Made by a program: the position numbers and the translations under genes | NCBI GenBank assembly: GCA_016212825.1 | Contig: JACRDS010000143.1 | Coordinates: forward strand, 1,712-65,711 | Direction of reading: 5' to 3' | Origin: Elusimicrobiota bacterium | GTDB lineage: Bacteria; Elusimicrobiota; Elusimicrobia; UBA1565; UBA9628 | DNA length: 64,000 nucleotides | Shown here: positions 1 to 64,000 of the stretch, piece after piece | Position numbering within the stretch: position 1 is the first letter of the stretch | Layout: the number at the start of each line of letters is the position of its first letter | Notes under the pieces: model-generated | Told to the model about the DNA's origin: nothing | Database searches by the model: none | The model's input: only the letters and a program-made list of their open reading frames with translations

Positions 1-218
1 ACCGACTCCGGGCAGTCCCCCTCGGCGGCCCGCGCGTGGTGCACGGCGTGGAGGTCCCGAATGAGTTCCTCCATCTTCACCGCGAAGGGGCGCGCCGAGA
101 GGATGGCGCTCTGCGAGCGGCGCATGCGCGCCGCGGCCACCATCTTCATGGCCCTGGTGATCTGCTCGGTCGACTTGACCGACTTGATCTTGCGGCGGAT
201 GTCGCGCAGGGATGCCAT
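1..218 (-). CDS. atpG: ATP synthase F1 gamma subunit, N-terminal part (gene runs off the window start)
   Basis: Reverse translation from the ATG at 218..216 gives [36 protein letters not shown]..., the canonical AtpG N-terminus. This ORF is not in the supplied track. Confidence 0.85.
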
Positions 219-219
219 G

Positions 220-1137
220 TCAGACCTTGGCCTGCGCCGCGCCCAGGTAGTCCTGGACGCCCTTCTCCACGGAGAAGCCGGCCTGCCAGCCGAAGGCCTT
301 CTGCGCCCGGGCCGGGTCGCCCAGGGTCTCGTTCTGGTAGAAGGAGTAGGGGTTCTTGAAGTAGTCCGGCTCGAGCTTCGTCCCCAGCGCGGCGTTGAGG
401 AAGCGGACGATCTCGTTGAAGGTGGTCTTCTTCCCGGTGCAGACATTGTACGCGCCGGAAGGCGCGGACTTGGCCGCGAGCAGGTTGGCCTGCACCACGT
501 CCTTGACGTAGATGTGGTCGCGGTACTGCTCGCCGCCCGTGAAGATGCGCGGGCGCTGGCCCGCGCGCATCTGCAGGGCCAGCTGCCAGATCATGCTGGC
601 CGCGGCCTTCTTGTACAGCTCGCGCGGCCCGAACACGTTGAAGTAGCGCAGCCCCACCACGCGCATCTTGGGATGTGCCTTGGCGAAGTCCGCGGCGACT
701 TTCTCCATGACCCGCTTGGAGAAGGCGTAGACGTTGAGCGGCCTGGGTTCGGCCGTCTCGCGCATGGGCACCGGCCCGTCGCCGTAGACGCCGGCGGAGG
801 AGGCGTAGACCACGGTCTTGACCCCGCGCTCGGCCGCCCAGCCCAGCAGCGCCTGGAAGGCCTCCACGTTGGCGCGCATCATGCGCTTCTGGTCGGTGAC
901 GGTCGTGTCCGTGACGGCCGCCTGATGGAAGACGGCGTCCACCGGGCCGACGCGGTCGGCCCAGGCTTCGAGGTCGCAGAGGTCGGCCGCCGCGAAATCG
1001 CCCTTGAAGCCCTGCAGGTTGCGGAAGTCCCCCGTGGTGAAGTCGTCGAGCCCCACGGCCTCGTGTCCCTCCGCCTCCAGGCGCAGGGCCAGATTGGAGC
1101 CGACGAAGCCGGCCGCTCCCGTCACCAGGGCGCGCAT
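220..1137 (-). CDS. NAD-dependent sugar-nucleotide epimerase, ADP-L-glycero-D-manno-heptose 6-epimerase-like
   Basis: 305 aa. Rossmann motif [20 protein letters not shown] and [15 protein letters not shown] motifs resemble HldD/RfaD. 1-nt gaps to both neighbours. Confidence 0.7.
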
Positions 1138-1138
1138 G

Positions 1139-1558
1139 CTATTTCTTCCTCTTCTCCGTGATCTGCTGCAGGGTCAAAGTCGGGGCGGTGCTCAGGGACT
1201 GGATGCGCTCCAGGACCTTGCCCGCGGGCTTGTCCAGGCTCTGCGCCAGCGGCCCGGAGAACAGGTTCAGCGAGAACATCAGGGCCTCGTGGTCCCAACC
1301 CGTGACGCCGCCCGCGGCCCGGAAGTCCTTGTCCACCTTCTCCACGTACTTCTTGAGGGCCTTGGCGTCGTGGGCCACCAAGTCGGCGAAGGCGGCCGGC
1401 GAGTCCTTCTCGGAGACGAAGGAGAAGACCCCGGCGAGCTTGGGCTGGCCGATGGCGGCCAGGGCCTCGATGCAGCTCAGGCTCAGGACGCCGCCCGCGG
1501 CGGGGGTCTGGGCCGCGGCGCCAGCGGCCAGAGCGATGGATAGGATCAGCGCGTTCAT
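1139..1558 (-). CDS. hypothetical secreted protein (signal peptide)
   Basis: 139 aa. N-terminal [17 protein letters not shown] is signal-like. Its ATG overlaps the atpA stop (ATGA at 1555-1558). No recognisable domain. Confidence 0.6.
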
Positions 1559-3078
1559 GATCGTCCCTCCAGGAATGCGGCCTTGTACTCGGTCACCGCC
1601 GCGGTCAGGCGCGCGGCCAGGGCGTCGTCGAGGGCGCGCGTCTTGACCAGTCCCTCCAGGACGTCCGGGTGCTTGTCCGCGACATGGGCCAGCAGGCCCG
1701 CCTCGAACTCGCGCACGCGGGCCGCGGGAATCTCGTCGAGGAAGCCGTTGACCCCGGCGAAGATGGCCACGACCTGGCGCTCGAAGGGCATGGGCTGGTA
1801 CTGGTCCTGCTTGAGCAGCTCCACCAGGCGCTCGCCGCGCGCCAGCTGCTGCTGGGAGGCCTTGTCCAGGTCGGCCCCGAACTGGGCGAAGGCGGCCAGC
1901 TCGTTGTACTGGGCCAGGTCCAGGCGCAGGCGGCCGGCCACGGTCTTCATGGCCTTGGTCTGGGCCGCGCCGCCCACGCGCGACACGGAGAGGCCGACGT
2001 TGACCGCCGGGCGCACCCCGGAGTAGAACAGGCCCGTCTCCAGGTAGATCTGCCCGTCGGTGATGGAGATGACGTTGGTGGGGATGTAGGCCGAAACGTC
2101 GCCGGCCTGGGTCTCGATGATGGGCAGGGCCGTCAGCGACCCGCCTCCGTTCTTCTCGGAGAGGGCGCAGGCGCGCTCGAGCAGGCGGGAGTGCAGGTAG
2201 AACACGTCGCCCGGATAGGCCTCGCGGCCCGGCGGGCGGCGCAGCAGCAAAGAGAGCTGGCGGTAGGACTGGGCGTGCTTGGAGAGGTCGTCGTAGACGA
2301 CCAGCACGTCCTTGCCCTGATGCAGGAACTCCTCGCCCATGGCGCAGCCCGCGTAGGGCGCGATGTAGAGCAGCGGCGCCGGGTCCGCGGCCGCGGCGCA
2401 GACCACGATGGAGTACTCCATGGCGCCGTGGTCCTCCAGGGTCTTGACCACCTGGGCCACCGTGGACTGCTTCTGGCCCACGGCCACGTAGATGCAGATG
2501 GGGCGCCGGGGCGCGTGCTTCTGGTTGATGATGGCGTCGATGGCGATGGCGGTCTTGCCGGTCTGCCGGTCGCCGATGATGAGCTCGCGCTGGCCCCGGC
2601 CGATGGGGATCATGGAGTCGATGGCCTTGAGGCCCGTCTGCAGCGGCGACTGGACCGGGGTGCGCTCCACCACGCCGGCGGCCACGACTTCGATGGGGCG
2701 GGTCTTCGTCGTCTTGATCGGGCCCTTGCCGTCGAGCGGCTGGCCCAGGGGGCTGACCACGCGGCCGACCATGGCCTCGCCCACGGGCACGGACATGACC
2801 TTCCCGGTGCGCTTGACCGGGTCGCCCTCGTGGATGAGATGGTCCGGTCCGAGCAGCACGCAGCCCACGTTCTCGGCCTCGAGGTTGAGCACCATGCCCA
2901 CCACGCCGTGCGGGAGTTCCAGGAGCTCGCCGGCCATGGCCTGCTCCAGGCCGTAGACGCGGGCGATGCCGTCGCCGACCTGCAGCACCGCGCCCTCCTC
3001 CTGCAGCCGAGCCGTCTTGCCCCAGGACTCCAGGCGGGACTTGATGACCGACGTGATCTCTTCTGGTCTAATCGCCAC
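1555..3078 (-). CDS. atpA: ATP synthase F1 alpha subunit
   Basis: 507 aa. Walker [20 protein letters not shown] and full-length alpha-subunit similarity. GTG start. Confidence 0.98.
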
Positions 3079-3604
3079 CGATCGCCTCCTTGAGACTCTG
3101 CAGCTGGCCGCGCAGGCTGCTGTCGAGGACCCAGTCCCCCAGCCGCACGGTCACGCCGCCCAAAAGCTCCGGGTCCTGCCGGACGTCGAGCTCCACGCCG
3201 GTCCCGGCGAACTTCTCCAGGCTCTGGCGCAGGCGGGCCCGGTCCGCCTCCGAGAGCGGCCGCGCCGCGCGCACCCGCGCCCGCACGACCCCGCGCGACT
3301 GCAGCATGAGCCGGTCGAAATCCCCCGCCAGCGCGGGCAGCAGGGCGAAGCGCTTCTTCTCGATGAGGAACTCCAAGAAATCCGCGGTCAGGGGCGCGGC
3401 CGCCCCGCCCAGGCTCTCGCGCACCAGGGCCTTCTTCCGGGCCGCGGACACGCGCGGGTCGCGCAGCAGGGGCAGGGCCCCGGCCAGGGCCGAGACGCAG
3501 GCGGCGAGGTCGGCGGCGACCGCCGCCTCCGACTGGCGGGCCGCGGCGCAGGCGAACAGCGCCCGCGCGTAGCGGCCGGCCAGGCAGCGCTCCGCGCTGG
3601 TCAC
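3068..3604 (-). CDS. atpH: ATP synthase delta (OSCP) subunit
   Basis: 178 aa. Lies between atpF and atpA. OSCP-like N-terminus (RYARALF). GTG start in a GTGA overlap with the atpF stop. Confidence 0.85.
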
Positions 3605-4107
3605 CGGCGGCCGCCTCCCTGGGAGACTTCCTTGAGGAAGTCGTCGAGCACGGCCTTCTCCACGGCCGGGTCCACGCTGCGGCGCAGGAGCTTCTCCGCG
3701 GCCAGCAGCGAGAGCCCCGCGACCTCGCGGCGCAGCTCTCCGACCAGGCGCTCCTTCTCGCGCGCCAGCTCCGCGGCGGTCTTCTCGCGCAGACGGCGCG
3801 AGTCCTCCTCCGCCGCGGTCTTGAACTTCGCCAGCAGGGCCTCGCCCTCCCGGGCGGCCTTCGCCAGGGCCTCCTGCCGGCGCGCCGCGGCCTCGGCCAG
3901 TTGGGCGGCGAGTTCGCCTTTGATGCGCTCGGAGTCCGCGCGCGCCTGCTTGGCCGCCTCGGCCTCGGCCCGCAGGCCGGCCTCGCGCGCCGCGATGGCC
4001 GACAGCAGCGGGCCCCAGGCGAAGCGCTTGAGCAGGGCGGCCAGGGCCAGGAAGGTGACGATGGTCCAGAACATCAGCCCCGGGTCCGGGGATACCAGCT
4101 TGTCCAT
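3601..4107 (-). CDS. atpF: ATP synthase F0 subunit b
   Basis: 168 aa. One N-terminal TM helix followed by a long charged Ala/Glu/Arg-rich helix. Operon position fits. Confidence 0.85.
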   Translation of the reverse strand: MDKLVSPDPGLMFWTIVTFLALAALLKRFAWGPLLSAIAAREAGLRAEAEAAKQARADSERIKGELAAQLAEAAARRQEALAKAAREGEALLAKFKTAAEEDSRRLREKTAAELAREKERLVGELRREVAGLSLLAAEKLLRRSVDPAVEKAVLDDFLKEVSQGGGRR

Positions 4108-4111
4108 GCGC

Positions 4112-4411
4112 TCAGTGGTGCGCGGGCGCTTCGACGGCGGCCGGGGTCCCGGCGGTCTTGGCGGCGCTGTCCACGCCCTTGTTGAGGGTCAGCACGCCCA
4201 AAAACGCCACGACCAGGGCCAGCAGGCCGAGGCCTTCGATCATGGCCGCGGGGATGATCATCATGGTCTGCAAAGTGCCCGCCGCCTCCGGCTGGCGCGC
4301 CGCGCCTTCCAAAGCCGAGCTGGAGAGCTTGCCGATGCCCAGGCCCGCGCCGAGCAGGCAGATGCCCATGCCGAGTCCGATTCCGATGTAGCCGAGTCCG
4401 AGGTAGGTCAT
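4112..4411 (-). CDS. atpE: ATP synthase F0 subunit c
   Basis: 99 aa starting MTYLGLGYIGIGLGMG... Hairpin of two TM helices around ARQPE. GGAGGAACA Shine-Dalgarno upstream of the ATG at 4411. The track ORF extends further 5' but that extension is Arg/Trp-rich nonsense. Confidence 0.9.
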   Translation of the reverse strand: MTYLGLGYIGIGLGMGICLLGAGLGIGKLSSSALEGAARQPEAAGTLQTMMIIPAAMIEGLGLLALVVAFLGVLTLNKGVDSAAKTAGTPAAVEAPAHH

Positions 4412-4439
4412 TGTTCCTCCTAGTTGTGTTATGAGAGCC

Positions 4440-5222
4440 TCAATGCGGATGCACCGCCATGCCCACGAAGAGCGCCGTGAGCAAGGTGAAGATGTAGGCC
4501 TGGATGAGGGCCACCAGCAGGTCCAGGGCCATGACGAAGAGGGCCAGGCCGACGGCGGCGGGCGCCACGCCCAGCCCAACGGCCGCGCCGAACTGCGAGA
4601 AGATGAAGATCATGCACAGGAAAGCCAAGGACACGATGTGCCCGGAGATGATGTTGGCGAAGAGGCGGATGCACAGGGCCACGCACTTGGCGCCCATGCC
4701 CACGATCTCGATGAGGAAGATGAGGGGCACCAGGATGGGGCTGAGCCACCAGATGCTGGGCAGGCCGCCGGGGACGAAGTGCTTCAGGTGCTTGACCACC
4801 CCGTACTCCCGGATGCCGGAGAGGTTGATGAGGGCGAAGGTGCACAGGGCCAGAGACGCGGTCACGGAGACGTTGCCCGTGACGGCCGAGCTGCCGGGGA
4901 GCAGGCCCCAGAGGTTGCAGCCCAGTATGAAGAAAAAGAGGGTCAGGAAGTAGGGCAGGAAGGCGTCCGCCGCGTGCCCGAAGACGGGCGCCACGATCTT
5001 GTCGCGGATGAAGAGGACGACCTCCTCCACCGCGGTGCGCAGCAGCAGCCCGGCCCCGGAGCGCCCGCGCGCCGCGGCCGAGAGCACGGCCGCGAGTCCG
5101 GCGGCCACCACCCACATGGTCACCGAGTGCTTGGACACGGAGAGGGTGAAGCCGCCCCGGGAGAAGAGCGGGAAGTAGGCGTGGTCGAGCAGGTGGTGCC
5201 CGAGAATGGCCTCGAAGTTCAT
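4440..5222 (-). CDS. atpB: ATP synthase F0 subunit a
   Basis: 260 aa from MNFEAILGHH... Conserved LCIRLFANIISGH region containing the essential Arg. Start chosen at the ATG at 5222, inside the longer track ORF. Confidence 0.9.
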   Translation of the reverse strand: MNFEAILGHHLLDHAYFPLFSRGGFTLSVSKHSVTMWVVAAGLAAVLSAAARGRSGAGLLLRTAVEEVVLFIRDKIVAPVFGHAADAFLPYFLTLFFFILGCNLWGLLPGSSAVTGNVSVTASLALCTFALINLSGIREYGVVKHLKHFVPGGLPSIWWLSPILVPLIFLIEIVGMGAKCVALCIRLFANIISGHIVSLAFLCMIFIFSQFGAAVGLGVAPAAVGLALFVMALDLLVALIQAYIFTLLTALFVGMAVHPH

Positions 5223-5611
5223 CTCAGACGGACCTGCCTGAGCTCGATGGGCAGCAAGCAGGCGACCCCGACCCCGTAGCCGGCCAGCAGGGCGTCGGCC
5301 GCGGCCTGAGGCGAGCGCAGGCACCAGAGCATCAGGGCGACGAGCACGGCCAGGCGGCTGCCGATGCCGGTCCAGAAAGCCAGCCAGAAGGCGCGCGCCG
5401 AGACCTGCCGGGCCGCCAGCAGGGCGGCCGCCCCGAGGGAGGCCAGGATCCAGGCCGCGGCCAGGCCCAAGGCCGCTCCGCGCCCCGCGCCGCCGGGCCA
5501 CAGGCGCAGGGCCGCGGCCCCGGCCAGGGCGGCGAGGAGCCCGGCGGGCAGGGCCGCCTTAGCGGCTCCCGCGCTTAACTCTCGATAATTTAACGAGACG
5601 ATAGAGTCCAA
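5219..5611 (-). CDS. AtpI-like small hydrophobic protein (start uncertain, TTG)
   Basis: 130 aa with several Ala/Leu-rich TM segments, immediately upstream of atpB. It overlaps the atpZ 3' end by 53 nt if the TTG at 5611 is used. Confidence 0.5.
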   Translation of the reverse strand: MDSIVSLNYRELSAGAAKAALPAGLLAALAGAAALRLWPGGAGRGAALGLAAAWILASLGAAALLAARQVSARAFWLAFWTGIGSRLAVLVALMLWCLRSPQAAADALLAGYGVGVACLLPIELRQVRLR

Positions 5612-5792
5612 AAGCCATCCCGGCCATCGCGCCGAGCACCGTGAGCCCGGGCAGCGTGCCCAGGACCGAGTCCAGCCACCAGCCGCCGCCGACTCCGACG
5701 AAGACCGCGGCCGCCAGCTCCGTGCCGGCCGCCAAGGCGTCGGTCCAGCGCGGGGACGCCGGCCCCACCTCAGGCTTCTGCTCTACGGGCAT
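5559..5792 (-). CDS. AtpZ/AtpR-type F0F1-ATPase-associated small membrane protein
   Basis: 77 aa: MPVEQKPEV...AAAVFVGVGGGWWLDSVLGT...GMAFGLYRLVK. Two TM helices with the GGGWWLD motif typical of this family. First gene of the atp operon. Confidence 0.65.
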   Translation of the reverse strand: MPVEQKPEVGPASPRWTDALAAGTELAAAVFVGVGGGWWLDSVLGTLPGLTVLGAMAGMAFGLYRLVKLSRVKRGSR

Positions 5793-5811
5793 GCGCGATG
5801 ACGACGGGAAG

Positions 5812-5842
5812 ATTCTACGATTTATCCGCCTGCGCCTGTCAA
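5812..5842 (-). promoter_or_regulatory. candidate atp operon promoter
   Basis: On the minus strand: TTGACA (5842..5837), a 19-nt spacer, then TAGAAT (5817..5812), 19 nt upstream of the atpZ ATG. The spacer is long, so this is tentative. Confidence 0.35.
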
Positions 5843-5949
5843 TGACGGCCGCCGGCGGTAAGGATTTCCGTCCCGCCGGCACCGACGGGACCTCCGCTAC
5901 CGTCGGCGCCGGACCGGTCAATTGTTGTATACTTCTCGCGTACCGGAAA

Positions 5950-6900
5950 ATGGCCGAACCGCAACACCCCCTGCCGCGCATCCTGCTCGCCGACGACGAG
6001 CCCGACCTCCTGGCCCTCATGAAGGAGACCCTGGAGCGCCAGGGCTTCACGGTGACCACGGCCCTCGACGGGCAGGAGGCCCTGGCCGCCATCCGCCAGG
6101 ACCCTCCGGACATCGCGGTGCTCGACCTCATCATGCCCCGCTGCGACGGCTTCACGGTCTGCCGGGAGCTGCGCAAGGACCCGCTCTTCGCGCACCTGCC
6201 CATCATCATCCTCTCCGCCTCGGGCTCGCGCGACAGCCGCATCGAGGGCCTGGACCTGGGCGTCGACGACTTCATCACCAAGTCCGTGGACATCCGGGAG
6301 CTGCTGGCCCGCATCCGCATGATCCTCAAGCGCACGCGGCAGGGCCTCGACGCCAACCCGCTGACGCGCCTGCCCGGCAACCTCTCCATCGAGTCGCGCA
6401 TCGAGGACGCCCTGGCCAAGGGCCAGCCCATGGCCGTGCTCTACGTGGACCTCGACCAGTTCAAGGCCTACAACGACTGCTACGGCTACGAGGCCGGCGA
6501 CCACGTCCTGCGCACCCTGGCCGACGCGCTGGTCAAGGTCGCGCGCGGGCACGGCGGCCCGCCCGACTTCGTGGGCCACATCGGCGGCGACGACTTCATC
6601 ATGCTCACCGCGCCCGAGCGCATGGAGGAGGCGGCCAAGAGCGTCATCGCGGAGTTCGACGCGGCCGTGCCCGCCTTCTACAACGAGGCCGACCGCGCGC
6701 GCGGCCGCATCGTGTCCACCGACCGTCAGGGCAACGTCAAGGAGTTCCCTCTGCTCTCGGTCTCCATCGGCATCTGCCACAACGCGGACCGCAGGCTGGA
6801 GTCCGTGGCCCAGGTCTCCCAGATCGGGGCGGAGCTCAAGAAGGCGGCCAAGGAGATGCCGGGAAGCAAGTATCTCCTGGACCGCCGCAAAGCCGTCTAG
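5950..6900 (+). CDS. response regulator: receiver domain plus GGDEF-type domain with a GGDDF variant motif
   Basis: 316 aa from MAEPQHPLPRILLADDEPD. Receiver residues are present: DD, LDLIMP, ILSAS, TKS. The GGDEF-like domain has LTRLPGN, DLDQFKAYNDCYGYEAGD and HIGGDDFIM. Confidence 0.9.
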   Translation: MAEPQHPLPRILLADDEPDLLALMKETLERQGFTVTTALDGQEALAAIRQDPPDIAVLDLIMPRCDGFTVCRELRKDPLFAHLPIIILSASGSRDSRIEGLDLGVDDFITKSVDIRELLARIRMILKRTRQGLDANPLTRLPGNLSIESRIEDALAKGQPMAVLYVDLDQFKAYNDCYGYEAGDHVLRTLADALVKVARGHGGPPDFVGHIGGDDFIMLTAPERMEEAAKSVIAEFDAAVPAFYNEADRARGRIVSTDRQGNVKEFPLLSVSIGICHNADRRLESVAQVSQIGAELKKAAKEMPGSKYLLDRRKAV

Positions 6901-7580
6901 CCCCAGCAGTAGCCGCGCCCGCGCACCGTGCGCAGGCTCCGGCCGGCGGGTCCCAGCTTGCGGCGCAGGGAGGCGGCCTGCTTGTCGAGGGCCTCGCTGT
7001 TGACGTCCCCCCCGCGGCCCCGCCAGAGGGCCTCCAGCAGGTCCGCCCGCTCGAAGACGCGGCCCGGGCGCTCCAGCAGGAGCCGCAGGAGCCCCGCCTC
7101 CCGGACCGACAGGGCCGGCCCGGGCTTCCAGGCCCCCCGGCGGCGCAGGAAGACCCGGCCGCCGGCCGGCTGCAGACGCACGCGGCCGTCGGGCGAGGTC
7201 AGCCCCCGCTCGCGCGCCGCGGCCGCGGCGCGCCGGCCCAGCTCACGCAGACGCGCGGCCAGGACAGCCTCGGACCCGTCCTTGTCCAGGATGCCGTCAG
7301 CGCCCCGCGCCAAGGCCTCGGATACGGCGCCGGCGGCCAGGCCCTCCCGGGCGACGGCAAAGGCCAGGACATAGCCGGGCAGGTCGCGCCGCACGGCCCG
7401 CGCCCAGCGCGGGGCCTCGGGCCCGCTGTCCGCCACGACCACCCCCGCGGCGCCCGCGCGCGCGGAGAGGACGCGCGCGTCGCGCAGGCGGGAGAACTCC
7501 AAGCCCGCTCCGCCCGCCGCCCGCTCCAGGCGGCCCAGCCAATCCGCGTCGGCGGAGACCGCGAGCAGGGCCGTCATCAT
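6897..7580 (-). CDS. OmpR/PhoB-type winged-helix regulator with an atypical receiver-like N-terminal domain
   Basis: 227 aa. C-terminal trans_reg_C signature: LSVREAGLLRLLLERPGRVF..LLEALW......ALDKQAASLRRKL......TVRGRGY. The N-terminal domain keeps VVVAD and DK but lacks the conserved Thr/Ser. Confidence 0.75.
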   Translation of the reverse strand: MMTALLAVSADADWLGRLERAAGGAGLEFSRLRDARVLSARAGAAGVVVADSGPEAPRWARAVRRDLPGYVLAFAVAREGLAAGAVSEALARGADGILDKDGSEAVLAARLRELGRRAAAAARERGLTSPDGRVRLQPAGGRVFLRRRGAWKPGPALSVREAGLLRLLLERPGRVFERADLLEALWRGRGGDVNSEALDKQAASLRRKLGPAGRSLRTVRGRGYCWG

Positions 7581-7593
7581 GGGCGGACTCCCC

Positions 7594-7986
7594 TCAGAGC
7601 GGGCGGTCTACTCCGGTGAGTTCCTTGATGGCCGCGCGCAGGGTCTCGAAGTTGATGGGCTTGCCGATGATCCGGACGTAGGGGTCGAACGGGACCATCC
7701 TGCGGGCAGCATCCAGGTCCATGGCGGTCATGAAGATCACGGGCAGCTGGGGCGAGAGCGTGGGCAGGGCGCGCAGCTCCCGCACCGCATCGACGCCGCT
7801 GCGGCCGCCGGGCATCTGGATGTCGGTGATGACGAGCCCCACCCGCAGTCCCTGGGCCTGCACCACCTCCTGCCAGGCGTCGGTGGCGGTGGTGACCTGG
7901 TAGCCCGCGGCATCCAAGACCTTGCTGACCAAAGCCAGCATCTCGGGGTCGTCGTCCACGACCAGGACGTAGGCTTCCCGGGGCAT
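7594..7986 (-). CDS. single-domain CheY-like response regulator (copy 1)
   Basis: 130 aa. [24 protein letters not shown] and GKPI give the complete receiver residue set. Confidence 0.9.
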
Positions 7987-7987
7987 A

Positions 7988-8380
7988 TCAGAGGGGCCGG
8001 TCCACGCCGGTGAGCTCCCGGATGGCCACGCGCAGGTTGTCGAAGTCGATGGGCTTGCTGATGAGCCGGACGTGCGGGTCGAACGGGATCATCTGCCGCG
8101 CCTTGTCCAGGCTCAGGCCGGTCATGAAGACCACGGGCAGCATGGGCGAGACCGCTGGCGTGGCGCGCAGTTGCTTGAACGCGTCCACCCCCGTGCCCAC
8201 CCCCGGCATCATGATGTCCGAGATGATGAGCCCGATCTTCACGCCCTGGGCCTGCACCACCTGCTGCCACGCGTCGGTCGCGGTGGTGACGCGGTAGCCG
8301 GCCATCTCCAGGCGGGTGGCCACCAGGTTGAGCACGATGGGGTCGTCGTCGACCACCAGGACGAAAGCTTCTTTAGACAT
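7988..8380 (-). CDS. single-domain CheY-like response regulator (copy 2)
   Basis: 130 aa from [14 protein letters not shown]. About two-thirds identical to copy 1 over the full length. Its ATG shares one base with the thiolase TGA (TGATG at 8382..8378). Confidence 0.9.
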
Positions 8381-9597
8381 CAGACTGCCTCCCACATTGT
8401 AGCAAGACCCTGCCCCACTCCCACGCACAGAGCCGCCAAGCCGCGGCGCGCGCCGCGCCGGCGCAGCTCATGGAGGAGGGTGACCGTGATGCGGGCGCCG
8501 CTCGAGCCCAGGGGATGCCCCAGGGCGATGGCCCCGCCGTTGACGTTGAGCTTCTCCGCGTCGAGGCCCAGCTCGCGCGCGCAGGCCAGGGCCTGCGCCG
8601 CGAAGGCCTCGTTGACCTCCCAGAGGTCGATGTCCCGGGTCTTGAGCCCGGTCCGGCCCAGCAGCCGGCGCACCGCGTCCACCGGGCCCAGACCCATCAG
8701 GGCCGGCTCCACGCCCGCGGCCGCGGACCCGGCCCAGCGCGCCAAGGGCTTGAGGCCCGAGGCCCGCGCCCGACCGGCCTCCATGACCAACAGGGCCGAG
8801 GCACCGTCGTTCATGCTCGAGCTGTTGCCCGCGGTGACGCTGCCGCCCTTGCGGAAGGCGGGCTTGAGCCCGGCGAGCTTCTCGAGGGTGGTGTCGGAGC
8901 GCATGGTCTCGTCCTGGGCGAACACGGCGGACGGGTCCTTGGCCGTGGGGACCGGGACGGGCACGATCTCCTCGGCGAAGACCTTGTCGCGCGCGCGGCA
9001 GGCGCGCGCGTGGCTCTCCAGGGCGAAGGCGTCCAGGTCGGCGCGGGAGATCTTGAACTTCTCCGCGACGTTCTCGGCCGTCTCGCCCATGCCCTGCAGG
9101 GGGAAGAGCTTCTCCAGGCGCGGGTTGGGGAAGCGCCAGCCCAGGGCGGTGTCGTAGGCGGTGAGGTTGCCGAAGGGAAAGGCCTTCTCGGCCTTGGGCA
9201 GGACCCAGGGCGCTCGGCTCATGCTCTCCACGCCGCCGGCCACGTAGACCTCGCCCTCGCCGGCCAGGACCGCGCGCGCCGCGCAGTTGACCGCCTCCAG
9301 GCCCGAGGCGCAGAGGCGGTTGACCGTGCAGCCGGGCACGGAGCGCGGCAGGCCGGCCAGGAGCAGGGCCATGCGCGCCACGTCGCGGTTGTCCTCGCCC
9401 GCCTGGTTTGCGCACCCCAGGTACACGTCCGCGACCTCCGCCGGGTCCAGGCCCGGGACGGACTTCAGTAGCGCGGCGATCACCGCGGCGGCCAAGTCGT
9501 CCGGCCGCACCATCGCCAGGCTTCCCCCGAGCCGGCCCACCGGGGACCGGACCGCGGCCACGACCACGGCATCCCTTTGGCTCACCGACTCCTCCAT
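8380..9597 (-). CDS. acetyl-CoA C-acetyltransferase (thiolase II)
   Basis: [12 protein letters not shown] (active-site Cys), [17 protein letters not shown] and CVGVGQG motifs. Start taken at MEESVSQ (9597); the alternative start is 9621. Confidence 0.92.
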
Positions 9598-10133
9598 TCC
9601 GAGCGCAAGAGTCCCCAGCATTCCTGGTCGATCCAGCGGCCGTTGAGCCGCTTCTCATGGCGCAGGCAGCCCTCGTAGCGGAAGCCGCAGCGCTGGATCA
9701 CCTTGCGCGCGGCCCGGTTGCCCGGGTCCAGGCGCGCGTAGACCTTCTGCAGCTCCGCCCTCCGGAAGGCGCGCGCGGCCAGCAGCCGCCCCGCCTCCAC
9801 GCCGTAGCCCCGGCCCTGCCGGTCCGCGCGGATCCACAGCGAGAGCTCGGCCAGGCCCGGCGCCGACAGCAGCCCCTGCAGGGCGGCCACGCCGGCCAGG
9901 GCGCCGGTGCGCCCCTCGAAGACCCCGTAGACCTCCCGCCCGCCCAGCCGCCGGTCCCGCGCGGCGGCCGCGATGAAGCCGCGGCTGCCCTCGACCGTGG
10001 CCGCCTCGCCGCCCCAGCGCAGGCGCCGACGCAGGACCTCGCGCGAGGCGTCCACCGCGGCGCGCAGCGCCCCCGCGTCCGCCTCGGCCAGGGGCCGCAG
10101 ATGAAGGCGCCGGCTCTTCGGGGAGGCGCTCAT
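9582..10133 (-). CDS. GNAT N-acetyltransferase (RimJ/RimL-like)
   Basis: 183 aa. LRPL..ADA...., RGRGYGVEA acetyl-CoA loop, [10 protein letters not shown]...R. ATGA overlap with the upstream glycosyltransferase stop. This is the only coding-like part of the 1065-aa track ORF. Confidence 0.8.
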
Positions 10134-11470
10134 CTCCCCCCCGGGACGGGGCGCGCCAAGACCTCGCCGCACGCCCGCAGGACCGCGTCGGCCGCGCCCG
10201 CGAAGGGCATGGCCGCGGCGCGCGCGGCCGCGGCGCGGCCCATGGCCGCCAGGCGGCCGTTCTCCCCACAGGCCGACTCCAGGGCCCGGGCCAGACGCTG
10301 CGGCGCCTCGGCCAGGCTGGGGTAGGGGACGACGCGGCCGCAGGAAGCGTCGAGGATGTCGTGGACCCCGTAGTGGTCGCTGGCCAGCACGGCCAGGCCG
10401 GCCTGCATGGCCTCCACGATGTTGAGGCCGTAACTCTCGTGCACCGAAGGCGATATGAAGAGCCGGGCCAGCCGGAAATGCGCCTTCTTGGCCGCGGGGT
10501 CGAGATAGCCGGGGAAGAAGGCCCGGACCCGGCGCAGGCCCGCGGCCGCGGCGCGCACGCGGCGGCAATAGGCCGCTCCCTGCATGAAGGAGGCCTCGCC
10601 GCAGACCAGCAGGACCGTGTCGCGCCGGTCCAGGCGCCCCTCGTCTTCCAGCAGGCGCAGGGCCTCGATGAAGAGGTGGATGCCCTTCTCGGGGGAGATG
10701 CGGCTCAAGGTCATGAGCACCGTGGTGTCCGGCCCGATGCGGTAGCGCCCACGCAGCTCGCGCAGGAGCGCCTCGGAGGGCTCGGGCGCCGAATCGGCGA
10801 AGGCGCCCCAGGGCACGACCTGGATGCGGCGGGCCAGGTCGCCGCCCGGAGCCTCGCCTCCATAGCACCGGGTCAAGGTCTCGGCCATGGCCCGCGAGGG
10901 CACGATGAGGCGGCGGGAGTGGGCCACGGTCTCGCGCTGCTTCTCGAAGACGATGCGCAGCAGGTCCGGCACCGCGCCGGCCAGGCCCAGGCGCAGGCAG
11001 CGCTCGTAGAGGCGCGTGAGGCGCTGGGGCGGGACCAGGCTGTAGAGGTAGAGCTTGTTGAAGTAGTCCACCACGTCCACATGCCACAAAGAGACGATGG
11101 GGTAGCCGGCCGCGGCGAGCCGGGCCACGGTGGGGCCCTCGGAGACGTCGTTGACCAGGACCGTGGTGCTCCCGGGCGGCAGGCGGTCCCGGCGCGCCAG
11201 GAGCCAGTCCGTGGAGGCGGCCTCGAAGGCCCGGCAGAAGCGGGCGTACTCGAACTCGGAGAGGCGGACCAGGTCGTGTCCGGGCCCCTCGGGCAGGCGC
11301 ACGTACTCCACGCCCATAGCCGGGGACTCCAGGCCCGAGCCCAGGACGGTGAGGCCGCCGACGCCCGCCGCGGCCCAGTGCCGCACCAGGCGCAGGCCGA
11401 CCATGGCGCCGCCGCCCAGGGGCGTGCGGTCCATAGGGTAGCCGAGGTGGCTGCCGATGAAAACGATCAT
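10130..11470 (-). CDS. glycosyltransferase, GT-B fold (GT4/GT1-like)
   Basis: 446 aa from MIVFIGSHLGYP. E-x7-E region PSVHESYGLNIVEAMQAGLAV. GGAGA Shine-Dalgarno 5 nt upstream of the ATG at 11470, preceded by TTGTTATAAT. Confidence 0.8.
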   Translation of the reverse strand: MIVFIGSHLGYPMDRTPLGGGAMVGLRLVRHWAAAGVGGLTVLGSGLESPAMGVEYVRLPEGPGHDLVRLSEFEYARFCRAFEAASTDWLLARRDRLPPGSTTVLVNDVSEGPTVARLAAAGYPIVSLWHVDVVDYFNKLYLYSLVPPQRLTRLYERCLRLGLAGAVPDLLRIVFEKQRETVAHSRRLIVPSRAMAETLTRCYGGEAPGGDLARRIQVVPWGAFADSAPEPSEALLRELRGRYRIGPDTTVLMTLSRISPEKGIHLFIEALRLLEDEGRLDRRDTVLLVCGEASFMQGAAYCRRVRAAAAGLRRVRAFFPGYLDPAAKKAHFRLARLFISPSVHESYGLNIVEAMQAGLAVLASDHYGVHDILDASCGRVVPYPSLAEAPQRLARALESACGENGRLAAMGRAAAARAAAMPFAGAADAVLRACGEVLARPVPGGR

Positions 11471-11525
11471 CTGGGTCTCCATTATAACAATTGCAGGCGC
11501 GCGTCCCATGGACTATAATGAGGGC

Positions 11526-12875
11526 ATGCGAGCCCAAGATCGACGCATCGTCCTGTGCGCCGGAGTGCGCACGCCCATCGGCCACATCTCGCGCAGCCTG
11601 GCGGACCTGCCGCCGGCCGCGCTCATGCACGCGGCGGTGCACACTTTGCTCGACCACGCCCGCCTCGACGCCGCGGCCGTGGACGGCCTCATCGTGGGCT
11701 GGGTGGGGCAGACCTTCTCCGCGCCCAACATCGCGCGCGTGGTGGCGCTGACCAGCGGCCTGCCGGAGAAGTGCCAGTCGCTCACCGTGCAGAACAACTG
11801 CATCTCCTCCTTCGAGGCGGTCTCCGAGGCGGCGCGGCGCATCCTGACCGGCGAGGGCGGGCTCTACATCGTGGGCGGCACGGAGAGCATGTCGCGCCTG
11901 CCCTACACCATCGAGGGCTCGCGCGCGGCGCGCGAGCTGCGCAGCCTGGCCACGGTCAAGGAGCGCTGGGGCGCCCTGTGGGACAACCCCAACGCCAGCA
12001 TCGTCGACGCCATGGAGGAGGGCCTCACCGACCCGGTGGAGCACATCAACATGGCCGCCACGGCCGAGGTCTGCGCGCAGGTCTACGGCATCCCGCGCGA
12101 AGAGCAGGACCGCTTCGCCTGCGAGAGCTTCCGCCGCACTTTGGCGGCCTGGAACCGGGGCTTCTACGCCTCGCACGTGACGCCGGTGGTGGTGGACGGC
12201 AAGACCATCCTGGAGAAGGACGAGTACCCGTTCCTGCGCGAGGACCTGCCCCAGAAGCCCCAGATGTTCGCCAAGGCCCCGGCCCTGTTCGGCTCCTCGG
12301 CCTACCCGCTCAAGGATTTCTACCGGGACAACGCGCAGTTCCTGCACGGCAAGGCCTATGAGGAGGGCAAGTCTTTGCCCACCGTGACCTTGTTCAACTC
12401 CTGCGGCCGCTCGGACGGGGCCTCGGCCGTGGTGGTGGCCACGCCGGAACGCGCCGCGGCCGCGGGCCTCACGCCCCTGGCCGAGCTCAAGAGCTGGGGC
12501 TACTACGGCAACGAGCCGGCCTTCATGGGCGTCTCGCCCGCGCTGGCCGCGCCGGTGGCCCTGGAGTCGGCAGGCGCGAGGTTCGCGGACCTGGACCACG
12601 TGGAGCTGCACGAGCCCTTCGCGGCCACGGTGCTGTCCATCTTCAAGCTGGGGCCGGAGCACGGCTGCGACTGGCGGGCGAAATACGAGTCCGGCGCGCT
12701 CAATCCCAACGGCGGCTCCATCGCCCTGGGCCATCCTCTGGGCGCGACCGGCACGCGGCTGGTCCTCAACCTCATGCACGCCCTGCGCGAGGACCCCAAG
12801 GCGCGGCTGGGATTGGCCGCGGCCTGCGCGGGCGGCGGCACGGGCGGGGCGCTGGTGCTAGAGAAGCTCGCCTGA
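11526..12875 (+). CDS. thiolase-family protein (acetyl-CoA acetyltransferase-like)
   Basis: 449 aa from [48 protein letters not shown] and AACAGGGTGGA motifs. TATAAT box 6 nt upstream of the ATG. Confidence 0.8.
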   Translation: MRAQDRRIVLCAGVRTPIGHISRSLADLPPAALMHAAVHTLLDHARLDAAAVDGLIVGWVGQTFSAPNIARVVALTSGLPEKCQSLTVQNNCISSFEAVSEAARRILTGEGGLYIVGGTESMSRLPYTIEGSRAARELRSLATVKERWGALWDNPNASIVDAMEEGLTDPVEHINMAATAEVCAQVYGIPREEQDRFACESFRRTLAAWNRGFYASHVTPVVVDGKTILEKDEYPFLREDLPQKPQMFAKAPALFGSSAYPLKDFYRDNAQFLHGKAYEEGKSLPTVTLFNSCGRSDGASAVVVATPERAAAAGLTPLAELKSWGYYGNEPAFMGVSPALAAPVALESAGARFADLDHVELHEPFAATVLSIFKLGPEHGCDWRAKYESGALNPNGGSIALGHPLGATGTRLVLNLMHALREDPKARLGLAAACAGGGTGGALVLEKLA

Positions 12876-12896
12876 AAAATCTATAATAGAGGGCCC

Positions 12897-14714
12897 GTGA
12901 ACATCCTCGGCATCTCGGCGTATTACCACGACAGCGCCGCCGTTTTGGTGCAGGACGGCCGCATCACGGCCGCGGCCCAGGAAGAGCGCTTCACGCGCAA
13001 GCGGCACGATTCCGGCTTTCCCATCGAGGCCATCGCCTACTGCCTGCAGGCCGCGGGCCTGAAGGTCTCGGACCTCGACCTCGTCGGCTTCTACGACAAG
13101 CCCTTCCTCAAGTTCGAGCGCATGCTCAAGACCTACATGGCCTACGCGCCCCGGGGTTTCAAGCCCTTCGCCATGGCCGTGCCCATGTGGCTCAAGGGCA
13201 AGCTCTGGATGAAGTCCCACATCCGCGAGCAGCTCGGCTTCAAGGGCCAGATCCTCTTCCCCGAGCATCACGAGTCCCACGCCGCCTCCGCCTTCTACCC
13301 CTCCCCCTTCGGCCGCGCCGCCATCCTCACCATGGACGGCGTGGGCGAATGGGCCACGGCCTCCATCGGCACCGGCATCGGCAACAAGATCCAGCTCAAC
13401 CGCGAACTCCGCTTCCCCCACTCTCTGGGTCTGCTCTACTGCGCCTTCACCTACTACACCGGCTTCAAGGTCAACTCCGGCGAGTACAAGGTCATGGGCT
13501 TGGCCCCCTACGGCGAGCCCAAGTACGCGGACCTCATCTATAAGGAACTCATCGACCTCAAGGAAGACGGCTCGCTCAAGCTCAACCAGGAGTATTTCGA
13601 CTACTGCGCCGGCCTGGCCATGACCAGCGAGAAGTTCCACAAGCTCTTCGGCGGCCCGCCGCGCCGGCCCGAGTCCGAGCTCACCCAGAAGGAGATGGAC
13701 CTCGCCGCCTCGGTGCAGGCCGTGACCGAGGAGGCCATGCTGCGCATGGCCCGCCACGCCCGCAAGGTCACCGAGCTCAAGGACCTCTGCCTGGCCGGCG
13801 GCGTCGCCCTCAACTGCGTGGGCAACGGCCGCATCCTGCGCGAGAAGGTCTTCAACCGCATCTGGATCCAGCCCGCCTCCGGCGACGCGGGCGGCGCCCT
13901 GGGCGCGGCGCTGCTGTTGTGGCACCAGTATCTGGGCAACGAGCGCACGGTCTCGGAAGGCCGCGACTCCCAGCAGGGCTCGCTGCTGGGCCCCGGCTTC
14001 TCGGACGAGCAGATCGGCGCCTGGCTCAAGGAAAAGGGCATCCCCCACAAGAAACTCGACCCAAAGGACGTGGCCCGCGAGACCGCGGCTCTTTTGAAGG
14101 ACGGGCATGTGGTCGGCTGGTTCCAGGGCCGCATGGAGTTCGGCCCCCGGGCTTTGGGCAGCCGCAGCATCATCGGCGACGCGCGCAACGTCGAGATGCA
14201 GGCCAAGATGAACCTTAAGATCAAGTTCCGCGAGTCCTTCCGGCCCTTCGCCCCCTCGGTGCTGGCCGAGCACTACTCCGAGTACTTCGACATCGAGTGC
14301 GAGAGCCCCTACATGCTGCTCACCGCCCCGGTGAAGGAGTCGCGGCGCATCGCCATGACCGGGGAGCAGAACAAGCTCTGGGGCATCGCCAAGCTCAACG
14401 TGCCCCGCTCCGACCTGCCCGCCGTCACCCACGTGGACTACTCCGCGCGCCTGCAGACCGTCAACCGGGCGGACAACGCCCCCTACCACGAGCTCATCAG
14501 CGAGTTCCGCAAGCTCACCGGCTGCGGGGTCATCGTCAACACCTCCTTCAACGTGCGCGGCGAGCCCATCGTCTGCCGGCCGCAGGAGGCCTATACCTGC
14601 TTCATGCGCACGCACATGGACTACCTGGTCCTGGGCAGCTACCTTCTGGAGAAGAAGGCGCAGGACAGCTTCAAAGAGGATCAGTCATGGATGAAGGAAT
14701 TCGCGCTCGACTAG
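12897..14714 (+). CDS. carbamoyltransferase (NodU/CmcH/SxtI family)
   Basis: 605 aa: MNILGISAYYHDSAAVLVQDGRI.AAAQEERFTRKRHDSGFP... Full-length family architecture. GTG start. Confidence 0.92.
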   Translation: MNILGISAYYHDSAAVLVQDGRITAAAQEERFTRKRHDSGFPIEAIAYCLQAAGLKVSDLDLVGFYDKPFLKFERMLKTYMAYAPRGFKPFAMAVPMWLKGKLWMKSHIREQLGFKGQILFPEHHESHAASAFYPSPFGRAAILTMDGVGEWATASIGTGIGNKIQLNRELRFPHSLGLLYCAFTYYTGFKVNSGEYKVMGLAPYGEPKYADLIYKELIDLKEDGSLKLNQEYFDYCAGLAMTSEKFHKLFGGPPRRPESELTQKEMDLAASVQAVTEEAMLRMARHARKVTELKDLCLAGGVALNCVGNGRILREKVFNRIWIQPASGDAGGALGAALLLWHQYLGNERTVSEGRDSQQGSLLGPGFSDEQIGAWLKEKGIPHKKLDPKDVARETAALLKDGHVVGWFQGRMEFGPRALGSRSIIGDARNVEMQAKMNLKIKFRESFRPFAPSVLAEHYSEYFDIECESPYMLLTAPVKESRRIAMTGEQNKLWGIAKLNVPRSDLPAVTHVDYSARLQTVNRADNAPYHELISEFRKLTGCGVIVNTSFNVRGEPIVCRPQEAYTCFMRTHMDYLVLGSYLLEKKAQDSFKEDQSWMKEFALD

Positions 14715-15118
14715 GCCTGCCCGTCGCGGCCCCGGGCAAGGAGCGCAAGGACCTGCGCGTCTTCGGCTTCGGCCTGGCCCTCATCCTGATGTTCTTCGCC
14801 TACCTGTCCCGGCGCAAGGGCGGGGCCGCCGCTCCCTACGAGCTGTGCCTGGCAGCGGCCTGCGCCCTGCTGGGCGGCCTCTGGCCCATGGCCCTGGGCC
14901 CCGTGTACAAGCCCTGGATGAGGGCCGTAGCCGTCATCGGCAAGGTCAACACCTGGCTGGTCATGGGCATCCTCTACTACCTAATCATCACGCCCTACGC
15001 CTTCCTGGCCCGCCTCATCGGCGGCGACCTGCTCGACGAGAGGATGCGCGACCGGGGAAGCTACTGGCACCTGCGGGAAGACGTCCCCGCGCCGGAATCC
15101 TACCGCAACCAGTTCTAA
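14687..15118 (+). CDS. SxtJ-family small membrane protein
   Basis: 143 aa from MDEGIRARL. Three or four TM helices. Overlaps the carbamoyltransferase 3' end by 28 nt. Position and size match the sxtJ-like genes that follow carbamoyltransferases. Confidence 0.7.
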   Translation: MDEGIRARLGLPVAAPGKERKDLRVFGFGLALILMFFAYLSRRKGGAAAPYELCLAAACALLGGLWPMALGPVYKPWMRAVAVIGKVNTWLVMGILYYLIITPYAFLARLIGGDLLDERMRDRGSYWHLREDVPAPESYRNQF

Positions 15119-15127
15119 GGAGAGACC

Positions 15128-15286
15128 ATGCCCAAGATGGAAACCCTGCGCGAACTCTGGGACTTCCTCAAGAAGCGCAAACTCTACTGGCTGGCCCCCA
15201 TCCTCATCGTCCTGCTCCTGCTGGGCGGCCTGATCATCCTCTCCGAGACCACGGCCGTGGCGCCCTTCGTCTACACCCTGTTCTAG
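15128..15286 (+). CDS. DUF5989/SxtK-like 52-aa membrane peptide
   Basis: Not in the ORF track because it is under 60 aa. MPKMETLRELWDFLKKRKLYWLAPILIVLLLLGGLIILSETTAVAPFVYTLF: basic N-terminus, one TM helix, and the APF.YTLF tail characteristic of this family. Confidence 0.65.
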   Translation: MPKMETLRELWDFLKKRKLYWLAPILIVLLLLGGLIILSETTAVAPFVYTLF

Positions 15287-15349
15287 GGCCGGAAGGCTGT
15301 AATACTTCCGGGCCGGCTCCGTATCCATAGGCAGGAGGCCAGTCCCCGC

Positions 15350-15865
15350 ATGCCCGAGCCAGGCGCTCCCCAGGACTTCGCCTCCCTCTATGACCTCTAC
15401 TTCTCCTGCGTCTGCGGCTTCGTGCGCAGCCAGGTCAGCGACCCGGCGGACGCCGATGACGTGGTCTCCCGCGCCTTCGAGCGCCTGCTCGAGCGCTTGG
15501 GCACCTACCGCCCGGAACGCGGCGCCTTCGAATCCTGGCTCTTCGCTGTGGTCCGCAACGCGGTGCGCGACCATTTCCGCAGCCGGCGCTGGCGCGCCCT
15601 CTTCTCCCTGGAAGAGGCGCCGGAGCCGGCCGGCCGCGAGCCGGCGGCCGAGGCGCGCCTGCTGGCCGAGGAGGAGCGCGCCGGCCTGCTCCGGGCGCTG
15701 CAGCGCCTCGACGAGCGCAGCCGCGAGGTCCTGGGGCTCAAGTTCCAGGCCGGGCTCAACAACCGGCAGATCGCCGAGGTCCTGGACCTGGGCGAGAGCC
15801 ACGTGGGGGTGCTGGTCTATCGCGCGGTCAAGAAGCTGCAGGCCGCGCTGGGAGAGCCGTCATGA
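15350..15865 (+). CDS. ECF (group 4) sigma-70 family factor
   Basis: 171 aa. Region 2 (DADDVVSRAFERLL, ESWLFAVVRNAVRDHFR) and region 4 HTH (NNRQIAEVLDLGESHVGVLVYRAVKKL). AGGAGG Shine-Dalgarno upstream. Confidence 0.85.
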   Translation: MPEPGAPQDFASLYDLYFSCVCGFVRSQVSDPADADDVVSRAFERLLERLGTYRPERGAFESWLFAVVRNAVRDHFRSRRWRALFSLEEAPEPAGREPAAEARLLAEEERAGLLRALQRLDERSREVLGLKFQAGLNNRQIAEVLDLGESHVGVLVYRAVKKLQAALGEPS

Positions 15866-16377
15866 GTGACGCAGCGGACCGCCTCGAGAGCGATCCGGGA
15901 GCCTTGGCCGTGGCCCGGCGCCTGGCCGCCCTCGACCTCGCCGCGGAGAGCCGCATCCGGCTGAGCCTGCGGGCCCGGCTCCTGGCCCGCAGACCCACGC
16001 CCTTTTTCACCTTGCGCGGGCCGGCGGGCCTTGCGGGCGCCCTGGCCGCGGCCGCGGTCATGCTTTTGCTCCTGCGGCCGAGGACTCCGGCGCCCGCGAC
16101 TGCGCCGGCATCCCCGGCTCCGATCGCCGAAGCCCTTCCCCCCGCGGCGAAGAGGCCCGCGCAGCGCGCCGAGGGAGTCTTCGTCTCCATCCCCGCCGCC
16201 TCGCCGTTCGAGACTCACGGGACGGTCTCGGCCGGGCATCCCTTCGTGACCGTCCCCGGCCGCAGGACGCGCACCGCGCGCGGCCGGGCCGTGGTCTGGC
16301 AGTTCGAGCACGCCACGTTCCGGCTCGAGGAGCGGCCCGTGCGCATCGCAGAGCTTTTCGTCAAGCCGACGCTATGA
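15862..16377 (+). CDS. putative single-pass anti-sigma factor (no recognisable family)
   Basis: 171 aa. ATGA-coupled to the sigma gene. One TM helix (GLAGALAAAAVMLLLL) and an extracytoplasmic tail of about 100 aa. No zinc-binding H/C motif. Confidence 0.45.
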   Translation: MSDAADRLESDPGALAVARRLAALDLAAESRIRLSLRARLLARRPTPFFTLRGPAGLAGALAAAAVMLLLLRPRTPAPATAPASPAPIAEALPPAAKRPAQRAEGVFVSIPAASPFETHGTVSAGHPFVTVPGRRTRTARGRAVVWQFEHATFRLEERPVRIAELFVKPTL

Positions 16378-17360
16378 TCCGGCATACAAGGAGGCCTATC
16401 ATGAGAATCCTGCCGCTGGCGGCTGCCCTGTGCCTCGTCTCTCCTGTCGCCCGGGCTCAGGCCCAGCACCTCGACATCTCCGTGACCGACGCTCCGCTGG
16501 GCCAATTCCTAGACACGGTGTCCAAGCAGACCAAGGTCAGCTTCGTCCTCGGGCAAGGCACCGAAGACCAACGCGTGACGCTGGCGTTCAAGGGCGCCCC
16601 GGTCAGGCAGGTGCTCGACCAGATCAAGCAATCGAAAGGCCTGGGCTATCAGGAACTCGCTCCGGATATCTATCTCATCGCGGCCGAACCGGTCCTCGCG
16701 TCCTGTCCCGGGGTCCTCGCCGGATATCCCGCCCTTGACGCCAAGATCACCATCGACGTACGACAAGCCCCGTTGTCGAGCGTCTTCGCGAGAATCGGGG
16801 GAGTGACGGGGCTGCGCTTCGCGCTCGTTCCGCAGATCCGGGACTGGAAAGCCACGCTCTCCCTGCAGAAGGTCCCCGCCCGCCAGGCGGTGCAGATACT
16901 CTGCGTGGTGAAAGGGCTCTCCGTGCGCGCCGAGGGACAGGACGGCCTCATCGTCGAGGCGGCCATCCCTGAGGCGCCCAAAGCGGCCGCCTCGCGGCCC
17001 GATGGGCAGGGGCTCTTCACGGGCTACCGCGGAGTCTCGCTGTCCCTGCCCGGCCACCAGCTGGCCTTCCTCAAGAAGGGCGACCACGTCGACGTCATGG
17101 TGACCTTCGACGCCAAGATGGCCGACGAGCGCAAGGAGAAGGTCACGGCCACCATCCTGCAGAACGTCCGCATCGTGGACGTCTCCAAGCCCGGCAAGGG
17201 CGAGGAGCGCGGGACGGTCCAGATCCTGCTCAACCCCAACGAGGCCCAGTACGCCGCCCTGAGCGACGCCCAGGGCGACCTGCACGTCGCGCTGCGCGCT
17301 CCGGGGGACACGGAGATGCACCCCATGGAGATGGCGAGCTTCCGCAAGCTCTTCCGCTAG
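16374..17360 (+). CDS. secreted protein: two tandem STN/secretin-N0-like domains plus a CpaB/RcpC-like C-terminal domain
   Basis: 328 aa with a signal peptide. Domain 1 (nt 16470-16685): LDISVTDAPLGQFLDTVSKQTKVSFVL...VTLAFKGAPVRQVLDQI...GLGYQ. Domain 2 (nt 16743-16964): ITIDVRQAPLSSVFARIGGVTGLRFAL...ATLSLQKVPARQAVQIL. C-terminus (nt 17016-17357): GYRGVSLSLPG...GDHVDVMVTF...ATILQNVRIVDV...LLNPNEAQYAAL..GDL.VALR. Confidence 0.65.
   Translation: MIRHTRRPIMRILPLAAALCLVSPVARAQAQHLDISVTDAPLGQFLDTVSKQTKVSFVLGQGTEDQRVTLAFKGAPVRQVLDQIKQSKGLGYQELAPDIYLIAAEPVLASCPGVLAGYPALDAKITIDVRQAPLSSVFARIGGVTGLRFALVPQIRDWKATLSLQKVPARQAVQILCVVKGLSVRAEGQDGLIVEAAIPEAPKAAASRPDGQGLFTGYRGVSLSLPGHQLAFLKKGDHVDVMVTFDAKMADERKEKVTATILQNVRIVDVSKPGKGEERGTVQILLNPNEAQYAALSDAQGDLHVALRAPGDTEMHPMEMASFRKLFR
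17132..17168 (+). repeat. 37-nt exact repeat shared by the two CpaB-like genes (second copy at 18095-18131)
   Basis: caaggagaaggtcacggccaccatcctgcagaacgtc occurs in both genes and encodes KEKVTATILQNV. Confidence 0.9.
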
Positions 17361-17369
17361 GAGAACGAT

Positions 17370-18323
17370 ATGAGAACTTCACCCTGGATCCTGGTCCTCG
17401 CCCTGGCCGCGCCCGCGGCCGGCGCCTCCTTCCCCACGCCGGACATGGCCGCCGCGGAGAAGGAGATGCAGCTCTTCTACCACTCCCTCAAGCCGGGCGC
17501 GGACCCCGCGGTCAAGAGGCCGGCCTGGCTGGAGGAAGAGCTCCCCAAGATGGCCGAGCGCAAGGTCTGGCGCGACCCGGAGGCCGGCGACCTCAGCGAG
17601 GCCCAGCTCTGGCAGGCCCCGGCCTCGGTCCTCTACGAGTTCTTCAAGGCCGTCCGCATGGACTCGCCGGAGTCCTCCCTCTACGACCGGGAGACCGACT
17701 ACAACAACCTGCTGCTGAACTACCGGATAGCGATCGACCGCATCCGGCGTTCCAAGCTGCAAGACTCCCTGGGCGGCCGCGGCGCGGCCCTGCTGGCGGC
17801 CTTCAGCCGTGCATTCGAGCCACTCGACGGCCTGTTGGACTCGCTGCCCTCCGGAGACACCGAGGCTTTCCAGCGGGCGGCGGCAGAGGTGGCCCGCGAC
17901 GCGCGCGCGGCCTTCGCGCAGCTCTCCGCCCCGCCGCAGGCCCCCGAGAAGGTGACTTACTGGGCCAAGGACCGCCTGGTACCGGGCTATCGCGGCTTCT
18001 CCTTGCCCCTACCGGGGCACCAGCTGGCCTTCATCAAGAAGGGCCAGCGGGTGGACGTCCTGGTGACCTTCGAGGCCCTGATGAAGAGGAACGTCAAGGA
18101 GAAGGTCACGGCCACCATCCTGCAGAACGTCGTCGTGATCGACGTGCTCAGGCCGGACCAGCCGGAGGGCCGGGGCGCCCTGCTGCTGCTGGTCAACCCC
18201 AACGAGGCGCAGTACGCGGCCCTCAGCGTCCTGCAGGGGGACGTGCGCATCACGGCGCGGGCCGAGGGCGACACCGCGATGGCGCCCATGGAGATGGCCT
18301 CGCTGCGCAAGCTCTTCAAGTAG
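17370..18323 (+). CDS. secreted protein with a CpaB/RcpC-like C-terminal domain (paralog of the preceding gene's C-terminus)
   Basis: 317 aa with a signal peptide. Unassigned helical N-terminal ~200 aa. The C-terminal ~115 aa are about 65% identical to 17016-17357. AGGAGAA Shine-Dalgarno. Confidence 0.6.
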   Translation: MRTSPWILVLALAAPAAGASFPTPDMAAAEKEMQLFYHSLKPGADPAVKRPAWLEEELPKMAERKVWRDPEAGDLSEAQLWQAPASVLYEFFKAVRMDSPESSLYDRETDYNNLLLNYRIAIDRIRRSKLQDSLGGRGAALLAAFSRAFEPLDGLLDSLPSGDTEAFQRAAAEVARDARAAFAQLSAPPQAPEKVTYWAKDRLVPGYRGFSLPLPGHQLAFIKKGQRVDVLVTFEALMKRNVKEKVTATILQNVVVIDVLRPDQPEGRGALLLLVNPNEAQYAALSVLQGDVRITARAEGDTAMAPMEMASLRKLFK

Positions 18324-18331
18324 GAGGGGAT

Positions 18332-19756
18332 ATGTCCGCCTGGCGGTGGCTGGCCCTGGCGCTGGTCCTGCCGGCCAGCCTGTGCCTGGCCGCGGCCTGC
18401 CGCCGGGCCCGGGAGACGCGCTGGCAGGAGCGGTCGGTCGCCGGCCTCACGCTCTACGACCAGGGCCGCTACCAGGAGGCCCGGCCCCTGGCCCTGGAGG
18501 GGATGCGCCTGGCCGAAGAGTCCTTCGGCTCCGCCGACCTGCGCACCGCCTACGCCCTGGACTTCCTGGGCAAGGTGGAGCGCCGGCTGGGCAGGCTGGA
18601 GCGGGCCCGGGAGCTCTTCGAGCGCGCCGTGGGAATCGCCGCCGAAGCCCTGGGCCCGGACGCGCCCCAGCGGGCCCACTTCCTGGACAACCTCGCCGAG
18701 CTCCTCACGGCGCAGGGGAAATACGACGAGGCGGAGGTCCTCTACCAGGACTCCCTGCGCCTGATGCAGCGGGACTTCGGGGAGCTCAGCGTCCCCGTCT
18801 CCGCGGCCTACGCCCGGCTGGCCGCGCTCTACGTCCGCTGGGGGGTCTACGAGGAAGCCGAGCCGCTGGTGCGCCGCCTGGAGGCCATCAACACCCGGGT
18901 GGGCTCCTCTGACGAGGCCGCGGACTCCGCCGTGGCGGCGGCCCACTGCACGTTCCACCTGCAGGCCGGAGAACTCGACGCCGCCTGGGAGGACTGCACA
19001 CGGGCCCTGGCCAAGCGCCGGCGCCTGCCCAAGAACCACCTGGACCTGGCCGAGGCCCTGAGCGCGGCCGGACTCATGCACCTGCGCTCCGGCAGCGTGG
19101 AGGAGGCGCGCGCCTGTTCACAGAAGGCCCTGGCCATCTACCGGGAAAGGCCGGGCGCCGACCCCCAGGGTCTCGTGGAGAGCTGGCTCACGCTGGCCGA
19201 GGTCGCGGCGGCCGAGGGCCGCGACGCCGAGGCGGAAGAGCTCTTCGCCAAGCTGCTGCCCCTGTACTCCAACCCCTACGCTCTGGTCAAGGCCCTGGCC
19301 CGCGTGGCCGGCCACTATCAGAGCCGCGGCCGCCTCGACATCGCCGAGCGCCTGTATCTCCAGGCGCTGGCCAAGCAGGTCTCCTCTCCCAAGGCGGACA
19401 AGCGCGACCGCGAGGCCCTGCTCATGCGGCTGGCCGAGGTCTCCGTGGGTCTCGGCCGGCACGGGCGGGCCGAAGGCTACCTGCGGCGAGCCCTGGAGAC
19501 CAACGAATCCCTGCACGGCGCGCTCGACCCGGGCTCCGCGGCCATCATCGCCGCGCTGGCCCAAGTCCAGTTGGCCCGGCGCCGCCCCGATCGGGCCGAG
19601 CCCTGGCTGGCGCGCCTGCGCCGGCTGGCCGACTCCCGCGGGCGCGACAGCTCCGTGGGCCGGGACGTGCTGCGCCGCATGGCGCGCCTCTACGAACGCA
19701 TGGGTCGGGCCGACAAGGCGGCCCGGCTGCAGGCCCAGGTGGACGCGGGGTCCTAG
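18332..19756 (+). CDS. TPR-repeat lipoprotein
   Basis: 474 aa. Lipobox-like LCLAAAC. About ten 42-aa TPR_10/12-type repeats (..A.L.NLA.LY..QGRY.EAE.L..RAL...E). AGGAGGGG Shine-Dalgarno. Confidence 0.8.
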   Translation: MSAWRWLALALVLPASLCLAAACRRARETRWQERSVAGLTLYDQGRYQEARPLALEGMRLAEESFGSADLRTAYALDFLGKVERRLGRLERARELFERAVGIAAEALGPDAPQRAHFLDNLAELLTAQGKYDEAEVLYQDSLRLMQRDFGELSVPVSAAYARLAALYVRWGVYEEAEPLVRRLEAINTRVGSSDEAADSAVAAAHCTFHLQAGELDAAWEDCTRALAKRRRLPKNHLDLAEALSAAGLMHLRSGSVEEARACSQKALAIYRERPGADPQGLVESWLTLAEVAAAEGRDAEAEELFAKLLPLYSNPYALVKALARVAGHYQSRGRLDIAERLYLQALAKQVSSPKADKRDREALLMRLAEVSVGLGRHGRAEGYLRRALETNESLHGALDPGSAAIIAALAQVQLARRRPDRAEPWLARLRRLADSRGRDSSVGRDVLRRMARLYERMGRADKAARLQAQVDAGS

Positions 19757-19760
19757 GGAG

Positions 19761-20384
19761 CTACTTGAGGCGCGGCGCGCAGACCGGCCCGCCGATGCCG
19801 AAGAAGTTGGTCTGCTTGACCCGCCCCATCTCCCGGTACTGCCCGACCAGGGCCATGAGCGGGTCCCTCAGGTGCAGGAACAGCAGCCGGTGCGCGGGCT
19901 TCTTCTTGGCGGCCTTGACGCCCACGATCTGCAGGGAGAACTCGCACATGAGGTCGCGCTCGGTGCAGTTGGTCTTGTCCATCACGAAGCGCTCCTCGTC
20001 CTCCGTGATAGGCCCGAAGCCCGCCATCATCAGGATCCTGGCGGAGTCGGCCTTGGCCTCCTTCTCGATAGCGCAGTTCTCCTCGGGCATGCGCACCGCG
20101 CCCCGCTTCTTGCCGCCCACGATCTGCTTGAGCGCGTAGAGCTCCAGGCGCTTGGCCGCAAAGGGCTCGCGCAGCTTCTCGGGCAGCGTCGCGGGGTCAA
20201 CGGCCAGGAACTCTGGCACCAGGTCGGCAGGGAGCTCGGCCGTGGGCATGTCCAGGAAGGCCTGGACCAGCTTCACCTTGTCGTCGGCCGCGGGCGCCTC
20301 GGCCTTGAGCTCGGCCAAGGCCCCGGCCCAGGCCGCCGCGGGCAGGGAGAGGATGAGCAGGGCCGGCCACAAGGATCTAGCCAC
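19761..20384 (-). CDS. hypothetical secreted protein
   Basis: 207 aa. Signal peptide MARSLWPALLILSLPAAAWA. GTG start overlapping the xerD stop by 8 nt. No recognisable domain. Confidence 0.55.
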   Translation of the reverse strand: MARSLWPALLILSLPAAAWAGALAELKAEAPAADDKVKLVQAFLDMPTAELPADLVPEFLAVDPATLPEKLREPFAAKRLELYALKQIVGGKKRGAVRMPEENCAIEKEAKADSARILMMAGFGPITEDEERFVMDKTNCTERDLMCEFSLQIVGVKAAKKKPAHRLLFLHLRDPLMALVGQYREMGRVKQTNFFGIGGPVCAPRLK

Positions 20385-21222
20385 GGGGATGATGCCTCCT
20401 GTGCGAGTCCTTCAAGCCGGACTTCTCCAGATGCGTGTAGATCTGGGTGGTGGAGAGGCTGGAGTGGCCCAGCATCTCCTGCACGCTGCGCAGGTCCGCC
20501 CCGCCCTGCAGGAGGTGCGTGGCGAAGGTGTGGCGCAGGACATGGGGATGGACCCGCCCCTCCAATCCGGCGCGGGAGGCCAGGGCCTGCAGGTCGCGCC
20601 AGAACTGCACGCGCGAGAGGGGCCGGCCCCGCCGGTTGAGGAAGACCGCGCTCTCTCCCGCGTTCGGGAAGCGGCGCTGGCGCGCGAGCAGGAACTGCTC
20701 GAGGAGCGCCAGGGCCCGCTCGTGCACCGGGATGAGGCGCTCCTTGGCGCCCTTGCCCAGCACGCGCACCCAGCCGTCCTGCAGGTTGAGGTAGCCCGCC
20801 TTGAGGGCCAGGAGCTCCGAGACCCGCATGCCCGTGGCGTAGAGGAGCTCGAGCATGGCGCGCAGGCGCAGGGACTCGTAGGAGCCCCCGACCGCAGCGG
20901 CCAGGAGGCGGCCGACCTCTGCCGGGGTCAGGAACTCGGGCAGGCGCGCCGGCCGGCGCGGGGAGCGCAGCTCCGCGGCCGGGTTGGCCGCCGTGCGGCG
21001 CTCCGCAGCCTGGAAGAAGTAGAAGGAGCGCAGGGCTTCGATCTTGCGCGCCAAAGTGCTGGCCTCGAGGCCCTGCCCGCTCCTGAGCTCCCAGAGGTAG
21101 TCCTCCAGGTCCTGCCGAGAAGCCTTCAGAGGGTCCAGACCGCGCCGGCCGAGATGCTCCAGGAACTGCGCCAGGTCCGAAAGGTAGGCCGAAGTCGTGT
21201 TGCGGGCCAGCCCCCGCTCCAC
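20377..21222 (-). CDS. xerD: tyrosine site-specific recombinase XerD/XerC (5' end probably extends upstream via a non-canonical start)
   Basis: ERGLARNTTSAYLSDL core-binding domain. Catalytic R (ATGMRVSEL), HPHVLRHTFATHLL, GHSSLSTTQIYTH. The track start is the GTG at 21222, but conserved N-terminal helix residues LLEEYRRYISV lie in frame upstream. Confidence 0.9.
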   Translation of the reverse strand: MERGLARNTTSAYLSDLAQFLEHLGRRGLDPLKASRQDLEDYLWELRSGQGLEASTLARKIEALRSFYFFQAAERRTAANPAAELRSPRRPARLPEFLTPAEVGRLLAAAVGGSYESLRLRAMLELLYATGMRVSELLALKAGYLNLQDGWVRVLGKGAKERLIPVHERALALLEQFLLARQRRFPNAGESAVFLNRRGRPLSRVQFWRDLQALASRAGLEGRVHPHVLRHTFATHLLQGGADLRSVQEMLGHSSLSTTQIYTHLEKSGLKDSHRRHHPRG

Positions 21223-21276
21223 CGAGATGTAGCGGCGGTACTCCTCCAGCAGCGGCGGGAGCTTCCCTTCCGTAAC

Positions 21277-22335
<1,059 letters not shown>

Positions 22336-22459
22336 GGCGTGTCCTCCGGGGGGATCGTTGCTCATCCATTCTAGCAAAAGCCCCATACCCTATATACGAC
22401 GCCGGGCGCGAAAAGTTCCACCGTTTTTACAGGCCCCGGCGGCCGTTCCGGAATTCGAA

Positions 22460-23161
22460 TCAGGGAAGGCCCCAGACGGGATGCCACTGGGGGATGAGCC
22501 GGACGTCCTTAAGGAGGGCCGCGGCCTGCCTAAGGAAGAAGACCACGGCGTCCGGCTCGGCCGGCCCTTCTCCGCCGCGGGCCGTGGCCGGCTGCAGGAC
22601 CAGGGGCATGTCGGGCGCGGCCTCCTGCATAAGGCGGATGATCTGGCGCCACTCCGCCCTGGTGGTGCGCGCGGTGAGTACGGCCTTGACGAAGCATTTT
22701 CCCGGCGCCACGCGCAGGAACTCCAGATGGCTGGACCAAGTCTCCCGTCCCACCGCTGAAGGCATCTTCACGTCCACCGAAGCCAGGTCGCAGAAAGGCT
22801 CGACTTCCTTGAAAGCCTCGACCATGGTCCCGTTGGTCTCCAGGAGGTTCTTCACTCCCTGGGACCGGACCCAGCGCATCAGCGGCGGCAGGGCCGCGGC
22901 CTGCAAGAGGGGCTCGCCGCCGGTCCAGGACACGGCATCGTGCTTCCTCTCCGCGAAGAGCCGGGAGAGAGCGCCTCGGACCTCCGCCTCGGACCAGGGC
23001 TTCCCCGCGGAGACCTTCCGCGTGCGGGGCGTGTCGCAGTAGCGGCAGGAGAGGTTGCAGCCGGCCAGGCGCACGAAGGCGTGGCGCTGGCCCAGCCAGA
23101 GGCCCTCGCCCTGCAAGGAGGAGAAGACCTCCGCCACGCGCAGGCTTGCGGCGGGACTCAC
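22460..23161 (-). CDS. queE: 7-carboxy-7-deazaguanine synthase (radical SAM)
   Basis: LRVAEVFSSLQGEGLWLGQRHAFVRLAGCNLSCRYCDTP. GTG start in a GTGA overlap with the pepF stop. The alternative-frame ORF 22530-23420 is Arg/Pro-rich noise. Confidence 0.85.
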   Translation of the reverse strand: MSPAASLRVAEVFSSLQGEGLWLGQRHAFVRLAGCNLSCRYCDTPRTRKVSAGKPWSEAEVRGALSRLFAERKHDAVSWTGGEPLLQAAALPPLMRWVRSQGVKNLLETNGTMVEAFKEVEPFCDLASVDVKMPSAVGRETWSSHLEFLRVAPGKCFVKAVLTARTTRAEWRQIIRLMQEAAPDMPLVLQPATARGGEGPAEPDAVVFFLRQAAALLKDVRLIPQWHPVWGLP

Positions 23162-25041
23162 TCCGCGAGCTTCTCCATCTCCGCGACCGCGCCGTCGAGG
23201 GCGCGCGCCGCGGCCGCGATGGCGTCGGGCGAGAGCAGGTCCACGCCCGCCGCCTTGAGCGTCTCCACGGGGTGCGCCTCGCGGGGCGCCGCCAGCATGG
23301 CCAGGTAGCGGTCCCGCGCCGGGACGTCGCCGGCGCCGACCTTGTCCGAGAGGGCGATGGCGCTGGCCAGGCCGCAGGCGTAGCTGAACACGTAGTGCTT
23401 CCAGTAGAAGTGGGGCACATAGGACCACTCTATGCCGTCGTGCTGCCCCACGGTGAAGCCGGGGCCGTAGTAGGTCTTGACCAGATCCGCGTAGGTCTGG
23501 TTCAGGAGCTCGGCGGTGATCGGAGTCCCGGCCTCGGCGAAGCCGTGGAGCTTGAGCTCGAACTCGGTGAACAGGGTCTGCCGGTACACCGTGCCCCGGA
23601 TGCGGTCGGCCAGCTGGCTGAGCAGGTAGAGGCGCATCTTCTTGTCGCCCTCGTACTTCTTGAGCAGGTGCCGGCTGAGCAGCATCTCCTGGAAGGTGGA
23701 GGCGATCTCCGCGGTCAAGGAGGAGTAGCCCGCGTCCGCGTCCGCGTTGGCCTTGTTGTTGATGAAGCTGTGCATGGCGTGGCCCAGTTCGTGGGCCGTG
23801 GTGGAGACGTCCTCCACGCGGTCCATGTAGTTGAGCTTCACGAAGGGCGGGAAGCCCCAGAGCGAGTGGGAGAAGGCCCCGGAGTCCTTGCCCTTGTTGG
23901 GATAGACGTCCATCATGCGCCGGCCCAGCATCTCGGGCCCATTAAACGCCTCCAGATAAGACTCCCCCATGGGCGCGACCGCGGCCCGCACGTCCTTGAG
24001 TCCCTCGTCGAAGGGGATGTCCACGTCCGCCGCCGGCACCAGGGGCGCGTAGAGGTCGTGGAAGCGCAGCTCCTTGACCTTCAGCATCTTCTTGCGCAGG
24101 GCCAGGTAGCGGTGCAGGGGTTCCAGGTTGACTCGCACCGAGGCGACCAGGTTCTCCACCACGGCCGGGGGCACGTCCTGGCGGTCGAGGTAGGCGTCAA
24201 GAGAGCGCCCATAGCCCCGGGCCCGGGCCAGGAACACGTCGCGCTTGGCCTCCCCGCCCAAGGTCGCGGCCAGGATGTCCTCGTACTTCTTGAGGCTGCC
24301 GAAGAGCCCGGCGACCGCGTCGCGGCGCACGCGGCGGTCCTTGGAGGAGCGGTACTTGCCGTAATTGGCCAAGGTCAGCTGGACCGGCCTGCCCTTCTCG
24401 TCTTTCATGGAAGGCAGCTGGAGGTCCTTCTGCACGGCCTTGAAGGCGAGCTCGATGTCCGAGGGGATCTCGTTGAGGTCGGTCTCGGACCAGAGGTTGT
24501 CTGCGGCCAGGCTCAGGACCTTCTCCGCCTCGTCGCCGAGCAGGGCCCGGCGCCGCCGGCGCAGGTCCTGCACGTAGAGCCGGTAAGGCTCCAGCTCCGG
24601 GGCGGCCAGGAGCTTGGCGGCGGCTTTGTCGTCGAGCTTGAGGAGCTCCTGCCGGAGGAAGGCGGAATCGGAGCGCAGCCGCGCGCCGAGACCCAGGGCG
24701 CGCTGGAGCCGGTCCTGCGCGCCGGGGGCCGCGTCGTCCCCGTCGGCCCGAAGGTTGGCGTAGGAGGCGACCCGCCCCACCGCCGCCCGGGCGGTGAAGT
24801 ACGCGTCGAGGCCCGCGCGGACCTCCGCCGGGGTCGCGAGCCGGCCCACATGCTTGGCCAGGCCGTCGATGCGGCCGTTGGCCTGGTCGAAGCCCGCCGC
24901 CCAGGCCGCGTCGTCCGCGAAGAAGGGCGAGAGGTCCCACCGATAGGCCTCCGGGACGGAGGCGCGGGGCGCGTTGGCGTCGGGCTTGTAGGGGGCGGCG
25001 AAGGCGGCGGCGGCCAGCATGATAAGGAGAGGAGTGTTCAT
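23158..25041 (-). CDS. pepF: M3B oligoendopeptidase F family metallopeptidase, with signal peptide
   Basis: 627 aa. HELGHAMH zinc motif, PepF-like length and architecture. N-terminal MNTPLLIMLAAAAFAAP. Confidence 0.9.
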   Translation of the reverse strand: MNTPLLIMLAAAAFAAPYKPDANAPRASVPEAYRWDLSPFFADDAAWAAGFDQANGRIDGLAKHVGRLATPAEVRAGLDAYFTARAAVGRVASYANLRADGDDAAPGAQDRLQRALGLGARLRSDSAFLRQELLKLDDKAAAKLLAAPELEPYRLYVQDLRRRRRALLGDEAEKVLSLAADNLWSETDLNEIPSDIELAFKAVQKDLQLPSMKDEKGRPVQLTLANYGKYRSSKDRRVRRDAVAGLFGSLKKYEDILAATLGGEAKRDVFLARARGYGRSLDAYLDRQDVPPAVVENLVASVRVNLEPLHRYLALRKKMLKVKELRFHDLYAPLVPAADVDIPFDEGLKDVRAAVAPMGESYLEAFNGPEMLGRRMMDVYPNKGKDSGAFSHSLWGFPPFVKLNYMDRVEDVSTTAHELGHAMHSFINNKANADADAGYSSLTAEIASTFQEMLLSRHLLKKYEGDKKMRLYLLSQLADRIRGTVYRQTLFTEFELKLHGFAEAGTPITAELLNQTYADLVKTYYGPGFTVGQHDGIEWSYVPHFYWKHYVFSYACGLASAIALSDKVGAGDVPARDRYLAMLAAPREAHPVETLKAAGVDLLSPDAIAAAARALDGAVAEMEKLAE

Positions 25042-25122
25042 GCGCCTATCATATCAAAGCCGTCAGGCCGTTGTTATCCCGCCGTCATGCTCCCGCGCGG
25101 GCTGCGTTGATATCATCTCCGC

Positions 25123-25239
25123 ATGGACGATCAGTCCGCAGTCGTGCCGGGACCCTGGCCGGGGATGCTGGCCTGCGCCTTCATCGCCGCGGCCGCCTTC
25201 CTGGCCACGGCCTCCGTGGCCCGCATCTTCCTGCCTTGA
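25123..25239 (+). CDS. candidate 38-aa single-TM small protein
   Basis: Not in the track. MDDQSAVVPGPWPGMLACAFIAAAAFLATASVARIFLP. The ATG lies 6 nt after a TATCAT box, in the same arrangement as other operon heads in this window. Confidence 0.3.
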   Translation: MDDQSAVVPGPWPGMLACAFIAAAAFLATASVARIFLP

Positions 25240-25252
25240 CCGCTCCTCCGGC

Positions 25253-25735
25253 TTAGCGGGGCTTGGCCGGACCGAAATAGTAGCGCAAGCCGACCCCCCC
25301 GTCGACGCCGCTGCCGAGGCTCGGCGCCATTCGCAGGACCGGTGCGATCTCGGCGAAAGCCTCCAGCGGAGCCTTGGGGAACGCGTAACTCAGGCCGCCC
25401 AGGAAGCGGATTCCGAAGAGCGCGTCGGGCTCGTCCTTGACCTTCAGACCCAGGCCCAGGTAGGGGGCCAGACGGCCTTGCGGGGGCTGGTGCGACATGT
25501 CCCGGAAGTGCGTCAGGAAGTCCAGGTGCATGTCGAGGTCCCCGTCCTGCACGCCGAAGGCCGCGTCGACCGCGTTGCGGCGGTCGATGAGGTACTTCGC
25601 GGAGAACCCGAACGGCGTACCGATATAAGCGCCCACGCCGATCTGCCCCGGCTGCTCCTGCGCCGCGGCCGTTCCGGCCGCGCACAGGCCCGACGCCAGG
25701 ATCGCCGCAAGAAGAATGGGGCTCTTGGTATGCAT
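25253..25735 (-). CDS. small outer-membrane beta-barrel protein
   Basis: 160 aa from MHTKSPILLAAILASGLCAAGTAAA. Alternating amphipathic strands and a C-terminal ...GLRYYFGP aromatic signature. GGAGG 5 nt upstream of the ATG at 25735. Confidence 0.65.
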   Translation of the reverse strand: MHTKSPILLAAILASGLCAAGTAAAQEQPGQIGVGAYIGTPFGFSAKYLIDRRNAVDAAFGVQDGDLDMHLDFLTHFRDMSHQPPQGRLAPYLGLGLKVKDEPDALFGIRFLGGLSYAFPKAPLEAFAEIAPVLRMAPSLGSGVDGGVGLRYYFGPAKPR

Positions 25736-25753
25736 AGACACCTCCTGGAAGGG

Positions 25754-25784
25754 CTGGGAGGCCCTCCCGAAGAGGGCCTCCCAG
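25754..25784 (-). promoter_or_regulatory. perfect 13-bp stem / 5-nt loop intercistronic hairpin
   Basis: ctgggaggccctc (25754-25766) is the exact reverse complement of gagggcctcccag (25772-25784). It lies between the stop at 25792 and the start at 25735. There is no U-tract. Confidence 0.6.
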
Positions 25785-25791
25785 GATCCCT

Positions 25792-26253
25792 TCAGCGGCC
25801 ATGCCGGCCCGCATGCTCGCGGCGCCCGGTCATCGGCTCATGGCGCACCTCGCGCTTCTCCCGCCGGAGCTCGGAAGACTCCCGGCGGCCGCCGGCCTCG
25901 GCGACGACCGGCTTGCCCTTGCCCTCGCTGACGCCCGGCTGCGCGGGCGCATTCCCCTTGCCCAGAGCCGCGCCCAGGGTGAACCCGTACTTCCGGGCGA
26001 TGGCGCCCCAGCCCATCTTGGAATCGCGCAGCTTGAGCACATCCGCCACGGGCACTCCGGCCTTGGCCGAGATGGCCAGGGCGTTGCGGATCTCCCCCCA
26101 GCCGAGTCCCTGGCTGCGCAGGTCCGTGACCTGGGCGGCGGGGACGCCGAACTCGGAGGCCAGCTTGCCCGCCTCCTTCGGCTCCGCCGCGAAGGCGGGC
26201 GCCGCCAGCAGCAGGCCTGTCAGGGTCAGTGGCATCCACTTGATCTCGAGCAT
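25792..26253 (-). CDS. hypothetical secreted protein with a duplicated GWG-containing helical motif and a basic tail
   Basis: 153 aa from MLEIKW. AAGGAGG Shine-Dalgarno. Internal repeat VTDLRSQGLGWGEIRNAL / VLKLRDSKMGWGAIARKY. Confidence 0.6.
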   Translation of the reverse strand: MLEIKWMPLTLTGLLLAAPAFAAEPKEAGKLASEFGVPAAQVTDLRSQGLGWGEIRNALAISAKAGVPVADVLKLRDSKMGWGAIARKYGFTLGAALGKGNAPAQPGVSEGKGKPVVAEAGGRRESSELRREKREVRHEPMTGRREHAGRHGR

Positions 26254-26315
26254 AGATACCTCCTTACGACTGTCGCAGATTAGACGCACCGCGGGGCTGG
26301 AGGTTGGGTCGCGGC

Positions 26316-26609
26316 TCAGCGCCGGCCGCGCCACTGGGCGCGCAGTTGCGCCTGCTTCTCGGCCGGGAGCTTCTTGAACTCCTCCCAGCGCCGGAGCAGT
26401 TCCTGCCGCTGGCCGGACGGCAGCTTTCGGAAGCGCTCGTAGCGCCGCTGCAGCGTCTGCCTCTGCCCCGGGGACATCTCCCCATAGAGCCGGTGGTTGC
26501 GCAGCACCGTCTCGCGGCGCGCCGGGGATAGGTCCTCCCACGCCCGGCCGCCGCCGCTGGCGGGGGCGCAGAGCAGGGATAGCAGCAGCGCGGCGAGCGC
26601 GCCCCTCAT
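26316..26609 (-). CDS. DUF3106-like periplasmic protein
   Basis: 97 aa with a signal peptide. Repeated W..LSPA.R......Y..MSPGQRQ.L..R...F..LP..QRQELLRRWEEF. ATGA overlap with the anti-sigma stop. Confidence 0.65.
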   Translation of the reverse strand: MRGALAALLLSLLCAPASGGGRAWEDLSPARRETVLRNHRLYGEMSPGQRQTLQRRYERFRKLPSGQRQELLRRWEEFKKLPAEKQAQLRAQWRGRR

Positions 26610-27064
26610 GGCTCCCTCCGGGGCCAGAGGCCCTGGGCCGCTTCCCAGTCCATGAAAAGATCGAGATGCTCCATCAGCTCCAGCTCCTCGACCGCCGGCA
26701 TCAGGACCACGCCGCTCCTCTCCGGCGGAACGGGCCGGAAGAGGAAGAGCCCCGCGGCGGCCAGCGCGGCGGCCGGGACCCAGAGCAGCCGCCGCGGCCG
26801 GGAGGGCCGCGGCTCCGCCCGGATGCGGGCGGCCAGGCGCGCCCAGAGAGGGGCCGCCAGCGCCTTGTCCCACGAAAGCGGCGCGCCGTCGGGCGCCGAA
26901 CTGCGGCCGCAGAGGGCGCGCAGGTCCTCGTGCTCCTTGCGGCAGAGCGCGCACGCGGCCGCATGCGCCAGAGCCTCGGCCGGCGCCTGGTCGGCCCGGG
27001 GCCAGGCGGCCCACAAGGACTCCCGGACCGAACGGCAGGGCTGGGGGATCTCCTTCATATTCAT
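26606..27064 (-). CDS. zinc-finger (zf-HC2-like) anti-sigma factor
   Basis: 152 aa. C-x26-H-x3-C-x2-C arrangement (PCRSV....HAAACALC), one TM helix. ATGA overlap with the sigma gene stop. Confidence 0.65.
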   Translation of the reverse strand: MNMKEIPQPCRSVRESLWAAWPRADQAPAEALAHAAACALCRKEHEDLRALCGRSSAPDGAPLSWDKALAAPLWARLAARIRAEPRPSRPRRLLWVPAAALAAAGLFLFRPVPPERSGVVLMPAVEELELMEHLDLFMDWEAAQGLWPRREP

Positions 27065-27666
27065 AGCAGCCTCTGCCTCATCTTGCGCGTGGCGGCGAAC
27101 AGCGTCGACTTCACGGTCCCCTCGCTGATCCCGAGGACTCCGGCGACTTCATCCAGAGAATAGCCTTCCAGCCTCATGGCGGCGACCTCCCTCTCCCGCG
27201 GACTCAAAGCGGCCAGGGCCCGCTCCAAGTCCAGCTTCTTCTCCAGGACCCGCGTCTCATCCTCCCGCGGCCCGGCCCTGCGCACGCTCTCCTCCCAGGT
27301 GCCCCCCTCCGAGTCCCGGGGAGCGTCCAAGGACAGCCAGTTCGACATCCGCGCCCAGCGCAGCCGCGAACGCGCGACGTTGAGCGCGATCCGCGAGACC
27401 CAGGTCTTGAAGCTCGACCTCTCCTCGAACGATTCCAGCCGCATAAAGGCCCGCACGAAGGCCTGCTGAGCCGCGTCCTGCGCGGCGTCGAGGTCGTGCA
27501 GGACGCTGAGCAGGAACCCCGCCACGGCCTTCTGGTGCCGCGAGACGAGGACCCCGAAGGCTTCGGCGTCTCCGGCGCGCGCCCTGCGGACCAGCGCCTC
27601 GTCCGTCTCCATCAATTGGACGCTCGTCGGGGGAAGAAGGTTGGGGCCCGGGCCGTCGCGTTTCAT
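27061..27666 (-). CDS. ECF sigma-70 family factor
   Basis: ETDEALVRRARAGDAEAFGVLV, FKTWVSRIALNVARS, and region 4 LSPREREVAAMRLEGYSLDEVAGVLGISEGTVKSTL. Start at 27666 (ATGA overlap with the upstream barrel gene) or at METDE (27612). Confidence 0.88.
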   Translation of the reverse strand: MKRDGPGPNLLPPTSVQLMETDEALVRRARAGDAEAFGVLVSRHQKAVAGFLLSVLHDLDAAQDAAQQAFVRAFMRLESFEERSSFKTWVSRIALNVARSRLRWARMSNWLSLDAPRDSEGGTWEESVRRAGPREDETRVLEKKLDLERALAALSPREREVAAMRLEGYSLDEVAGVLGISEGTVKSTLFAATRKMRQRLL

Positions 27667-28574
27667 ATTCTGAGGGTGACGCCGAGACCGTAGTAGCTTT
27701 GGAGCCCGGCTCCGCCGCCCGGGTCGAAGAGCTCGCAGGTGCCCTTGACCTGGACCTTGGCCCACTTGGTCGCGAGGCTGAACGCATAGGCGCTCGTAGC
27801 CGGCCCGTCCTGTTTGTAGGTGGTCCGGCTGTATCGGAAGGAAGGCTTAAGCCTGGGCCAGGCGGTCCAGGAGCCCTTGATGCTGACGCTCGTCTCCGGG
27901 AAGCCGAACACGGCCGGATTGGCCCCGACGGTCCCGGACAACTCGGCGGCGCGCGCCAGCTCCGGCAGGGTGTCCGAGTAAAAGCTCCGCGTCAGCTGGG
28001 CATCAAGGTCGAGATCTCCCCATGCCGCCCCGCTGATGATGGAGATGTCCGTCTCTCCGGCGTCGATCGCGGCGGGCTCCCCCCCCGGCCCTGGAGGCCC
28101 CCCGGGACGGCCGCGGCCGGCGCGCGTGCGCGCCGCGACCAGCGCCGGCGCCGTCGAGTCTTCCTTGTGCGCGATGCGCCGGATCCCGCCGCCCAGGTCG
28201 ACGCGGGAGAGTCCGCCCCGCGGGTAGAACGAGTAGGTCGCGTCGGCGCCCACCGACTCGTTGCGGTAGCCCGCGACCTTGGGGGTGACCGAGAGCTCGG
28301 CTCCCGCGTCCCAGCGCTTGTCCGTGTAGCCGGCCCGCGCCGCGTAGGCCGTGGTGGCTTTGATCTCGTCGGAATGATAGGAGGCGAAGCTGGGCCTGAG
28401 ATAGGCTCCCTTCGCGCTCCCCACCTCGAAGAAGCCGGAGGTCGCCACATAGCTGGCCGGTCCGTAGAGCTGGTCTCCCCCCGCCTTCCAGGCGGCTGCG
28501 CCAGCCGACCCGGCCGCGGAGGCGAGGACCAGGGCGCCGGCCGCAAGCAGGGCCCCGGCCCGAGTGCCGGTCAT
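27663..28574 (-). CDS. putative outer-membrane beta-barrel protein
   Basis: 303 aa with a signal peptide. Alternating beta-strand pattern. One Gly/Pro/Arg-rich loop (RAGRGRPGGPPGPGGEP). First gene of the ECF operon. Confidence 0.55.
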   Translation of the reverse strand: MTGTRAGALLAAGALVLASAAGSAGAAAWKAGGDQLYGPASYVATSGFFEVGSAKGAYLRPSFASYHSDEIKATTAYAARAGYTDKRWDAGAELSVTPKVAGYRNESVGADATYSFYPRGGLSRVDLGGGIRRIAHKEDSTAPALVAARTRAGRGRPGGPPGPGGEPAAIDAGETDISIISGAAWGDLDLDAQLTRSFYSDTLPELARAAELSGTVGANPAVFGFPETSVSIKGSWTAWPRLKPSFRYSRTTYKQDGPATSAYAFSLATKWAKVQVKGTCELFDPGGGAGLQSYYGLGVTLRI

Positions 28575-28609
28575 GCCTAGAAGTTTAGCCGATGGGGCTC
28601 AAGTCCCAG

Positions 28610-29278
28610 TCAAGCGGCCGGGTCGGCCGACCCGGCCGCGGAAAAGCCGCGCGCCCGGAGCTGGCAGGAGTCGCAGCGGCCGCAGGGCCGCCGGCCGCCC
28701 GCGTAGCACGACCAGGTCAGCTCCAAAGGCACCTTGAGACGGCGGGCCAAGCGCACGATGCCGGCCTTGTCGAGCCTCTGCAGGGGAGCCAGAAGGGAAA
28801 GCCTCTTCCCCTCCGCCCCGCGCCGCGTGCCCAGCCGCGCCGTCTTCTGGAACGCCGCGTTGAACTCGGGCCGGCAGTCCGGATAGCCGGAGAAGTCCTG
28901 CGCGTTGCTGCCGATGACCACGGCCTCGGCCCCGGCCGCGTCGGCCAAAGACACCGCCAGGGCGAGGAACACCGTGTTGCGGCCCGGCACGTAGGTGGAG
29001 GGGATGGGCCCCTTGCCGATGCGCGAGGCCGGGAGCTCGGGCAGGCGCTTCTTCCTGTCCACCAGGGAGCTGGTCTTGAGCCAGGGCAGGTCCAGACGGA
29101 CCGAGACCCATTCCGCGCCTGCCCTGCGGGCCAAGGCCCGCGCCGCGGAGAGTTCGCGCGCGTGCCTCTGCCCGTAATGCGCGGTCAAGGCGACGGTCTT
29201 ATATCCCTTCTTCCGCGCCCAGTACAGGGCCGTGGCCGAGTCCAGGCCTCCGGAGAGAAGGACCACCGCCTTCTTCAA
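28610..29278 (-). CDS. queC: 7-cyano-7-deazaguanine synthase
   Basis: 222 aa. KKAVVLLSGGLDS PP-loop and a C-terminal zinc cluster C..........C..C..C. TTG start 1 nt after the preceding stop. Confidence 0.93.
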   Translation of the reverse strand: MKKAVVLLSGGLDSATALYWARKKGYKTVALTAHYGQRHARELSAARALARRAGAEWVSVRLDLPWLKTSSLVDRKKRLPELPASRIGKGPIPSTYVPGRNTVFLALAVSLADAAGAEAVVIGSNAQDFSGYPDCRPEFNAAFQKTARLGTRRGAEGKRLSLLAPLQRLDKAGIVRLARRLKVPLELTWSCYAGGRRPCGRCDSCQLRARGFSAAGSADPAA

Positions 29279-29279
29279 C

Positions 29280-30071
29280 CTACTTCACCCCCGCCGGCTT
29301 CACGGGGAACTTCCCCATCAGGGCCTCGCTGCAGATGCGCGCCAGCTCCGGAGTGGTCCGTTCCGCGTTCATGAGCCACTCGATATAGCCCGGCTCCTTG
29401 CGCGCCACCTCCTCCAAGGTCAAGGTCCGATGCTTGCCGAAGTTGAAGGCCGCCTTGCCGTTGCGCCAGACCAGCTTGCCCTGGCTGTCCACCGCGGCCG
29501 AGTCGCGCTGCTCGACGCAGAAGGCGGACAGGCCCGCCACGTCCTTGGGCAGCTCCGGGTAGCGCTCCAGCTGTGCGAAGAACACCTCGCTGGAGGCGCG
29601 CATGTCCGCCTCGGCGCGGTGCGCGTCCTCCAGGGCCTTGCCGCAGTAGAGCTTGTAGGCCGCGGTCAGGTTGCGCGGCTCCATGCGGTGGAAGATGGTC
29701 AGGGCGTCGACCAGCTGGCGGCTGGCCGTGGTGAAGGTGATGCCGGCGCGCTGGAACTCGGCCGTGAGCATGGGGATGTCGAAGCGCAGGATGCCGAAAC
29801 CGGCTAGGTCCGCGTCGCCTATGAAATCCAGCAGCTTGGGGGCCAGGGCCGCGAAGGTGGGCTGGCCCCTCACCATCTCGTTGGTGATGTGGTGCACGGC
29901 CGTGGCCTCGGGAGGGATGGGCATGCCCGGGTCCACGAGGGAGGAGAAGACCTCCTCCTGGCCGTCGGGCCCGCGCCGCAGGAAGGCCAGGTCCACGATG
30001 CGGTCGCGGTCCGGGGCCACCCCCGTGGTCTCCAGGTCGAAGAAAACGATGGGCTTGCGCAGGGTGATCAT
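29280..30071 (-). CDS. DnaQ-like 3'-5' exonuclease (DEDDh) with a C-terminal extension
   Basis: 263 aa. Exo I IVFFDLETTG, Exo II GFGILRFDIPML, Exo III DAHRAEADM. ATGA overlap with the upstream gene. Confidence 0.85.
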   Translation of the reverse strand: MITLRKPIVFFDLETTGVAPDRDRIVDLAFLRRGPDGQEEVFSSLVDPGMPIPPEATAVHHITNEMVRGQPTFAALAPKLLDFIGDADLAGFGILRFDIPMLTAEFQRAGITFTTASRQLVDALTIFHRMEPRNLTAAYKLYCGKALEDAHRAEADMRASSEVFFAQLERYPELPKDVAGLSAFCVEQRDSAAVDSQGKLVWRNGKAAFNFGKHRTLTLEEVARKEPGYIEWLMNAERTTPELARICSEALMGKFPVKPAGVK

Positions 30072-30775
30072 GGCTTGGGTGCCTCCGAAGTGACGGGACT
30101 GGTGCTGGGTTGGGGCGGGGCCTGGACCGGGGTCCAGGTCGTGGCGAAGGGACTCCAGACCGCCGCGGCGGCCGGCGCCGCCTTCGGCGGCGCCGGCGGC
30201 GCGGCCGTGATGGCGGGCCGGGCCGGAGCCGAGGAGAACTGCACGGCGGGGGCAGGAGCGGGGACGGAAGAGACGACGACGACCGGAGCCGCGGGGACCG
30301 GAGCGGAAGAGACCGCCGCCACCGGGGCCGGGACCTCGACCACGGGCCGCGGCGGGGGCGGCAGGCCGCGCGGCGGCTCGCCCCGGACCGGCGCGGTCGA
30401 GGAGAAGGCGCAGTCGAAGACCATGTGCATGTAGCGCGCCACGGTGAAGTGCTCGGCGCCCCGCGCCATGGTCGCGGCGATGTCGTCCTGAGAGTAGGGG
30501 ACGTCGGCGTCCTCCCGCTCGAACTCCTCGGTCACCACCGGCTTGAGCTTGCCGCAGACGCGGCGCATGAGCGCGCGGGCGGCGCGGCGCCGGCCCGCCA
30601 CGAACCAGCCCCAGCCGTCGAGGGAGTAGCGCACCTCGCCCCCCCCCAGGTCCACGTAGCCGATCTCCCTGATGGTCCCCTTGCGCGGTCTGGCCTTGCG
30701 CACGGTCTCGGCCACGCAGCCGGACAGGAGCAGGGCGAGCAGGGGGATGAGGGCGAGACGCGAGCAGGAGCCCAT
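30068..30775 (-). CDS. lipoprotein with a Pro/Ala/Val-rich C-terminal half
   Basis: 235 aa. Lipobox LLLSGC. Globular N-terminal ~130 aa followed by low-complexity PAPV repeats. Confidence 0.65.
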   Translation of the reverse strand: MGSCSRLALIPLLALLLSGCVAETVRKARPRKGTIREIGYVDLGGGEVRYSLDGWGWFVAGRRRAARALMRRVCGKLKPVVTEEFEREDADVPYSQDDIAATMARGAEHFTVARYMHMVFDCAFSSTAPVRGEPPRGLPPPPRPVVEVPAPVAAVSSAPVPAAPVVVVSSVPAPAPAVQFSSAPARPAITAAPPAPPKAAPAAAAVWSPFATTWTPVQAPPQPSTSPVTSEAPKP

Positions 30776-30776
30776 G

Positions 30777-32090
30777 TCATCCCCCCGCGAGCCGCTCGGC
30801 GCAGGCCTTCCCGTCCAACAAAGCCTCCTCCATGAAGGAGTACTTCCAGGCCCCGTAGCGGCCGATGGACTCCACCCTGCGCCGGCCCAGCTCCCGGAAG
30901 ATGACCTTCAGAGCCGGCTCGCGCTGGAAATCATACAGCACGTAGCCGCAGGGGATGGGCAGCCACTCCTTGACCAGTATCCGGTCGCCCCTCTCCAGCA
31001 CGCCGCAATCGCGCAGTCCGTCGAGCACTCGCCGCTCCAAGGCCTTCAGATCCACCCTCGCGCCGCCCGGGCGGGAGACCTCCACGTAGTAGGAGGAGGT
31101 CCCGGCCGGGGCGACCGCCGCGGAGAAGTTGCTGTAGGCGCCGACCCGGTAGAACGGGTAGCGCGGCTCCGGGAAATAGGTCCAGTGGCGGCCGGTGCGC
31201 TCCGGGCGGTCCAAGGCCAGGTTGAGGCACCAGACGCCGGCATGGCGCAGCCGCCTCCGCGCCGCGCGCAGCGCGGCCGGCCACGGGCCCGAGATGTCCA
31301 GGAACTCGGGCAAAGGCATGGTGTTGACCAGCCGTTCGAAGCGCACCTCGCCCAGGCCGCTGACCTGGGCCCGCCCCTCCTCCAGGTCCACGCGCGTCGC
31401 CCGGGCGCCGAGGCGCACCGTGCCCGGCTCCAGCCGCGCGGCCAAGGCGTCGGCCAAGGCCTGGCTGCCTCCCCGGCGGGGATAGCGGAAGACCGCGTTG
31501 TAGCCGAAACCCTTGGTCTGGTCCAGCAGCGCCCCGGCCAGCACCTCGCGGGGCTCGGGCGCGGGCACGAAACGGCCCTGCCAGTCCGCGGTCAGGCGCG
31601 TCAGAGGCAGCCCCCAGAGCTTGCGGTTGTAGGGGGACATAAAGTGCCGGCAGATGCCCGAGCCGAAGCGCCGCAGGCTCCAGGCCGCGAAGCTCGGGCG
31701 CGCTCCGAGCGGCCGGCCCGGGCGGTAGACCTGCTCTAGGAAGCCCGCCAGGCAGTCCGCCCTCACGGCCTCGGGCAGGCCGTAGGTGTTGGCCTGGAAA
31801 GGGTAGCGCGCGGCGCGGCCCCGCAGGTGTATCCAGGCGTCGCGCTCCAGGACCCGGAGGTTGCCGCGCAGCAGGGACAGGACAAGACTCCGGCCGTAAG
31901 GGGTGTGCAGATGCAGGAGGTGCCCGGTCTTGTCGAAGACGAAGCCCCGCCGCGAAGAGGACGCGGCCGTCCCCCCCACCCGGTCCTCACTCTCCACCAC
32001 CAGGGCGCGCCGCCCCCTCCGCTGCAGGTGGTAGGCGGTGGAAAGCCCCGCCAAGCCGCCCCCGAGAACCAGGACCGGGGTCCGGATCAA
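30777..32090 (-). CDS. FAD-dependent oxidoreductase, UDP-galactopyranose-mutase-like
   Basis: 437 aa. VLVLGGGLAGLS dinucleotide fold, SPYNRKLWG, FRYPRRGGSQAL, and C-terminal GRYGAWKYSFMEEALLDG as in Glf-type enzymes. TTG start in a TTGA overlap with the wecA-like stop. Confidence 0.7.
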   Translation of the reverse strand: MIRTPVLVLGGGLAGLSTAYHLQRRGRRALVVESEDRVGGTAASSSRRGFVFDKTGHLLHLHTPYGRSLVLSLLRGNLRVLERDAWIHLRGRAARYPFQANTYGLPEAVRADCLAGFLEQVYRPGRPLGARPSFAAWSLRRFGSGICRHFMSPYNRKLWGLPLTRLTADWQGRFVPAPEPREVLAGALLDQTKGFGYNAVFRYPRRGGSQALADALAARLEPGTVRLGARATRVDLEEGRAQVSGLGEVRFERLVNTMPLPEFLDISGPWPAALRAARRRLRHAGVWCLNLALDRPERTGRHWTYFPEPRYPFYRVGAYSNFSAAVAPAGTSSYYVEVSRPGGARVDLKALERRVLDGLRDCGVLERGDRILVKEWLPIPCGYVLYDFQREPALKVIFRELGRRRVESIGRYGAWKYSFMEEALLDGKACAERLAGG

Positions 32091-33139
32091 TGGATATCCA
32101 CCTGGGCCAGGGCGCGGCTGATCACCAGGACCTCGATGATGACCGCGGCGTAGATGCACAAGGCCAGGACGGCGGAGAGCTGGGTGACCAGGAAGGCCAA
32201 AAATCCCAGCAGGGCCGAGACCGCGGCCGAGATCGCCACGATGCGGCCGCGCGTGTAGCCCAGGCGCTCCAGGCGCAAGGCGAAGTGGTCCTTGGAGCCC
32301 AGGAAGGGCGAGTGCCCCTTGCGCAGGCGCAGGAACATGACGAAGAGGGTGTCGTACATGGGGACCAGGAGGATCAGCAGGGGCGCGAACACGCCGAAAT
32401 CGTTGATGTCGCTGTAGCGGGTGCCCAGCGAGGTCCCGGCCAGCAGGAAGCCCAAGGTCATGGCCCCGGAGTCGCCCATGAAGATCTTGCGCTTGGCGGA
32501 GATGTTCCAGGGGATGAAGCCCAAAGCCGCCCCGGCCAGGGCGGCGGAGGCGAAGTTGACGTAGAGCTCCTCGGAGGGCAGGGAGATCATGAGGAAGGCC
32601 AGCGCCGCCGTCATGGCCTGGCTGGAGCTCAGGCCGTCCATGATGTCGATGATGTTGAAGGCATTGGTGATGCCCACTACCCAGAGCAGGCTCAGCGCCG
32701 CCGCCAGGTAGTCCGGCTTCACGAAATTGATGCGGATGCCGAAGGTGAGCAGGCACAGGGCGGCCAGGCACTGCACCGCGAACTTGGGCTTGAAGTGCAG
32801 GCCCTGACCGCCACGGGGCTTCTTGAGGTCGTCGACCACCCCCATGACGAACACCAAGGCCCCGCCCACCATGAGGCCGCGCAGGCTGCGCAGGGTGCCG
32901 GTCGGGAAGCTCGTGAAGAAGCGCAGCAGAAGCAGGGTCGCGGCGTAGCTGGCGAATATGGCCACCCCGCCCAAGGACGGGGTGCTCACCTTATGGGTCT
33001 TGACCGCGGAGGAGGGTTCGTCCATCCAGCCGAAGCGCAGGGCCGCGGCGCGCACCAGCGGAGTGAGCAGGAACGAGAGCCCGGCCGCCGTGCCCACCGC
33101 GATGGCGTAGAGCTTCCAGTTGGCGGCCAGGATCTCCAT
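32087..33139 (-). CDS. polyprenyl-phosphate N-acetylhexosamine-1-phosphate transferase (MraY/WecA family, GT4)
   Basis: 350 aa, about 10 TM helices. DDL motif VVDDLK, NAFNIIDIMDGL, MGDSGA. Confidence 0.88.
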   Translation of the reverse strand: MEILAANWKLYAIAVGTAAGLSFLLTPLVRAAALRFGWMDEPSSAVKTHKVSTPSLGGVAIFASYAATLLLLRFFTSFPTGTLRSLRGLMVGGALVFVMGVVDDLKKPRGGQGLHFKPKFAVQCLAALCLLTFGIRINFVKPDYLAAALSLLWVVGITNAFNIIDIMDGLSSSQAMTAALAFLMISLPSEELYVNFASAALAGAALGFIPWNISAKRKIFMGDSGAMTLGFLLAGTSLGTRYSDINDFGVFAPLLILLVPMYDTLFVMFLRLRKGHSPFLGSKDHFALRLERLGYTRGRIVAISAAVSALLGFLAFLVTQLSAVLALCIYAAVIIEVLVISRALAQVDIH

Positions 33140-33142
33140 AGG

Positions 33143-35155
33143 CTAGCGGAGACGGTAAACGGCGCAGGCCGGGGCCTGGTGCTCCAGCGCCGCGAACCGG
33201 GGCTCCAGGCCCTGCCAGTTGGCCGCGCCCCGCGCGCTGAAGGGGTCCAGGTTGCTGGCGATCCGGCGCGCCTCCCCGGGCATCACTGCGACATGGGTGA
33301 ACCCCTCGCCCTTGAGCCGGGCGGCGTAGCCCCCGGGGCTGGCGGCTTCGTCGGCCCAAGCCCGCCAGCGGTTGGGCGCGTTGACCGTGGTGGCCAGGTT
33401 GTCCTGGCTCCAGTAGTAGGCGCGCTGCTCCCCCACGATGAGGATTCTATCATTTCGCCCGAGACGCTCCCGCGCCCAGGCCGCGCAGGGATAGTAGTCC
33501 AGGCGGCGGGAGAGGAACTCCTCGCGGGTCTCCAGGCCGGAGAGGACCGCGCCGCTGCCGAAGACCGCGTGCGCGTAGAGGAAGACCAGCACGTGCGTCG
33601 CGACCAGGACGCCCGCCCCGGCCGCCAGAAGGGGCCGGGCCCGGCCCTCCAGACGCGTCCACAGGGCGTGCAGGCCGTAGGCGGCCAGCAGGCATAGCAG
33701 CGGCGCCAGGGCGGTCAGGAAGCGTAGGACCACGCCGGTCGCGAACCAGCCCGCGAGGTAGAGGGCGCAGAAGCCCAGCAGCCACCGGGCCGTGCGGTTG
33801 CGCCGGCGCCAGCCGGCCCAGGCCGCCAGGGGCAGGGACCAGAACAGGAGCTCCCAGCCCATGTCGCCCAGCACGTCCATGCCCCCGCCGAAGCGCAGGC
33901 TGTTGCTCAGGAGCTGGACGGGCAGCTCCAGGAGCGCCTTGCCCCAGGCCCCGCCGTGGCGGTACTCCGAGAGCACCGAAAAGTAGCGCCGGGCGCTTTC
34001 CGCGGGCCAGCCCGCGGCCGTGGCCGGGAACCAGCCGTAAAGGAACGGGAAGACAGGGTCGCCCACGAAGAGGGCGTTTTTGACCAGCCAGGGCGAGAAC
34101 ACCAGCGCCGTCACTCCCGCGAACAGGGCCAGGTCCCCCGCGCGCTGCCGCCGCGCCGCCGGCGGCCCCAGGAGCCAGTCCTTGAGCAGGATGAGGGCCA
34201 GGCCGCCGGCCATGAGCCCGGCCGTGTACTTGGCGCCCAGGGCCAGGCCCGCGAAGACCGCCGAGAGCGCCAGCCAGGAGCGCGGGGCGCCCCCGCCCTC
34301 GCGCCGCCAGCGCCAGAACAGGAGCGCCGCCGCCGTGGTCCAGAGCATGACCAGCGGCTCGACGTAGGTCGTGGAGGCCAGCAGCATGACCCCCGTGTGC
34401 GTGGCCAAGAGCAGCGCGGCCAGCAGGCGCGCCGCCACAGGGATCTCCGCTCCGGCCATGGTCCAGATCCAGGCCACGCTCAGGGCCGCGGCCAGCCACA
34501 TGAAGAGCTGGGCCAGCAGGTCGCTGCGCAGGGCCAGGGCCAAAGTGAAGAGCATCTCCCCGTTCTGCGGGAAGTGCGCGTAGACGGACATGCCGGACGC
34601 GGTCAGCCCGCCGGCGCGCAGGTACGCGGCGGGCAGGGCCAGGTGGTAGACCAAAGAGTCGTACTGGTGGGGCGGCACCCAGGCCAGCCAGAAGGTCAGT
34701 CCCAGGGCCGCCAGGACGGCCGCGGCGGCCAGCGGATGCTCGCGCCACTCCTCCGGCGCGCGCAGCCCGGACAGGGCCGCGCGCAGCTCGGAGAATCCCG
34801 CCAGCCACAATCCGCCCAGGACCAGGGCGATGGAGAGCGGGCCCAGCACGCGGCCCGAGGCCAGGCCCAGCACCGCCAGGCTCAGCAGGCCCAGCCCCAA
34901 AGTCATGCCGACCACGGTCTTGGCCCCTTCCTCGGGACCGCGCAGGCCCAGCAGGCCGGCCGCGACCCGGCCGCTGCCCGCCGCGGTCCCCGCGACCAGG
35001 GCCAGGAGCGCGGAAGCGGCCAGGCCCTGGCGCGCCACGGGCCAGAAGAAGCCGGCGGCCGTGGCCAGGCCCAGGACCGCGGTGGCGGCCGCGTAGACCC
35101 CGCCCCAGCGCGCGGATTCCGGTGCGGAGGGGATGGGCGGGCCGGACGGGCTCAT
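33143..35155 (-). CDS. large polytopic membrane protein, candidate GT-C (ArnT/PMT-like) glycosyltransferase
   Basis: 670 aa from MSPSGPP (ATGA overlap with the GT2 stop). At least 12 hydrophobic helices followed by a soluble C-terminal domain of about 170 aa. The assignment rests on architecture only. Confidence 0.55.
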
Positions 35156-35892
35156 CGCGTCTTGGGGCAGAGCCGAGCGGAGCGCACCAGGCCCAGGCGG
35201 TGCAGGACGTACTGCGCCAGGAGGACGAGCGTGGAGAGGCCGTAGACCATGCTGCGCTTGAAGCTGATGGAGGAGGCCTCCGGGAAGTAGCGCACGGCCA
35301 CGGGCACGTCGCCCATGCGGAAGCCCATGCAGGCGGCCTGGATGAGGAACTGCTGGTCGAAGACGAAATCGTCGGAGTTGAGCTCCCAGGGGATGGTCTC
35401 CAGGACCCGGCGCGAGTAGGCGCGCAGGCCGGAGTGCCACTCCCCGAGGTTCTGGCCGGTCATCATGTTCTCGACGATGGTTAGGAAGCGGTTGCTCAGA
35501 TACTTGTAGAAGGGCATGCCGCCCTCCAGGGCCTCCCAGCGCGTGCGGATGCGGTTGCCGCAGACCACGTCGCAGACCCCGGCCTTGATGAGCCCGGTCA
35601 TATGCGGGGCCAGGCGCGCGTCGTACTGGTAGTCGGGGTGGATCATGATGACGATGTCCGCCCCGCGCTTGAGGGCCTCGGTGTAGCAGGTCTTCTGGTT
35701 GCCTCCGTAGCCGCGGTTCTTGGGGTGCACGAAGACGGCCAGCCCCAGCCTGCGCGCCAGCTCCGCGGTGCCGTCCCGGGAGGCGTCGTCGACCAGGATG
35801 ACCTCGTCCACGCAGCCGGACGGGATGTCCCGGAGGGTCTTCTCCAGGGTCTTCTCCGCGTTGTAGGCCGGCAGGACCGCGATGGTCTTCAT
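35152..35892 (-). CDS. GT2 polyprenyl-phosphate glycosyltransferase (DPM1/ArnC-like)
   Basis: 246 aa. [31 protein letters not shown] (DxD-type). TAGAAT box 9 nt upstream of the ATG. Confidence 0.88.
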
Positions 35893-35919
35893 TCCGGCGC
35901 TATTCTACCACTTCGCGCG

Positions 35920-37125
35920 TTAGAACGTGTACGAGAAGCCCAGCAGGTGGCTGGAGAGCTGGTAGTTGTAGCGGTAGGTCTTCTCGTAGCGCATGTTGGA
36001 ACTGGCGTCCGTGAGGGTGGTGTGGGCCAGGGCCTTGAAGCCGTGGGCGAGGGGCAGGGACAGGTCGAAGGTGAAGGAGCCCTGGTCCAGGCGCGTGGAC
36101 TCGTTGAGGTAGGTCCCGGAGGCGTCCTGCGCGGCCCGGCCCAGGTAGTCGCGCCACACCTGCAGGTAGCCGACCGCGAGCTCGACCTTCTTCTCCCCGA
36201 GGATCATGGTCAGCTTGGGATAGAGCGAACGCTCGTCATACGAGTAGTACTGTCCGAGGAAGCGGGCCTGCTCCGCGTCGTAGTGGTTCTGGTTCGAGGC
36301 GTCGCGCAGCTGGGTGAACTCCAGGGACAGGTAGCCGCCGACCCTGGGCGCCAGGGCGCGGCCGTAGCTCAGGGCCGCGGAGACGGAGCTGAAGTCGTCG
36401 GCGCGCGTGTCGTCGGCGAGGCTCCCCGAGGCCTGGACCACGTGCTGCTCCGGATAGCCCCGCCGCGTGAAGTTGCCGGTGAGCCGGGCCGCGCCGCCCT
36501 CGAAGGGCAGGGGGAAGTGCCCGGTCAGGGTCCAGGAATAGCTGCGCGAGTCCAAGGTCCGGCCCTCGGCGAGTTCGCGGCCCAGGCCGGGCAGCGCCTG
36601 CGACTCCAGGCTCCGGTAGTTGGGGAACTGGATCTCGTAGTAGTCGAAGGCGGCGCCGGCCCGGACGCGCTCGCCGAAGGCGCGCTCCACCTCCAGGCCG
36701 GCCGAGGGCTTGCGGTAGTCGAAGAGCCCCTTGCCCCAGCCCTCGTCGCTGGTCTCGCGCAGCAGCTCCCAACGGTAGCCCAGAGACGGCTTGACCTTCC
36801 ACTCGTCGCGCTTCCAGACGCCCTTCAGGCTCAGGGCGTGGCTCTGGCTGTCCTGGAAGAGCTGCCCCCCGCTGCCCAGGTCCACGGCGCTCTTGGTGCC
36901 CCGGTAGGTGCCGTAGTAGGTCGGGATGAGCCCGAGCTCGTCCGTGAACTTGACCGCCGGGGTGAACTGCAGGGCGGCATTGCCCTGCCAGGAGCTGGCC
37001 TTGCCGCCCTGCAGGACTTGCCCCATCAGGAAGGAGGCGTCGAAGACCGGGACCCAGTCCACGGCGCCGGCCGGAGCGGCCGCGCCCAGGGCCAGGACCA
37101 GCGATGCCGCGAAACGCCTCATCAT
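35920..37125 (-). CDS. unassigned outer-membrane beta-barrel protein
   Basis: 401 aa from MMRRFAASLVLALGAAAPAGA. Pervasive alternating aromatic/aliphatic strands. Terminal ...LLGFSYTF OMP signature. 4 nt after the PorV-like gene. Confidence 0.55.
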   Translation of the reverse strand: MMRRFAASLVLALGAAAPAGAVDWVPVFDASFLMGQVLQGGKASSWQGNAALQFTPAVKFTDELGLIPTYYGTYRGTKSAVDLGSGGQLFQDSQSHALSLKGVWKRDEWKVKPSLGYRWELLRETSDEGWGKGLFDYRKPSAGLEVERAFGERVRAGAAFDYYEIQFPNYRSLESQALPGLGRELAEGRTLDSRSYSWTLTGHFPLPFEGGAARLTGNFTRRGYPEQHVVQASGSLADDTRADDFSSVSAALSYGRALAPRVGGYLSLEFTQLRDASNQNHYDAEQARFLGQYYSYDERSLYPKLTMILGEKKVELAVGYLQVWRDYLGRAAQDASGTYLNESTRLDQGSFTFDLSLPLAHGFKALAHTTLTDASSNMRYEKTYRYNYQLSSHLLGFSYTF

Positions 37126-37129
37126 GATG

Positions 37130-38047
37130 TCATCGGTCCGAGTCGCGGCCTCCGCCGAAGCGGTAGCCCACGGCGAAATGGTGCGTGCTCCCCAGGTCGC
37201 CGGCCGGGTTGAAGGCGTAGTCGATGTCCACGCTGTCTTTGACGCGCAGGCCGAGGCCGATCCTGAGGCCGCCGAAGTTGCCGAGGTCCGGCGTCCGGGT
37301 GTTGACTCCCAGGCGGAACGCGGCCGCGCCGACGTCCTTGACGGCGAGCTCGTACTCGCTGCCGATGGCCACGTAGGCCGGGTCATAGACCGGGATGACC
37401 GCGTCCAGGGCCAGCCACCAGTGCTCCATGGCCCGCCAAGCCGCGCCGGCCGCGGCCCGGGTCGGCAGGGGCCGGCCCTCGCTCTCGTAGCGCAAAGAGC
37501 CGCCGATGTTGTGCCCGGAAGCGGCCAGGATCCAGTCCTCACCGAGGCGGTACTGGCCGCCCGCGTCGAAGGTCAGGGTCCGGGCGCTCGCCACGATCTT
37601 GGAGTCCACGTACTTCGCGGTGGCCCCCAGGTCAGCGCCCAAAGCGTCCGTGCCGTAGGTGAAGCCGTAGACCGTGTCGCTGGGTCCGTAGGTGCCGGTC
37701 TCGGTCCCCTGCTCGTCGCGGCTCTCCAGGGTCCCGTAGCCCACGTGGTGGAAGCTGGCGCCCAGGTGGTGCCGCCCGAGGGTCAACCCGTAGCCGGCGT
37801 AGTCGCTGCCGACGCCCGCGTAGAGGAAGGAGTGCGTGAAATAGGCGTGATTGGAGCGCACGCCCCCGATGGCCGCGGGGTTGGACGCCACTGCGCCCGC
37901 GCCGGAGGCCAGGGCCTGGGCGGCCTCGCCCATGCCCAGGGCGCGCACGTCGAGGGGCAGGCTGAGGAAGTCGGCGGAGGCGGGCCGGGCCGCCCGGGCC
38001 CAGGGGGCCAGGAGGACCAGGAGTCCGGCCAGGACCGTTCGCCTCAT
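37130..38047 (-). CDS. PorV/PorQ-like outer-membrane barrel
   Basis: 305 aa with a signal peptide. N-terminal FLSLPLDVRALGMGEAAQALASGAGAVASNPAAIG, which I recognise as the PorV/PorQ (UPF0164-like) signature. ATGA overlap with the giant gene's stop. Confidence 0.55.
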   Translation of the reverse strand: MRRTVLAGLLVLLAPWARAARPASADFLSLPLDVRALGMGEAAQALASGAGAVASNPAAIGGVRSNHAYFTHSFLYAGVGSDYAGYGLTLGRHHLGASFHHVGYGTLESRDEQGTETGTYGPSDTVYGFTYGTDALGADLGATAKYVDSKIVASARTLTFDAGGQYRLGEDWILAASGHNIGGSLRYESEGRPLPTRAAAGAAWRAMEHWWLALDAVIPVYDPAYVAIGSEYELAVKDVGAAAFRLGVNTRTPDLGNFGGLRIGLGLRVKDSVDIDYAFNPAGDLGSTHHFAVGYRFGGGRDSDR

Positions 38048-41000
38048 CTTTGCACCGCGAACTTGAGCTTGCGCATGCTGCCGCCCGACTTGACCACCGC
38101 GATATAGACCCCGCTGGGCAGGGCCTTGCCGTCGATGTCGTTGCCGTCCCAGGAGAGGATGTCGCCGGCGGCGTCCGCGTCGAGCTCCTTAAGGAGCCGT
38201 CCCGAGACGGAGAACACCTTGACGTGCGCCCCGGCGGGCAGGCGCGAGAACTTGATGCGGGCGTGCCCGGCTCCGGGCCGGAAGGGGCTGGGATAGACGA
38301 TGCCGGCGGAGAGGTCTCCGGCCGGGGCTGCGGCCACCACCATGAAGATGGAGAAGTGGCTGGTCACGCCGGAGACCTTGCGGGAGACGGGGTCTACCGT
38401 GGACTCGAGCATGGTCCAGCCGGCGGCCGCGTCGTAGCGGACCATGCGCAGGAGGTTGACGTCGAGGCCGGCGACATCGGCCGGCTTGTAGCCGATGTTC
38501 ACCGTCACCGGAGCCACGGGCTGCTGTCCGTCCGTGGTGTTGATGGCCACCGCCAGGCCCGTGCCGCTCCAGGCGTTGCGGGCCGGCAGGCTGGGCAGGC
38601 CGGAGGCGGCGGGGACGCTGAGCTGCAGGTTGGTGGCCGAGGCGAAGGCTCCGAAGGGGACGATCACCTCGGCGGTGGCGCCGGAGGCCAGGGCCGTGGT
38701 CACGGTGCCGCTGGAGGTGGAGGTCAGGGGCGTGAAGGAGGGCGCGCCCAGCACATAGAGGCCGTTGGGGTCCTTGACCTGGGCCGTGACCTTGCGCGTG
38801 GCGACATCGGCGAGATTGGCGCCGTCGAGCACCATCTCGAAGAGGGAGGTGGCCCCGTTGAGGCGGTAGACCCGCAGCACCGAGAGGGGCACGAGCAGGC
38901 TCTGGCCGCTCAGGGAGGCTCCCACCAGCACGTTGCTGGAGGCGTCGGCGGTGAAGGGCAGGGCCAGGGACACCAGCTGGTTGGCGTCTCCGGGGGAGGA
39001 GTTCGGGCTGGAGTCCAGGACCGCGGCGAAGCGGGCGGTCATGGTGGAGATGAAGGTGTTGGGCGAGCGGGCGAAGGCGGTGGTGGACAGGGCCACGTCC
39101 GCGGCCGAGAGCTCGGCCTGGGACTGGGCGCTGAGGCGCACGCTGGCGCCGTAGGCGTTGGCAGGCACCACCACGGTGACCGCGGGGTTGGCCAGGCTCA
39201 CGATGGTGCCGCCCGCGGAGGTGATGAGCACCGCGTTGTAGACCGTGGTATCCGACATGAGGCCGCCGATGCCGGCGCGCAGGAGGTCGGCCTGGGAGCT
39301 GACGCTGTTGGTGCTGGCGAAGAAGGCCTGGGCCTGGCCGTTGCTGCCGGTCACCACGTCGGTGGAGGTCACGGCCGAGGGCAAAGCGCCGATGACCACG
39401 GCCACGGTGCCCGAGCCTCTCTGCAAGGAGAAGGTGACGGTGGCGCCCTGCACCGCGTTGGAGTAGAGGTCGAGGACCGCGGCGGTCAGCACCGAGGGAA
39501 CGGAGGCCACGGTGGACTGGGGGTTGGCGGAGAGGGAGAGGCTGGCGGGAGGCCCGGCCCGGACCGCGGTGTTGGTGGAGGTCACGGTGACGATGCCGAT
39601 GCCGGAGTCGGAGACGCGCAGCTTGACGGTCTCGGCCTTGGTATAGGTCTGGAAGGAGGTGGAGCCCACGCCGGCGGCGATGTTGAGGCTGGTGATGCCC
39701 AGGGTGCCGGCGCCGGAGAGGCTGGGATTGGAGGCCTGGACCGCGGCCAGGTTGACGGTGCCGCTGTATCCGGTCACGGTGCTGGAGGAGGCGTCGCGCG
39801 CCACCACGGTCATCTGGTAGTTGACCCCGGCCTGCGCGGCCGTGGGGATGCCCACGTCGAAGAAGGTGGGGCCGGTGAGGGAGAGGTTGGCGGAATCGCC
39901 GGTCTTGGCGTCCTCGTCGGTGGCGCGCAGGACGATGGTCTCGATCTTGTTGTAGGTCTGGGCGCCGACGATGACGTAGGTGGAGCCGGCCACGAGGGTG
40001 GCGGCGGAGCTGCCCAAGGACCCGCTGCCCGCGACCATGGTGGGCGGCAGCAGGGCCTGGATGTTGAGGCTGCGGTTGAGGGAGTAGGTCACGGGAGCAT
40101 TCGCGGCGTCCCGGGCGTTGATCTGCATGGCGAAGGGCAGGCCGACCGTGACCGAAGCGGGGGCGGTGATGACGTAGTGGTCGATGGTGAGCGCCGGCGT
40201 GGTCACGGTCATGGAACTTGAATAGCCGTCCACGGCCAGGGCCGAGTCGTAGGCGCGGATGCGGATGCCGCCGCCCTTGTTGTAGGCTTCGTTGTTGATG
40301 ACCACCTTGCCCGAGGAGGGGATGTTGACGTTGGTGACGGAGAGGGCGCCCGAGGCCGCGGTGGCCGTGTCGTTCCAGACCACGGGGGTCAAAGAGAGGG
40401 TGCCGGAGTAGCCAGCCAGCTGGTTGTTGTACTGGTCCACGGCCGTGATGGTGGCGGAGAACACGGCTCCGGCCGCGGAGCCGGTGGGGATGGCGATGTT
40501 GAAGTGGTGGGGGCCCAGGACGTCGAGGTTGTCGGAGACGCCGTACTTGCCGTCGGAAGGCCGGACGACCTTGATCTGGATGGCCTCGATCTTGTTGTAG
40601 GTCTGGTTGGGGATGACGTAGCTTCCGGTCGTGGTCGCGGGAGGCGGGAAGGTGAAGGAGTTCGTGCCCAGCGTGCCCAGGCCCTGGACCTGGGTGCCGG
40701 AGATGAGCGGCACGAGGTTGTGGGTCCCCGCGTTGGCATCGTATTTTGGCAGGATGTGGTTGTATTTGTTGCGCGCGGTGAAGGTGCTGGAGAAGGATAT
40801 CCCCACGGCTACGGCGGTCGGGACCGTGACCGTGAAATTATCCAAGAGGTTGCTTTCCAGGCTCAGGGTCGGCGTGGACGGAGCGATGTCGAGGCTTACG
40901 ATCGGCACGCTGGTCACGTGGTCGTCGTAGTTGTCGTAGCGATTGTTGGCGCAGCGGCGCAGGTCTACGAGGAAACGCGCCTGGCCGGAGGCGTCGGTGT

Positions 41001-43170
41001 AAGCCAGCAAGCCTGCGTCGGCCCGGAAACAGCTGCCCGAGGCGCCATAATCGGAATTGGTGTCCTTGAACCAGAAGGTCTTGTTCTGCGGGATGAAGGA
41101 CAGGCCGATCATGGTGTAGGGCACCGTGCTCCAGGCCGCGTCCCAGGCCGTGACCGTCATGGTGGCGAAGCCCACGTCCGGCTGAATCATGGGCGTGGAG
41201 AAGGCCACCGTGAAGGAGGAGGTGCGGATCTCGCGCACGTCGAGGTCCTGCGGGGCCAGGCCGAGAGCGTAGGCGCGCACCGTGGCCGAGAAATCCTCAT
41301 ATTCATCCGCATCCGCGGCCCAATCTGGGAACCTCAGGCGCAGCACGTAGCGGGCCTGCCCCGTGGAGTCGGTCAGGCTGTAGTTGCCCGCCGGGCTTAT
41401 GGACTGGGTCAGGCCCGACACATTGGAGGACAGGTAATCCAAGGCCACCGGATAGCCCGGCACGCGGCCGCCGGTGGAGTTGCTCACCGTGAAGGTCAAG
41501 GTCGTCACGCGCATGAAATAGGAGCCGTAATCCTCGACGAACGGCGTGGAGAGCGCCACCGTGTAGGTGGACGCCCGGACATCCTCCTGGACCACGGTGA
41601 CGTCCGGGAAGCCGATGGGCCGCAGCGTGATGGTGCTGGAGTAGGCTTCCCAGGAGGAGTGCGCAAGGATGCTGAGATCGGTCTTGAGCGCGAGGCTGAC
41701 CCGGCCGTTGCTGTCCGCCGCATAGGTGGTCTGGGCCCCGCTGGGATCCGAACCCTCTGTCACGGTCATGAAGGTATTGGGCGCCGGGGTCCAGCTCTGC
41801 CGGAGGACGATCGCTCCGGGAGCCGGGCCCGCAACCGCGTCCGTGAATCTCGCCGTGACGGTCGCGACCCAGAGGTTGCCCTCAAACGACGGCCAGGCCG
41901 AGGTGGTGACCGCGACCGCCGCGGCTCCGGAATCTCCCACGGCAATCAAACGACGGTCCGTGCTCTGGCGCCACACCAGCGCGTAGACCACGCCGGCGGT
42001 GCTGATGGCCAGCCCGCCCGCCCCCGGGCTCTCGCCGCTGACGAAAATGTTGGTCATGTCCATGCGCCAACGCTGGCTGCCGGAGGCGGCGTCGAGGTTG
42101 ACCAATGTGCCGTTGTTCACATAGAACAGCGTCGTCCCCAGCAGCAGCGGCGGATGGACTTGCGGTCCGACCACGCCTGTCTCGGTCCAGGCCAGGCTCC
42201 CGTTGCTCTTGTCCAGCGCCACGAAGCGGTCGTTGTTCGGCACGAAGACGTACGCCGAGGAGACCGCGGGCGCGAACGGGGTGCCGCTGAAACTCGCGGC
42301 CGAGGTCCAGGAGGTCGCTCCGGTGAGGAGGTTGACGCGTATCAGGTTCCGCGGGGAGAAGCCTTTGTAGGTGTAGACGGTGTCGTCCGGGTCCACCGAG
42401 ACGGCCCCATAGTCGGAGCCTGATCCTTGCGATAGGATTGGGGCGCCGCCGGCGGCCGTCACGGACTGGAGGTCCGTGCAGCTAAACGAACGGTCCTTAT
42501 AGAAAACCGTGGCCAAGTCATTAGATAGCGCAGGAGTCCCGGTCCCAGTCCCCGCGCATTCCATTCTTTTCCAATTGACCGCCCCGTTCGGTGTGATGGA
42601 GTAGGCATACGTGCCCAATGTTTCCAGCAGACGATCGCTCCTATCGCCTACATACAGATTTCCATCCCGTCCGATCACCACCGGCCCCCCCGGAAACGCC
42701 GTGGGGGTGCCGCCTTGCCGGGGATCGAGCTGCCAGACGGTGTTCCCCGTATCCGTGGAGAGCGCCACCACGCTGTTCTGGCTGCTGACGTACACCTTCC
42801 CGTCATCGGAGACGGCGGGCTGGGACAGCGCGCCGTACGTCGGGGTGACCCACTTCGTCGTGCCGTCGGGATTGATCGCCCAGACCCGGTCATACCCCGT
42901 CGCATAGACGGATCCGTCCGGGCCGATGGACGGACCGTAGCGCGGCCAGAACGGTTCATTGCCGGTGGCGCAGCAGCTATAGTCCCCGGAGCTGTTAAGA
43001 GTCACGGACCAGAGCAGCTTGGGATTGCGGAACAGTGTTCCCGGGATCGTGGTCGAACTCGTGTGCTGCGCGTCGTGCCGGAACATGGGCCACGGCGTGT
43101 TCGCCGGTCCCAACGCCTGCGCCGGCAGGGCGAGGGCCAGGAGCGTCCCGACGAGCATCGCGCGCCTCAC
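38044..43170 (-). CDS. giant secreted protein: PQQ-like beta-propeller, two families of Ig-like repeats, a Big_1-like domain, and a T9SS-type/FlgD-Ig-like C-terminal domain
   Basis: About 1708 aa. GTG at 43170 (GTGA overlap) gives the signal peptide MRRAMLVGTLLALALPAQALG; the alternative ATG is at 43158. Propeller blades: DGSVYATGYDRVWAINPDGTTKW, DGKVYVSSQNSVVALSTDTGNTVW. C-terminal domain (nt 38047-38307): VYPSPFRPG...AHVKVFSVSGRLLKEL...LSWDGNDIDGKALPSGVYIAVV...KLKFAV. Confidence 0.8.
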   Translation of the reverse strand: MRRAMLVGTLLALALPAQALGPANTPWPMFRHDAQHTSSTTIPGTLFRNPKLLWSVTLNSSGDYSCCATGNEPFWPRYGPSIGPDGSVYATGYDRVWAINPDGTTKWVTPTYGALSQPAVSDDGKVYVSSQNSVVALSTDTGNTVWQLDPRQGGTPTAFPGGPVVIGRDGNLYVGDRSDRLLETLGTYAYSITPNGAVNWKRMECAGTGTGTPALSNDLATVFYKDRSFSCTDLQSVTAAGGAPILSQGSGSDYGAVSVDPDDTVYTYKGFSPRNLIRVNLLTGATSWTSAASFSGTPFAPAVSSAYVFVPNNDRFVALDKSNGSLAWTETGVVGPQVHPPLLLGTTLFYVNNGTLVNLDAASGSQRWRMDMTNIFVSGESPGAGGLAISTAGVVYALVWRQSTDRRLIAVGDSGAAAVAVTTSAWPSFEGNLWVATVTARFTDAVAGPAPGAIVLRQSWTPAPNTFMTVTEGSDPSGAQTTYAADSNGRVSLALKTDLSILAHSSWEAYSSTITLRPIGFPDVTVVQEDVRASTYTVALSTPFVEDYGSYFMRVTTLTFTVSNSTGGRVPGYPVALDYLSSNVSGLTQSISPAGNYSLTDSTGQARYVLRLRFPDWAADADEYEDFSATVRAYALGLAPQDLDVREIRTSSFTVAFSTPMIQPDVGFATMTVTAWDAAWSTVPYTMIGLSFIPQNKTFWFKDTNSDYGASGSCFRADAGLLAYTDASGQARFLVDLRRCANNRYDNYDDHVTSVPIVSLDIAPSTPTLSLESNLLDNFTVTVPTAVAVGISFSSTFTARNKYNHILPKYDANAGTHNLVPLISGTQVQGLGTLGTNSFTFPPPATTTGSYVIPNQTYNKIEAIQIKVVRPSDGKYGVSDNLDVLGPHHFNIAIPTGSAAGAVFSATITAVDQYNNQLAGYSGTLSLTPVVWNDTATAASGALSVTNVNIPSSGKVVINNEAYNKGGGIRIRAYDSALAVDGYSSSMTVTTPALTIDHYVITAPASVTVGLPFAMQINARDAANAPVTYSLNRSLNIQALLPPTMVAGSGSLGSSAATLVAGSTYVIVGAQTYNKIETIVLRATDEDAKTGDSANLSLTGPTFFDVGIPTAAQAGVNYQMTVVARDASSSTVTGYSGTVNLAAVQASNPSLSGAGTLGITSLNIAAGVGSTSFQTYTKAETVKLRVSDSGIGIVTVTSTNTAVRAGPPASLSLSANPQSTVASVPSVLTAAVLDLYSNAVQGATVTFSLQRGSGTVAVVIGALPSAVTSTDVVTGSNGQAQAFFASTNSVSSQADLLRAGIGGLMSDTTVYNAVLITSAGGTIVSLANPAVTVVVPANAYGASVRLSAQSQAELSAADVALSTTAFARSPNTFISTMTARFAAVLDSSPNSSPGDANQLVSLALPFTADASSNVLVGASLSGQSLLVPLSVLRVYRLNGATSLFEMVLDGANLADVATRKVTAQVKDPNGLYVLGAPSFTPLTSTSSGTVTTALASGATAEVIVPFGAFASATNLQLSVPAASGLPSLPARNAWSGTGLAVAINTTDGQQPVAPVTVNIGYKPADVAGLDVNLLRMVRYDAAAGWTMLESTVDPVSRKVSGVTSHFSIFMVVAAAPAGDLSAGIVYPSPFRPGAGHARIKFSRLPAGAHVKVFSVSGRLLKELDADAAGDILSWDGNDIDGKALPSGVYIAVVKSGGSMRKLKFAVQR
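39565..40839 (-). repeat. four ~105-aa Ig-like modules inside the giant gene
   Basis: Each module ends with a (Q/E)(T/A)Y(N/T)K.E(T/A)(I/V) signature: NQTYNKIEAIQIKV, NEAYNKGGGIRIRA, AQTYNKIETIVLRA, FQTYTKAETVKLRV. A 21-nt exact repeat tcgatcttgttgtaggtctgg occurs at 40586-40606 and 39941-39961. Confidence 0.8.
40840..41916 (-). repeat. three ~115-aa modules of a second repeat family inside the giant gene
   Basis: The modules share ...TVA(L/F)STP...., D(S/A)(T/S/N)G(Q/R)(A/V)R(Y/F/S).L.L: ADSNGRVSLALK, TDSTGQARYVLRLR, TDASGQARFLVDLR. Confidence 0.65.
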
Positions 43171-44807
43171 GGGATGACCCCCGACTGCACCAGGATGGCC
43201 GGCGAGACCACCAGGTCGATGGTCCGGCCGCCGAACTCGGAGGCCGTGATCACCTGCTCGTAGTTCCACTTGAGCAAGGTCTTCTTATAGTTCTCCCCCG
43301 AGGTCACGCCGTTGAAGTCCGCGCTGGTGGCGATGTTGCCCGCGTCGCCCACCACGTAGAAGTCGTACTTCTCCCAGGTCCCGTCCGAGTATGTGATGCT
43401 GGCCCGGTCGTGCAGGCGCGAGGCCCCCTGCGGATTGGTGATGGAACTCGGCCGCGCCGCGTCCTCGCAGGCTTGGGCGGTGCAGTTCACCGGCCCCACC
43501 GCGCAGCCCGCGGCCCCGCAGGCCGCCCCCCCGCCCAGGATGCGGGTCTGGAAGCCCGTGGCCACGTAGTCGTAGGCCGTGATGTTGGGCGCGCCGGCCG
43601 GCTGCCAGCCGTACTTCTCCGTCCCGTTTATCTTATAGGAATAGTCGTCGAAGAGCGTGCTCCAGAAGGCCGTGCCCGCGGCCACGGTGCGGAAGGAGTT
43701 GGCGTCCGGATCGTAGATCGCGCGGTCCTCGCCCAGGAGCGTGTTGACCAGATGCCCGCCCGTCGCGTTCTCCCGGATGGAGTCCACGGTGTTGGAGCGC
43801 CCGGTCTCGAAGGCCGTGATGAAATAGTCCGGCGCCGCGCCGGTCTTGCCGTTGAGGTAGCGCAGGGCCGGGGCCAGTTCCACGGGCAGGGCCTGGTTGA
43901 AGCGGGCCTGGTAGTAGAAGTAGTTGAAGCTGCTCTCGCGTTCGTTGAGGGCCACGAATTTGAACTGGTCCGCGGCCGGGCGCACGATGTACTGCTCCAG
44001 GCGCACCCGCTGGCCGCCCACGTCGATCATGGTCTTGCCTTCCTGATACTCGGCCAGACGCGCCTCGACCGCGGCCGCGGACTGCACCGCCTCCTTGGCC
44101 AGCCCCAGAGCCACCTCGCGGCGCACGTCCTTCTTGAAATCCTCGTTGTCCAGGTCGGCCGCGACGGGCCGGGCTTCCTGGGCCCGCATCCGGGCCGGTT
44201 CCTTCTTCGCCGGAGGCGCGGCGGCCCGGGCGCCGGAGTATTCCAGCGGCCGGTCGGGCAGGACGCGCAGGCTGCGCGCGGCGCGGCCGTCGCCGATCTC
44301 GAGCTCCTCTCCCAGGAGCGTCTTGACCGCCACCACGCCCTCCATGACCTCCACGTTCATCTCGCTCTTGTCGTTGATGTCCACCACGAACTCGGTGCCG
44401 CGCACCGAGCAGACCGCCGCCGGGGTCTTCACCGTGAAGCGCTTGTTCGCGGCCGAGAGGGCCTTGCGCACCCAGGAGTGGATGACGCCCAGGTCCAGGA
44501 AGACGGCGCCGCCCCGCTGGTCGGCCTCGCTCAGGACGAAGCTGGTGTTGGGCCCCATCTTGATGCGGGAGCCGTCCGGGAAGGTCACCGTGGCCGCGGA
44601 CTGCAGGCCGGTTCGGATGCGGTCCTTGGCCTCCAGGCGGTAGGGCACGTTGGAGATGACGCGCCAGGCCCCGCTGTCGCGGAAGCTCACCTCGACGTGG
44701 CCGGAACGCTCGGTCACGTCCGCCTGGGCGCACAGAAGGGCGGGCAGGAGCGGCACGAGGCCCAGGGCGACGAGGAGACGCAGACCCGCGGCGGCAGTCC
44801 CAGGCAC
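43167..44807 (-). CDS. secreted FecR-domain protein with an unassigned Cys-containing C-terminal domain of about 300 aa
   Basis: 546 aa. GTG start, signal peptide. FecR signature LEAKDRIRTGLQSAATVTFPDGSRIKMGPNTSFVL......FTVKTPAAVCSVRGTEFVV. Confidence 0.75.
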   Translation of the reverse strand: MPGTAAAGLRLLVALGLVPLLPALLCAQADVTERSGHVEVSFRDSGAWRVISNVPYRLEAKDRIRTGLQSAATVTFPDGSRIKMGPNTSFVLSEADQRGGAVFLDLGVIHSWVRKALSAANKRFTVKTPAAVCSVRGTEFVVDINDKSEMNVEVMEGVVAVKTLLGEELEIGDGRAARSLRVLPDRPLEYSGARAAAPPAKKEPARMRAQEARPVAADLDNEDFKKDVRREVALGLAKEAVQSAAAVEARLAEYQEGKTMIDVGGQRVRLEQYIVRPAADQFKFVALNERESSFNYFYYQARFNQALPVELAPALRYLNGKTGAAPDYFITAFETGRSNTVDSIRENATGGHLVNTLLGEDRAIYDPDANSFRTVAAGTAFWSTLFDDYSYKINGTEKYGWQPAGAPNITAYDYVATGFQTRILGGGAACGAAGCAVGPVNCTAQACEDAARPSSITNPQGASRLHDRASITYSDGTWEKYDFYVVGDAGNIATSADFNGVTSGENYKKTLLKWNYEQVITASEFGGRTIDLVVSPAILVQSGVIP

Positions 44808-44813
44808 AAATTC

Positions 44814-44839
44814 CAGTATAAGAGGAATCCCCTATACTG
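44814..44839 (-). promoter_or_regulatory. operator-like inverted repeat overlapping the -35 and -10 elements
   Basis: CAGTATA (44839..44833), 12 nt, TATACTG (44820..44814): perfect 7-bp arms. Confidence 0.5.
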
Positions 44840-44843
44840 TCAA
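44815..44843 (-). promoter_or_regulatory. consensus sigma70-type promoter, apparently leaderless
   Basis: Minus strand: TTGACA (44843..44838), a 17-nt spacer, TATACT (44820..44815), 7 nt, then the GTG start at 44807. A second TTGACA lies immediately upstream (44849..44844). Confidence 0.7.
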
Positions 44844-44873
44844 TGTCAAAACGGTTACAGGATGCCGGATGGC

Positions 44874-46016
44874 CTACCGGTTGACGTGCACCACCTTCGC
44901 GGGCGGGAAGCCGTTGAAGTAGGTGGAGGAGGCGTGGCTGTAGGCCCCGATGTTGGGGCTGTAGAGCAGTTCGCCGAGCTCCAGGTCCGCGGGCAGCTTC
45001 TCGGACATGGAGATGACGTCCAAAGCGTCGCAGGTCGGGCCGAACACGCCGCAGATCTGCTCCGGTCCCTTGCGGAAGGACTTCATGTGGTAGTGGCAGT
45101 GGTCGAAGATGATGCCGGAGTAGGTGTGGTAGACCCCGTCGTCGACATAGTAGCAGACCTTGCCGTCGCGCACGGCCTTGCCGAGTATGGTGACCACGGA
45201 GGTGGCCGCGGTGGCGATCATGAAGCGGCCGGGCTCGGCCAGGATCTCCACGTCCTTGGGGAAGAGCCGCTCGAGCTCGGCGTTGATCTTCTCGGCCAGG
45301 AGTTTGAACGGCTTGACGGTCTCGTCGTAGGGCGCCGGGAAGCCCCCGCCGATGTCGACCAGGTTCATGCGCGAATAGCCGCGTTCGCGCGCCTCCCGGA
45401 AGATGTCGGCGGCCAGGTTGATGGCCTGCACGAAGTTCTCGAAGTTGGTGGTCTGGCTGCCCACGTGGAAGCTCAGCCCCTCCACGACCAGGCCCGCCTC
45501 GACCGCGGCCAGGATGAGGTCCACTGACTCCCCCGGCGCGGCGCCGAACTTGGAGGAGAGCTCCACCATGGCGCCGGTGTTGGGCACCCGGATGCGCAGG
45601 GCCAGGCCCGCATGCGGGGCGTGGCGCTTGATCTTGCGCACCTCCTCGATGTTGTCGTAGGTCACCAGAGGCTTGTAGGGGTCGAGCTCGCGCAGCGTGG
45701 CGTTGGCCTTGATGGGGTTGGCGTAGATGATCTTGTCCCAGATCCAGGCTTGGCGCTTCTTGGCCGGCATGCGCTTGATGTTCTCGTGGACGATGCGGAA
45801 CTCGGGCATGGAGGCCACATCGAAGCTGGCCCCGGCCTTGTAGAGGGTCTCCACGATCTCGGGCAGGGGCTCGGCCTTGACCGCGTAGTAGGCCTGAACC
45901 CGGGGCAGGTACCTCTTGAAGGTGGCGTAATTGCGCCGGATCTCGTCGTGGTCCACCACGAAGAGCGGAGTGCCGTGCCTTTGGGCGAGCTTCTGCAGCT
46001 GCGCGCGCGATACCAT
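44874..46016 (-). CDS. group IV PLP-dependent decarboxylase, ornithine/lysine decarboxylase-like
   Basis: 380 aa. YAVKA, FDVAS, SFHVGSQ, DIGGGFP, EPGRF and GPTCDALD motifs. Lies directly downstream of hss. Confidence 0.85.
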   Translation of the reverse strand: MVSRAQLQKLAQRHGTPLFVVDHDEIRRNYATFKRYLPRVQAYYAVKAEPLPEIVETLYKAGASFDVASMPEFRIVHENIKRMPAKKRQAWIWDKIIYANPIKANATLRELDPYKPLVTYDNIEEVRKIKRHAPHAGLALRIRVPNTGAMVELSSKFGAAPGESVDLILAAVEAGLVVEGLSFHVGSQTTNFENFVQAINLAADIFREARERGYSRMNLVDIGGGFPAPYDETVKPFKLLAEKINAELERLFPKDVEILAEPGRFMIATAATSVVTILGKAVRDGKVCYYVDDGVYHTYSGIIFDHCHYHMKSFRKGPEQICGVFGPTCDALDVISMSEKLPADLELGELLYSPNIGAYSHASSTYFNGFPPAKVVHVNR

Positions 46017-46019
46017 GTT

Positions 46020-47477
46020 CTAGTCTCCATCCGTGATGAGGAAGTTCTTGAACTGCCACGGGTCCTTGCGGTCCACGGCCGGGTTGTTGAAGCCCTTGAA
46101 GGCGTTGGTGTAGTGCTTCAGCGGCGTCCAGCCCGAGCGTTTGGAGATGAACTTCCCCAGATAGGGCTTGGCCGCCCTGAGGATGAATTCGTGGGGCAGG
46201 TCGTCCGGGACCACCACGCCGCGCTCCGGGTTCTCCACCATCCACAGGGTGGCGGCCACCACGGAGATGGCCACCTGCATGGTGGTGGCGTTCTGGTGCG
46301 GGACCAGACGGCGCGACTCCTCGATGGAGAGGTCGGTGCCGCACCACCAGGAGTTGTAGGGGTGCCCCATGAGCAGCGCGCCCAGGATGTCGCGGCCGCT
46401 GACGATCTCGTCGTTCATGATGCGGACCTTGGGCTGGAGCTGGTAGTCGTAGCCGCGCAGTTCGTGCAGGGAGATGACGGCGTTGTCGCTGGGGCAGTAG
46501 GCGTAGTGCACGGTGGGGCGGTACGCGGCCTTGCCGTTCTTCCAGACCGTGAGCTTGTCCGAGATGGTGAAGGCCTCGCCGTGGCGCACCACCATGCCGT
46601 GGATGCAGTAGTCCGGCACCCAGGAGCAGACCCAGGTGTTCATGCCCATGCGCGCCAGGCAGATCTGGTTCTTCGGCCCCGCCTTGTGCTGGTAGGCGAA
46701 ATCCGGCAGCTCCTTCTCGTGCGTTCCCCAGCCCATCTCGGCCGTGGTGGTGCCTTCCTCGCGGAAGCCCTCCACGCTCCAGGTGTTGACGAACTCGTCG
46801 ACCTCCTTGGGGACGTTCGAGATCTGCGTGTCGCGCTCGGAGCAGTGGATGACCTTGACGCCGAGCTCCATGGCCAGGCGGTTGAAGACCTGGTCCTTGG
46901 CGAGCTGTCGAATGGTCTCGGCCCTGCGGCCCGCGACCTTGCGCTCGGCCAGCAGGTTCTTGGCGATGTCCAGGAGGCCGTACTTGGTGAAGTGGGAGAT
47001 GAGCCCAGGATTGGCGCCGTGCTCCAGGACCGCGGTGGGGCCGGGGCGGTCCCACTTGGCGATCATGCGCCGGATGTTCATCTGGCGCCAGTAGAGGGTG
47101 CGCTCCTGGGGCGTCTTGTCGGCCGCGCCGGCGTAGGGGTCCCAGAGTTCGGTGGAGGTGTTGATGTAGAGCACGCCGCGGTCATGACACCAGCGCAGTA
47201 TCTCGCAGGCGTCGATGTTCCAGGCCAGGTCGATGAGCACGTCGCCTTCGTCGAGGTACTGGCTCAGGAGCAGGCCCATGTTCTGCTCGGTCACGCGGTC
47301 CCGCACCCACTTCACGCCCTTGGCGATGTGGGGCTTGAGCGCGCCGCGGCGGTCCTCGAAGTCCATGACCGTGATCTGCCGGGGCCGGACCTTCATGAGC
47401 TTGAGCAGGATGGGCAGAGCGCACTGGGCCACGGCGCCGTAGCCGACGAAAAGAATCTTCTTGTCGAACTTGGTCAT
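46020..47477 (-). CDS. hss: homospermidine synthase
   Basis: 485 aa. FVGYGAVAQ NAD fold, LEHGANPGLISHF, VNTWSVEGF, EMGWGTHE, HQNATTMQV, and C-terminal DPWQFKNFL. This matches my recollection of bacterial HSS over its full length. Confidence 0.9.
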   Translation of the reverse strand: MTKFDKKILFVGYGAVAQCALPILLKLMKVRPRQITVMDFEDRRGALKPHIAKGVKWVRDRVTEQNMGLLLSQYLDEGDVLIDLAWNIDACEILRWCHDRGVLYINTSTELWDPYAGAADKTPQERTLYWRQMNIRRMIAKWDRPGPTAVLEHGANPGLISHFTKYGLLDIAKNLLAERKVAGRRAETIRQLAKDQVFNRLAMELGVKVIHCSERDTQISNVPKEVDEFVNTWSVEGFREEGTTTAEMGWGTHEKELPDFAYQHKAGPKNQICLARMGMNTWVCSWVPDYCIHGMVVRHGEAFTISDKLTVWKNGKAAYRPTVHYAYCPSDNAVISLHELRGYDYQLQPKVRIMNDEIVSGRDILGALLMGHPYNSWWCGTDLSIEESRRLVPHQNATTMQVAISVVAATLWMVENPERGVVVPDDLPHEFILRAAKPYLGKFISKRSGWTPLKHYTNAFKGFNNPAVDRKDPWQFKNFLITDGD

Positions 47478-47582
47478 GGCAGGGGACTCCTCGGCGGTCT
47501 AGGGTTGAGGCGGCGGGAACTTCGGTCCATTCTTTTTCATGCGGGGAACAGCGTCAGGAATCATAGCATGAATGGGCCGCGT

Positions 47583-48083
47583 TCATCGAACCTGCCGAGG
47601 GAGCTTCTCCAGGGCCTCAAGCCGGCGGCGGTGCTTCTCGCTGGGCTCGAGCTCGCAGACGCGGCGGGCGTGCTCCCGGGCGCGCTCCAGGTCCCCGGCC
47701 TCCTCATAGAGCTCGGCCAGCCGCAGGTGCGCGGCCCAGTTCGTCGGGTCGCGCTGCACGACCGTTGAGCACTCCGCGGCCTCGCGCTCGAAACGCAGCT
47801 TACGGATGCGCGCCGCGGTCCTGAGGCTGTGCGCTTTGAGCATGTAGAGGGCCGCGAGGAGCGCGCCGACGATGACGGGGAGAAGAAGCAGTCCTTTCAA
47901 CTGCCGGCCCTGGCCGGCGACCAGGCTCCAAGAGAAGATGCCGAGCACGAAGAATCCGGAGAGGAAGACCACGCGATGAAGGTCGTGGTCCGGAGGGACC
48001 GAGCCGTCGGTCATGCGCTCGACGCGGTCTATGACGCAGACCGCGACCAGGCTCAGGACGACGGCGAAGAGCAGCGGCGCCAC
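47583..48083 (-). CDS. membrane protein with a C-terminal TPR-like motif
   Basis: 166 aa. GTG start. Three TM helices, then DPTNWAAHLRLAELYEEAGDLERAREHARRVCELEP. Confidence 0.6.
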   Translation of the reverse strand: MAPLLFAVVLSLVAVCVIDRVERMTDGSVPPDHDLHRVVFLSGFFVLGIFSWSLVAGQGRQLKGLLLLPVIVGALLAALYMLKAHSLRTAARIRKLRFEREAAECSTVVQRDPTNWAAHLRLAELYEEAGDLERAREHARRVCELEPSEKHRRRLEALEKLPRQVR

Positions 48084-48105
48084 TGGTAAGTTGTATCATA
48101 TCCGC

Positions 48106-48999
48106 ATGCGCGCGCTGATTTGCGCCCTCCTGGCGCTTCTCGCCGCCCCAGCCGCGACCCAGGTCGTGGAGCGCGAGACCTTCGCGGTCATCGGCTGGAA
48201 CGACGCCTGCTCCGTGGCCGTCCAGCAGTTCGGCTACGCCCCCATCGGAGAGGCCGTGGTGGGCGAGCCCGTGCGCACCCGCATCGGGACCATCACCATC
48301 GCCCCCGGAGAGGAGTCCTCGCGCACCGTGCTGACCGCGGACTGGTCCGGAGCGCGCACCTGGGACCGCGCCGAAGCCAAGAAGGTCGTCCAGGACCTTC
48401 TCGCGGCCGGCTACGCTAATCCCGGCTACACCGAGGACATCCGCGTGCCCCGCAAGGAGGGCCCCCGTCCCTACGAGGACGTCATCCTCTCCACCGCGGC
48501 CCTCCAGATCCGCGCCCCCTTCAAGTGGCCCGGCGACGACTGGGGCTGGGACAAGATCGTCTATTCCCCCCTGGGCACCTGCGGCCTCTTCATATACAGC
48601 CGGCGCCAGAAGGGCCTCCCCTTCTACCGCACCGCGCTCTACCGTTTCTACAACCCCTCCGCGCGCACCCAGCGCGCCGCGGCCCACCAGACCAACTCGC
48701 GCCTGCTCTTCGAGGCCAGCGACCTCGAGGGCGCCCGAGCCGAGGCCGCCACCGCCGCGCGCCTGCAGCCCGAACTCGCCATCGCCCGCTACCGCCACGC
48801 CGTGCTGCTGTGCCTCTCCGGACACCTCAACGAGTCCGTAGCCGAGCTCGCCGAGGCCATCAAGCGCGATCCCAAGCTCGCGGCCAAGGCCCGCCACGAC
48901 CCCGACTTCTACGAGGTCTACGGATTCCCGCTCTTCCGCGCCGCCGTGGGAGAGGACCCGCACCCCGTCCGCCTCCATCGCGAGGGCGACCAGCCATGA
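48106..48999 (+). CDS. hypothetical secreted protein with a C-terminal TPR-like region
   Basis: 297 aa from MRALICALLALLAAPAATQ. TATCAT box 6 nt upstream of the ATG. Its stop overlaps the metH ATG (ATGA). Confidence 0.55.
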   Translation: MRALICALLALLAAPAATQVVERETFAVIGWNDACSVAVQQFGYAPIGEAVVGEPVRTRIGTITIAPGEESSRTVLTADWSGARTWDRAEAKKVVQDLLAAGYANPGYTEDIRVPRKEGPRPYEDVILSTAALQIRAPFKWPGDDWGWDKIVYSPLGTCGLFIYSRRQKGLPFYRTALYRFYNPSARTQRAAAHQTNSRLLFEASDLEGARAEAATAARLQPELAIARYRHAVLLCLSGHLNESVAELAEAIKRDPKLAAKARHDPDFYEVYGFPLFRAAVGEDPHPVRLHREGDQP

Positions 49000-51900
49000 C
49001 CTTCCTCGAAAGCCTCGGCCTGCCCGAAAGCGGCCGCGAACTGCGCGCGGCCCTGGCGGAGCGCATCCTGATACTCGACGGCTCCATGGGCAGCCAGCTC
49101 GCCTCCCAGGGCCTCAAGGCCGCGGATTTCGGAGGAGCCGCCCAGGAAGGCTGCTTCGACATCCTCCCCGTCACCAAACCCTCGGTGGTGGCCGCGGTGC
49201 ACGAGCGCTACCTCGAGGCCGGGGCGGACATCCTCTCGACCTGCTCCTTCGGCGCCCTGCGCCACGTCCTGGCCGAGTACGGCATCGCCGGGCGCGCCCT
49301 GGAGCTCAACCGCGCCGCCGCGGCCCTGGCCGTTGCCGCGGCCCGGCGCCACGCCTCCCCTGACAAGCCCCGCTTCGTGGCCGGCTCCATGGGCCCCGGC
49401 ACCAAGACCATCACCTTGACCGGCGGCATCACCTTCGCCGAGGTCGCCGCGGCTCACGCCGAGCAGGCCCAAGGCCTCCTCTCGGGCGGCGCCGACCTCC
49501 TGCTCCTGGAGACCCAGCAGGACACGGTCAATATCAAGGCCTCCCTGTGCGGCATCGCCGACTGCTTCCGCCTCCTGGGCCGGCGCGTGCCGGTCATCCT
49601 CTCCGCCTCCATCGAGGCTTCTGGCGCCATGCTCGGCGGCCAGACCGCGGAGGCCCTGGCCGATTCCACCGCACACTGGGGACTCTTCGGCATCGGCCTC
49701 AACTGCGCCCTGGGGCCGGAGCGCATGGCCGATCACGCGCGCACCCTCGCGGCCCTGTCGCCGGGCTTCACCGTCTGCTACCCGAACGCCGGCCTGCCTG
49801 ACGAGGAAGGCCGCTACAGCGAGGGCCCGGACTCCTTCGCGGAGAAACTCTCGCGCTTCTGCGCCGAAGGCTGGCTCAACATCGTGGGAGGCTGCTGCGG
49901 CACCACCCCCGCGCATATCAAGGCCGTGGCGGCCATGGCCGCCGGCCGGACGCCCCGCCAGCCGGCCCCGGCGCGGCGCTGGTGCCTCGCCGGCCTGGAA
50001 TCCTTGACCGTCGAGGAGGACAAGCGGCCCGTGCTGGTGGGAGAGCGCGCCAACGTGGTCGGCTCGCGGCTGTTCAAGGACCTGATCGTCAAGGAGGACT
50101 TCGCCGCGGCAGCGGACGTGGGCCGGCGCCAGGTGCGCGGCGGGGCCCAGGTCCTCGACGTCTGCCTGGCCAATCCCGACCGCGACGAGCTCGCGGACAT
50201 GACGCGCCTGCTCGAACGCCTGGCCCCGGCCGTGCGCGTGCCGCTCATGATCGACTCCCTGGACCCCGCGGTCCTGGAGGCGGCTCTGCAGCGCTGCCCG
50301 GGCAAGTGCCTCATCAACTCGGTCAACCTCGAGGAGGGGGAGAAGCGCTTCGCGGCCGTGGCCCCCCTGGCGCGCCGCTACGGCGCGGCCCTCGTGGTCG
50401 GGACCATCGATGAGGACAAGGCCTCGGGCATGGCCCTGACCCGAGAGCGCAAGCTGGCCGTGGCCCGGCGCAGCCATGAGCTGCTGACCGGGAAGTACGG
50501 CGTGCCTGAGGAGGACCTCTACTTCGACCCCCTGGTCTTCCCCGCGGCCACCGGGGACGGCAAGTACACGGGCAGTTCGGGCGAGACCGTCGCGGCCATC
50601 CGGCTGATCAAGGAGAGCCTGCCGGGCTGCAAGACCGTCCTCGGCATCTCCAACGTCTCCTTCGGCCTGCCGCCCGCGGGCCGCGAGGTTCTCAACGCCG
50701 TGTTCCTGCACCGCTGCGTAGGTGCCGGGCTGGACCTGGCCATCGTCAACAGCGAGAAGCTCGCGCGCTACGCGAACCTGCCGGCGGAGGAGCGGCGCCT
50801 GGCCGAGGAGCTCCTCGACGGAACCGGTCCTGACCCGGTCGCCGCCTTCACCGCCCACTTCCGACAGGCCAAACCAAAGGCTCCGGCGGCCGGCGGACAG
50901 CTGCCCGCAGAGGAACGCGTGCGGCTGGCCGTGGTCACGGCCAGCCGCGAAGGCCTGGCGGCGGCCCTCGAAGAGCTCCTCCAGTCGAAGACCCCCCTCG
51001 AGATCGTCAACGGCCCGCTCATGGCCGGCATGGCCGAGGTGGGACGCCTCTTCGCGGCCAACGACCTCATCGTGGCCGAGGTCCTCCAGTGCGCCGAGGT
51101 CATGAAGGCCGCGGTGAGCCTCCTGGAGCCCCGCATGGAAGGAAGCCGGGCAGCGGCGCGCGGAATCATCGCCCTGGCCACGGTCAAGGGCGACGTGCAC
51201 GACATCGGCAAGAACCTGGTGCACATCATCCTCAAGAACAACGGCTACGAGGTCGCGGACCTCGGCATCAAGGCCTCCTCCGAGACCATCCTCGAGGGCC
51301 TGCGCCGCAGCAAGGCCGGGGCCCTGGGGCTCTCCGGCCTGCTGGTGCGCTCCTGCCAGGAGATGGCCCTCACCGCCGCGGACCTGGCCCATGCCGGCGT
51401 GGACATCCCCCTCGTGACCGGCGGCGCGGCCCTGTCGCCGCGCTTCGTGGCGGCCAAGGTCGCGCCCGCCTATGCGAACCCCGTCTTCTACGCCAAGGAC
51501 GCCATGGTCGGCCTGGACATCTTCAACTCCCTCTTCGACCCGGCTCAGCGCGCCTCCGCCGAGGCCCGCAACCGGGAGGAGCAGGGGAGGCTGAGGGCCG
51601 CATCCTCCCCCGTCCCGGCGCCTCCCGCCTGCGTGCGGCCGGCCGGAGGGGCCGCTCCTGCCGCGCGTCACGACGGCCCCATCCCCGCGCCCCCGGACCT
51701 GGCGCTCCACGCGGTGGAGGATTTCGACTCCGGCGAGGTCTTCCGCAACATCGACCTGCAGATGCTCTACGGCAAACACCTCGGCCTGCGGGGCGCGGTG
51801 AAGAAGCTCTTCGCGGCCGGGGACCCGAAGGCCCTGGAGCTGCGCCGGCGCATGCAGGAGCTCTGGGCCAAGTCCCGCTCCCGCGGCCTGCTGCATCCAC

Positions 51901-52448
51901 GAGGAGCCTACCGCTTCGTTCCCTGCCAGGCCGAGGGAGATTCCCTCGTCCTCTACGAGGACCCCGAAGGCCGCAAGACCCTGGCCCGCTTCGCCTTCCC
52001 GCGCCAGGGCTCGGGCGAGCGCCTCTGCCTGTCCGACTTCGCCGCGCCCAAGGCCTCCGGCCGCATGGATTACCTGGCTCTGTTCGTGGTCACGGCCGGG
52101 ACCGGCGTGCGCGAGGAGGCGGCGCGCCTGCGCGAGGCCGGCGACTACTTCGAGTCCCACGCCCTGAGCTCCCTGGCTCTCGACGGCTCCGAGGCCGCGG
52201 CCGAGGTCCTGCACGGCCGGCTGCGCGGACTCTGGGACATCGGGGCGCGCGGGGAGCGCTTCAGCTTCGGCTATCCCGCCTGCCCGGACCTGGAGCCCCA
52301 GGCCAGGCTCCTGGAGCTGCTGGACAGCCGGCGCAGCGCGGGCGTGTCCCTCACCGAGGGCTTCATGATGGACCCGGAGGCCAGCGTCTCGGCCCTGGTC
52401 TTCCATCACCCCCAGGCCCGGATATTCTCCGTCGCCCCTCCCGGATGA
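48996..52448 (+). CDS. metH: cobalamin-dependent methionine synthase
   Basis: 1150 aa with five-module architecture. Hcy-binding N-terminus, pterin-binding domain, B12 motif GDVHDIGKN, and a C-terminal AdoMet-activation domain. Confidence 0.97.
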   Translation: MTFLESLGLPESGRELRAALAERILILDGSMGSQLASQGLKAADFGGAAQEGCFDILPVTKPSVVAAVHERYLEAGADILSTCSFGALRHVLAEYGIAGRALELNRAAAALAVAAARRHASPDKPRFVAGSMGPGTKTITLTGGITFAEVAAAHAEQAQGLLSGGADLLLLETQQDTVNIKASLCGIADCFRLLGRRVPVILSASIEASGAMLGGQTAEALADSTAHWGLFGIGLNCALGPERMADHARTLAALSPGFTVCYPNAGLPDEEGRYSEGPDSFAEKLSRFCAEGWLNIVGGCCGTTPAHIKAVAAMAAGRTPRQPAPARRWCLAGLESLTVEEDKRPVLVGERANVVGSRLFKDLIVKEDFAAAADVGRRQVRGGAQVLDVCLANPDRDELADMTRLLERLAPAVRVPLMIDSLDPAVLEAALQRCPGKCLINSVNLEEGEKRFAAVAPLARRYGAALVVGTIDEDKASGMALTRERKLAVARRSHELLTGKYGVPEEDLYFDPLVFPAATGDGKYTGSSGETVAAIRLIKESLPGCKTVLGISNVSFGLPPAGREVLNAVFLHRCVGAGLDLAIVNSEKLARYANLPAEERRLAEELLDGTGPDPVAAFTAHFRQAKPKAPAAGGQLPAEERVRLAVVTASREGLAAALEELLQSKTPLEIVNGPLMAGMAEVGRLFAANDLIVAEVLQCAEVMKAAVSLLEPRMEGSRAAARGIIALATVKGDVHDIGKNLVHIILKNNGYEVADLGIKASSETILEGLRRSKAGALGLSGLLVRSCQEMALTAADLAHAGVDIPLVTGGAALSPRFVAAKVAPAYANPVFYAKDAMVGLDIFNSLFDPAQRASAEARNREEQGRLRAASSPVPAPPACVRPAGGAAPAARHDGPIPAPPDLALHAVEDFDSGEVFRNIDLQMLYGKHLGLRGAVKKLFAAGDPKALELRRRMQELWAKSRSRGLLHPRGAYRFVPCQAEGDSLVLYEDPEGRKTLARFAFPRQGSGERLCLSDFAAPKASGRMDYLALFVVTAGTGVREEAARLREAGDYFESHALSSLALDGSEAAAEVLHGRLRGLWDIGARGERFSFGYPACPDLEPQARLLELLDSRRSAGVSLTEGFMMDPEASVSALVFHHPQARIFSVAPPG

Positions 52449-53506
52449 TTCCCGGACTGCTCCTGCTCGCCGCCTTGGCCCTGCCCGCCCCGGCGGCGGA
52501 CCCCGCGGCGGCCGCGGACCGCGAGGTGCGCGCCGTCTTCGTCAAGCTGGAGGGCCTCCTGGCCCGACAGTCCGGCGCCGACGCGCGCGCGGTCGCGGCG
52601 CTCGGCCGGGAGATCGAGTCCCTCGCCCCGGCGGTGCTGCGCTGGAAGTGGCGCGCGGTCGCCCCTCTCGAGCGGGTCATGACCGACCCCGCCCGCCCCG
52701 TCAAGTCCCGACTCTACGCCCTGTCCTTCCTATCCCTGACCGGCGACCCCCTCGCCTTCCCGCCCCTGCGCCGCCTGCTCCTCGATCCGGGGCAGCCCGC
52801 GGCCCTGCGCTCGGCCGCGGCCGCGGGCTTGGCCGGCCTGGGGGCCTCGCGGCAGGCCCGCCGCGCGGCCCTGTGCGCGGCGCTGGCCCAGGAGGACATC
52901 CCCGATGAGACGGCCCGCGCGGCCCTGCTCGAGGCGTCGCGCCTGGGCTGCGACGAGGCCTCGGTCCTGGAAGACCGGGCCCGGCGCGGCGGGCTGCGTC
53001 CGGAAGGCGCCGCGGCCCGGGACGCGGAACTGGCCGCGGCGGGGCTGGGGCGCTCCTTTCCCATCTCGGCGGCCCGGGCCCTGGCGCGCCTGCTGGGGTT
53101 CTATCCTGCGGGCTCTCCCCTCAAGACCGCGGTCCTGCGCGCTCTCTGGGAGAAGCGCCGGGACCTCCCCGCCCTACGCGCCGAGGCCGCGGGAGCGCTG
53201 ACCGCCGCCATCCGTTCCGAGTCCGGTCGGCCGGAGAGCATCGCGGCCGCGGCGGCGGTCCTGGCCTCTCTGGACGACCCCGGGCACGTGCCGCTCCTGC
53301 GCCGCCTCCTCTCCTACCCGGACGCCGAGGTCGCCACCGCCGCGGCCGAGGCCCTGGCGCAGCTGCAGGTGTTCCCGGCGCGCGAAGACATCGCGCGGCT
53401 GCTGGCGCGCGTCCACGAGGACAAACGCTTCGCCCCCCAGCCCGGCCGGCCCGCGCCCCACGCGCTCATCGAGCGCCTCCAGGCGGCGCAGAGGAGGCTG
53501 CGTTGA
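52445..53506 (+). CDS. secreted HEAT/PBS-lyase-like repeat protein
   Basis: 353 aa with a signal peptide. Repeats of the type D..VR.AAA.ALA.LG (for example PLLRRLLSYPDAEVATAAAEALAQL). ATGA overlap with the metH stop. Confidence 0.6.
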   Translation: MIPGLLLLAALALPAPAADPAAAADREVRAVFVKLEGLLARQSGADARAVAALGREIESLAPAVLRWKWRAVAPLERVMTDPARPVKSRLYALSFLSLTGDPLAFPPLRRLLLDPGQPAALRSAAAAGLAGLGASRQARRAALCAALAQEDIPDETARAALLEASRLGCDEASVLEDRARRGGLRPEGAAARDAELAAAGLGRSFPISAARALARLLGFYPAGSPLKTAVLRALWEKRRDLPALRAEAAGALTAAIRSESGRPESIAAAAAVLASLDDPGHVPLLRRLLSYPDAEVATAAAEALAQLQVFPAREDIARLLARVHEDKRFAPQPGRPAPHALIERLQAAQRRLR

Positions 53507-54633
53507 CCGGCCCGTCCAGCGCCCATTGCCCTCACTGCGGCGCCGATATCAGCCCCGCGGCCTCGGCCTGCGGCTTCTGCGGGAAGTCCATCGGCCTCTC
53601 CTGGCTCCTGCGCCCCGTGCTCGCGGGGCTCCTCATCGGCTGCTCCGCGGGCCTCTTGGTCGGGGGGGCCCTCTGGTGGCGCGCCGCGGTGCGCCAGGCC
53701 GCGAGCCAGGAGGCCGCCGCGGCCACGCCTGCGGCCTCTCCCGCCCCCCCGGTCGACCCTTTCTACGACGACCTGCTGGACAAGGCCGAGGCGGACGAGG
53801 CCCGGGGCGATTTCCGCATGTCGGTGTCCCTGCTCCTGCAGGCCATGAACCTCCGCCCGGAGCGGCCCGCGGCCCGCGAGCGCCTGGAACGCCTGCGCTC
53901 CAAGCTCCTGCTCGAACACCGGGAACTGGCCCCGTCCCAGCCCGCCGCGGCCGCCCCCTCCGCCCCGCCGCCGGAAGCGGGGCCGGCGACCGCGCAGAGC
54001 CGGGACTTGGTCACCATCTCCGCCGGGCCCTTCCTGATGGGGGCCGACATGCCCGACCGCAGCCCCGACGAATATCCGGCCCATGAGGTCATCCTCCCCG
54101 CGTTCGGCATCGAGCCCCACGAGGTCACGGTGGAGTCCTACCGCCGCTTCTGCTCCGAGACCCGCCGTCCCTTCCCGCGCCAGCCCTTCGGGAGCACCCC
54201 GCGCCATCCCGTGGTCTCTGTCACCTGGCATGACGCCCGGGCCTATTGCCGCCGGCTCGGCCGCCGCCTCCCGACCGAGGCGGAGTGGGAGAAGGCCGCG
54301 CGCTGCGGCAATCCGCAGCCGTGGCCGCAGCCCTACGCCTGGTTCATGGAGGACTCCGAGGGCCGGTGCCATCCTGTGAAGGAGAAGGGGCCGTCGGGCT
54401 GCGATCTCTACGACCTGTACGGCAACGTCTGGGAATGGACCGCGGACTGGTATTCCGCGACCTACTATGACCGAAGCCCCAAAGACTCTCCGCGCGGCCC
54501 CCGCGCCGGCGAGGAGCGGGTCCTGCGCGGAGGCGCCTTCGACAGCCCGCGCGAAGCCCTCCCCCCCTCCTTCCGGGACAAGTTCTCCCCGGACACGGGC
54601 GCAGAGAACCGGGGCTTCCGCTGCGCCAAGTGA
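53503..54633 (+). CDS. zinc-ribbon / TM / FGE-sulfatase (SUMF1-like) domain protein
   Basis: 376 aa. TTG start (TTGA overlap) with a GAGGAGG Shine-Dalgarno. HCPHCG....CGFCG, one TM helix. C-terminal domain with RLPTEAEWEKAAR, YGNVWEWTADWY, RVLRGGAF and NRGFRCAK. Confidence 0.8.
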   Translation: MTGPSSAHCPHCGADISPAASACGFCGKSIGLSWLLRPVLAGLLIGCSAGLLVGGALWWRAAVRQAASQEAAAATPAASPAPPVDPFYDDLLDKAEADEARGDFRMSVSLLLQAMNLRPERPAARERLERLRSKLLLEHRELAPSQPAAAAPSAPPPEAGPATAQSRDLVTISAGPFLMGADMPDRSPDEYPAHEVILPAFGIEPHEVTVESYRRFCSETRRPFPRQPFGSTPRHPVVSVTWHDARAYCRRLGRRLPTEAEWEKAARCGNPQPWPQPYAWFMEDSEGRCHPVKEKGPSGCDLYDLYGNVWEWTADWYSATYYDRSPKDSPRGPRAGEERVLRGGAFDSPREALPPSFRDKFSPDTGAENRGFRCAK

Positions 54634-55322
54634 CCCAGACCCCCAGCATCCTCGTCCCGGCCGGGGAGTTTTGGATGGGGTCTCCCGAAGGCGAAGGACA
54701 CGACGACGAACGCCCCCGCCATCGCGTGCGCCTGCGCGCCTTCCTCCTGGACCAGCACCCGGTCACCGCGGCCCGGTTCGTGGAGTTCTGCCGGGCCGCC
54801 GGGCGCCCCTTCCCGGGACAGCCCTCCTGGAGCGGGGACGACCATCCCGTGGTCAACGTGAGCTGGGAAGACGCCCGCGCCTGCTGCGCCTGGGACGGCG
54901 GCCGCCTGCCCACGGAGGCGGAGTGGGAGCGCGCGGCGCGCGCGGGGACGGAGACCCGCTACCCCTTCGGGGACGACGAGAGCCGGCTTGGGGAGCACGC
55001 CTGGTTCCGGGACAACTCCGGCCGGCAGACCCAGCCCGTGGCGCGCAAGGCTCCCAACCCCTTCGGGCTCTACGACATGCTGGGCAACGTGTGGGAGTGG
55101 GTCGCGGATTGGTACGGGCCGGGCTACTACGCGGCCAGCCCGGAGCAGGACCCGCGCGGCCCGGGAGCCGGCTCCTGGCGCGTCATGCGCGGCGGCTCCT
55201 GGAGCCTCTTCGACGTGCTCTGCCGGCCGGCCGCGCGCAACCGACTGGCGCCGAAACTCCGAGGCCTCAATCTGGGCTTCCGTTGCGCGCGGGACGCGGA
55301 GCCCCGCTCCGGCGGGGATTGA
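54630..55322 (+). CDS. FGE-sulfatase (SUMF1-like) domain protein
   Basis: 230 aa. GTG start (GTGA overlap). FWMGS, RLPTEAEWERAAR, LGNVWEWVADWY, RVMRGGSW, LGFRCARD. Confidence 0.85.
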   Translation: MTQTPSILVPAGEFWMGSPEGEGHDDERPRHRVRLRAFLLDQHPVTAARFVEFCRAAGRPFPGQPSWSGDDHPVVNVSWEDARACCAWDGGRLPTEAEWERAARAGTETRYPFGDDESRLGEHAWFRDNSGRQTQPVARKAPNPFGLYDMLGNVWEWVADWYGPGYYAASPEQDPRGPGAGSWRVMRGGSWSLFDVLCRPAARNRLAPKLRGLNLGFRCARDAEPRSGGD

Positions 55323-55983
55323 TCTCCAGGGGGGCCATGGTCTGCTCGCCGGCGCCGAACTCGGGTTCCGGCTCGGAGAGGACGAAGCGGCCTCCGCTCT
55401 TGCGCAGGGTCATGACCCCAGAAGGTCGGCCGTCCACCAGCCAGCCCAGCTCGAGGACCGGGTTGCGCCCGACCCGGCCCGGCAGGGACAGGGCGAAGCG
55501 CCCCGCATCGTCCGCGGTCGCGGTCGAGCCGCTGACCAGATAGCGCGGCGCAAGGTATTCCGGCACCCCGGGCTCCACCAGGCTGCGGCCCTGGAGCGAC
55601 AGCCTCTCCCCGCCCACGCCGCTGCCGGCCCAGCCGGCCAGGCCGCCTTCCAGGTAGACGTCGAACTCGCACACCCGGCGCCAGGGCGCGGCCACGAGGT
55701 CCGCGGGGGCAGCCAGGACGGCCAGGGGCGCCATGAGGATCATGGCGGCCAGTCCAAAGGTCACGGTGCGCAGGTCGGGATCGCGCGAGAAGCTCTCCGC
55801 CGCGGCCTTGCGGTAGCGCAGGCCGATGTCCCGCGTCCACTCCATCCGGAAGGGCCGGCGGCGGCACTCCAGGCCGGTCACAGCGGCGGTGGAGACCACC
55901 ACCCGGGTATTGGAGGTCGGTTCTATGGCCCGGGCGGGGCCGGCGGCCAGGAGAGCCGCCAAAAGCCAGCCCGCGTTCCTCAT
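55267..55983 (-). CDS. hypothetical secreted protein
   Basis: 238 aa from MRNAGWLLAALLAAGPARA. TATCAT box 8 nt upstream of the ATG. Its 3' end overlaps the convergent FGE-like gene by 56 nt. Confidence 0.45.
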   Translation of the reverse strand: MRNAGWLLAALLAAGPARAIEPTSNTRVVVSTAAVTGLECRRRPFRMEWTRDIGLRYRKAAAESFSRDPDLRTVTFGLAAMILMAPLAVLAAPADLVAAPWRRVCEFDVYLEGGLAGWAGSGVGGERLSLQGRSLVEPGVPEYLAPRYLVSGSTATADDAGRFALSLPGRVGRNPVLELGWLVDGRPSGVMTLRKSGGRFVLSEPEPEFGAGEQTMAPLEINPRRSGAPRPARNGSPD

Positions 55984-56047
55984 GGCCCACCATGATAGCA
56001 TTCCGGCTTGTGCTGCGCGCTCTCCCTATGGTTTCATTTCCTTCAGC

Positions 56048-57220
56048 ATGGACATGCGCCGGACGCTGCTGCGGCGGGTCGAGGCCCTCGCCCCGGAGAT
56101 CGCCGGGGTGAGCCGTTTCATCCACTCCCATCCCGAAGAGGGGTTCCGGGAGCGAGCCTGCTCCGAGTTCCTGGCCGCGGCCCTGGCCCACCAGGGCTTC
56201 CGCGTGGAGCGTCCCCTGCGCCGCCTGCCCACGGCCCTGCGCGCCCGGCGTCGCGGCCGGCGCGCCGGGCCGGGCATCGGCTTCATCGCCGAGTACGACG
56301 CCCTGCCCGGCATCGGCCACGGCTGCGGCCACAACCTCATCGCGGCCGCCGCCTTCGGGGCCGCCTCAGCCCTGGCCCCGCTCCTCGACCGGACCGGCGG
56401 CTCCGTCTGGGTGTTCGGGACGCCCGCGGAGGAGTACGGCAGCGGCAAGATCCCCATGCTCCGGGCCCGGCTCTTCGCGCCGGTCGGAGCCGTGCTCATG
56501 GCCCACCCGGAGACTTTCTGGCTGGTGCGCACCTCGGGTCTGGCCCTCGACGCCCTGCGCTTCGAGTTCCGCGGCCGGACCTCGCACGCCGCGGCCACGC
56601 CCTGGGAGGGACGCAACGCCCTCGACGCGGTCATCGGGCTCTTCAACAACGTCTCCGCCCTGCGCCAGCAGCTGCGGCCGGACGTGCGCGTGCACGGCAT
56701 CATCACCAAGGGCGGCGAGGCCCCCAACGTCATCCCGGACCACACCGCGGCGGAGTTCTACGTGCGTGCCCCGCGCCGCCGCGAGCTCGACGAGGTGACC
56801 GCCCGGGTCAAGGCCTGCGCCCGAGCCGCCGCCCTGGCCTCAGGCTGCCGGATGAGCGTCAAGGCCTCCGAGCCGCCTCTCGACGAAATCGTCAACAATC
56901 CGGTCCTCTCCCGCGTGGTGGAGGGCCAGCTCAAGGCCCTGGGCGTCCGGGGCCTGCCCGCCGCCGACCCGGTCCCGGGCTCGGCCGACATCGGCAACGT
57001 GAGCCACCGCGTGCCCACCGCCTACTTCTACTGCCCGGTGGCGCCCGCGGGCCTGGACCTGCACACCCGGGAGTTCGCCCGCCACGCGGGCGGCGACGCG
57101 GCGCAGAAGGCCAACCTGGGGGCGGTCAAGGCCCTGGCCTTGGCCGGGCTGGAGCTGCTGCGCAGACCGTCCTTGGTCCGCGAGGCCCGTCGCGCGCTTC
57201 AGCGCAGCGCCAGCCGGTAG
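56048..57220 (+). CDS. M20-family amidohydrolase (M20D/AbgB-like)
   Basis: 390 aa from MDMRRTLL. SRFIHSHPEEGFRE, GHGCGHNLIAAA, GTPAEE. Confidence 0.85.
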   Translation: MDMRRTLLRRVEALAPEIAGVSRFIHSHPEEGFRERACSEFLAAALAHQGFRVERPLRRLPTALRARRRGRRAGPGIGFIAEYDALPGIGHGCGHNLIAAAAFGAASALAPLLDRTGGSVWVFGTPAEEYGSGKIPMLRARLFAPVGAVLMAHPETFWLVRTSGLALDALRFEFRGRTSHAAATPWEGRNALDAVIGLFNNVSALRQQLRPDVRVHGIITKGGEAPNVIPDHTAAEFYVRAPRRRELDEVTARVKACARAAALASGCRMSVKASEPPLDEIVNNPVLSRVVEGQLKALGVRGLPAADPVPGSADIGNVSHRVPTAYFYCPVAPAGLDLHTREFARHAGGDAAQKANLGAVKALALAGLELLRRPSLVREARRALQRSASR

Positions 57221-58104
57221 GACTTGACCCGGAAGGCGGGCCGGTAGGAGAGCTTGGCCTTGGCCAGGCCGGGGTCGCCCATGTCGCTCTCCTTATTGAG
57301 GAAGGTCACCCCGGAAAAGAGCCCGCGGGCGCATTCCCGGTCCAGGTACTGGTAAAGGCCCTTGACCTGGTCCGAGGCCTTCTCGAAGTGGAGGACCCAG
57401 GTGTCGTCCTTGAGCCGGGAGCCGATGCCGAAGCCCCTGACCGCCCCGTCGATGGAGACCAGCAGCCCCTGGAGCTCCAGAAGGGCGAAGTTCTTGAGCG
57501 CCTTCATGATGGCCTGGCGCTCGCATTCCAGCAGGCCGCTCCATTGCTGGCTCCCGCGTTCGGCGCGCCAGCCCTCCAGGCAGGCCAGGCACTGGCCGGC
57601 GTTGGCCTCGGCGATGGGCTCGACCTTCACCCGGCCGGGTTCCAGGCATTCCCTCTCGAACTGGCGCACCAGGTTGCGCTTCTTGGCGTAGTCGCGGCCG
57701 GGGAGCTCGGCGAGGTGGGCCGAGATGTAGACGTAGTCCTCGTATTCGGTCTCCTCGGCGACCGTGAAGAGCTTCTCCGCCTCCGCCCCGAAGCCGTCGA
57801 GGTAGGTCTGCGGCACGAGATGGTATTCCTGGAAGCCCCCGGCCAGGGCCTGCTCCTTGAGCCAGGCCGGCGGCTTGGGGCCGTTGGGGCAGACGGGCAG
57901 GAGCAAGTGCCTGCGCTCCGGGTCGTCCATGCGCCGCTCGCCGACGAGGAGCGCGTCGCCCACGACGGCGAAGACCGTGTCGAAGATGCACTGGCTCCAG
58001 GAGACGAGGGATGCCAAGGAGTAGGCCGAGAGCGGCTGGCTCTGGGCGGCGAAGTAGGGCTTGAGCGCGGGGTAATGCTCCGGCTTGAGCAGGTCGAAGT
58101 CCAT
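57199..58104 (-). CDS. DUF2156 (MprF C-terminal, aminoacyl-lipid-synthase-like) domain protein
   Basis: 301 aa from MDFDLLKPEHYPALKPYF. DYAKKRNLVRQFER... and ...GLAKAKLSYRP resemble the lysyl-PG synthase C-terminal domain family. Confidence 0.7.
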   Translation of the reverse strand: MDFDLLKPEHYPALKPYFAAQSQPLSAYSLASLVSWSQCIFDTVFAVVGDALLVGERRMDDPERRHLLLPVCPNGPKPPAWLKEQALAGGFQEYHLVPQTYLDGFGAEAEKLFTVAEETEYEDYVYISAHLAELPGRDYAKKRNLVRQFERECLEPGRVKVEPIAEANAGQCLACLEGWRAERGSQQWSGLLECERQAIMKALKNFALLELQGLLVSIDGAVRGFGIGSRLKDDTWVLHFEKASDQVKGLYQYLDRECARGLFSGVTFLNKESDMGDPGLAKAKLSYRPAFRVKSYRLALR

Positions 58105-58109
58105 GCCCC

Positions 58110-58520
58110 TCAGGCCTGGAACCGCATGGGCTCGTGCCCCGACATCTTCCGGAAGCCCCGGCCCTCGTAGAAAGGCCGCGTCCCGCCGACCGCGACGAGG
58201 CCGACCCAGCCCAGCCCGTCTATGCGCAGGCGCAGGGCCAGGCGCCGGACCAGCTCGGCGCCCACGCCGCGCCCCCGGAGGCCGGGCCGCACGAACACGT
58301 CCTGGATGTAGCCGTCGTTGGTCCGGTCGCTGATGGCGCGGCCCATGCCGACCAGCCGCCGGCCCGAGCGCGCGACCAAGAAGCAGTGGCTGCCCATCAC
58401 CATGCGGCAGACCCGCTGCGGGGTGTCGCCCGGCTCCCACCAGCCCGCGGCCTTGTAGAGGCCGGCGATCCCCTTGAGCGCGGCGGCATCCGGCCGCCAG
58501 ACCCACTCATATCGGATCAT
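58110..58520 (-). CDS. GNAT acetyltransferase
   Basis: 136 aa. VFVRPGLRGRGVGAELV acetyl-CoA-binding loop, FYEGRGF. Confidence 0.8.
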   Translation of the reverse strand: MIRYEWVWRPDAAALKGIAGLYKAAGWWEPGDTPQRVCRMVMGSHCFLVARSGRRLVGMGRAISDRTNDGYIQDVFVRPGLRGRGVGAELVRRLALRLRIDGLGWVGLVAVGGTRPFYEGRGFRKMSGHEPMRFQA

Positions 58521-58556
58521 CTGGCCCCCAGTTTAGCAATTTGGTAGATTGAGGCC

Positions 58557-59045
58557 ATGAGCCAGATTGCGGTCTATCCGGGAAGCTTCGACCCCCTCAC
58601 CAAGGGCCACCTCGACATCGTCCAGCGCGCCTGCCGCCTCTTCGACCACGTCATCGTGGCCGTGTCCAACAACGCGGCCAAGAAGGCCACCTTCAGCGTG
58701 GCCGAGCGCATCCAGATGGTGGAGGCCTCCATCCGGGACCTGCCCAACGCGGACGTGGACACCTTCGCGGGCCTGCTGGTCGACTACCTCAAGGCCAAGA
58801 AGTCGCGCCTGCTCATCCGCGGCCTGCGCGCCGTGTCGGACATGGAGTACGAGTTCCAGCTGGCGGACATGAACCGCCGGCTCTACCGCGAGGTGGAGAC
58901 GGTCTTCCTGATGCCGGACGAGCAGTACACGTACCTCTCTTCCTCCGTGGTCAAGGAAGTCTGCCAGCGCGGCGCGTCCGTGGACGCCTTCGTCCCGCCC
59001 CCGGTGGCGCGCATGATGCGCCGCCGGTTCGGCTCCAAACGATAG
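58557..59045 (+). CDS. coaD: phosphopantetheine adenylyltransferase
   Basis: 162 aa. AVYPGSFDPLTKGHLDIV, LIRGLRAVSDMEYE, ISSS-like YLSSSVVKEV. TAGATT box 6 nt upstream of the ATG. Confidence 0.95.
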   Translation: MSQIAVYPGSFDPLTKGHLDIVQRACRLFDHVIVAVSNNAAKKATFSVAERIQMVEASIRDLPNADVDTFAGLLVDYLKAKKSRLLIRGLRAVSDMEYEFQLADMNRRLYREVETVFLMPDEQYTYLSSSVVKEVCQRGASVDAFVPPPVARMMRRRFGSKR

Positions 59046-59920
59046 TGCGCACGCCCCTCTCCTCCCTTGTCGCGGCCCTGACCCTGGCCCTGTGCGCCTC
59101 CCTGGTCCTGGTCTACTTCAACGCGCGCCACAAGGGCATCGCCATCCGCATGGGCGCCGGCGGCCGGCCGGCCCTGACGCCGCCGCCGCCGGCCGCCCCC
59201 CCGCCGGAGGCGCTGGTCCCGCCCGTCACCAACGAGCAGCTCCACGCCAGGCTCCAGGCGGAGACTTCCCAGCTGGGCATCCGGCGCTTCGTGGCGCGCG
59301 GCGAGCGGACGGACGACGAGCCCCGCTCCGAAGGCTTCCTGGGCCGGCGTCTGGGCCGGCCCGAGACCCGGGCCCAGGCCGAGACCGCCATCCGCGAGAT
59401 ATCCCGCCTGCGCCGCTCCGTGGACGCCGATAAGAAGAAGCCCGTGCCCCTCTCCGGGAAGGTCGTCCCGGTCCTGTCCGAGCCGCAGGCCGGAGGCGCC
59501 GCGGTGGAAGCGGAGCCGGCGGCTCCGGCCCCTCGTCCGGCGGCCCCGTCCGCGCCCAAGCAGACCTCGTCGGCGGGCTACTGGACGGGTCTCTACGGAG
59601 GGGCGGAGGAAGGCACCCTGACCATCTCGGACGCCAAGGCCTGGCAAAGCCTTTGGGCGCGCCTCTCCCGCGACCCGGTCCCGGACGTGGATTTCGCCCG
59701 CCGGCAGGTGGTGGGAGTCTTCCTGGGCCCCCGCCCCACGGGCGGGTTCCACGTGGAGATCTCCACGCAGGTGACCCCCCTCCCCGCAGCGGTCGTGGTC
59801 CGCTACGAGACGACCGCCCCGGCCCAGGGGCATACCCCGCCCGAGGGGGGCACCGCCCCCTCCGCCCTGCGCGCCATCGAGAAGACCTCCCTGCCGGTGC
59901 GCTTCGAGAAGGGCAGATGA
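59045..59920 (+). CDS. membrane-anchored protein with a PrcB_C-like C-terminal domain
   Basis: 291 aa. GTG start sharing 1 nt with the coaD TAG. N-terminal TM helix, Pro-rich linker, then C-terminal VVGVFLGPRPTGGFHVEIS....VVVRYE...P. Confidence 0.55.
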   Translation: MRTPLSSLVAALTLALCASLVLVYFNARHKGIAIRMGAGGRPALTPPPPAAPPPEALVPPVTNEQLHARLQAETSQLGIRRFVARGERTDDEPRSEGFLGRRLGRPETRAQAETAIREISRLRRSVDADKKKPVPLSGKVVPVLSEPQAGGAAVEAEPAAPAPRPAAPSAPKQTSSAGYWTGLYGGAEEGTLTISDAKAWQSLWARLSRDPVPDVDFARRQVVGVFLGPRPTGGFHVEISTQVTPLPAAVVVRYETTAPAQGHTPPEGGTAPSALRAIEKTSLPVRFEKGR

Positions 59921-60555
59921 CCACCCCCTCCGGGGGCTGCGGACCCATGCCCACCGTCGCCTATCCGTTCAAGAAAGGCCTTTACCTCAATATCACCAAC
60001 CGCTGCCCCACGGCCTGCCGCTTCTGCATCAAGCGCATCCTCAAGTGGCGCTTCGAGCGCTGGGATTTCCGGCTCAGGGGCGAGCCTACGACCGCCCAGA
60101 TCCTCGCGGCCAGTGCGGCCGCAGCCGGCCGCCGGAGCTTCGCGGAAGTCGTGTTCTGCGGCTACGGCGAGAGCACCTACCGCCTGCCTGACCTGCCCGA
60201 GCTCTGCCGCGGCCTGCGCCGCCAGCAGGCGGGAGCGCGCCTGCGGCTCAACACCATCGGGCTGGGGAGCCTCATCTGGGGCCGGGACATCGCCCCGGAG
60301 CTGGCCGGCCTCATCGACGCGGCGGCCGTGAGCCTCAACACCGCGGATCCGGAGCAATGGCTGGCTATCCACACGCCGCTCAAACCCTTCCGCGCCCGGG
60401 GCTACGAGAGCGTGCTGGGCTTCATCCGCTCCTGCGTGGCGGCGGGGCTGGAGACCACGGTGACCGCGGTGAAGCTGCCGGGCACGGACCTGCCTGCGGT
60501 GCGCCGGCTGGCCTCCTCCCTGGGCGCCTCCTTCCGATCCCGGCCCGCCCTGTGA
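59917..60555 (+). CDS. radical SAM protein, TatD-associated type
   Basis: 212 aa. LNITNRCPTACRFC (CxxxCxxC). ATGA overlap with the upstream stop. Confidence 0.75.
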   Translation: MTTPSGGCGPMPTVAYPFKKGLYLNITNRCPTACRFCIKRILKWRFERWDFRLRGEPTTAQILAASAAAAGRRSFAEVVFCGYGESTYRLPDLPELCRGLRRQQAGARLRLNTIGLGSLIWGRDIAPELAGLIDAAAVSLNTADPEQWLAIHTPLKPFRARGYESVLGFIRSCVAAGLETTVTAVKLPGTDLPAVRRLASSLGASFRSRPAL

Positions 60556-61361
60556 ACGGCGAAACACGGCCGGGCGCCCTGGCGGATTCCTTCGACCTGG
60601 CCGCGGAGGTGGGATTCTATTTCCTCTTCTCCCTGTTCCCCTTCATCCTCTTCCTCATGACCATGATGCGCTACCTGCCCCTGCACGCGGACCCGGGGCG
60701 CCTCATGGCCGTGGGCCGGGATTTCCTGCCGGACTCCATCTACGCCCTCATCATCCCGCCGGCGGTGAAGACCTTGGTCTCGCCCAAGGGTCGCCTGGCC
60801 CTGCCGGCCCTGCTGGCCTGCCTCTGGACCGCCTCGGCCGCGGTCTCCTCGCTCATGAGCGCGGTGCGTCGCATCAACGGCGAACCAGTCTCCCTGGGCC
60901 GGTACTGGAAGGCCAAGCTCCTGTCTTTGTTCTTCACCGTGGTCTTCGGCGCGCTCCTCTCCATCGCGCTCTTCCTGATCTTCCTCGGGCCCTGGCTCCA
61001 CGAGACCCTGAGCTCGCATCTGGGCTTCGCCGTGTTCTGGCGCGCGGTCCTCATCACGGCGCGCTGGGCCATGGTGCTCTTCCTGATGCTGCTGACCGTC
61101 AGCGCGGTCTACCGCTTCGCGCCGGGCGCGCGCACGGGCCCGCGCTGGACCTCGCCCGGCGCCCTGGCGGCGGTGGCGGGCTGGGTTCTGGCCTCCAAAG
61201 CCTTCGCCCTGTACATGGCGTATTCGGGCCGCATGAACGCCTTCTACGGGAGCCTGGCCACGCTCCTGGCTCTGATGAGCTGGCTCTACCTGATGGCCCT
61301 GATGGTGCTCCTGGGCGCTTGGCTCGACAGCCGCCTCGCGCCCCCCGCCTCACTAGAGTAA
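60552..61361 (+). CDS. YihY/BrkB-family membrane protein
   Basis: 269 aa. GTG start (GTGA overlap). GFYFLFSLFPFILFL, YRFAP......W....GA, YGSLATLLALMSWLY. Confidence 0.8.
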   Translation: MNGETRPGALADSFDLAAEVGFYFLFSLFPFILFLMTMMRYLPLHADPGRLMAVGRDFLPDSIYALIIPPAVKTLVSPKGRLALPALLACLWTASAAVSSLMSAVRRINGEPVSLGRYWKAKLLSLFFTVVFGALLSIALFLIFLGPWLHETLSSHLGFAVFWRAVLITARWAMVLFLMLLTVSAVYRFAPGARTGPRWTSPGALAAVAGWVLASKAFALYMAYSGRMNAFYGSLATLLALMSWLYLMALMVLLGAWLDSRLAPPASLE

Positions 61362-61378
61362 CGCGGGCGTCCGGCCCC

Positions 61379-62689
61379 TCACCCCGCCTTGCGCCGGACC
61401 TTGAGGGTCAGTCCCTCCGCGGACTCCACCCTCACCGCGGTCCCGGCCGGGATGGTCCCCTCCAGGCTCTCGGCCTTCCACAGCTCGCCGCCCAAGGCCA
61501 CCTTGCCGGCCGGGCTGAGTTCCGTGTCCGCCGTGCCGGCTTGACCGACGAGCCCCTCGGCCCCGGTCTTGGAGCGTTTCCGGAACGCGCTCGTGGCGAT
61601 GGCGATCAGGCCGCCCACCAGCACCACCAGCGTGCCCAGCGTGCTGGCGATGACGCCCCAGGACACGCTGATGCCTCCCCCGCTGTTGCGGAAGAGCATC
61701 AAGGTCCCGAAGAGCACGGACGCGGTCGCGGTCACGGCCAGCAGGCCGTAGCTATGCACCTTGAGCTCCAGCACGTAGAGGACGAGCCCCAGCAGGATGA
61801 GCAGCACACCCGCGAAGCTCGCGGACAGGGTCTGGAAGGAATAGAAGGCCATGATGAGGGAGACCGCGCCCACGATGCCGGGCAGGATGAGGCCCGGGCT
61901 GTACAGTTCGATCAGGAGACCGGAGACCCCCAGGGTCATGAGGATCATCGCGATGTTCGGGTCGGCGATCGCGGCCAGGAGCTTCTGCCGGGCCGTCATC
62001 TCGAAGCGCACCACCTTGGCGCCCTTGGTGCGCAGGGGCCGGCCCTTGAAATCCGCCAGCTCCCGGCCGTCCACGGCCGCGAGCAGTTCCTCGAGGCCCT
62101 TGGCCTCCAGGTCCACCACATGCTCGCGCACGGCTGCGGAGGAGACGATGGAGGTGCTCTTGGTCACGCCCTCGAAGGCCCACTGGATGTTGCGGCCCCG
62201 GCGGCCGGCGATGGCCTGCAGGTAGGCCGCTGCGTCGTTGACCACCTTGCCTTCCATGACCTCGTCCCTCTTGGGCTCCTTGTCCTTGCCCGGCGCACCG
62301 GGCATGCCGCCGATCTGGACCGGGTGGGCGGCCCCGATGTTGGTCCCCGGGGCCATGGCCGCCACGTGCGCGGCCATGGTGATGAACACTCCCGCCGACG
62401 CGGCTCGGGCCCCGGACGGGGCCACGAAAACGATGACCGGGACCTCGGAGGAGAGGATGGCCTTGACGATGCCGCGCATGGAGAGGTCCAGGCCGCCCGG
62501 AGTGTCGAGTTCTATGACCAGGGCCCCGCAGCGCCTCTGCCCCGCCGCCGTCACCGCCCCCTCCAGATACTCCGCGGCCGCGGGATTGATGACCCCCGCA
62601 TAAGAGGCCACCAAGACGTCGGGCGGCGCGGGCAAGGGCGCGGCGAAGGCTATCCCGGAGAGCAGCGCCAGGGCGGCGGTCTTGAGCAT
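61379..62689 (-). CDS. NfeD-family membrane-bound ClpP-class serine protease
   Basis: 436 aa. INPAAAEYL, LDTPGG, ASAGVFI. Central TM bundle and a C-terminal OB-fold tail (GKVALGGELWKA). Confidence 0.85.
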   Translation of the reverse strand: MLKTAALALLSGIAFAAPLPAPPDVLVASYAGVINPAAAEYLEGAVTAAGQRRCGALVIELDTPGGLDLSMRGIVKAILSSEVPVIVFVAPSGARAASAGVFITMAAHVAAMAPGTNIGAAHPVQIGGMPGAPGKDKEPKRDEVMEGKVVNDAAAYLQAIAGRRGRNIQWAFEGVTKSTSIVSSAAVREHVVDLEAKGLEELLAAVDGRELADFKGRPLRTKGAKVVRFEMTARQKLLAAIADPNIAMILMTLGVSGLLIELYSPGLILPGIVGAVSLIMAFYSFQTLSASFAGVLLILLGLVLYVLELKVHSYGLLAVTATASVLFGTLMLFRNSGGGISVSWGVIASTLGTLVVLVGGLIAIATSAFRKRSKTGAEGLVGQAGTADTELSPAGKVALGGELWKAESLEGTIPAGTAVRVESAEGLTLKVRRKAG

Positions 62690-62698
62690 AGGGACTCC

Positions 62699-63718
62699 TT
62701 ACAGCACCGTCTTCATGCGCGAGGGCGGCCAGTAGAGCAACCAGGCGCGGCCCTTGAGATACCTCTCCTCCACCGGGCCCCAGTAGCGCGAGTCGCAGGA
62801 GCGGTCCCGGTTGTCTCCCATCACGAAGAAGCTCCGCTCCGGGACCTTCACCGGGCCGAAGAAGTCCCGAGGCCCGGAGACCGGGGGAGAGAACTCCAGG
62901 GCCCGGTCCAGGTTGTGGGTCTCCCAGTACTTCTGATATTGCTCCGCGGTGAACTCGCGGGCCTTGACCGCCTCGGCCTCCCGGCGGGCGCCGTCCACGT
63001 ACTGGGCGTAGATCTCGTCCGGCACCGGCGCGCCGTTGACCAGGACCCGGCCGCCCTTGACCTGCACGGTGTCCCCGCCCACGCCGACGACCCGCTTGAT
63101 GAAGTCCTTGCCGTACTGGATGGAGCCGCAGTGCAGCTCGCGCGGGTCGTCCACCGGGAAGCGGAACACGACGATGTCCCCGCGCTGCACCCGGCGCAGG
63201 GCCAGGACGCGCTTGCCCGTCAGCGGCACGCGCAGGCCGTAGATGAACTTGTTGACGAAGAGGTGGTCCCCCTCGAGCAGCGTGCTGCGCATCGAGCCGG
63301 AAGGGATCTTGAAGGCCTGGATCACGAAGTACATGAGGACCGAGGCCAGCAGCACCGCCGAGAACACGGTCTCCGCCCACTCCAGGTCCTCGCCGAGGAA
63401 GTAGCGCCGGCCCTCGGGGGCAGCCCCCTTGGCGCGGCCCCGCCAGAAGCCCAGGGCCGCCGCGACCGCCCCGGCCGCCAGGCTGGGGTAGAGCTCGGTG
63501 GCGGAGACCGCCCAGGCCGCGGGGCCTACGAAGCGGGCGCGGCTGTCCAGGGACATCATGATGACCCAGACCGCGGAGAAGGCGGACAGGCCGCAGAAGA
63601 GGCCGTGCCAGAGGCCGGTCTTGGCCGCGGTGTCCAGGGCCCCCTCCGCGCTGAAGCGCTTGCTCAGCCAGGCGAAGGCGCCCATGGCCAGTCCCACGAA
63701 AAACAGTCGTTCTTCCAT
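62699..63718 (-). CDS. lepB: signal peptidase I with an extended multi-TM N-terminus
   Basis: 339 aa. IPSGSMRSTL (Ser box), GDIVVFRFP, KRVVGVGGD (Lys box), GDNRDRSCDSRYWG. Confidence 0.92.
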   Translation of the reverse strand: MEERLFFVGLAMGAFAWLSKRFSAEGALDTAAKTGLWHGLFCGLSAFSAVWVIMMSLDSRARFVGPAAWAVSATELYPSLAAGAVAAALGFWRGRAKGAAPEGRRYFLGEDLEWAETVFSAVLLASVLMYFVIQAFKIPSGSMRSTLLEGDHLFVNKFIYGLRVPLTGKRVLALRRVQRGDIVVFRFPVDDPRELHCGSIQYGKDFIKRVVGVGGDTVQVKGGRVLVNGAPVPDEIYAQYVDGARREAEAVKAREFTAEQYQKYWETHNLDRALEFSPPVSGPRDFFGPVKVPERSFFVMGDNRDRSCDSRYWGPVEERYLKGRAWLLYWPPSRMKTVL

Positions 63719-63732
63719 TCAGGCCATCCTTT

Positions 63733-64000
63733 TCATTTTTTCTCGTCGTCGAGGCGCAGCACCGCCAGGAAGGCCTCCTGCGGCAGCTCCACGGCGCCGA
63801 ACTGCTTGGCGCGCTTCTTGCCTTCCTTCTGCTTCTCCAGCAGCTTGCGCTTGCGCGTGATGTCGCCCCCGTAGCACTTGGCGATGACGTCCTTGCGCTT
63901 GGCGCCCAGGGTCTCGCGGGCGATGATGTGGTTGTTGATGCGGGCCTGGATGGCCACCTCGAAGTTCTGCCGGTGGATGAGCTCCTTGAGCTTGGCGCAC
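63733..64000 (-). CDS. lepA: elongation factor 4, C-terminal part (gene runs off the window end)
   Basis: ...[44 protein letters not shown] is the conserved LepA C-terminus. Confidence 0.9.

What the first reader, a model, noticed from the sequence alone, without database searches (positions are those of the whole stretch)
15350..19756. ECF sigma / anti-sigma module coupled to a (STN/N0)x2-CpaB-like protein, a CpaB-like paralog and a TPR lipoprotein
Five genes lie in one direction, joined by ATGA overlaps at 15862 and 16374 and good Shine-Dalgarno sites at 17370 and 18332. The third protein has two tandem ~70-aa domains with the STN/secretin-N0 pattern (LDISVTDAPLGQFLDTVSKQTKVSFVL...VTLAFKGAPVRQVLDQI; ITIDVRQAPLSSVFARIGGVTGLRFAL...LSLQKVPARQAVQIL). 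These are fused to a C-terminal domain resembling the Flp/Tad pilus protein CpaB/RcpC. The fourth protein carries a ~65% identical copy of that C-terminal domain behind an unrelated helical N-terminus.

STN domains are known as the signalling domain of FecA-type TonB-dependent transducers, where they contact the anti-sigma factor, and as the N0 domain of secretins. Here there is neither a TonB-dependent barrel nor a secretin pore, nor any tad/cpa gene. An STN-CpaB fusion under an ECF sigma / anti-sigma pair would be an unusual cell-surface-signalling architecture.
Basis: partly seen in the sequence, partly recalled or inferred. Interest (0 to 1): 0.65.

Follow-up and report, generated by a model that had tools for sequence, protein, structure and literature searches.

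The report
ECF sigma operon driving pilus-ring paralogs
This is a self-regulated stress-sigma-factor operon, conserved across the phylum Elusimicrobia, whose dedicated cargo is a set of secreted copies of the ring-forming domain of the Tad pilus protein CpaB/RcpC carrying interchangeable front ends (here two secretin-type STN domains), an uncharacterised pairing worth testing, although the STN domains are an optional add-on rather than the core.

Summary
The five genes and the domain calls are real. Pfam, AlphaFold2 and Foldseek confirm two STN/N0 domains fused to the D2 ring domain of RcpC/CpaB. They also confirm a paralog with a helical N-domain that has no detectable relative, and a TPR_12 protein. 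One correction: gene 3 most likely starts at 16401 (strong SD), not at the ATGA at 16374.

Comparative genomics changes the picture. In 41 Elusimicrobia species-representative loci the conserved unit is ECF sigma, single-pass anti-sigma, then one to three secreted D2 proteins. An invariant promoter, TGTAATACT-N13-CGTAT, precedes it. That promoter also sits in front of separately transcribed D2 and TPR genes. The genuine CpaB lies in 33 separate Tad loci, and no locus is mixed.

STN is present only in the window's own lineage and one other. At the same syntenic site close relatives carry TPR or chagasin-like heads on 76-93% identical D2 domains, and the anti-sigma is nearly unchanged in the relative with the TPR head.

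My reading is an autoregulated ECF module whose output is periplasmic D2-ring paralogs. A FecA-like STN/anti-sigma signalling contact is not supported, and this is not the edge of a Tad cluster. Function is inferred, not shown.

The parts
15298..15324 (+). ECF-type promoter motif TGTAATACT-N13-CGTAT, about 25 nt upstream of the sigma start codon
   Evidence: Invariant in 10 instances from 7 loci, including distant loci with otherwise unrelated flanks (A2). It is the only copy in the window, against 0.00-0.03 expected. It is present upstream of sigma in 28 of 34 species-representative loci. Recognition by this sigma factor is inferred.
15350..15865 (+). ECF sigma factor (171 aa)
   Evidence: Pfam Sigma70_r2 63.6 bits and Sigma70_r4_2 36.3 bits. 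NCBIfam TIGR02937 sigma70-ECF 112.4 bits against a cut-off of 42.9. The best subfamily, TIGR02952, scores 121.7 against 206, so it is not a member.
15862..16377 (+). Putative single-pass anti-sigma factor (171 aa): conserved cytoplasmic N-terminus, one TM helix, Pro/Ala-rich linker, and a conserved C-terminal beta-rich block (GRAVVWQFEHATFRLEERPVRIAELF)
   Evidence: A 4-nt overlap with the sigma gene. It is conserved next to sigma in the relatives, and 39 distinct homologs were aligned. There is no Pfam, NCBIfam or PDB sequence match. The anti-sigma role is inferred from position and topology.
16401..17360 (+). Secreted STN x2 - RcpC-D2 fusion protein (319 aa; 328 aa if read from the in-frame ATG at 16374)
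   Evidence: Pfam STN and RcpC are above their cut-offs. AF2 pLDDT is 85. Foldseek finds 9gzr RcpC and then secretin N0 domains. The SD site and homologs support the start at 16401.
16467..16682 (+). STN/N0 domain 1 of gene 3
   Evidence: AF2 strands and helices E24-32 to E90-94 of the 319-aa form. Pfam STN covers aa 65-103 of the 328-aa form.
16743..16961 (+). STN/N0 domain 2 of gene 3
   Evidence: AF2 E115-124 to E182-187. Weak PDB sequence matches to LspD and PilQ N0 fall here. NCBIfam HofQ matches aa 121-189.
17028..17294 (+). RcpC D2-like domain of gene 3
   Evidence: Pfam RcpC covers aa 232-308. AF2 residues 210-298 have pLDDT above 90. Foldseek 9gzr, E 3e-7.
17319..17357 (+). Conserved C-terminal tail HPMEMASFRKLFR of gene 3 (short amphipathic helix)
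   Evidence: The consensus is nearly identical in the gene-3-slot, gene-4 and Tad CpaB groups. Equivalence to the RcpC oligomerisation helix alpha7 (PMC12307814) is inferred from its position only.
17370..18323 (+). Secreted helical-domain - RcpC-D2 paralog (317 aa)
   Evidence: AF2 pLDDT 87.5, pTM 0.77. D2 matches 9gzr at E 1e-5, and the helical N-domain (aa 24-183) has no significant PDB fold or sequence match. Present in at least 31 of the 41 relatives' loci.
18332..19756 (+). TPR_12 repeat protein (474 aa) with a signal peptide and possible lipoprotein cysteine
   Evidence: Pfam TPR_12 158.8 bits. Homologs are in the operon (L001, L013, L016) or under their own copy of the promoter motif (L004, L007, L021). 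PilW and Tgl similarities are far below their cut-offs.

Best explanation
This is one member of an Elusimicrobia-wide, autoregulated ECF sigma/anti-sigma envelope-signalling module. Its dedicated output is a small set of secreted paralogs of the ring-forming D2 domain of the Tad pilus alignment protein CpaB/RcpC, plus a TPR protein.

Proposed sequence of events:
1. A single-pass membrane protein holds the sigma factor. This anti-sigma role is inferred.
2. An unknown envelope cue, read by the protein's conserved periplasmic C-terminal block, releases sigma.
3. Sigma transcribes from TGTAATACT-N13-CGTAT. That covers its own operon and, in relatives, extra D2 and TPR genes.
4. The D2 proteins have signal peptides. 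They lack the TM anchor and the D1/SAF domain of CpaB, but keep D2 and the invariant tail HPMEMASFRKLF[KR].
5. In Pseudomonas RcpC, D2 plus a following amphipathic helix build a C12 ring. I therefore infer that these proteins oligomerise through D2 and the tail, with each other (gene 3 with gene 4) and possibly with the Tad CpaB ring.
6. That would display variable N-terminal heads in the periplasm. In this genome the heads are two secretin-type N0/STN domains and a helical domain with no detectable relative.

Shown: gene order, promoter conservation, domain identities, and the paralogy with Tad CpaB together with the separation of the two kinds of locus.
Inferred: anti-sigma function, promoter use by this sigma, ring formation, and any link to the Tad machine.
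For: Gene order and context:
- Sigma, anti-sigma, then D2 protein(s) recur in six independent contexts with unrelated flanks.
- The same order is seen in 41 of 75 species-representative loci. The other 33 classified loci are canonical Tad loci (SAF-D2 CpaB, secretin, TadA, TadB, TadC). None is mixed.

Promoter:
- The motif is invariant in 10 instances. These include separately transcribed short-D2 units (L001, L004) and a divergent TPR gene (L007).
- There is one copy in the window against 0.00-0.03 expected.

Proteins:
- D2 identity: Pfam RcpC and Foldseek 9gzr for both proteins.
- All D2 proteins have signal peptides and the same tail as the Tad CpaB P0119.
- RcpC D2 forms a C12 ring, and helix alpha7 after D2 is required for oligomerisation (PMC12307814).
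- The gene-3-slot, gene-4 and Tad D2 domains form three coherent groups, 52-57% identical between groups.
- At the same syntenic site different heads (I42+STN x2, I42, TPR) sit on D2 domains that are 93%, 87% and 76% identical to the window's.
- Five MAGs carry both an ECF-linked and a Tad-linked locus.
Against: - No experiment exists for any member.
- The anti-sigma has no recognisable anti-sigma domain. Its cytoplasmic part is short, about 50 aa in the window.
- Ring formation is extrapolated from a Pseudomonas protein too diverged to align by sequence. So the tail = alpha7 equivalence rests on position only.
- In the AF2 monomer models the tail has low confidence.
- Co-occurrence with Tad loci could be scored in only 5 of 70 MAGs, because only the best 80 of 226 hits were kept. 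A functional link to Tad is therefore untested.
- The D2 proteins could be sensors rather than, or as well as, outputs.
Confidence: 0.55

Rival explanations
1. RseB-like co-sensor model. The secreted D2 proteins are primarily part of the input side. They bind the conserved periplasmic C-terminal block of the anti-sigma and control its stability, as RseB does with RseA. Their heads (STN, TPR, I42, helical) act as interchangeable ligand or partner sensors.
For: - The D2 protein always follows the anti-sigma directly.
- The anti-sigma C-terminal block is conserved across the family.
- Different heads sit on closely related D2 domains, which suits a changeable sensor on a constant docking module.
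Against: - Extra D2 and TPR genes have their own copy of the sigma-type promoter, which fits regulon output.
- There are two to three D2 paralogs per module.
- There is no detectable similarity or docking motif between the anti-sigma C-terminus and D2 or its tail (hhalign probability 0.1%).
- No complex prediction could be run.
Confidence: 0.2
2. Tad-modulator model. The secreted D2 proteins are anchor-less mimics of CpaB. On ECF activation they insert into or cap the Tad alignment ring, or bind the N-domain-less secretin, to block or remodel pilus assembly. The STN x2 head supplies in trans the N0-type ring that the Elusimicrobial Tad secretin lacks.
For: - D2 is 52-54% identical to the Tad CpaB D2 on average, and the tail is virtually identical.
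- The Tad secretin of this phylum is 265 aa with no N0/N1 domains, and its CpaB lacks the secretin-binding beta-hairpin (PMC12307814).
- Both locus types occur in 5 MAGs.
Against: - No Tad genes lie within 6 kb of any of the 41 ECF-linked loci.
- It is unknown whether every genome with the module has a Tad system. None is in the 64-kb window.
- A simple decoy would not need elaborate conserved heads such as the gene-4 helical domain.
Confidence: 0.15
3. One reading: a FecA/FecR-like cell-surface signalling system in which the STN domains of gene 3 contact the anti-sigma factor to transmit a signal.
For: - STN domains are confirmed.
- STN-to-sigma-regulator contacts are the basis of CSS (PMC7186176).
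- Weak FecR_C-like signal on STN1, 21.2 bits against a cut-off of 24.4.
- An STN-D2 fusion downstream of an ECF pair recurs in a second lineage, L015.
Against: - STN was not found in any of the 41 species-representative ECF-linked loci.
- In L013, where TPR replaces STN, the anti-sigma C-terminal block is nearly identical.
- The anti-sigma lacks FecR, FecR_C and STN.
- There is no TonB-dependent transducer.
- The nearest STN relatives are secretin-type or free-standing, and no TonB-receptor family is among the 25 families listed for them.
Confidence: 0.07
4. The locus is a degenerate fragment or the edge of a conventional Tad/Flp pilus cluster.
For: The D2 domain clearly derives from CpaB/RcpC.
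Against: - Tad genes neighbour 0 of the 41 ECF-linked loci, and sigma or anti-sigma genes neighbour 0 of the 33 Tad loci.
- Codon position GC3 of 0.88-0.95 fits intact, expressed genes.
- The three D2 groups are conserved across the phylum.
Confidence: 0.01

Closest known systems
RcpC/CpaB, the Tad pilus alignment complex protein (P. aeruginosa RcpC, PDB 9gzr; PMC12307814)
   Same: - The C-terminal domains of genes 3 and 4 are the D2 (Pfam RcpC) domain, by Pfam and by fold.
- A short amphipathic helix follows D2, as in RcpC, where that helix is needed for dodecamer formation.
- The Elusimicrobial Tad CpaB has the same D2 and an identical tail.
   Different: - There is a signal peptide instead of a TM anchor.
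- There is no D1/SAF domain and no C-terminal beta-hairpin.
- The genes are never in a Tad locus. They lie downstream of an ECF sigma/anti-sigma pair and its conserved promoter motif.
- They carry unrelated N-terminal heads.
- They score below the NCBIfam CpaB cut-off (44.6 and 25.9 against 71).
FecI-FecR-FecA / PupI-PupR-PupB cell-surface signalling
   Same: An ECF sigma, a single-pass membrane regulator, and an STN-fold domain on a neighbouring envelope protein.
   Different: - There is no TonB-dependent transducer.
- The anti-sigma has no FecR or CCSSD/STN domains.
- The STN domains are secretin-N0-like and dispensable across the family.
Secretin N0 domains (PilQ, GspD, InvG, HofQ)
   Same: Both STN modules have the N0 b-a-b-b-a-b-b fold. 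Their best sequence and fold matches are to secretin N-termini.
   Different: There is no N1-N3 domain and no secretin pore domain. The modules are fused to RcpC D2 instead.
RpoE-RseA-RseB type ECF operons (sigma, anti-sigma, periplasmic partner co-transcribed)
   Same: An autoregulated operon encoding the sigma, a single-pass anti-sigma and secreted periplasmic proteins. This comparison rests on established knowledge of the sigma-E system, not on a test made here.
   Different: The periplasmic proteins are RcpC-D2 paralogs, not LolA-like RseB. No homology to RseA or RseB was detected. Only L015 has a DUF4367 anti-sigma domain.

Membership tests
ECF (group 4) sigma-70 factors | Sigma-2 and sigma-4 domains only, small size | tested here: met
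   Pfam r2 63.6 bits and r4_2 36.3 bits, with no r3, in 171 aa. TIGR02937 scores 112.4 against a cut-off of 42.9.
ECF (group 4) sigma-70 factors | Co-transcribed cognate anti-sigma factor | tested here: inconclusive
   A translationally coupled single-pass membrane protein is conserved in all relatives. No known anti-sigma domain is detected.
ECF (group 4) sigma-70 factors | Conserved bipartite autoregulatory promoter upstream of the operon | tested here: met
   TGTAATACT-N13-CGTAT is invariant in 10 instances and present in 28 of 34 species-representative loci. Use by this sigma is not tested.
BldN-type ECF (NCBIfam TIGR02952) | Score above the equivalog cut-off | tested here: not met
   121.7 bits against a cut-off of 206.45. 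The ECF-Hub group could not be assigned with these tools.
FecIRA-type cell-surface signalling | TonB-dependent transducer with an N-terminal signalling domain | tested here: not met
   No Plug or TonB-receptor domain in the module. No TonB-receptor family is among the 25 families listed for the 104 nearest STN relatives.
FecIRA-type cell-surface signalling | FecR-type regulator (FecR plus a C-terminal STN-like domain) | tested here: not met
   The anti-sigma proteins have no FecR or FecR_C hits even at E up to 5.
RcpC/CpaB (Tad alignment complex) | D2 (PF16976) domain | tested here: met
   Gene 3 scores 40.8 bits against a cut-off of 28.8. Gene 4 scores 24.1 bits, below the cut-off, but matches 9gzr by Foldseek at E 1e-5.
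RcpC/CpaB (Tad alignment complex) | N-terminal TM anchor plus D1/SAF domain | tested here: not met
   Cleavable-type signal peptides, and STN or helical heads instead. No SAF hit.
RcpC/CpaB (Tad alignment complex) | Encoded in a tad/cpa locus next to the secretin and TadA/B/C | tested here: not met
   0 of 41 ECF-linked loci have Tad genes within 6 kb. The true CpaB is found in 33 separate Tad loci.
RcpC/CpaB (Tad alignment complex) | Equivalog score (TIGR03177) | tested here: not met
   44.6 and 25.9 bits against a cut-off of 71.
RcpC/CpaB (Tad alignment complex) | Dodecameric ring formation through D2 and the following helix | not testable with these tools
   This needs multimer modelling or biochemistry. 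It is inferred only from PMC12307814.
Secretins | C-terminal secretin pore domain (PF00263) | tested here: not met
   Only N0-like domains are present. There is no Secretin hit in gene 3 or elsewhere in the window.
Pilotin-type TPR lipoproteins (PilW, Tgl) for gene 5 | Family-level score and a lipobox | tested here: not met
   PilW scores 31.4 against 154, and Tgl 17.3 against 225. The 'AAC[RK]' motif is conserved but is not a canonical lipobox.

The most novel reading that the evidence does not exclude
Elusimicrobia have duplicated the ring-forming core of the Tad alignment complex into a separate, ECF-controlled family of soluble periplasmic ring subunits with interchangeable heads (N0/STN, TPR, chagasin-like, an unmatched helical domain). 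On an envelope signal these either build a stand-alone, secretin-less periplasmic ring scaffold or co-assemble with CpaB to rewire the Tad machine. In this lineage the STN x2 head supplies in trans the N0 ring that the phylum's truncated secretin lacks. That would be a stress-regulated, modular remodelling of a type IV filament machine.
Probability: 0.25. Interest if true: 0.75.

Novelty: new variant of a known kind. Interest (0 to 1): 0.55.

Why it matters
ECF sigma modules are defined by their conserved partners. I found none described with RcpC/CpaB-domain proteins as the partner or regulon. The ECF re-classification paper never mentions CpaB, RcpC, pilus or secretin in its main text. Full-text searches found only two papers mentioning both topics, each with one or two passing mentions of CpaB or RcpC.

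The RcpC D2 ring was solved only in 2025 and is known solely as a Tad component. A phylum-wide family of secreted D2 paralogs under dedicated transcriptional control would show that this ring module has been reused outside the pilus locus.

It would also provide:
- a defined promoter, sigma and anti-sigma triple, which may be usable as an orthogonal regulatory part;
- a natural example of different heads on a constant oligomerisation domain;
- a handle on envelope biology in a phylum with almost no cultured members.

Tried and rejected
1. Tail mimicry. I thought the anti-sigma C-terminus (RPVxIxELF) might mimic the D2 tail (HPMEMASFRKLF) and dock on D2. The profile-profile comparison gave probability 0.1%, so I dropped the idea.
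2. Anti-sigma C-terminal block as a truncated DUF4367. The L015 anti-sigma has a genuine DUF4367 (30.8 bits). hhalign of the family block against it gives only E 0.0016 and probability 16% over 40 columns. This is left as inconclusive.
3. PDB sequence-profile searches returned nothing significant for the anti-sigma C-terminus, the gene-4 N-domain or the 220-aa 'G5s' protein. The gene-4 helical domain also has no significant Foldseek match.
4. Mapping the RcpC ring-interface residues onto the window proteins failed. Neither the D2 profile nor the Elusimicrobial CpaB finds 9gzr by sequence.
5. The word-indexed homolog search with the STN x2 region alone returned nothing, not even the self-match, so that search was wasted. 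The exhaustive HMMER search replaced it.
6. Contexts of the free-standing STN x2 proteins. The third query found three short contigs with unrelated neighbours, plus ordinary secretins. None of this was informative.
7. The ECF group could not be assigned, because no ECF-Hub classifier is available. The best NCBIfam subfamily is below its cut-off.
8. The sigma-70 promoter and terminator scan of 15100-20500 found nothing above chance.

Full report
**1. Observation**

The five plus-strand ORFs exist as described. GC3 of 0.88-0.95 marks four of them as coding. The Ala/Pro/Arg-rich gene 2 fell outside my composition filter.

The sigma/anti-sigma ATGA overlap at 15862 is real. It is called in all ten gene-called relatives.

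The second ATGA, at 16374, is probably not the start that is used:
- AAGGAGG lies 7 nt upstream of the ATG at 16401.
- The database gene call (P0001, 319 aa) starts there.
- All homologs begin MR(I/S)L..., which matches that start.

The SD sites at 17370 and 18332 are present.

**2. Domain identities**

| Gene | Result |
|---|---|
| 1 | ECF sigma: r2 and r4_2; TIGR02937 112 bits against a cut-off of 42.9; no subfamily reached |
| 2 | No family hit at all |
| 3 | Pfam STN 42.8 bits and RcpC 40.8 bits, both above cut-off |
| 4 | Pfam RcpC 24.1 bits, below cut-off; D2 confirmed by fold |
| 5 | TPR_12, 158.8 bits |

Gene 3:
- The AF2 model (pLDDT 85) has two b-a-b-b-a-b-b modules, a b-rich domain and a low-confidence terminal helix.
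- Foldseek ranks RcpC 9gzr first (E 3e-7).
- Next come secretin N0 domains (InvG, PilQ, GspD, XcpQ), the FpvA signalling domain and the PupR STN subdomain.

Gene 4:
- It shares 59% identity with gene 3 over the last 133 aa.
- Its AF2 model (pLDDT 87.5, pTM 0.77) is a helical N-domain plus D2.
- D2 matches 9gzr at E 1e-5. The helical domain matches nothing significant.

**3. What RcpC is**

The 2025 structure paper (PMC12307814) describes P. aeruginosa RcpC as follows:
- a TM helix;
- D1;
- D2, which forms a C12 ring;
- linker L3, whose amphipathic helix alpha7 packs on the neighbouring D2 and is required for oligomerisation;
- a C-terminal beta-hairpin that completes the beta-sheet of the secretin N-domain.

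**4. Comparative genomics**

Homologs are almost entirely from Elusimicrobia MAGs.

Close relatives share the window's synteny: carbamoyltransferase, SxtJ, DUF5989, sigma, anti-sigma, gene 3, gene 4, TPR, then XerD and RecA. These loci are L001-L004, L013 and L016.

Distant relatives have completely different flanks but keep sigma, anti-sigma and a short D2 protein of about 170 aa. L005, L009 and their near-identical copies L006 and L010 add the helical-D2 protein and a 220-aa protein. L007 has only the single D2 protein, plus a divergent TPR gene.

I scanned GTDB species-representative genomes with the D2-plus-tail profile and classified the loci by tblastn:

| Locus type | Loci |
|---|---|
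| ECF-linked | 41 |
| Canonical Tad (Flp, TadE, SAF-D2 CpaB, secretin, TadA, TadB, TadC) | 33 |
| Mixed | 0 |
| Uninformative fragment | 1 |

Five MAGs carry both types. This is a lower bound, because only the best 80 of 226 hits were retained.

**5. Promoter**

TGTAATACT-N13-CGTAT lies about 25-30 nt upstream of the sigma start codon (up to about 50 nt for L007's divergent TPR gene).
- It is invariant in all 10 aligned instances.
- It is the only copy in the window, against 0.00-0.03 expected.
- It is present upstream of sigma in 28 of 34 species-representative loci. In L023 it lies upstream of a TPR-sigma unit.
- Second copies precede separately transcribed short-D2 genes in L001, L002 and L004, and the divergent TPR gene in L007 and L021.

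This is the signature of an autoregulated ECF operon. It places the D2 and TPR proteins in the inferred regulon.

**6. The D2 family**

- Every ECF-linked D2 protein has a signal peptide and ends in [HR]PME[MI]ASFRKL[FI][KR].
- The Tad CpaB of the phylum (P0119: TM, SAF, D2) ends in the same HPMEMASFRKLFR and has no beta-hairpin.
- The Tad secretin there is only 265 aa, a signal peptide plus the pore core, with no N0/N1 domains.
- The gene-3-slot, gene-4 and Tad D2 domains form three coherent groups. Nearest neighbours fall within the same group in 43 of 50, 28 of 31 and 34 of 34 cases. Mean identity between groups is 52-57%. The tail consensus is nearly identical in all three.

**7. The STN domains are accessory**

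STN is found only in the window, L001-L004 (two copies) and L015 (one copy in each of two tandem genes).

The window's gene-3 D2 compares as follows:

| Locus | Head | D2 identity to window |
|---|---|---|
| L004 | I42 + STN x2 | 93% |
| L016 | I42 only | 87% |
| L013 | TPR | 76% |

All three occupy the same syntenic slot. The L013 anti-sigma C-terminal block, GRAVVWEFAHAAFLLEDRPVRIEELF, is nearly identical to the window's.

The exhaustive HMMER search found only two 50%-identity clusters with STN x2 fused to D2, namely P0001 and P0003. The other near relatives are free-standing secreted STN x2 proteins of about 200 aa and true secretins.

Of the 104 nearest relatives, 96 hit Pfam STN, 25 hit GspD_N0 and 12 hit Secretin. 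No TonB-receptor family is among the 25 families listed.

**8. Anti-sigma**

Thirty-nine distinct homologs share this layout:
- a conserved cytoplasmic N-terminus;
- one TM helix;
- a Pro/Ala-rich linker;
- a conserved C-terminal block, G..VVWE.E.A.F.LERR.....DIF....L.

There are no Pfam or PDB relatives. In L015 the anti-sigma carries a genuine DUF4367, and the family block aligns weakly to its C-terminus. The anti-sigma function is inferred from translational coupling, topology and conservation.

**9. Interpretation**

My best-supported reading is an autoregulated ECF module whose dedicated output is secreted D2-ring paralogs with interchangeable heads, plus a TPR protein (confidence about 0.55).

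It remains open whether these proteins form their own rings, join the Tad CpaB ring, or feed back on the anti-sigma. I rank the rivals as follows:

| Rival | Confidence |
|---|---|
| RseB-like co-sensor | 0.20 |
| Tad modulator | 0.15 |
| Edge of a Tad cluster | 0.01 |

**10. Novelty**

The literature searches found no description of an ECF module coupled to RcpC/CpaB-domain proteins.

It is a new variant of a known kind: an ECF sigma/anti-sigma module with a previously undescribed, phylum-specific partner family.

Interest is moderate (0.55). The architecture is conserved and unexplained, and it links to a newly solved pilus component. However, the STN feature that drew attention is peripheral, and function is inferred only.

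Noticed in passing
window 27061-27765 (-), with a possible partner ORF at 26606-27064 (-): A second ECF sigma factor (Sigma70_r2, r4_2 and Sigma70_ECF hits), unrelated to the module studied.
   Followed up: no
window 38044-44807 (-): A 546-aa FecR-domain protein lies next to a 1741-aa PQQ_2/BamB-like beta-propeller protein. The 38-42 kb region shows unusually high GC skew (+0.16 to +0.20).
   Followed up: no
L011 4287-5861: The Elusimicrobial Tad secretin is only 265 aa, a signal peptide plus the pore core with no N0/N1 domains. The adjacent CpaB lacks the C-terminal beta-hairpin that binds the secretin N-domain in P. aeruginosa. This suggests a different CpaB-secretin coupling in this phylum.
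   Followed up: partly
P0137-P0147; L091 3135-3764: A family of free-standing secreted STN x2 proteins of about 190-220 aa, 31-40% identical to the window's STN region. P0139 adds the same TPR hairpin seen as the head of L013 gene 3. The one readable context is unrelated (SDR and MarR-like genes).
   Followed up: partly
L004 8001-9341; L016 5257-6351: A chagasin-like peptidase-inhibitor domain (PF09394, Inhibitor_I42) serves as an alternative or additional head on the same D2 domain in close relatives.
   Followed up: no
L015 8518-11640: In a more distant lineage, an ECF sigma and an anti-sigma with a genuine DUF4367 domain are followed by two tandem single-STN-D2 genes. The second gene lacks the canonical C-terminal tail.
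   Followed up: partly
L005 11024-11692 and homologs (A7): In most Elusimicrobiales-type modules the fifth gene is not TPR. It is a conserved secreted protein of about 220 aa with invariant Cys and THPW motifs, and it has no Pfam or PDB sequence relative.
   Followed up: partly
window 12897-15290: A carbamoyltransferase, an SxtJ-like gene and a DUF5989 gene lie immediately upstream. The trio is syntenic only in close relatives and is probably a functionally separate unit.
   Followed up: no

What the first reader, a model, noticed from the sequence alone, without database searches (positions are those of the whole stretch)
35920..44849. Self-contained operon: secreted FecR-domain protein, ~1700-aa propeller/Ig-repeat protein with a T9SS-type C-terminal domain, a PorV-like barrel and an extra unassigned barrel
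Four co-directional genes are packed with a GTGA overlap (43167-43170), an ATGA overlap (38044-38047) and a 4-nt gap (37126-37129). They sit behind the only textbook sigma70 promoter in the window.

The genes are:
1. A signal peptide plus FecR domain, fused to a ~300-aa Cys-containing region I cannot assign.
2. A giant protein with a PQQ-like beta-propeller, 3+4 Ig-like modules, a Big_1-like domain and an ~85-aa C-terminus. That C-terminus carries the T9SS CTD/FlgD-Ig signature (VYPSPF...VKVFSVSGRLLKEL...WDGNDIDGKALPSGVYIAVV...KLKF).
3. A barrel with the FL.LP.DVRALGMGEA...SNPAA N-terminus that I associate with PorV/PorQ.
4. A 401-aa barrel ending in YTF.

In the described Bacteroidota T9SS, PorV shuttles CTD cargo, but it is not normally encoded as a cassette with one cargo, a FecR-domain protein and a second barrel. 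No porK/L/M/N, sprA/sov or porU-like gene is present in these 64 kb. This could be a minimal or divergent cargo-plus-shuttle surface-display module. It is my best candidate for an undescribed system here.
Basis: partly seen in the sequence, partly recalled or inferred. Interest (0 to 1): 0.7.

Follow-up and report, generated by a model that had tools for sequence, protein, structure and literature searches.

The report
Elusimicrobial giant-adhesin surface-display gene module
Four tightly packed genes (a secreted FecR-fold protein, a 1,708-residue surface protein with a type-IX-style C-terminal tag, a PorQ/PorV-like barrel and a new 16-strand barrel) form a module that recurs, often in several copies per genome, across the phylum Elusimicrobiota, so it is probably an undescribed way of putting giant adhesins on the cell surface.

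Summary
Four co-directional minus-strand genes (43167-44807, 38044-43170, 37130-38047, 35920-37125) sit behind the only near-consensus sigma-70 promoter in the window.

HMMs confirm a FecR domain, a PQQ-like propeller, a T9SS type-A C-terminal domain (CTD) just above cut-off, and a PorV/PorQ-family barrel. AlphaFold2 shows the fourth protein is a confident 16-strand barrel with no specific structural relative.

The window comes from an Elusimicrobia MAG. In 84 related loci:
- the FecR protein (G1) and the new barrel (G4) sit in the same module in all 73 informative loci;
- in most loci with enough downstream sequence they are followed by a giant ORF with a variable body;
- every giant whose end is visible carries the CTD and is followed at once by the PorQ-like barrel (21/21).

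The CTDs best match those of PorZ and PorU, which P. gingivalis keeps and docks on PorQ/PorV. One Elusimicrobia protein is a G1-G4 fusion.

TXSScan found no known secretion system in the two reference Elusimicrobia genomes. I found no paper on this module.

Most likely this is a dedicated surface-display system. The CTD-to-barrel anchoring rests on homology; a translocon role for G1-G4 is inferred. I could not test whether a canonical T9SS is absent from this genome.

The parts
44815..44843 (-). Sigma-70-like promoter TTGACA-17-TATACT. The -10 element ends 7 nt before the G1 GTG start, so the transcript may be leaderless.
   Evidence: It is the only match of 11/12 or better in the 64 kb.
43167..44807 (-). 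G1: secreted 546-aa protein. It has a signal peptide, a FecR-fold domain, a disordered linker and a conserved ~315-aa C-terminal domain of unknown fold.
   Evidence: The family has more than 209 members, and every member that carries a taxon name is Elusimicrobia.
44331..44624 (-). FecR domain of G1 (residues 62-159; the AF2 beta domain spans 29-182).
   Evidence: Pfam PF04773, 69.1 bits. Foldseek match to the PupR C-terminal signalling domain 6ovk_R, E = 6e-6, rmsd 2.4 A.
43170..44117 (-). G1 C-terminal domain (residues ~231-546). This is the part that always accompanies the G4 barrel.
   Evidence: No Pfam or PDB match. In L089 it occurs without the FecR domain next to a G4-like barrel. In P0333 it is fused to G4.
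38044..43170 (-). G2: 1,708-aa Sec-exported surface protein (the cargo).
42028..43017 (-). PQQ/BamB-like beta-propeller region of G2 (residues ~52-381).
   Evidence: PF13360, 67.7 bits. BamB models give partial hits.
40837..41922 (-). Two to three tandem ~117-aa modules of G2 (residues 417-778).
   Evidence: Pairwise local alignments against shuffles give z = 12.6 and 4.7.
39550..40836 (-). Four tandem ~107-aa modules of G2 (residues 779-1207).
   Evidence: z = 8-19.
38047..38319 (-). C-terminal domain (CTD) of G2 (residues 1618-1708), of the T9SS type-A / FlgD-Ig kind.
   Evidence: TIGR04183: 25.1 bits on the whole protein and 29.5 bits on the domain alone, against a cut-off of 23. The PorZ model gives 38.9 bits over its CTD. 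The best PDB hit is the PorZ CTD, 5m11, E = 3.9e-6. The C-terminal ~120-190 aa, ending in this domain, is the only region shared by all the giants.
37130..38047 (-). G3: 305-aa PorV/PorQ-family outer-membrane barrel, translationally coupled to G2.
   Evidence: NF033709, 117.1 bits against a cut-off of 90. PorQ scores 77.5 and PorV 22.2. It follows the CTD-bearing giant in 21 of 21 cases.
35920..37125 (-). G4: 401-aa 16-strand outer-membrane barrel of a new family, ending in YTF.
   Evidence: No Pfam or NCBIfam hit. AF2 pLDDT 89.5. Only generic barrel matches, TM <= 0.48. 513 clusters in 1.84 billion representatives. Inferred outward loops are the most conserved part.

Best explanation
This is one copy of a multi-copy outer-membrane module, found so far almost only in Elusimicrobiota, that places giant, variable adhesin- or fibre-like proteins on the cell surface.

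**Shown by sequence, homology and gene context**
- All four products carry signal peptides.
- The giant (G2) ends in a T9SS-type CTD that most resembles the CTDs of PorZ and PorU. Those two CTDs are not cut off.
- G3 is a PorV/PorQ-family barrel, always encoded directly after the CTD-bearing gene.
- G1 and G4 are always in the same module, usually overlapping. In one lineage they are fused.

**Inferred mechanism**
1. The giant crosses the inner membrane by Sec.
2. Its CTD docks non-covalently on its own PorQ-like barrel G3. This tethers it to the surface, as PorZ is tethered on PorQ and PorU on PorV.
3. G1 is a periplasmic subunit. The fusion places it at the periplasmic N-terminus of the barrel. 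It binds G4 through its conserved C-terminal domain.
4. The G1-G4 complex supplies the outer-membrane step that SprA and the PorKLMN machinery supply in Bacteroidota. That step is passage or assembly of the giant across the outer membrane, probably as an unfolded chain as in type V secretion.

The anchoring half of this model (step 2) rests on homology. The translocon half (step 4) rests only on genomic association.
For: **Domain and family assignments**
- FecR, PQQ_2, TIGR04183 and NF033709 assignments for G1-G3 come.
- Twelve of 12 family CTDs hit the PorZ CTD, 11 of 12 the PorU CTD and 9 of 12 TIGR04183.
- The best PDB hit for the G2 CTD is the PorZ CTD, 5m11.
- PorU and PorZ keep their CTDs and are anchored by PorV and PorQ (PMC5562754).

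**Conservation of the module**
- Three gene orders are seen: G1-giant-G3-G4, G1-G4-giant-G3 and giant-G3-G1-G4.
- G4 accompanies G1 in all 73 informative loci. G3 follows the CTD-bearing giant in 21 of 21 cases.
- There are 352 G1 relatives in GTDB species genomes. The top 80 are all labelled Elusimicrobiota or left unclassified, with 2-3 copies in several MAGs.
- Only the C-terminal ~120-190 aa is shared among the giants. Their bodies vary: propellers, beta-helix, fn3, FG-GAP and fibre-like domains.

**Evidence that G1 and G4 act together**
- P0333 is a G1-G4 fusion that lacks the barrel's signal peptide.
- In L089 the G1 C-domain alone is paired with a G4-like barrel.
- G4 is a confident 16-strand barrel. 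Its inferred outward loops are its most conserved part: 0.69, against 0.51 for strands and 0.38 for turns.

**Background**
No known secretion system of any type was detected in E. minutum or Endomicrobium Rs-D17 (PMC4793230 Table S3).
Against: - No experiment and no complex prediction supports any physical contact.
- A 16-strand barrel can pass only an unfolded chain. Nothing shows that G4 conducts protein.
- I could not search this genome, or any complete Elusimicrobiota genome, for SprA, PorKLMN or PorU. A canonical translocon elsewhere is therefore not excluded.
- The TIGR04183 score is only just above cut-off, and the Pfam CTD models are below theirs.
- Some G1-G4 loci (Elusimicrobiaceae-like L044, L057, L075) show adhesin- or fibre-like genes but no detectable CTD or G3 within 10 kb.
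- Most giants run off the fetched flank. CTD plus G3 is therefore verified for only about a quarter of the loci.
- CTD-protein/G3-like pairs also occur without G1-G4 nearby (L088).
Confidence: 0.55

Rival explanations
1. This is an ordinary T9SS cargo locus. The genome encodes a canonical T9SS elsewhere. G3 is a PorV/PorQ paralogue serving that system, and G1-G4 are bystanders or accessories.
For: The CTD and G3 belong to T9SS-associated families. The genome outside the 64 kb was not searchable.
Against: - No T9SS core gene was found among 34 scanned window ORFs. The only hit is a sub-threshold GldK match of an FGE-domain protein, 85.9 bits against a cut-off of 350.
- TXSScan found T9SS only in Bacteroidetes and nothing in the two Elusimicrobia genomes.
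- Literature searches for Elusimicrobia with T9SS or PorV found nothing relevant.
- G1-G4 are linked to the giants in all 73 informative loci, which bystanders would not be.
Confidence: 0.12
2. G1-G4 is a sensing or regulatory device in the style of FecR cell-surface signalling. The barrel senses an external cue, G1 relays it in the periplasm, and this controls expression or deployment of the adjacent adhesin. It is not an export machine.
For: The G1 N-domain has the PupR/FecR signalling-domain fold. An ECF sigma factor and a small possible anti-sigma gene precede the G1C/G4-like pair in L089. An ECF sigma plus zf-HC2 gene lies near L001.
Against: - G1 has a cleavable signal peptide and no cytoplasmic anti-sigma domain or membrane anchor (by inspection).
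- G4 has no plug or STN domain.
- Most loci, including the window, have no adjacent ECF sigma.
- The FecR domain is dispensable in L089, whereas the C-domain is not.
Confidence: 0.1
3. G4 is a solute or polymer channel and G1 is its periplasmic partner. Together they import what the giant surface protein captures, or export a glycan, rather than handling the protein itself.
For: The G4 fold resembles porins and polysaccharide exporters (chitoporin, PgaA, AlgE, PelB) at a generic level. Glycosyltransferase genes follow G4 in the window.
Against: - Those structural matches are weak (TM <= 0.48) and non-specific.
- The glycosyltransferase neighbours are not conserved in relatives.
- Cargo bodies vary widely while G1-G4 stay constant, which fits a generic handling role better than a substrate-specific channel.
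Confidence: 0.1
4. G1 itself is exported through, or displayed by, G4 in an autotransporter-like way. On this view G1 is a surface adhesin, like the leptospiral FecR-domain proteins, independent of the giant.
For: - Some G4 proteins carry 300-550-aa N-terminal beta-helix-like or fn3 extensions, an arrangement of passenger plus barrel.
- G1 hits Leptospira Lsa33 and LipL45 models over the FecR region.
Against: - Those NCBIfam hits are far below cut-off (51.8 against 420).
- The N-extended G4 genes still have a separate G1 upstream and a giant downstream.
- This reading does not explain the constant linkage to the giants.
Confidence: 0.08

Closest known systems
T9SS attachment sub-complexes PorZ-PorQ and PorU-PorV of Porphyromonas gingivalis
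   Same: A secreted protein with an uncleaved type-A-like CTD is held on the cell surface by a PorV/PorQ-family barrel. The CTDs here score best against the PorZ and PorU CTDs, and G3 scores best against PorQ. G2, like PorZ, begins with a beta-propeller.
   Different: - The pair is encoded as an overlapping gene couple, one barrel per cargo, in several copies per genome.
- The cargo is a giant variable adhesin, not a machinery component.
- G3 fails the PorQ and PorV equivalog cut-offs (77.5 against 220; 22.2 against 250).
- No SprA, PorKLMN or PorU is seen nearby.
- The host phylum lies outside Bacteroidota.
SprB-SprF and other type-B CTD / PorP-like pairs of Bacteroidota (Gorasia et al. 2022, PMC9143113, cited from the reference list and from my own knowledge)
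   Same: A giant repetitive adhesin gene is followed at once by the gene for its dedicated outer-membrane barrel, which anchors it.
   Different: The CTD here is type-A/FlgD-Ig-like, not type B. The barrel is PorV/PorQ family, not PorP/SprF: the only PorP hit was 19 bits, for a relative. Those Bacteroidota pairs depend on a full T9SS.
FecR/PupR anti-sigma regulators of cell-surface signalling
   Same: The G1 N-domain has the same fold as the periplasmic PupR C-terminal signalling domain and passes Pfam FecR.
   Different: G1 has no anti-sigma domain, no transmembrane anchor, no partner TonB-dependent transducer and usually no adjacent ECF sigma. It carries an unrelated ~315-aa C-domain that is the conserved partner of a barrel.
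Two-partner secretion (type Vb): TpsB (POTRA domains plus 16-strand barrel) exporting giant TpsA adhesins
   Same: A 16-strand barrel plus a periplasmic module sits next to a giant adhesin gene. The G1-G4 fusion (P0333) mimics the layout of a periplasmic domain followed by a barrel.
   Different: There are no POTRA, Omp85 or ShlB signatures. The giants have no N-terminal TPS domain; the conserved signal is C-terminal. This is an analogy only.

Membership tests
Type IX secretion system (Bacteroidota T9SS) | Cargo carries a type-A (TIGR04183) or type-B C-terminal sorting domain | tested here: met
   TIGR04183 scores 25.1 bits on G2 and 29.5 bits on the isolated CTD, against a cut-off of 23. Nine of 12 family CTDs match it. 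Pfam PF18962 and PF13860 are below their cut-offs.
Type IX secretion system (Bacteroidota T9SS) | [quoted passage not shown] | tested here: inconclusive
   The family-level model NF033709 is met (117.1 against 90). The equivalog models are not met: PorQ 77.5 against 220, PorV 22.2 against 250, PorV2 37.3 against 325.
Type IX secretion system (Bacteroidota T9SS) | SprA/Sov translocon | not testable with these tools
   None was found among 34 window ORFs scanned. The rest of the genome could not be searched. TXSScan reported no T9SS in the two reference Elusimicrobia genomes.
Type IX secretion system (Bacteroidota T9SS) | PorL/M motor and PorK/N ring (GldKLMN) | not testable with these tools
   There is no hit in the window except an FGE-sulfatase-domain ORF (54471-55322). 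It matches GldK at 85.9 bits against a cut-off of 350, which reflects a shared domain rather than PorK. A genome-wide search was not possible.
Type IX secretion system (Bacteroidota T9SS) | PorU sortase that removes the CTD and attaches A-LPS | not testable with these tools
   None was found in the window. The CTDs resemble the non-cleaved PorU and PorZ CTDs.
PorZ-PorQ type CTD-to-barrel anchoring pair | CTD of the retained (PorZ/PorU) kind paired with a PorV/PorQ-family barrel | tested here: met
   Twelve of 12 CTDs hit the PorZ CTD region and 11 of 12 the PorU CTD. The PDB hit is 5m11, E = 3.9e-6. G3 lies directly downstream of the CTD-bearing gene in 21 of 21 cases.
PorZ-PorQ type CTD-to-barrel anchoring pair | Physical binding of the uncleaved CTD to the barrel at the cell surface | not testable with these tools
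   This needs complex prediction or biochemistry.
FecR/PupR anti-sigma factor (cell-surface signalling) | Periplasmic FecR domain | tested here: met
   PF04773 scores 69.1 bits. Foldseek matches 6ovk_R, 4m0n and 4m0h.
FecR/PupR anti-sigma factor (cell-surface signalling) | N-terminal cytoplasmic anti-sigma domain and a transmembrane helix; partner ECF sigma and TonB-dependent transducer | tested here: not met
   The G1 sequence starts with a signal peptide, and the first strand of the FecR-fold beta domain begins at residue 29. The neighbouring genes are a decarboxylase, a saccharopine dehydrogenase and glycosyltransferases.
Two-partner secretion / Omp85 (type Vb) | POTRA domains plus an Omp85-type 16-strand barrel; TPS domain at the cargo N-terminus | tested here: not met
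   G4 has 16 strands but no Pfam or NCBIfam Omp85 or ShlB hit. The cargo N-termini are not conserved.

The most novel reading that the evidence does not exclude
G1 (FecR fold plus a new C-domain) and G4 (a new 16-strand barrel) together form a previously unrecognised outer-membrane protein translocon. It would be a new secretion-system type that exports giant CTD-tagged adhesins in Elusimicrobiota, a phylum in which no known outer-membrane secretion system was detected. On this reading the CTD/PorQ-like barrel couple is a free-standing, possibly ancestral anchoring unit that Bacteroidota built into the T9SS.
Probability: 0.25. Interest if true: 0.9.

Novelty: new variant of a known kind. Interest (0 to 1): 0.72.

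Why it matters
- Elusimicrobiota are diderms. A systematic survey found no known protein secretion system in either of the two genomes it examined, yet these bacteria encode many giant surface proteins.
- A conserved, multi-copy four-part module next to those genes is a concrete candidate for how the proteins reach and stay on the surface.
- T9SS-type sorting domains and PorQ/PorV-like barrels work here as self-standing cargo-anchor couples outside Bacteroidota. This bears on how the T9SS attachment machinery evolved.
- Two families with no Pfam or NCBIfam model, the G1 C-domain and the G4 barrel, gain a testable functional context. Cultured relatives (Elusimicrobium minutum, Endomicrobium proavitum) could be used for experiments if they carry the module, which I did not verify.

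Tried and rejected
- **BLASTP self-comparison of G2** found no repeats. Local alignment of hand-delimited modules against shuffles did find them.
- **All-vs-all clustering of six-frame ORFs** from the 84 loci was swamped by antisense and alternate-frame shadow ORFs of these 50-70% GC genomes. I replaced it with HMM tagging and a greedy ORF map.
- **Iterating my CTD and G3 HMMs** added no members.
- **The word-indexed homologue search with G3** returned only 11 proteins. The context of its distant hit P0188 showed no linkage to cargo.
- **Foldseek for G4** gave only generic barrels. For the G1 C-domain it gave nothing credible. A short match to the MpIBP 'cell surface anchoring domain' 5ix9 (E = 0.059, 63 columns) could not be placed on the sequence and was not used.
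- **G3 against PDB sequences** gave no hit.
- **The flanking glycosyltransferase and polyamine genes** were tested as possible module members and rejected. They have no counterpart in any related locus.
- **Seven literature searches** found no description of this module or of T9SS parts in Elusimicrobia.
- **Chance adjacency** was rejected on the conservation counts.
Full report
**1. What is in the window**

The window is about 70% G+C. Its 401-aa barrel protein is 100% identical to NCBI 'HY926_12820 [Elusimicrobia bacterium]'. All four genes lie on the minus strand:

| Gene | Coordinates | Length |
|---|---|---|
| G1 | 43167-44807 | 546 aa |
| G2 | 38044-43170 | 1,708 aa |
| G3 | 37130-38047 | 305 aa |
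| G4 | 35920-37125 | 401 aa |

- A TTGACA-17-TATACT element lies at 44843-44815. It is the only sigma-70 match of 11/12 or better in the 64 kb.
- The -10 element ends 7 nt before the G1 GTG start, so the transcript may be leaderless.
- By inspection, each product begins with a signal-peptide-like segment.
- G4 ends in YTF. G3 ends in an FAVGYRF motif followed by a short tail.

**2. Identity of the parts**

- **G1.** It passes Pfam FecR at 69.1 bits over residues 62-159.
  - The AlphaFold2 model (pLDDT 84.6) shows a beta domain at 29-182, a disordered linker, two helices and a beta-rich C-domain at 254-546.
  - Foldseek matches the N-domain to the PupR/FecR C-terminal signalling domain (6ovk_R, E = 6e-6, rmsd 2.4 A).
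  - Foldseek finds nothing credible for the C-domain.
- **G2.** It has a PQQ_2/BamB-like propeller (67.7 bits).
  - It contains 2-3 tandem ~117-aa modules and 4 tandem ~107-aa modules (z up to 19).
  - Its C-terminal domain passes TIGR04183 narrowly: 25.1 bits on the protein and 29.5 bits on the domain, against a cut-off of 23. It fails the two Pfam CTD models.
  - The best PDB sequence match for the CTD is the CTD of P. gingivalis PorZ (5m11, E = 3.9e-6).
- **G3.** It passes the NCBIfam PorV/PorQ family model full length, at 117.1 bits against a cut-off of 90. Among the equivalogs it is nearest to PorQ (77.5 bits), with PorV at 22.2. Both are below their cut-offs.
- **G4.** It has no Pfam or NCBIfam hit.
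  - Its AlphaFold2 model is confident (pLDDT 89.5, pTM 0.83) and shows a 16-strand barrel with short turns on one side and long loops on the other.
  - Foldseek returns only generic barrels (TM <= 0.48).

**3. Surroundings**

- Upstream lie an ornithine/DAP decarboxylase, a saccharopine dehydrogenase, a TPR protein and MetH.
- Downstream, only 15 nt after the G4 stop, come a GT2 glycosyltransferase, a PMT_2-like gene and a GT4 gene. There is no terminator-like site between G4 and GT2.
- These neighbours have no counterpart in any related locus. They are not part of the module, though they may be co-transcribed here.
- Thirty further window ORFs are housekeeping or unassigned: ATP synthase, RecA, XerD, thiolases, signal peptidase I, QueC and others.
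- None is SprA, PorK/L/M/N or PorU. An FGE-sulfatase-domain ORF gives a sub-threshold GldK hit, 85.9 bits against a cut-off of 350.

**4. Comparative evidence**

*Family sizes and taxonomy*
- G4 homologues number 57 in the word-indexed search. All named ones are Elusimicrobia.
- A profile search of 1.84 billion representatives finds 513 clusters.
- Named members of those clusters are Elusimicrobia, except one 3-kb contig labelled Omnitrophota.
- G1 homologues number more than 209. All named ones are Elusimicrobia or Endomicrobiia.
- Scanning one genome per GTDB species found 352 G1 relatives.
- All 80 best loci are Elusimicrobiota or unclassified 'bacterium' MAGs. Several MAGs contribute 2-3 loci.

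*Linkage of the genes*

I tagged six-frame ORFs of 84 loci with HMMs built from my alignments.
- G4 lies directly after G1 in 62 loci.
- It lies directly after G1 with an N-terminal extension in about 4 loci, and directly before G1 in 1.
- It is separated from G1 by giant plus G3 in the 5 loci of the window's own clade.
- In three more loci of that clade the contig ends inside the giant, and in four there is too little downstream sequence.
- In total, all 73 informative loci have both genes.
- In most loci with enough downstream sequence a giant same-strand ORF follows G1-G4. It is often longer than 2,800 aa and runs off the 10-kb flank.
- Wherever a CTD-bearing ORF has downstream sequence, G3 follows at once (21/21).
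- Three gene orders occur: G1-giant-G3-G4, G1-G4-giant-G3 and giant-G3-G1-G4.
- NCBIfam confirms the PorV/PorQ assignment and the CTD in independent loci.

*The cargo*
- The giants share only their last ~120-190 residues.
- Their bodies differ: propellers, right-handed beta-helix, fn3, FG-GAP and UspA1-like repeats.
- Some loci add smaller fibre-like genes with Peptidase_S74, MAT-fibre or Lcl-like ends.
- All 12 sampled CTDs hit the CTD region of PorZ, 11 of 12 that of PorU, and 9 of 12 TIGR04183.

**5. Clues to how G1 and G4 work**

- P0333 (NCBI MBD3272334, Elusimicrobia) is an in-frame G1-G4 fusion.
  - A linker with no hydrophobic signal-like segment replaces the barrel's signal peptide.
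  - This argues for physical association. It also places G1 at the barrel's N-terminus, which in outer-membrane barrels is periplasmic (established knowledge).
- In L089 a 354-aa protein made only of the G1 C-domain sits next to a G4-like barrel. The C-domain, not the FecR domain, is therefore the constant partner.
- Some G4 proteins carry N-terminal beta-helix-like or fn3 extensions. They still have G1 upstream and a giant downstream.
- In G4 the long loops are the most conserved regions. I infer they are extracellular from the short-turn/long-loop rule.
  - Mean conservation is 0.69 for loops, 0.51 for strands and 0.38 for turns.
  - This is the opposite of what I would expect for porins (my own knowledge). 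It suggests a conserved protein interface or an in-barrel fold.

**6. Mechanism proposed**

- *Supported by homology.* The CTD docks on the adjacent PorQ-like barrel and tethers the giant to the surface. In P. gingivalis, PorZ and PorU keep their CTDs and are anchored by PorQ and PorV (PMC5562754).
- *Inferred.* G1, a periplasmic subunit, and G4, a barrel, form a complex that carries out the outer-membrane passage or assembly step. The chain would probably be unfolded, because a 16-strand barrel cannot pass folded domains.
- I put about 0.55 on the overall surface-display reading and about 0.25 on G1-G4 being a true translocon.
- The rivals are a canonical T9SS elsewhere, a FecR-style sensor, a solute or glycan channel, and autotransporter-like display of G1. 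Each is listed with its evidence in the rival explanations.

**7. Comparison with known systems**

- The module shares two families with the T9SS, the type-A-like CTD and the PorV/PorQ family. It most resembles the PorZ-PorQ/PorU-PorV anchoring couples.
- In gene layout it resembles SprB-SprF (PMC9143113).
- It is not shown to be a T9SS. The translocon, motor, ring and sortase were not found in the window and could not be searched genome-wide.
- TXSScan found T9SS only in Bacteroidetes. It found no secretion system of any kind in Elusimicrobium minutum Pei191 or Endomicrobium Rs-D17. Its authors noted that novel systems may remain in such clades (PMC4793230).
- G1 fails the anti-sigma definition, because it has no cytoplasmic domain or anchor.
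- G4 fails the Omp85/TpsB definition.
- Seven literature searches found no description of this module.

**8. Verdict**

It is refined in three respects:
  - the invariant core is G1-G4 plus a giant;
  - G3 looks like an anchor of the PorQ kind rather than a shuttle;
  - the operon is probably not self-contained.
- Novelty: a new variant of a known kind, meaning T9SS-type CTD/barrel anchoring joined to a new two-protein outer-membrane unit. There is a real chance that it is a new secretion pathway.
- Interest: 0.72.

Noticed in passing
window 44807-44843 (-): The -10 hexamer TATACT ends 7 nt before the G1 GTG start and no Shine-Dalgarno sequence fits in between, so the operon mRNA may be leaderless. 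The -35 hexamer is duplicated in tandem (TTGACATTGACA).
   Followed up: partly
window 32087-35904 (-): Three glycosyltransferase-type genes (GT2, PMT_2/ArnT-like, GT4/WecA-like) start 15 nt after the G4 stop with no terminator-like site. They may be co-transcribed and could glycosylate a surface product. They are not conserved next to the module in relatives.
   Followed up: partly
window 54471-55322 (+): A 283-aa FGE-sulfatase-domain protein gives partial hits to SenA, EgtB, PvdO and to T9SS GldK/PorK (85.9 bits against a cut-off of 350). This reflects a shared domain and is not evidence of a PorK ring.
   Followed up: partly
P0333 (NCBI MBD3272334.1, Elusimicrobia; 2.5-kb contig): A natural in-frame fusion of the FecR protein (G1) to the G4 barrel. 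A linker with no hydrophobic signal-like segment replaces the barrel's signal peptide.
   Followed up: partly
L085 3570-6410, L086 1851-3965; also L044, L057, L058, L075: G4 variants with 300-550-aa N-terminal extensions made of repeated beta-helix-like units (motif W.G....AS.A.NW..G..P..GD.V.F), or with an fn3 domain (P0194). They still have a FecR gene upstream and a giant gene downstream.
   Followed up: partly
L089 7575-12203: A divergent mini-version: ECF sigma factor, a 172-aa ORF, a 354-aa protein made only of the G1 C-domain (no FecR domain), a G4-like barrel and a 328-aa beta-rich protein. No giant lies nearby.
   Followed up: partly
L088 1-4639: On a contig of unknown taxon, two tandem G3-like (PorV/UPF0164) barrels are flanked by two small CTD-bearing proteins, one with FG-GAP plus FlgD_ig. 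No G1 or G4 is visible. The CTD-barrel couple can therefore exist on its own.
   Followed up: partly
L003, L004, L048, L042 and many other loci, ~4-9 kb upstream of G1: One paralogous G1-G4-giant locus sits in conserved synteny just downstream of dnaK-dnaJ, rpsU, dnaG, rpoD, a response regulator and an MscS-like gene in many Elusimicrobiota. This hints at an old, vertically inherited 'primary' copy.
   Followed up: no
L049 (CALRXP010000032.1): This contig is labelled 'Candidatus Endomicrobium trichonymphae' but has 66% G+C. From my own knowledge that is far above what this genus shows, so the taxonomic label of the MAG looks doubtful.
   Followed up: no
G1 model m94a996c3a095 (window 43167-44807): Foldseek lists a short match (63 columns, rmsd 1.6 A, TM 0.71 on the target, E = 0.059) to PDB 5ix9, deposited as 'Cell surface anchoring domain'. 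From memory I believe this is from the Marinomonas ice-binding adhesin. I could not locate the matching segment in G1.
   Followed up: no
L015 12771-14564; L075 14545-15783; L044 16431-19746; L057 6924-10172: Smaller genes between G4 and the giants look like trimeric fibre or adhesin proteins: a Peptidase_S74 intramolecular chaperone domain, a Bdellovibrio MAT-fibre N-domain, Lcl/FimD-like C-ends and choice-of-anchor-Z repeats.
   Followed up: partly
window 17361-18323 (+): A 320-aa ORF gives a weak CpaB (Flp pilus assembly) hit, 25.9 bits against a cut-off of 71. This may be a remnant or distant relative of a Tad pilus gene.
   Followed up: no
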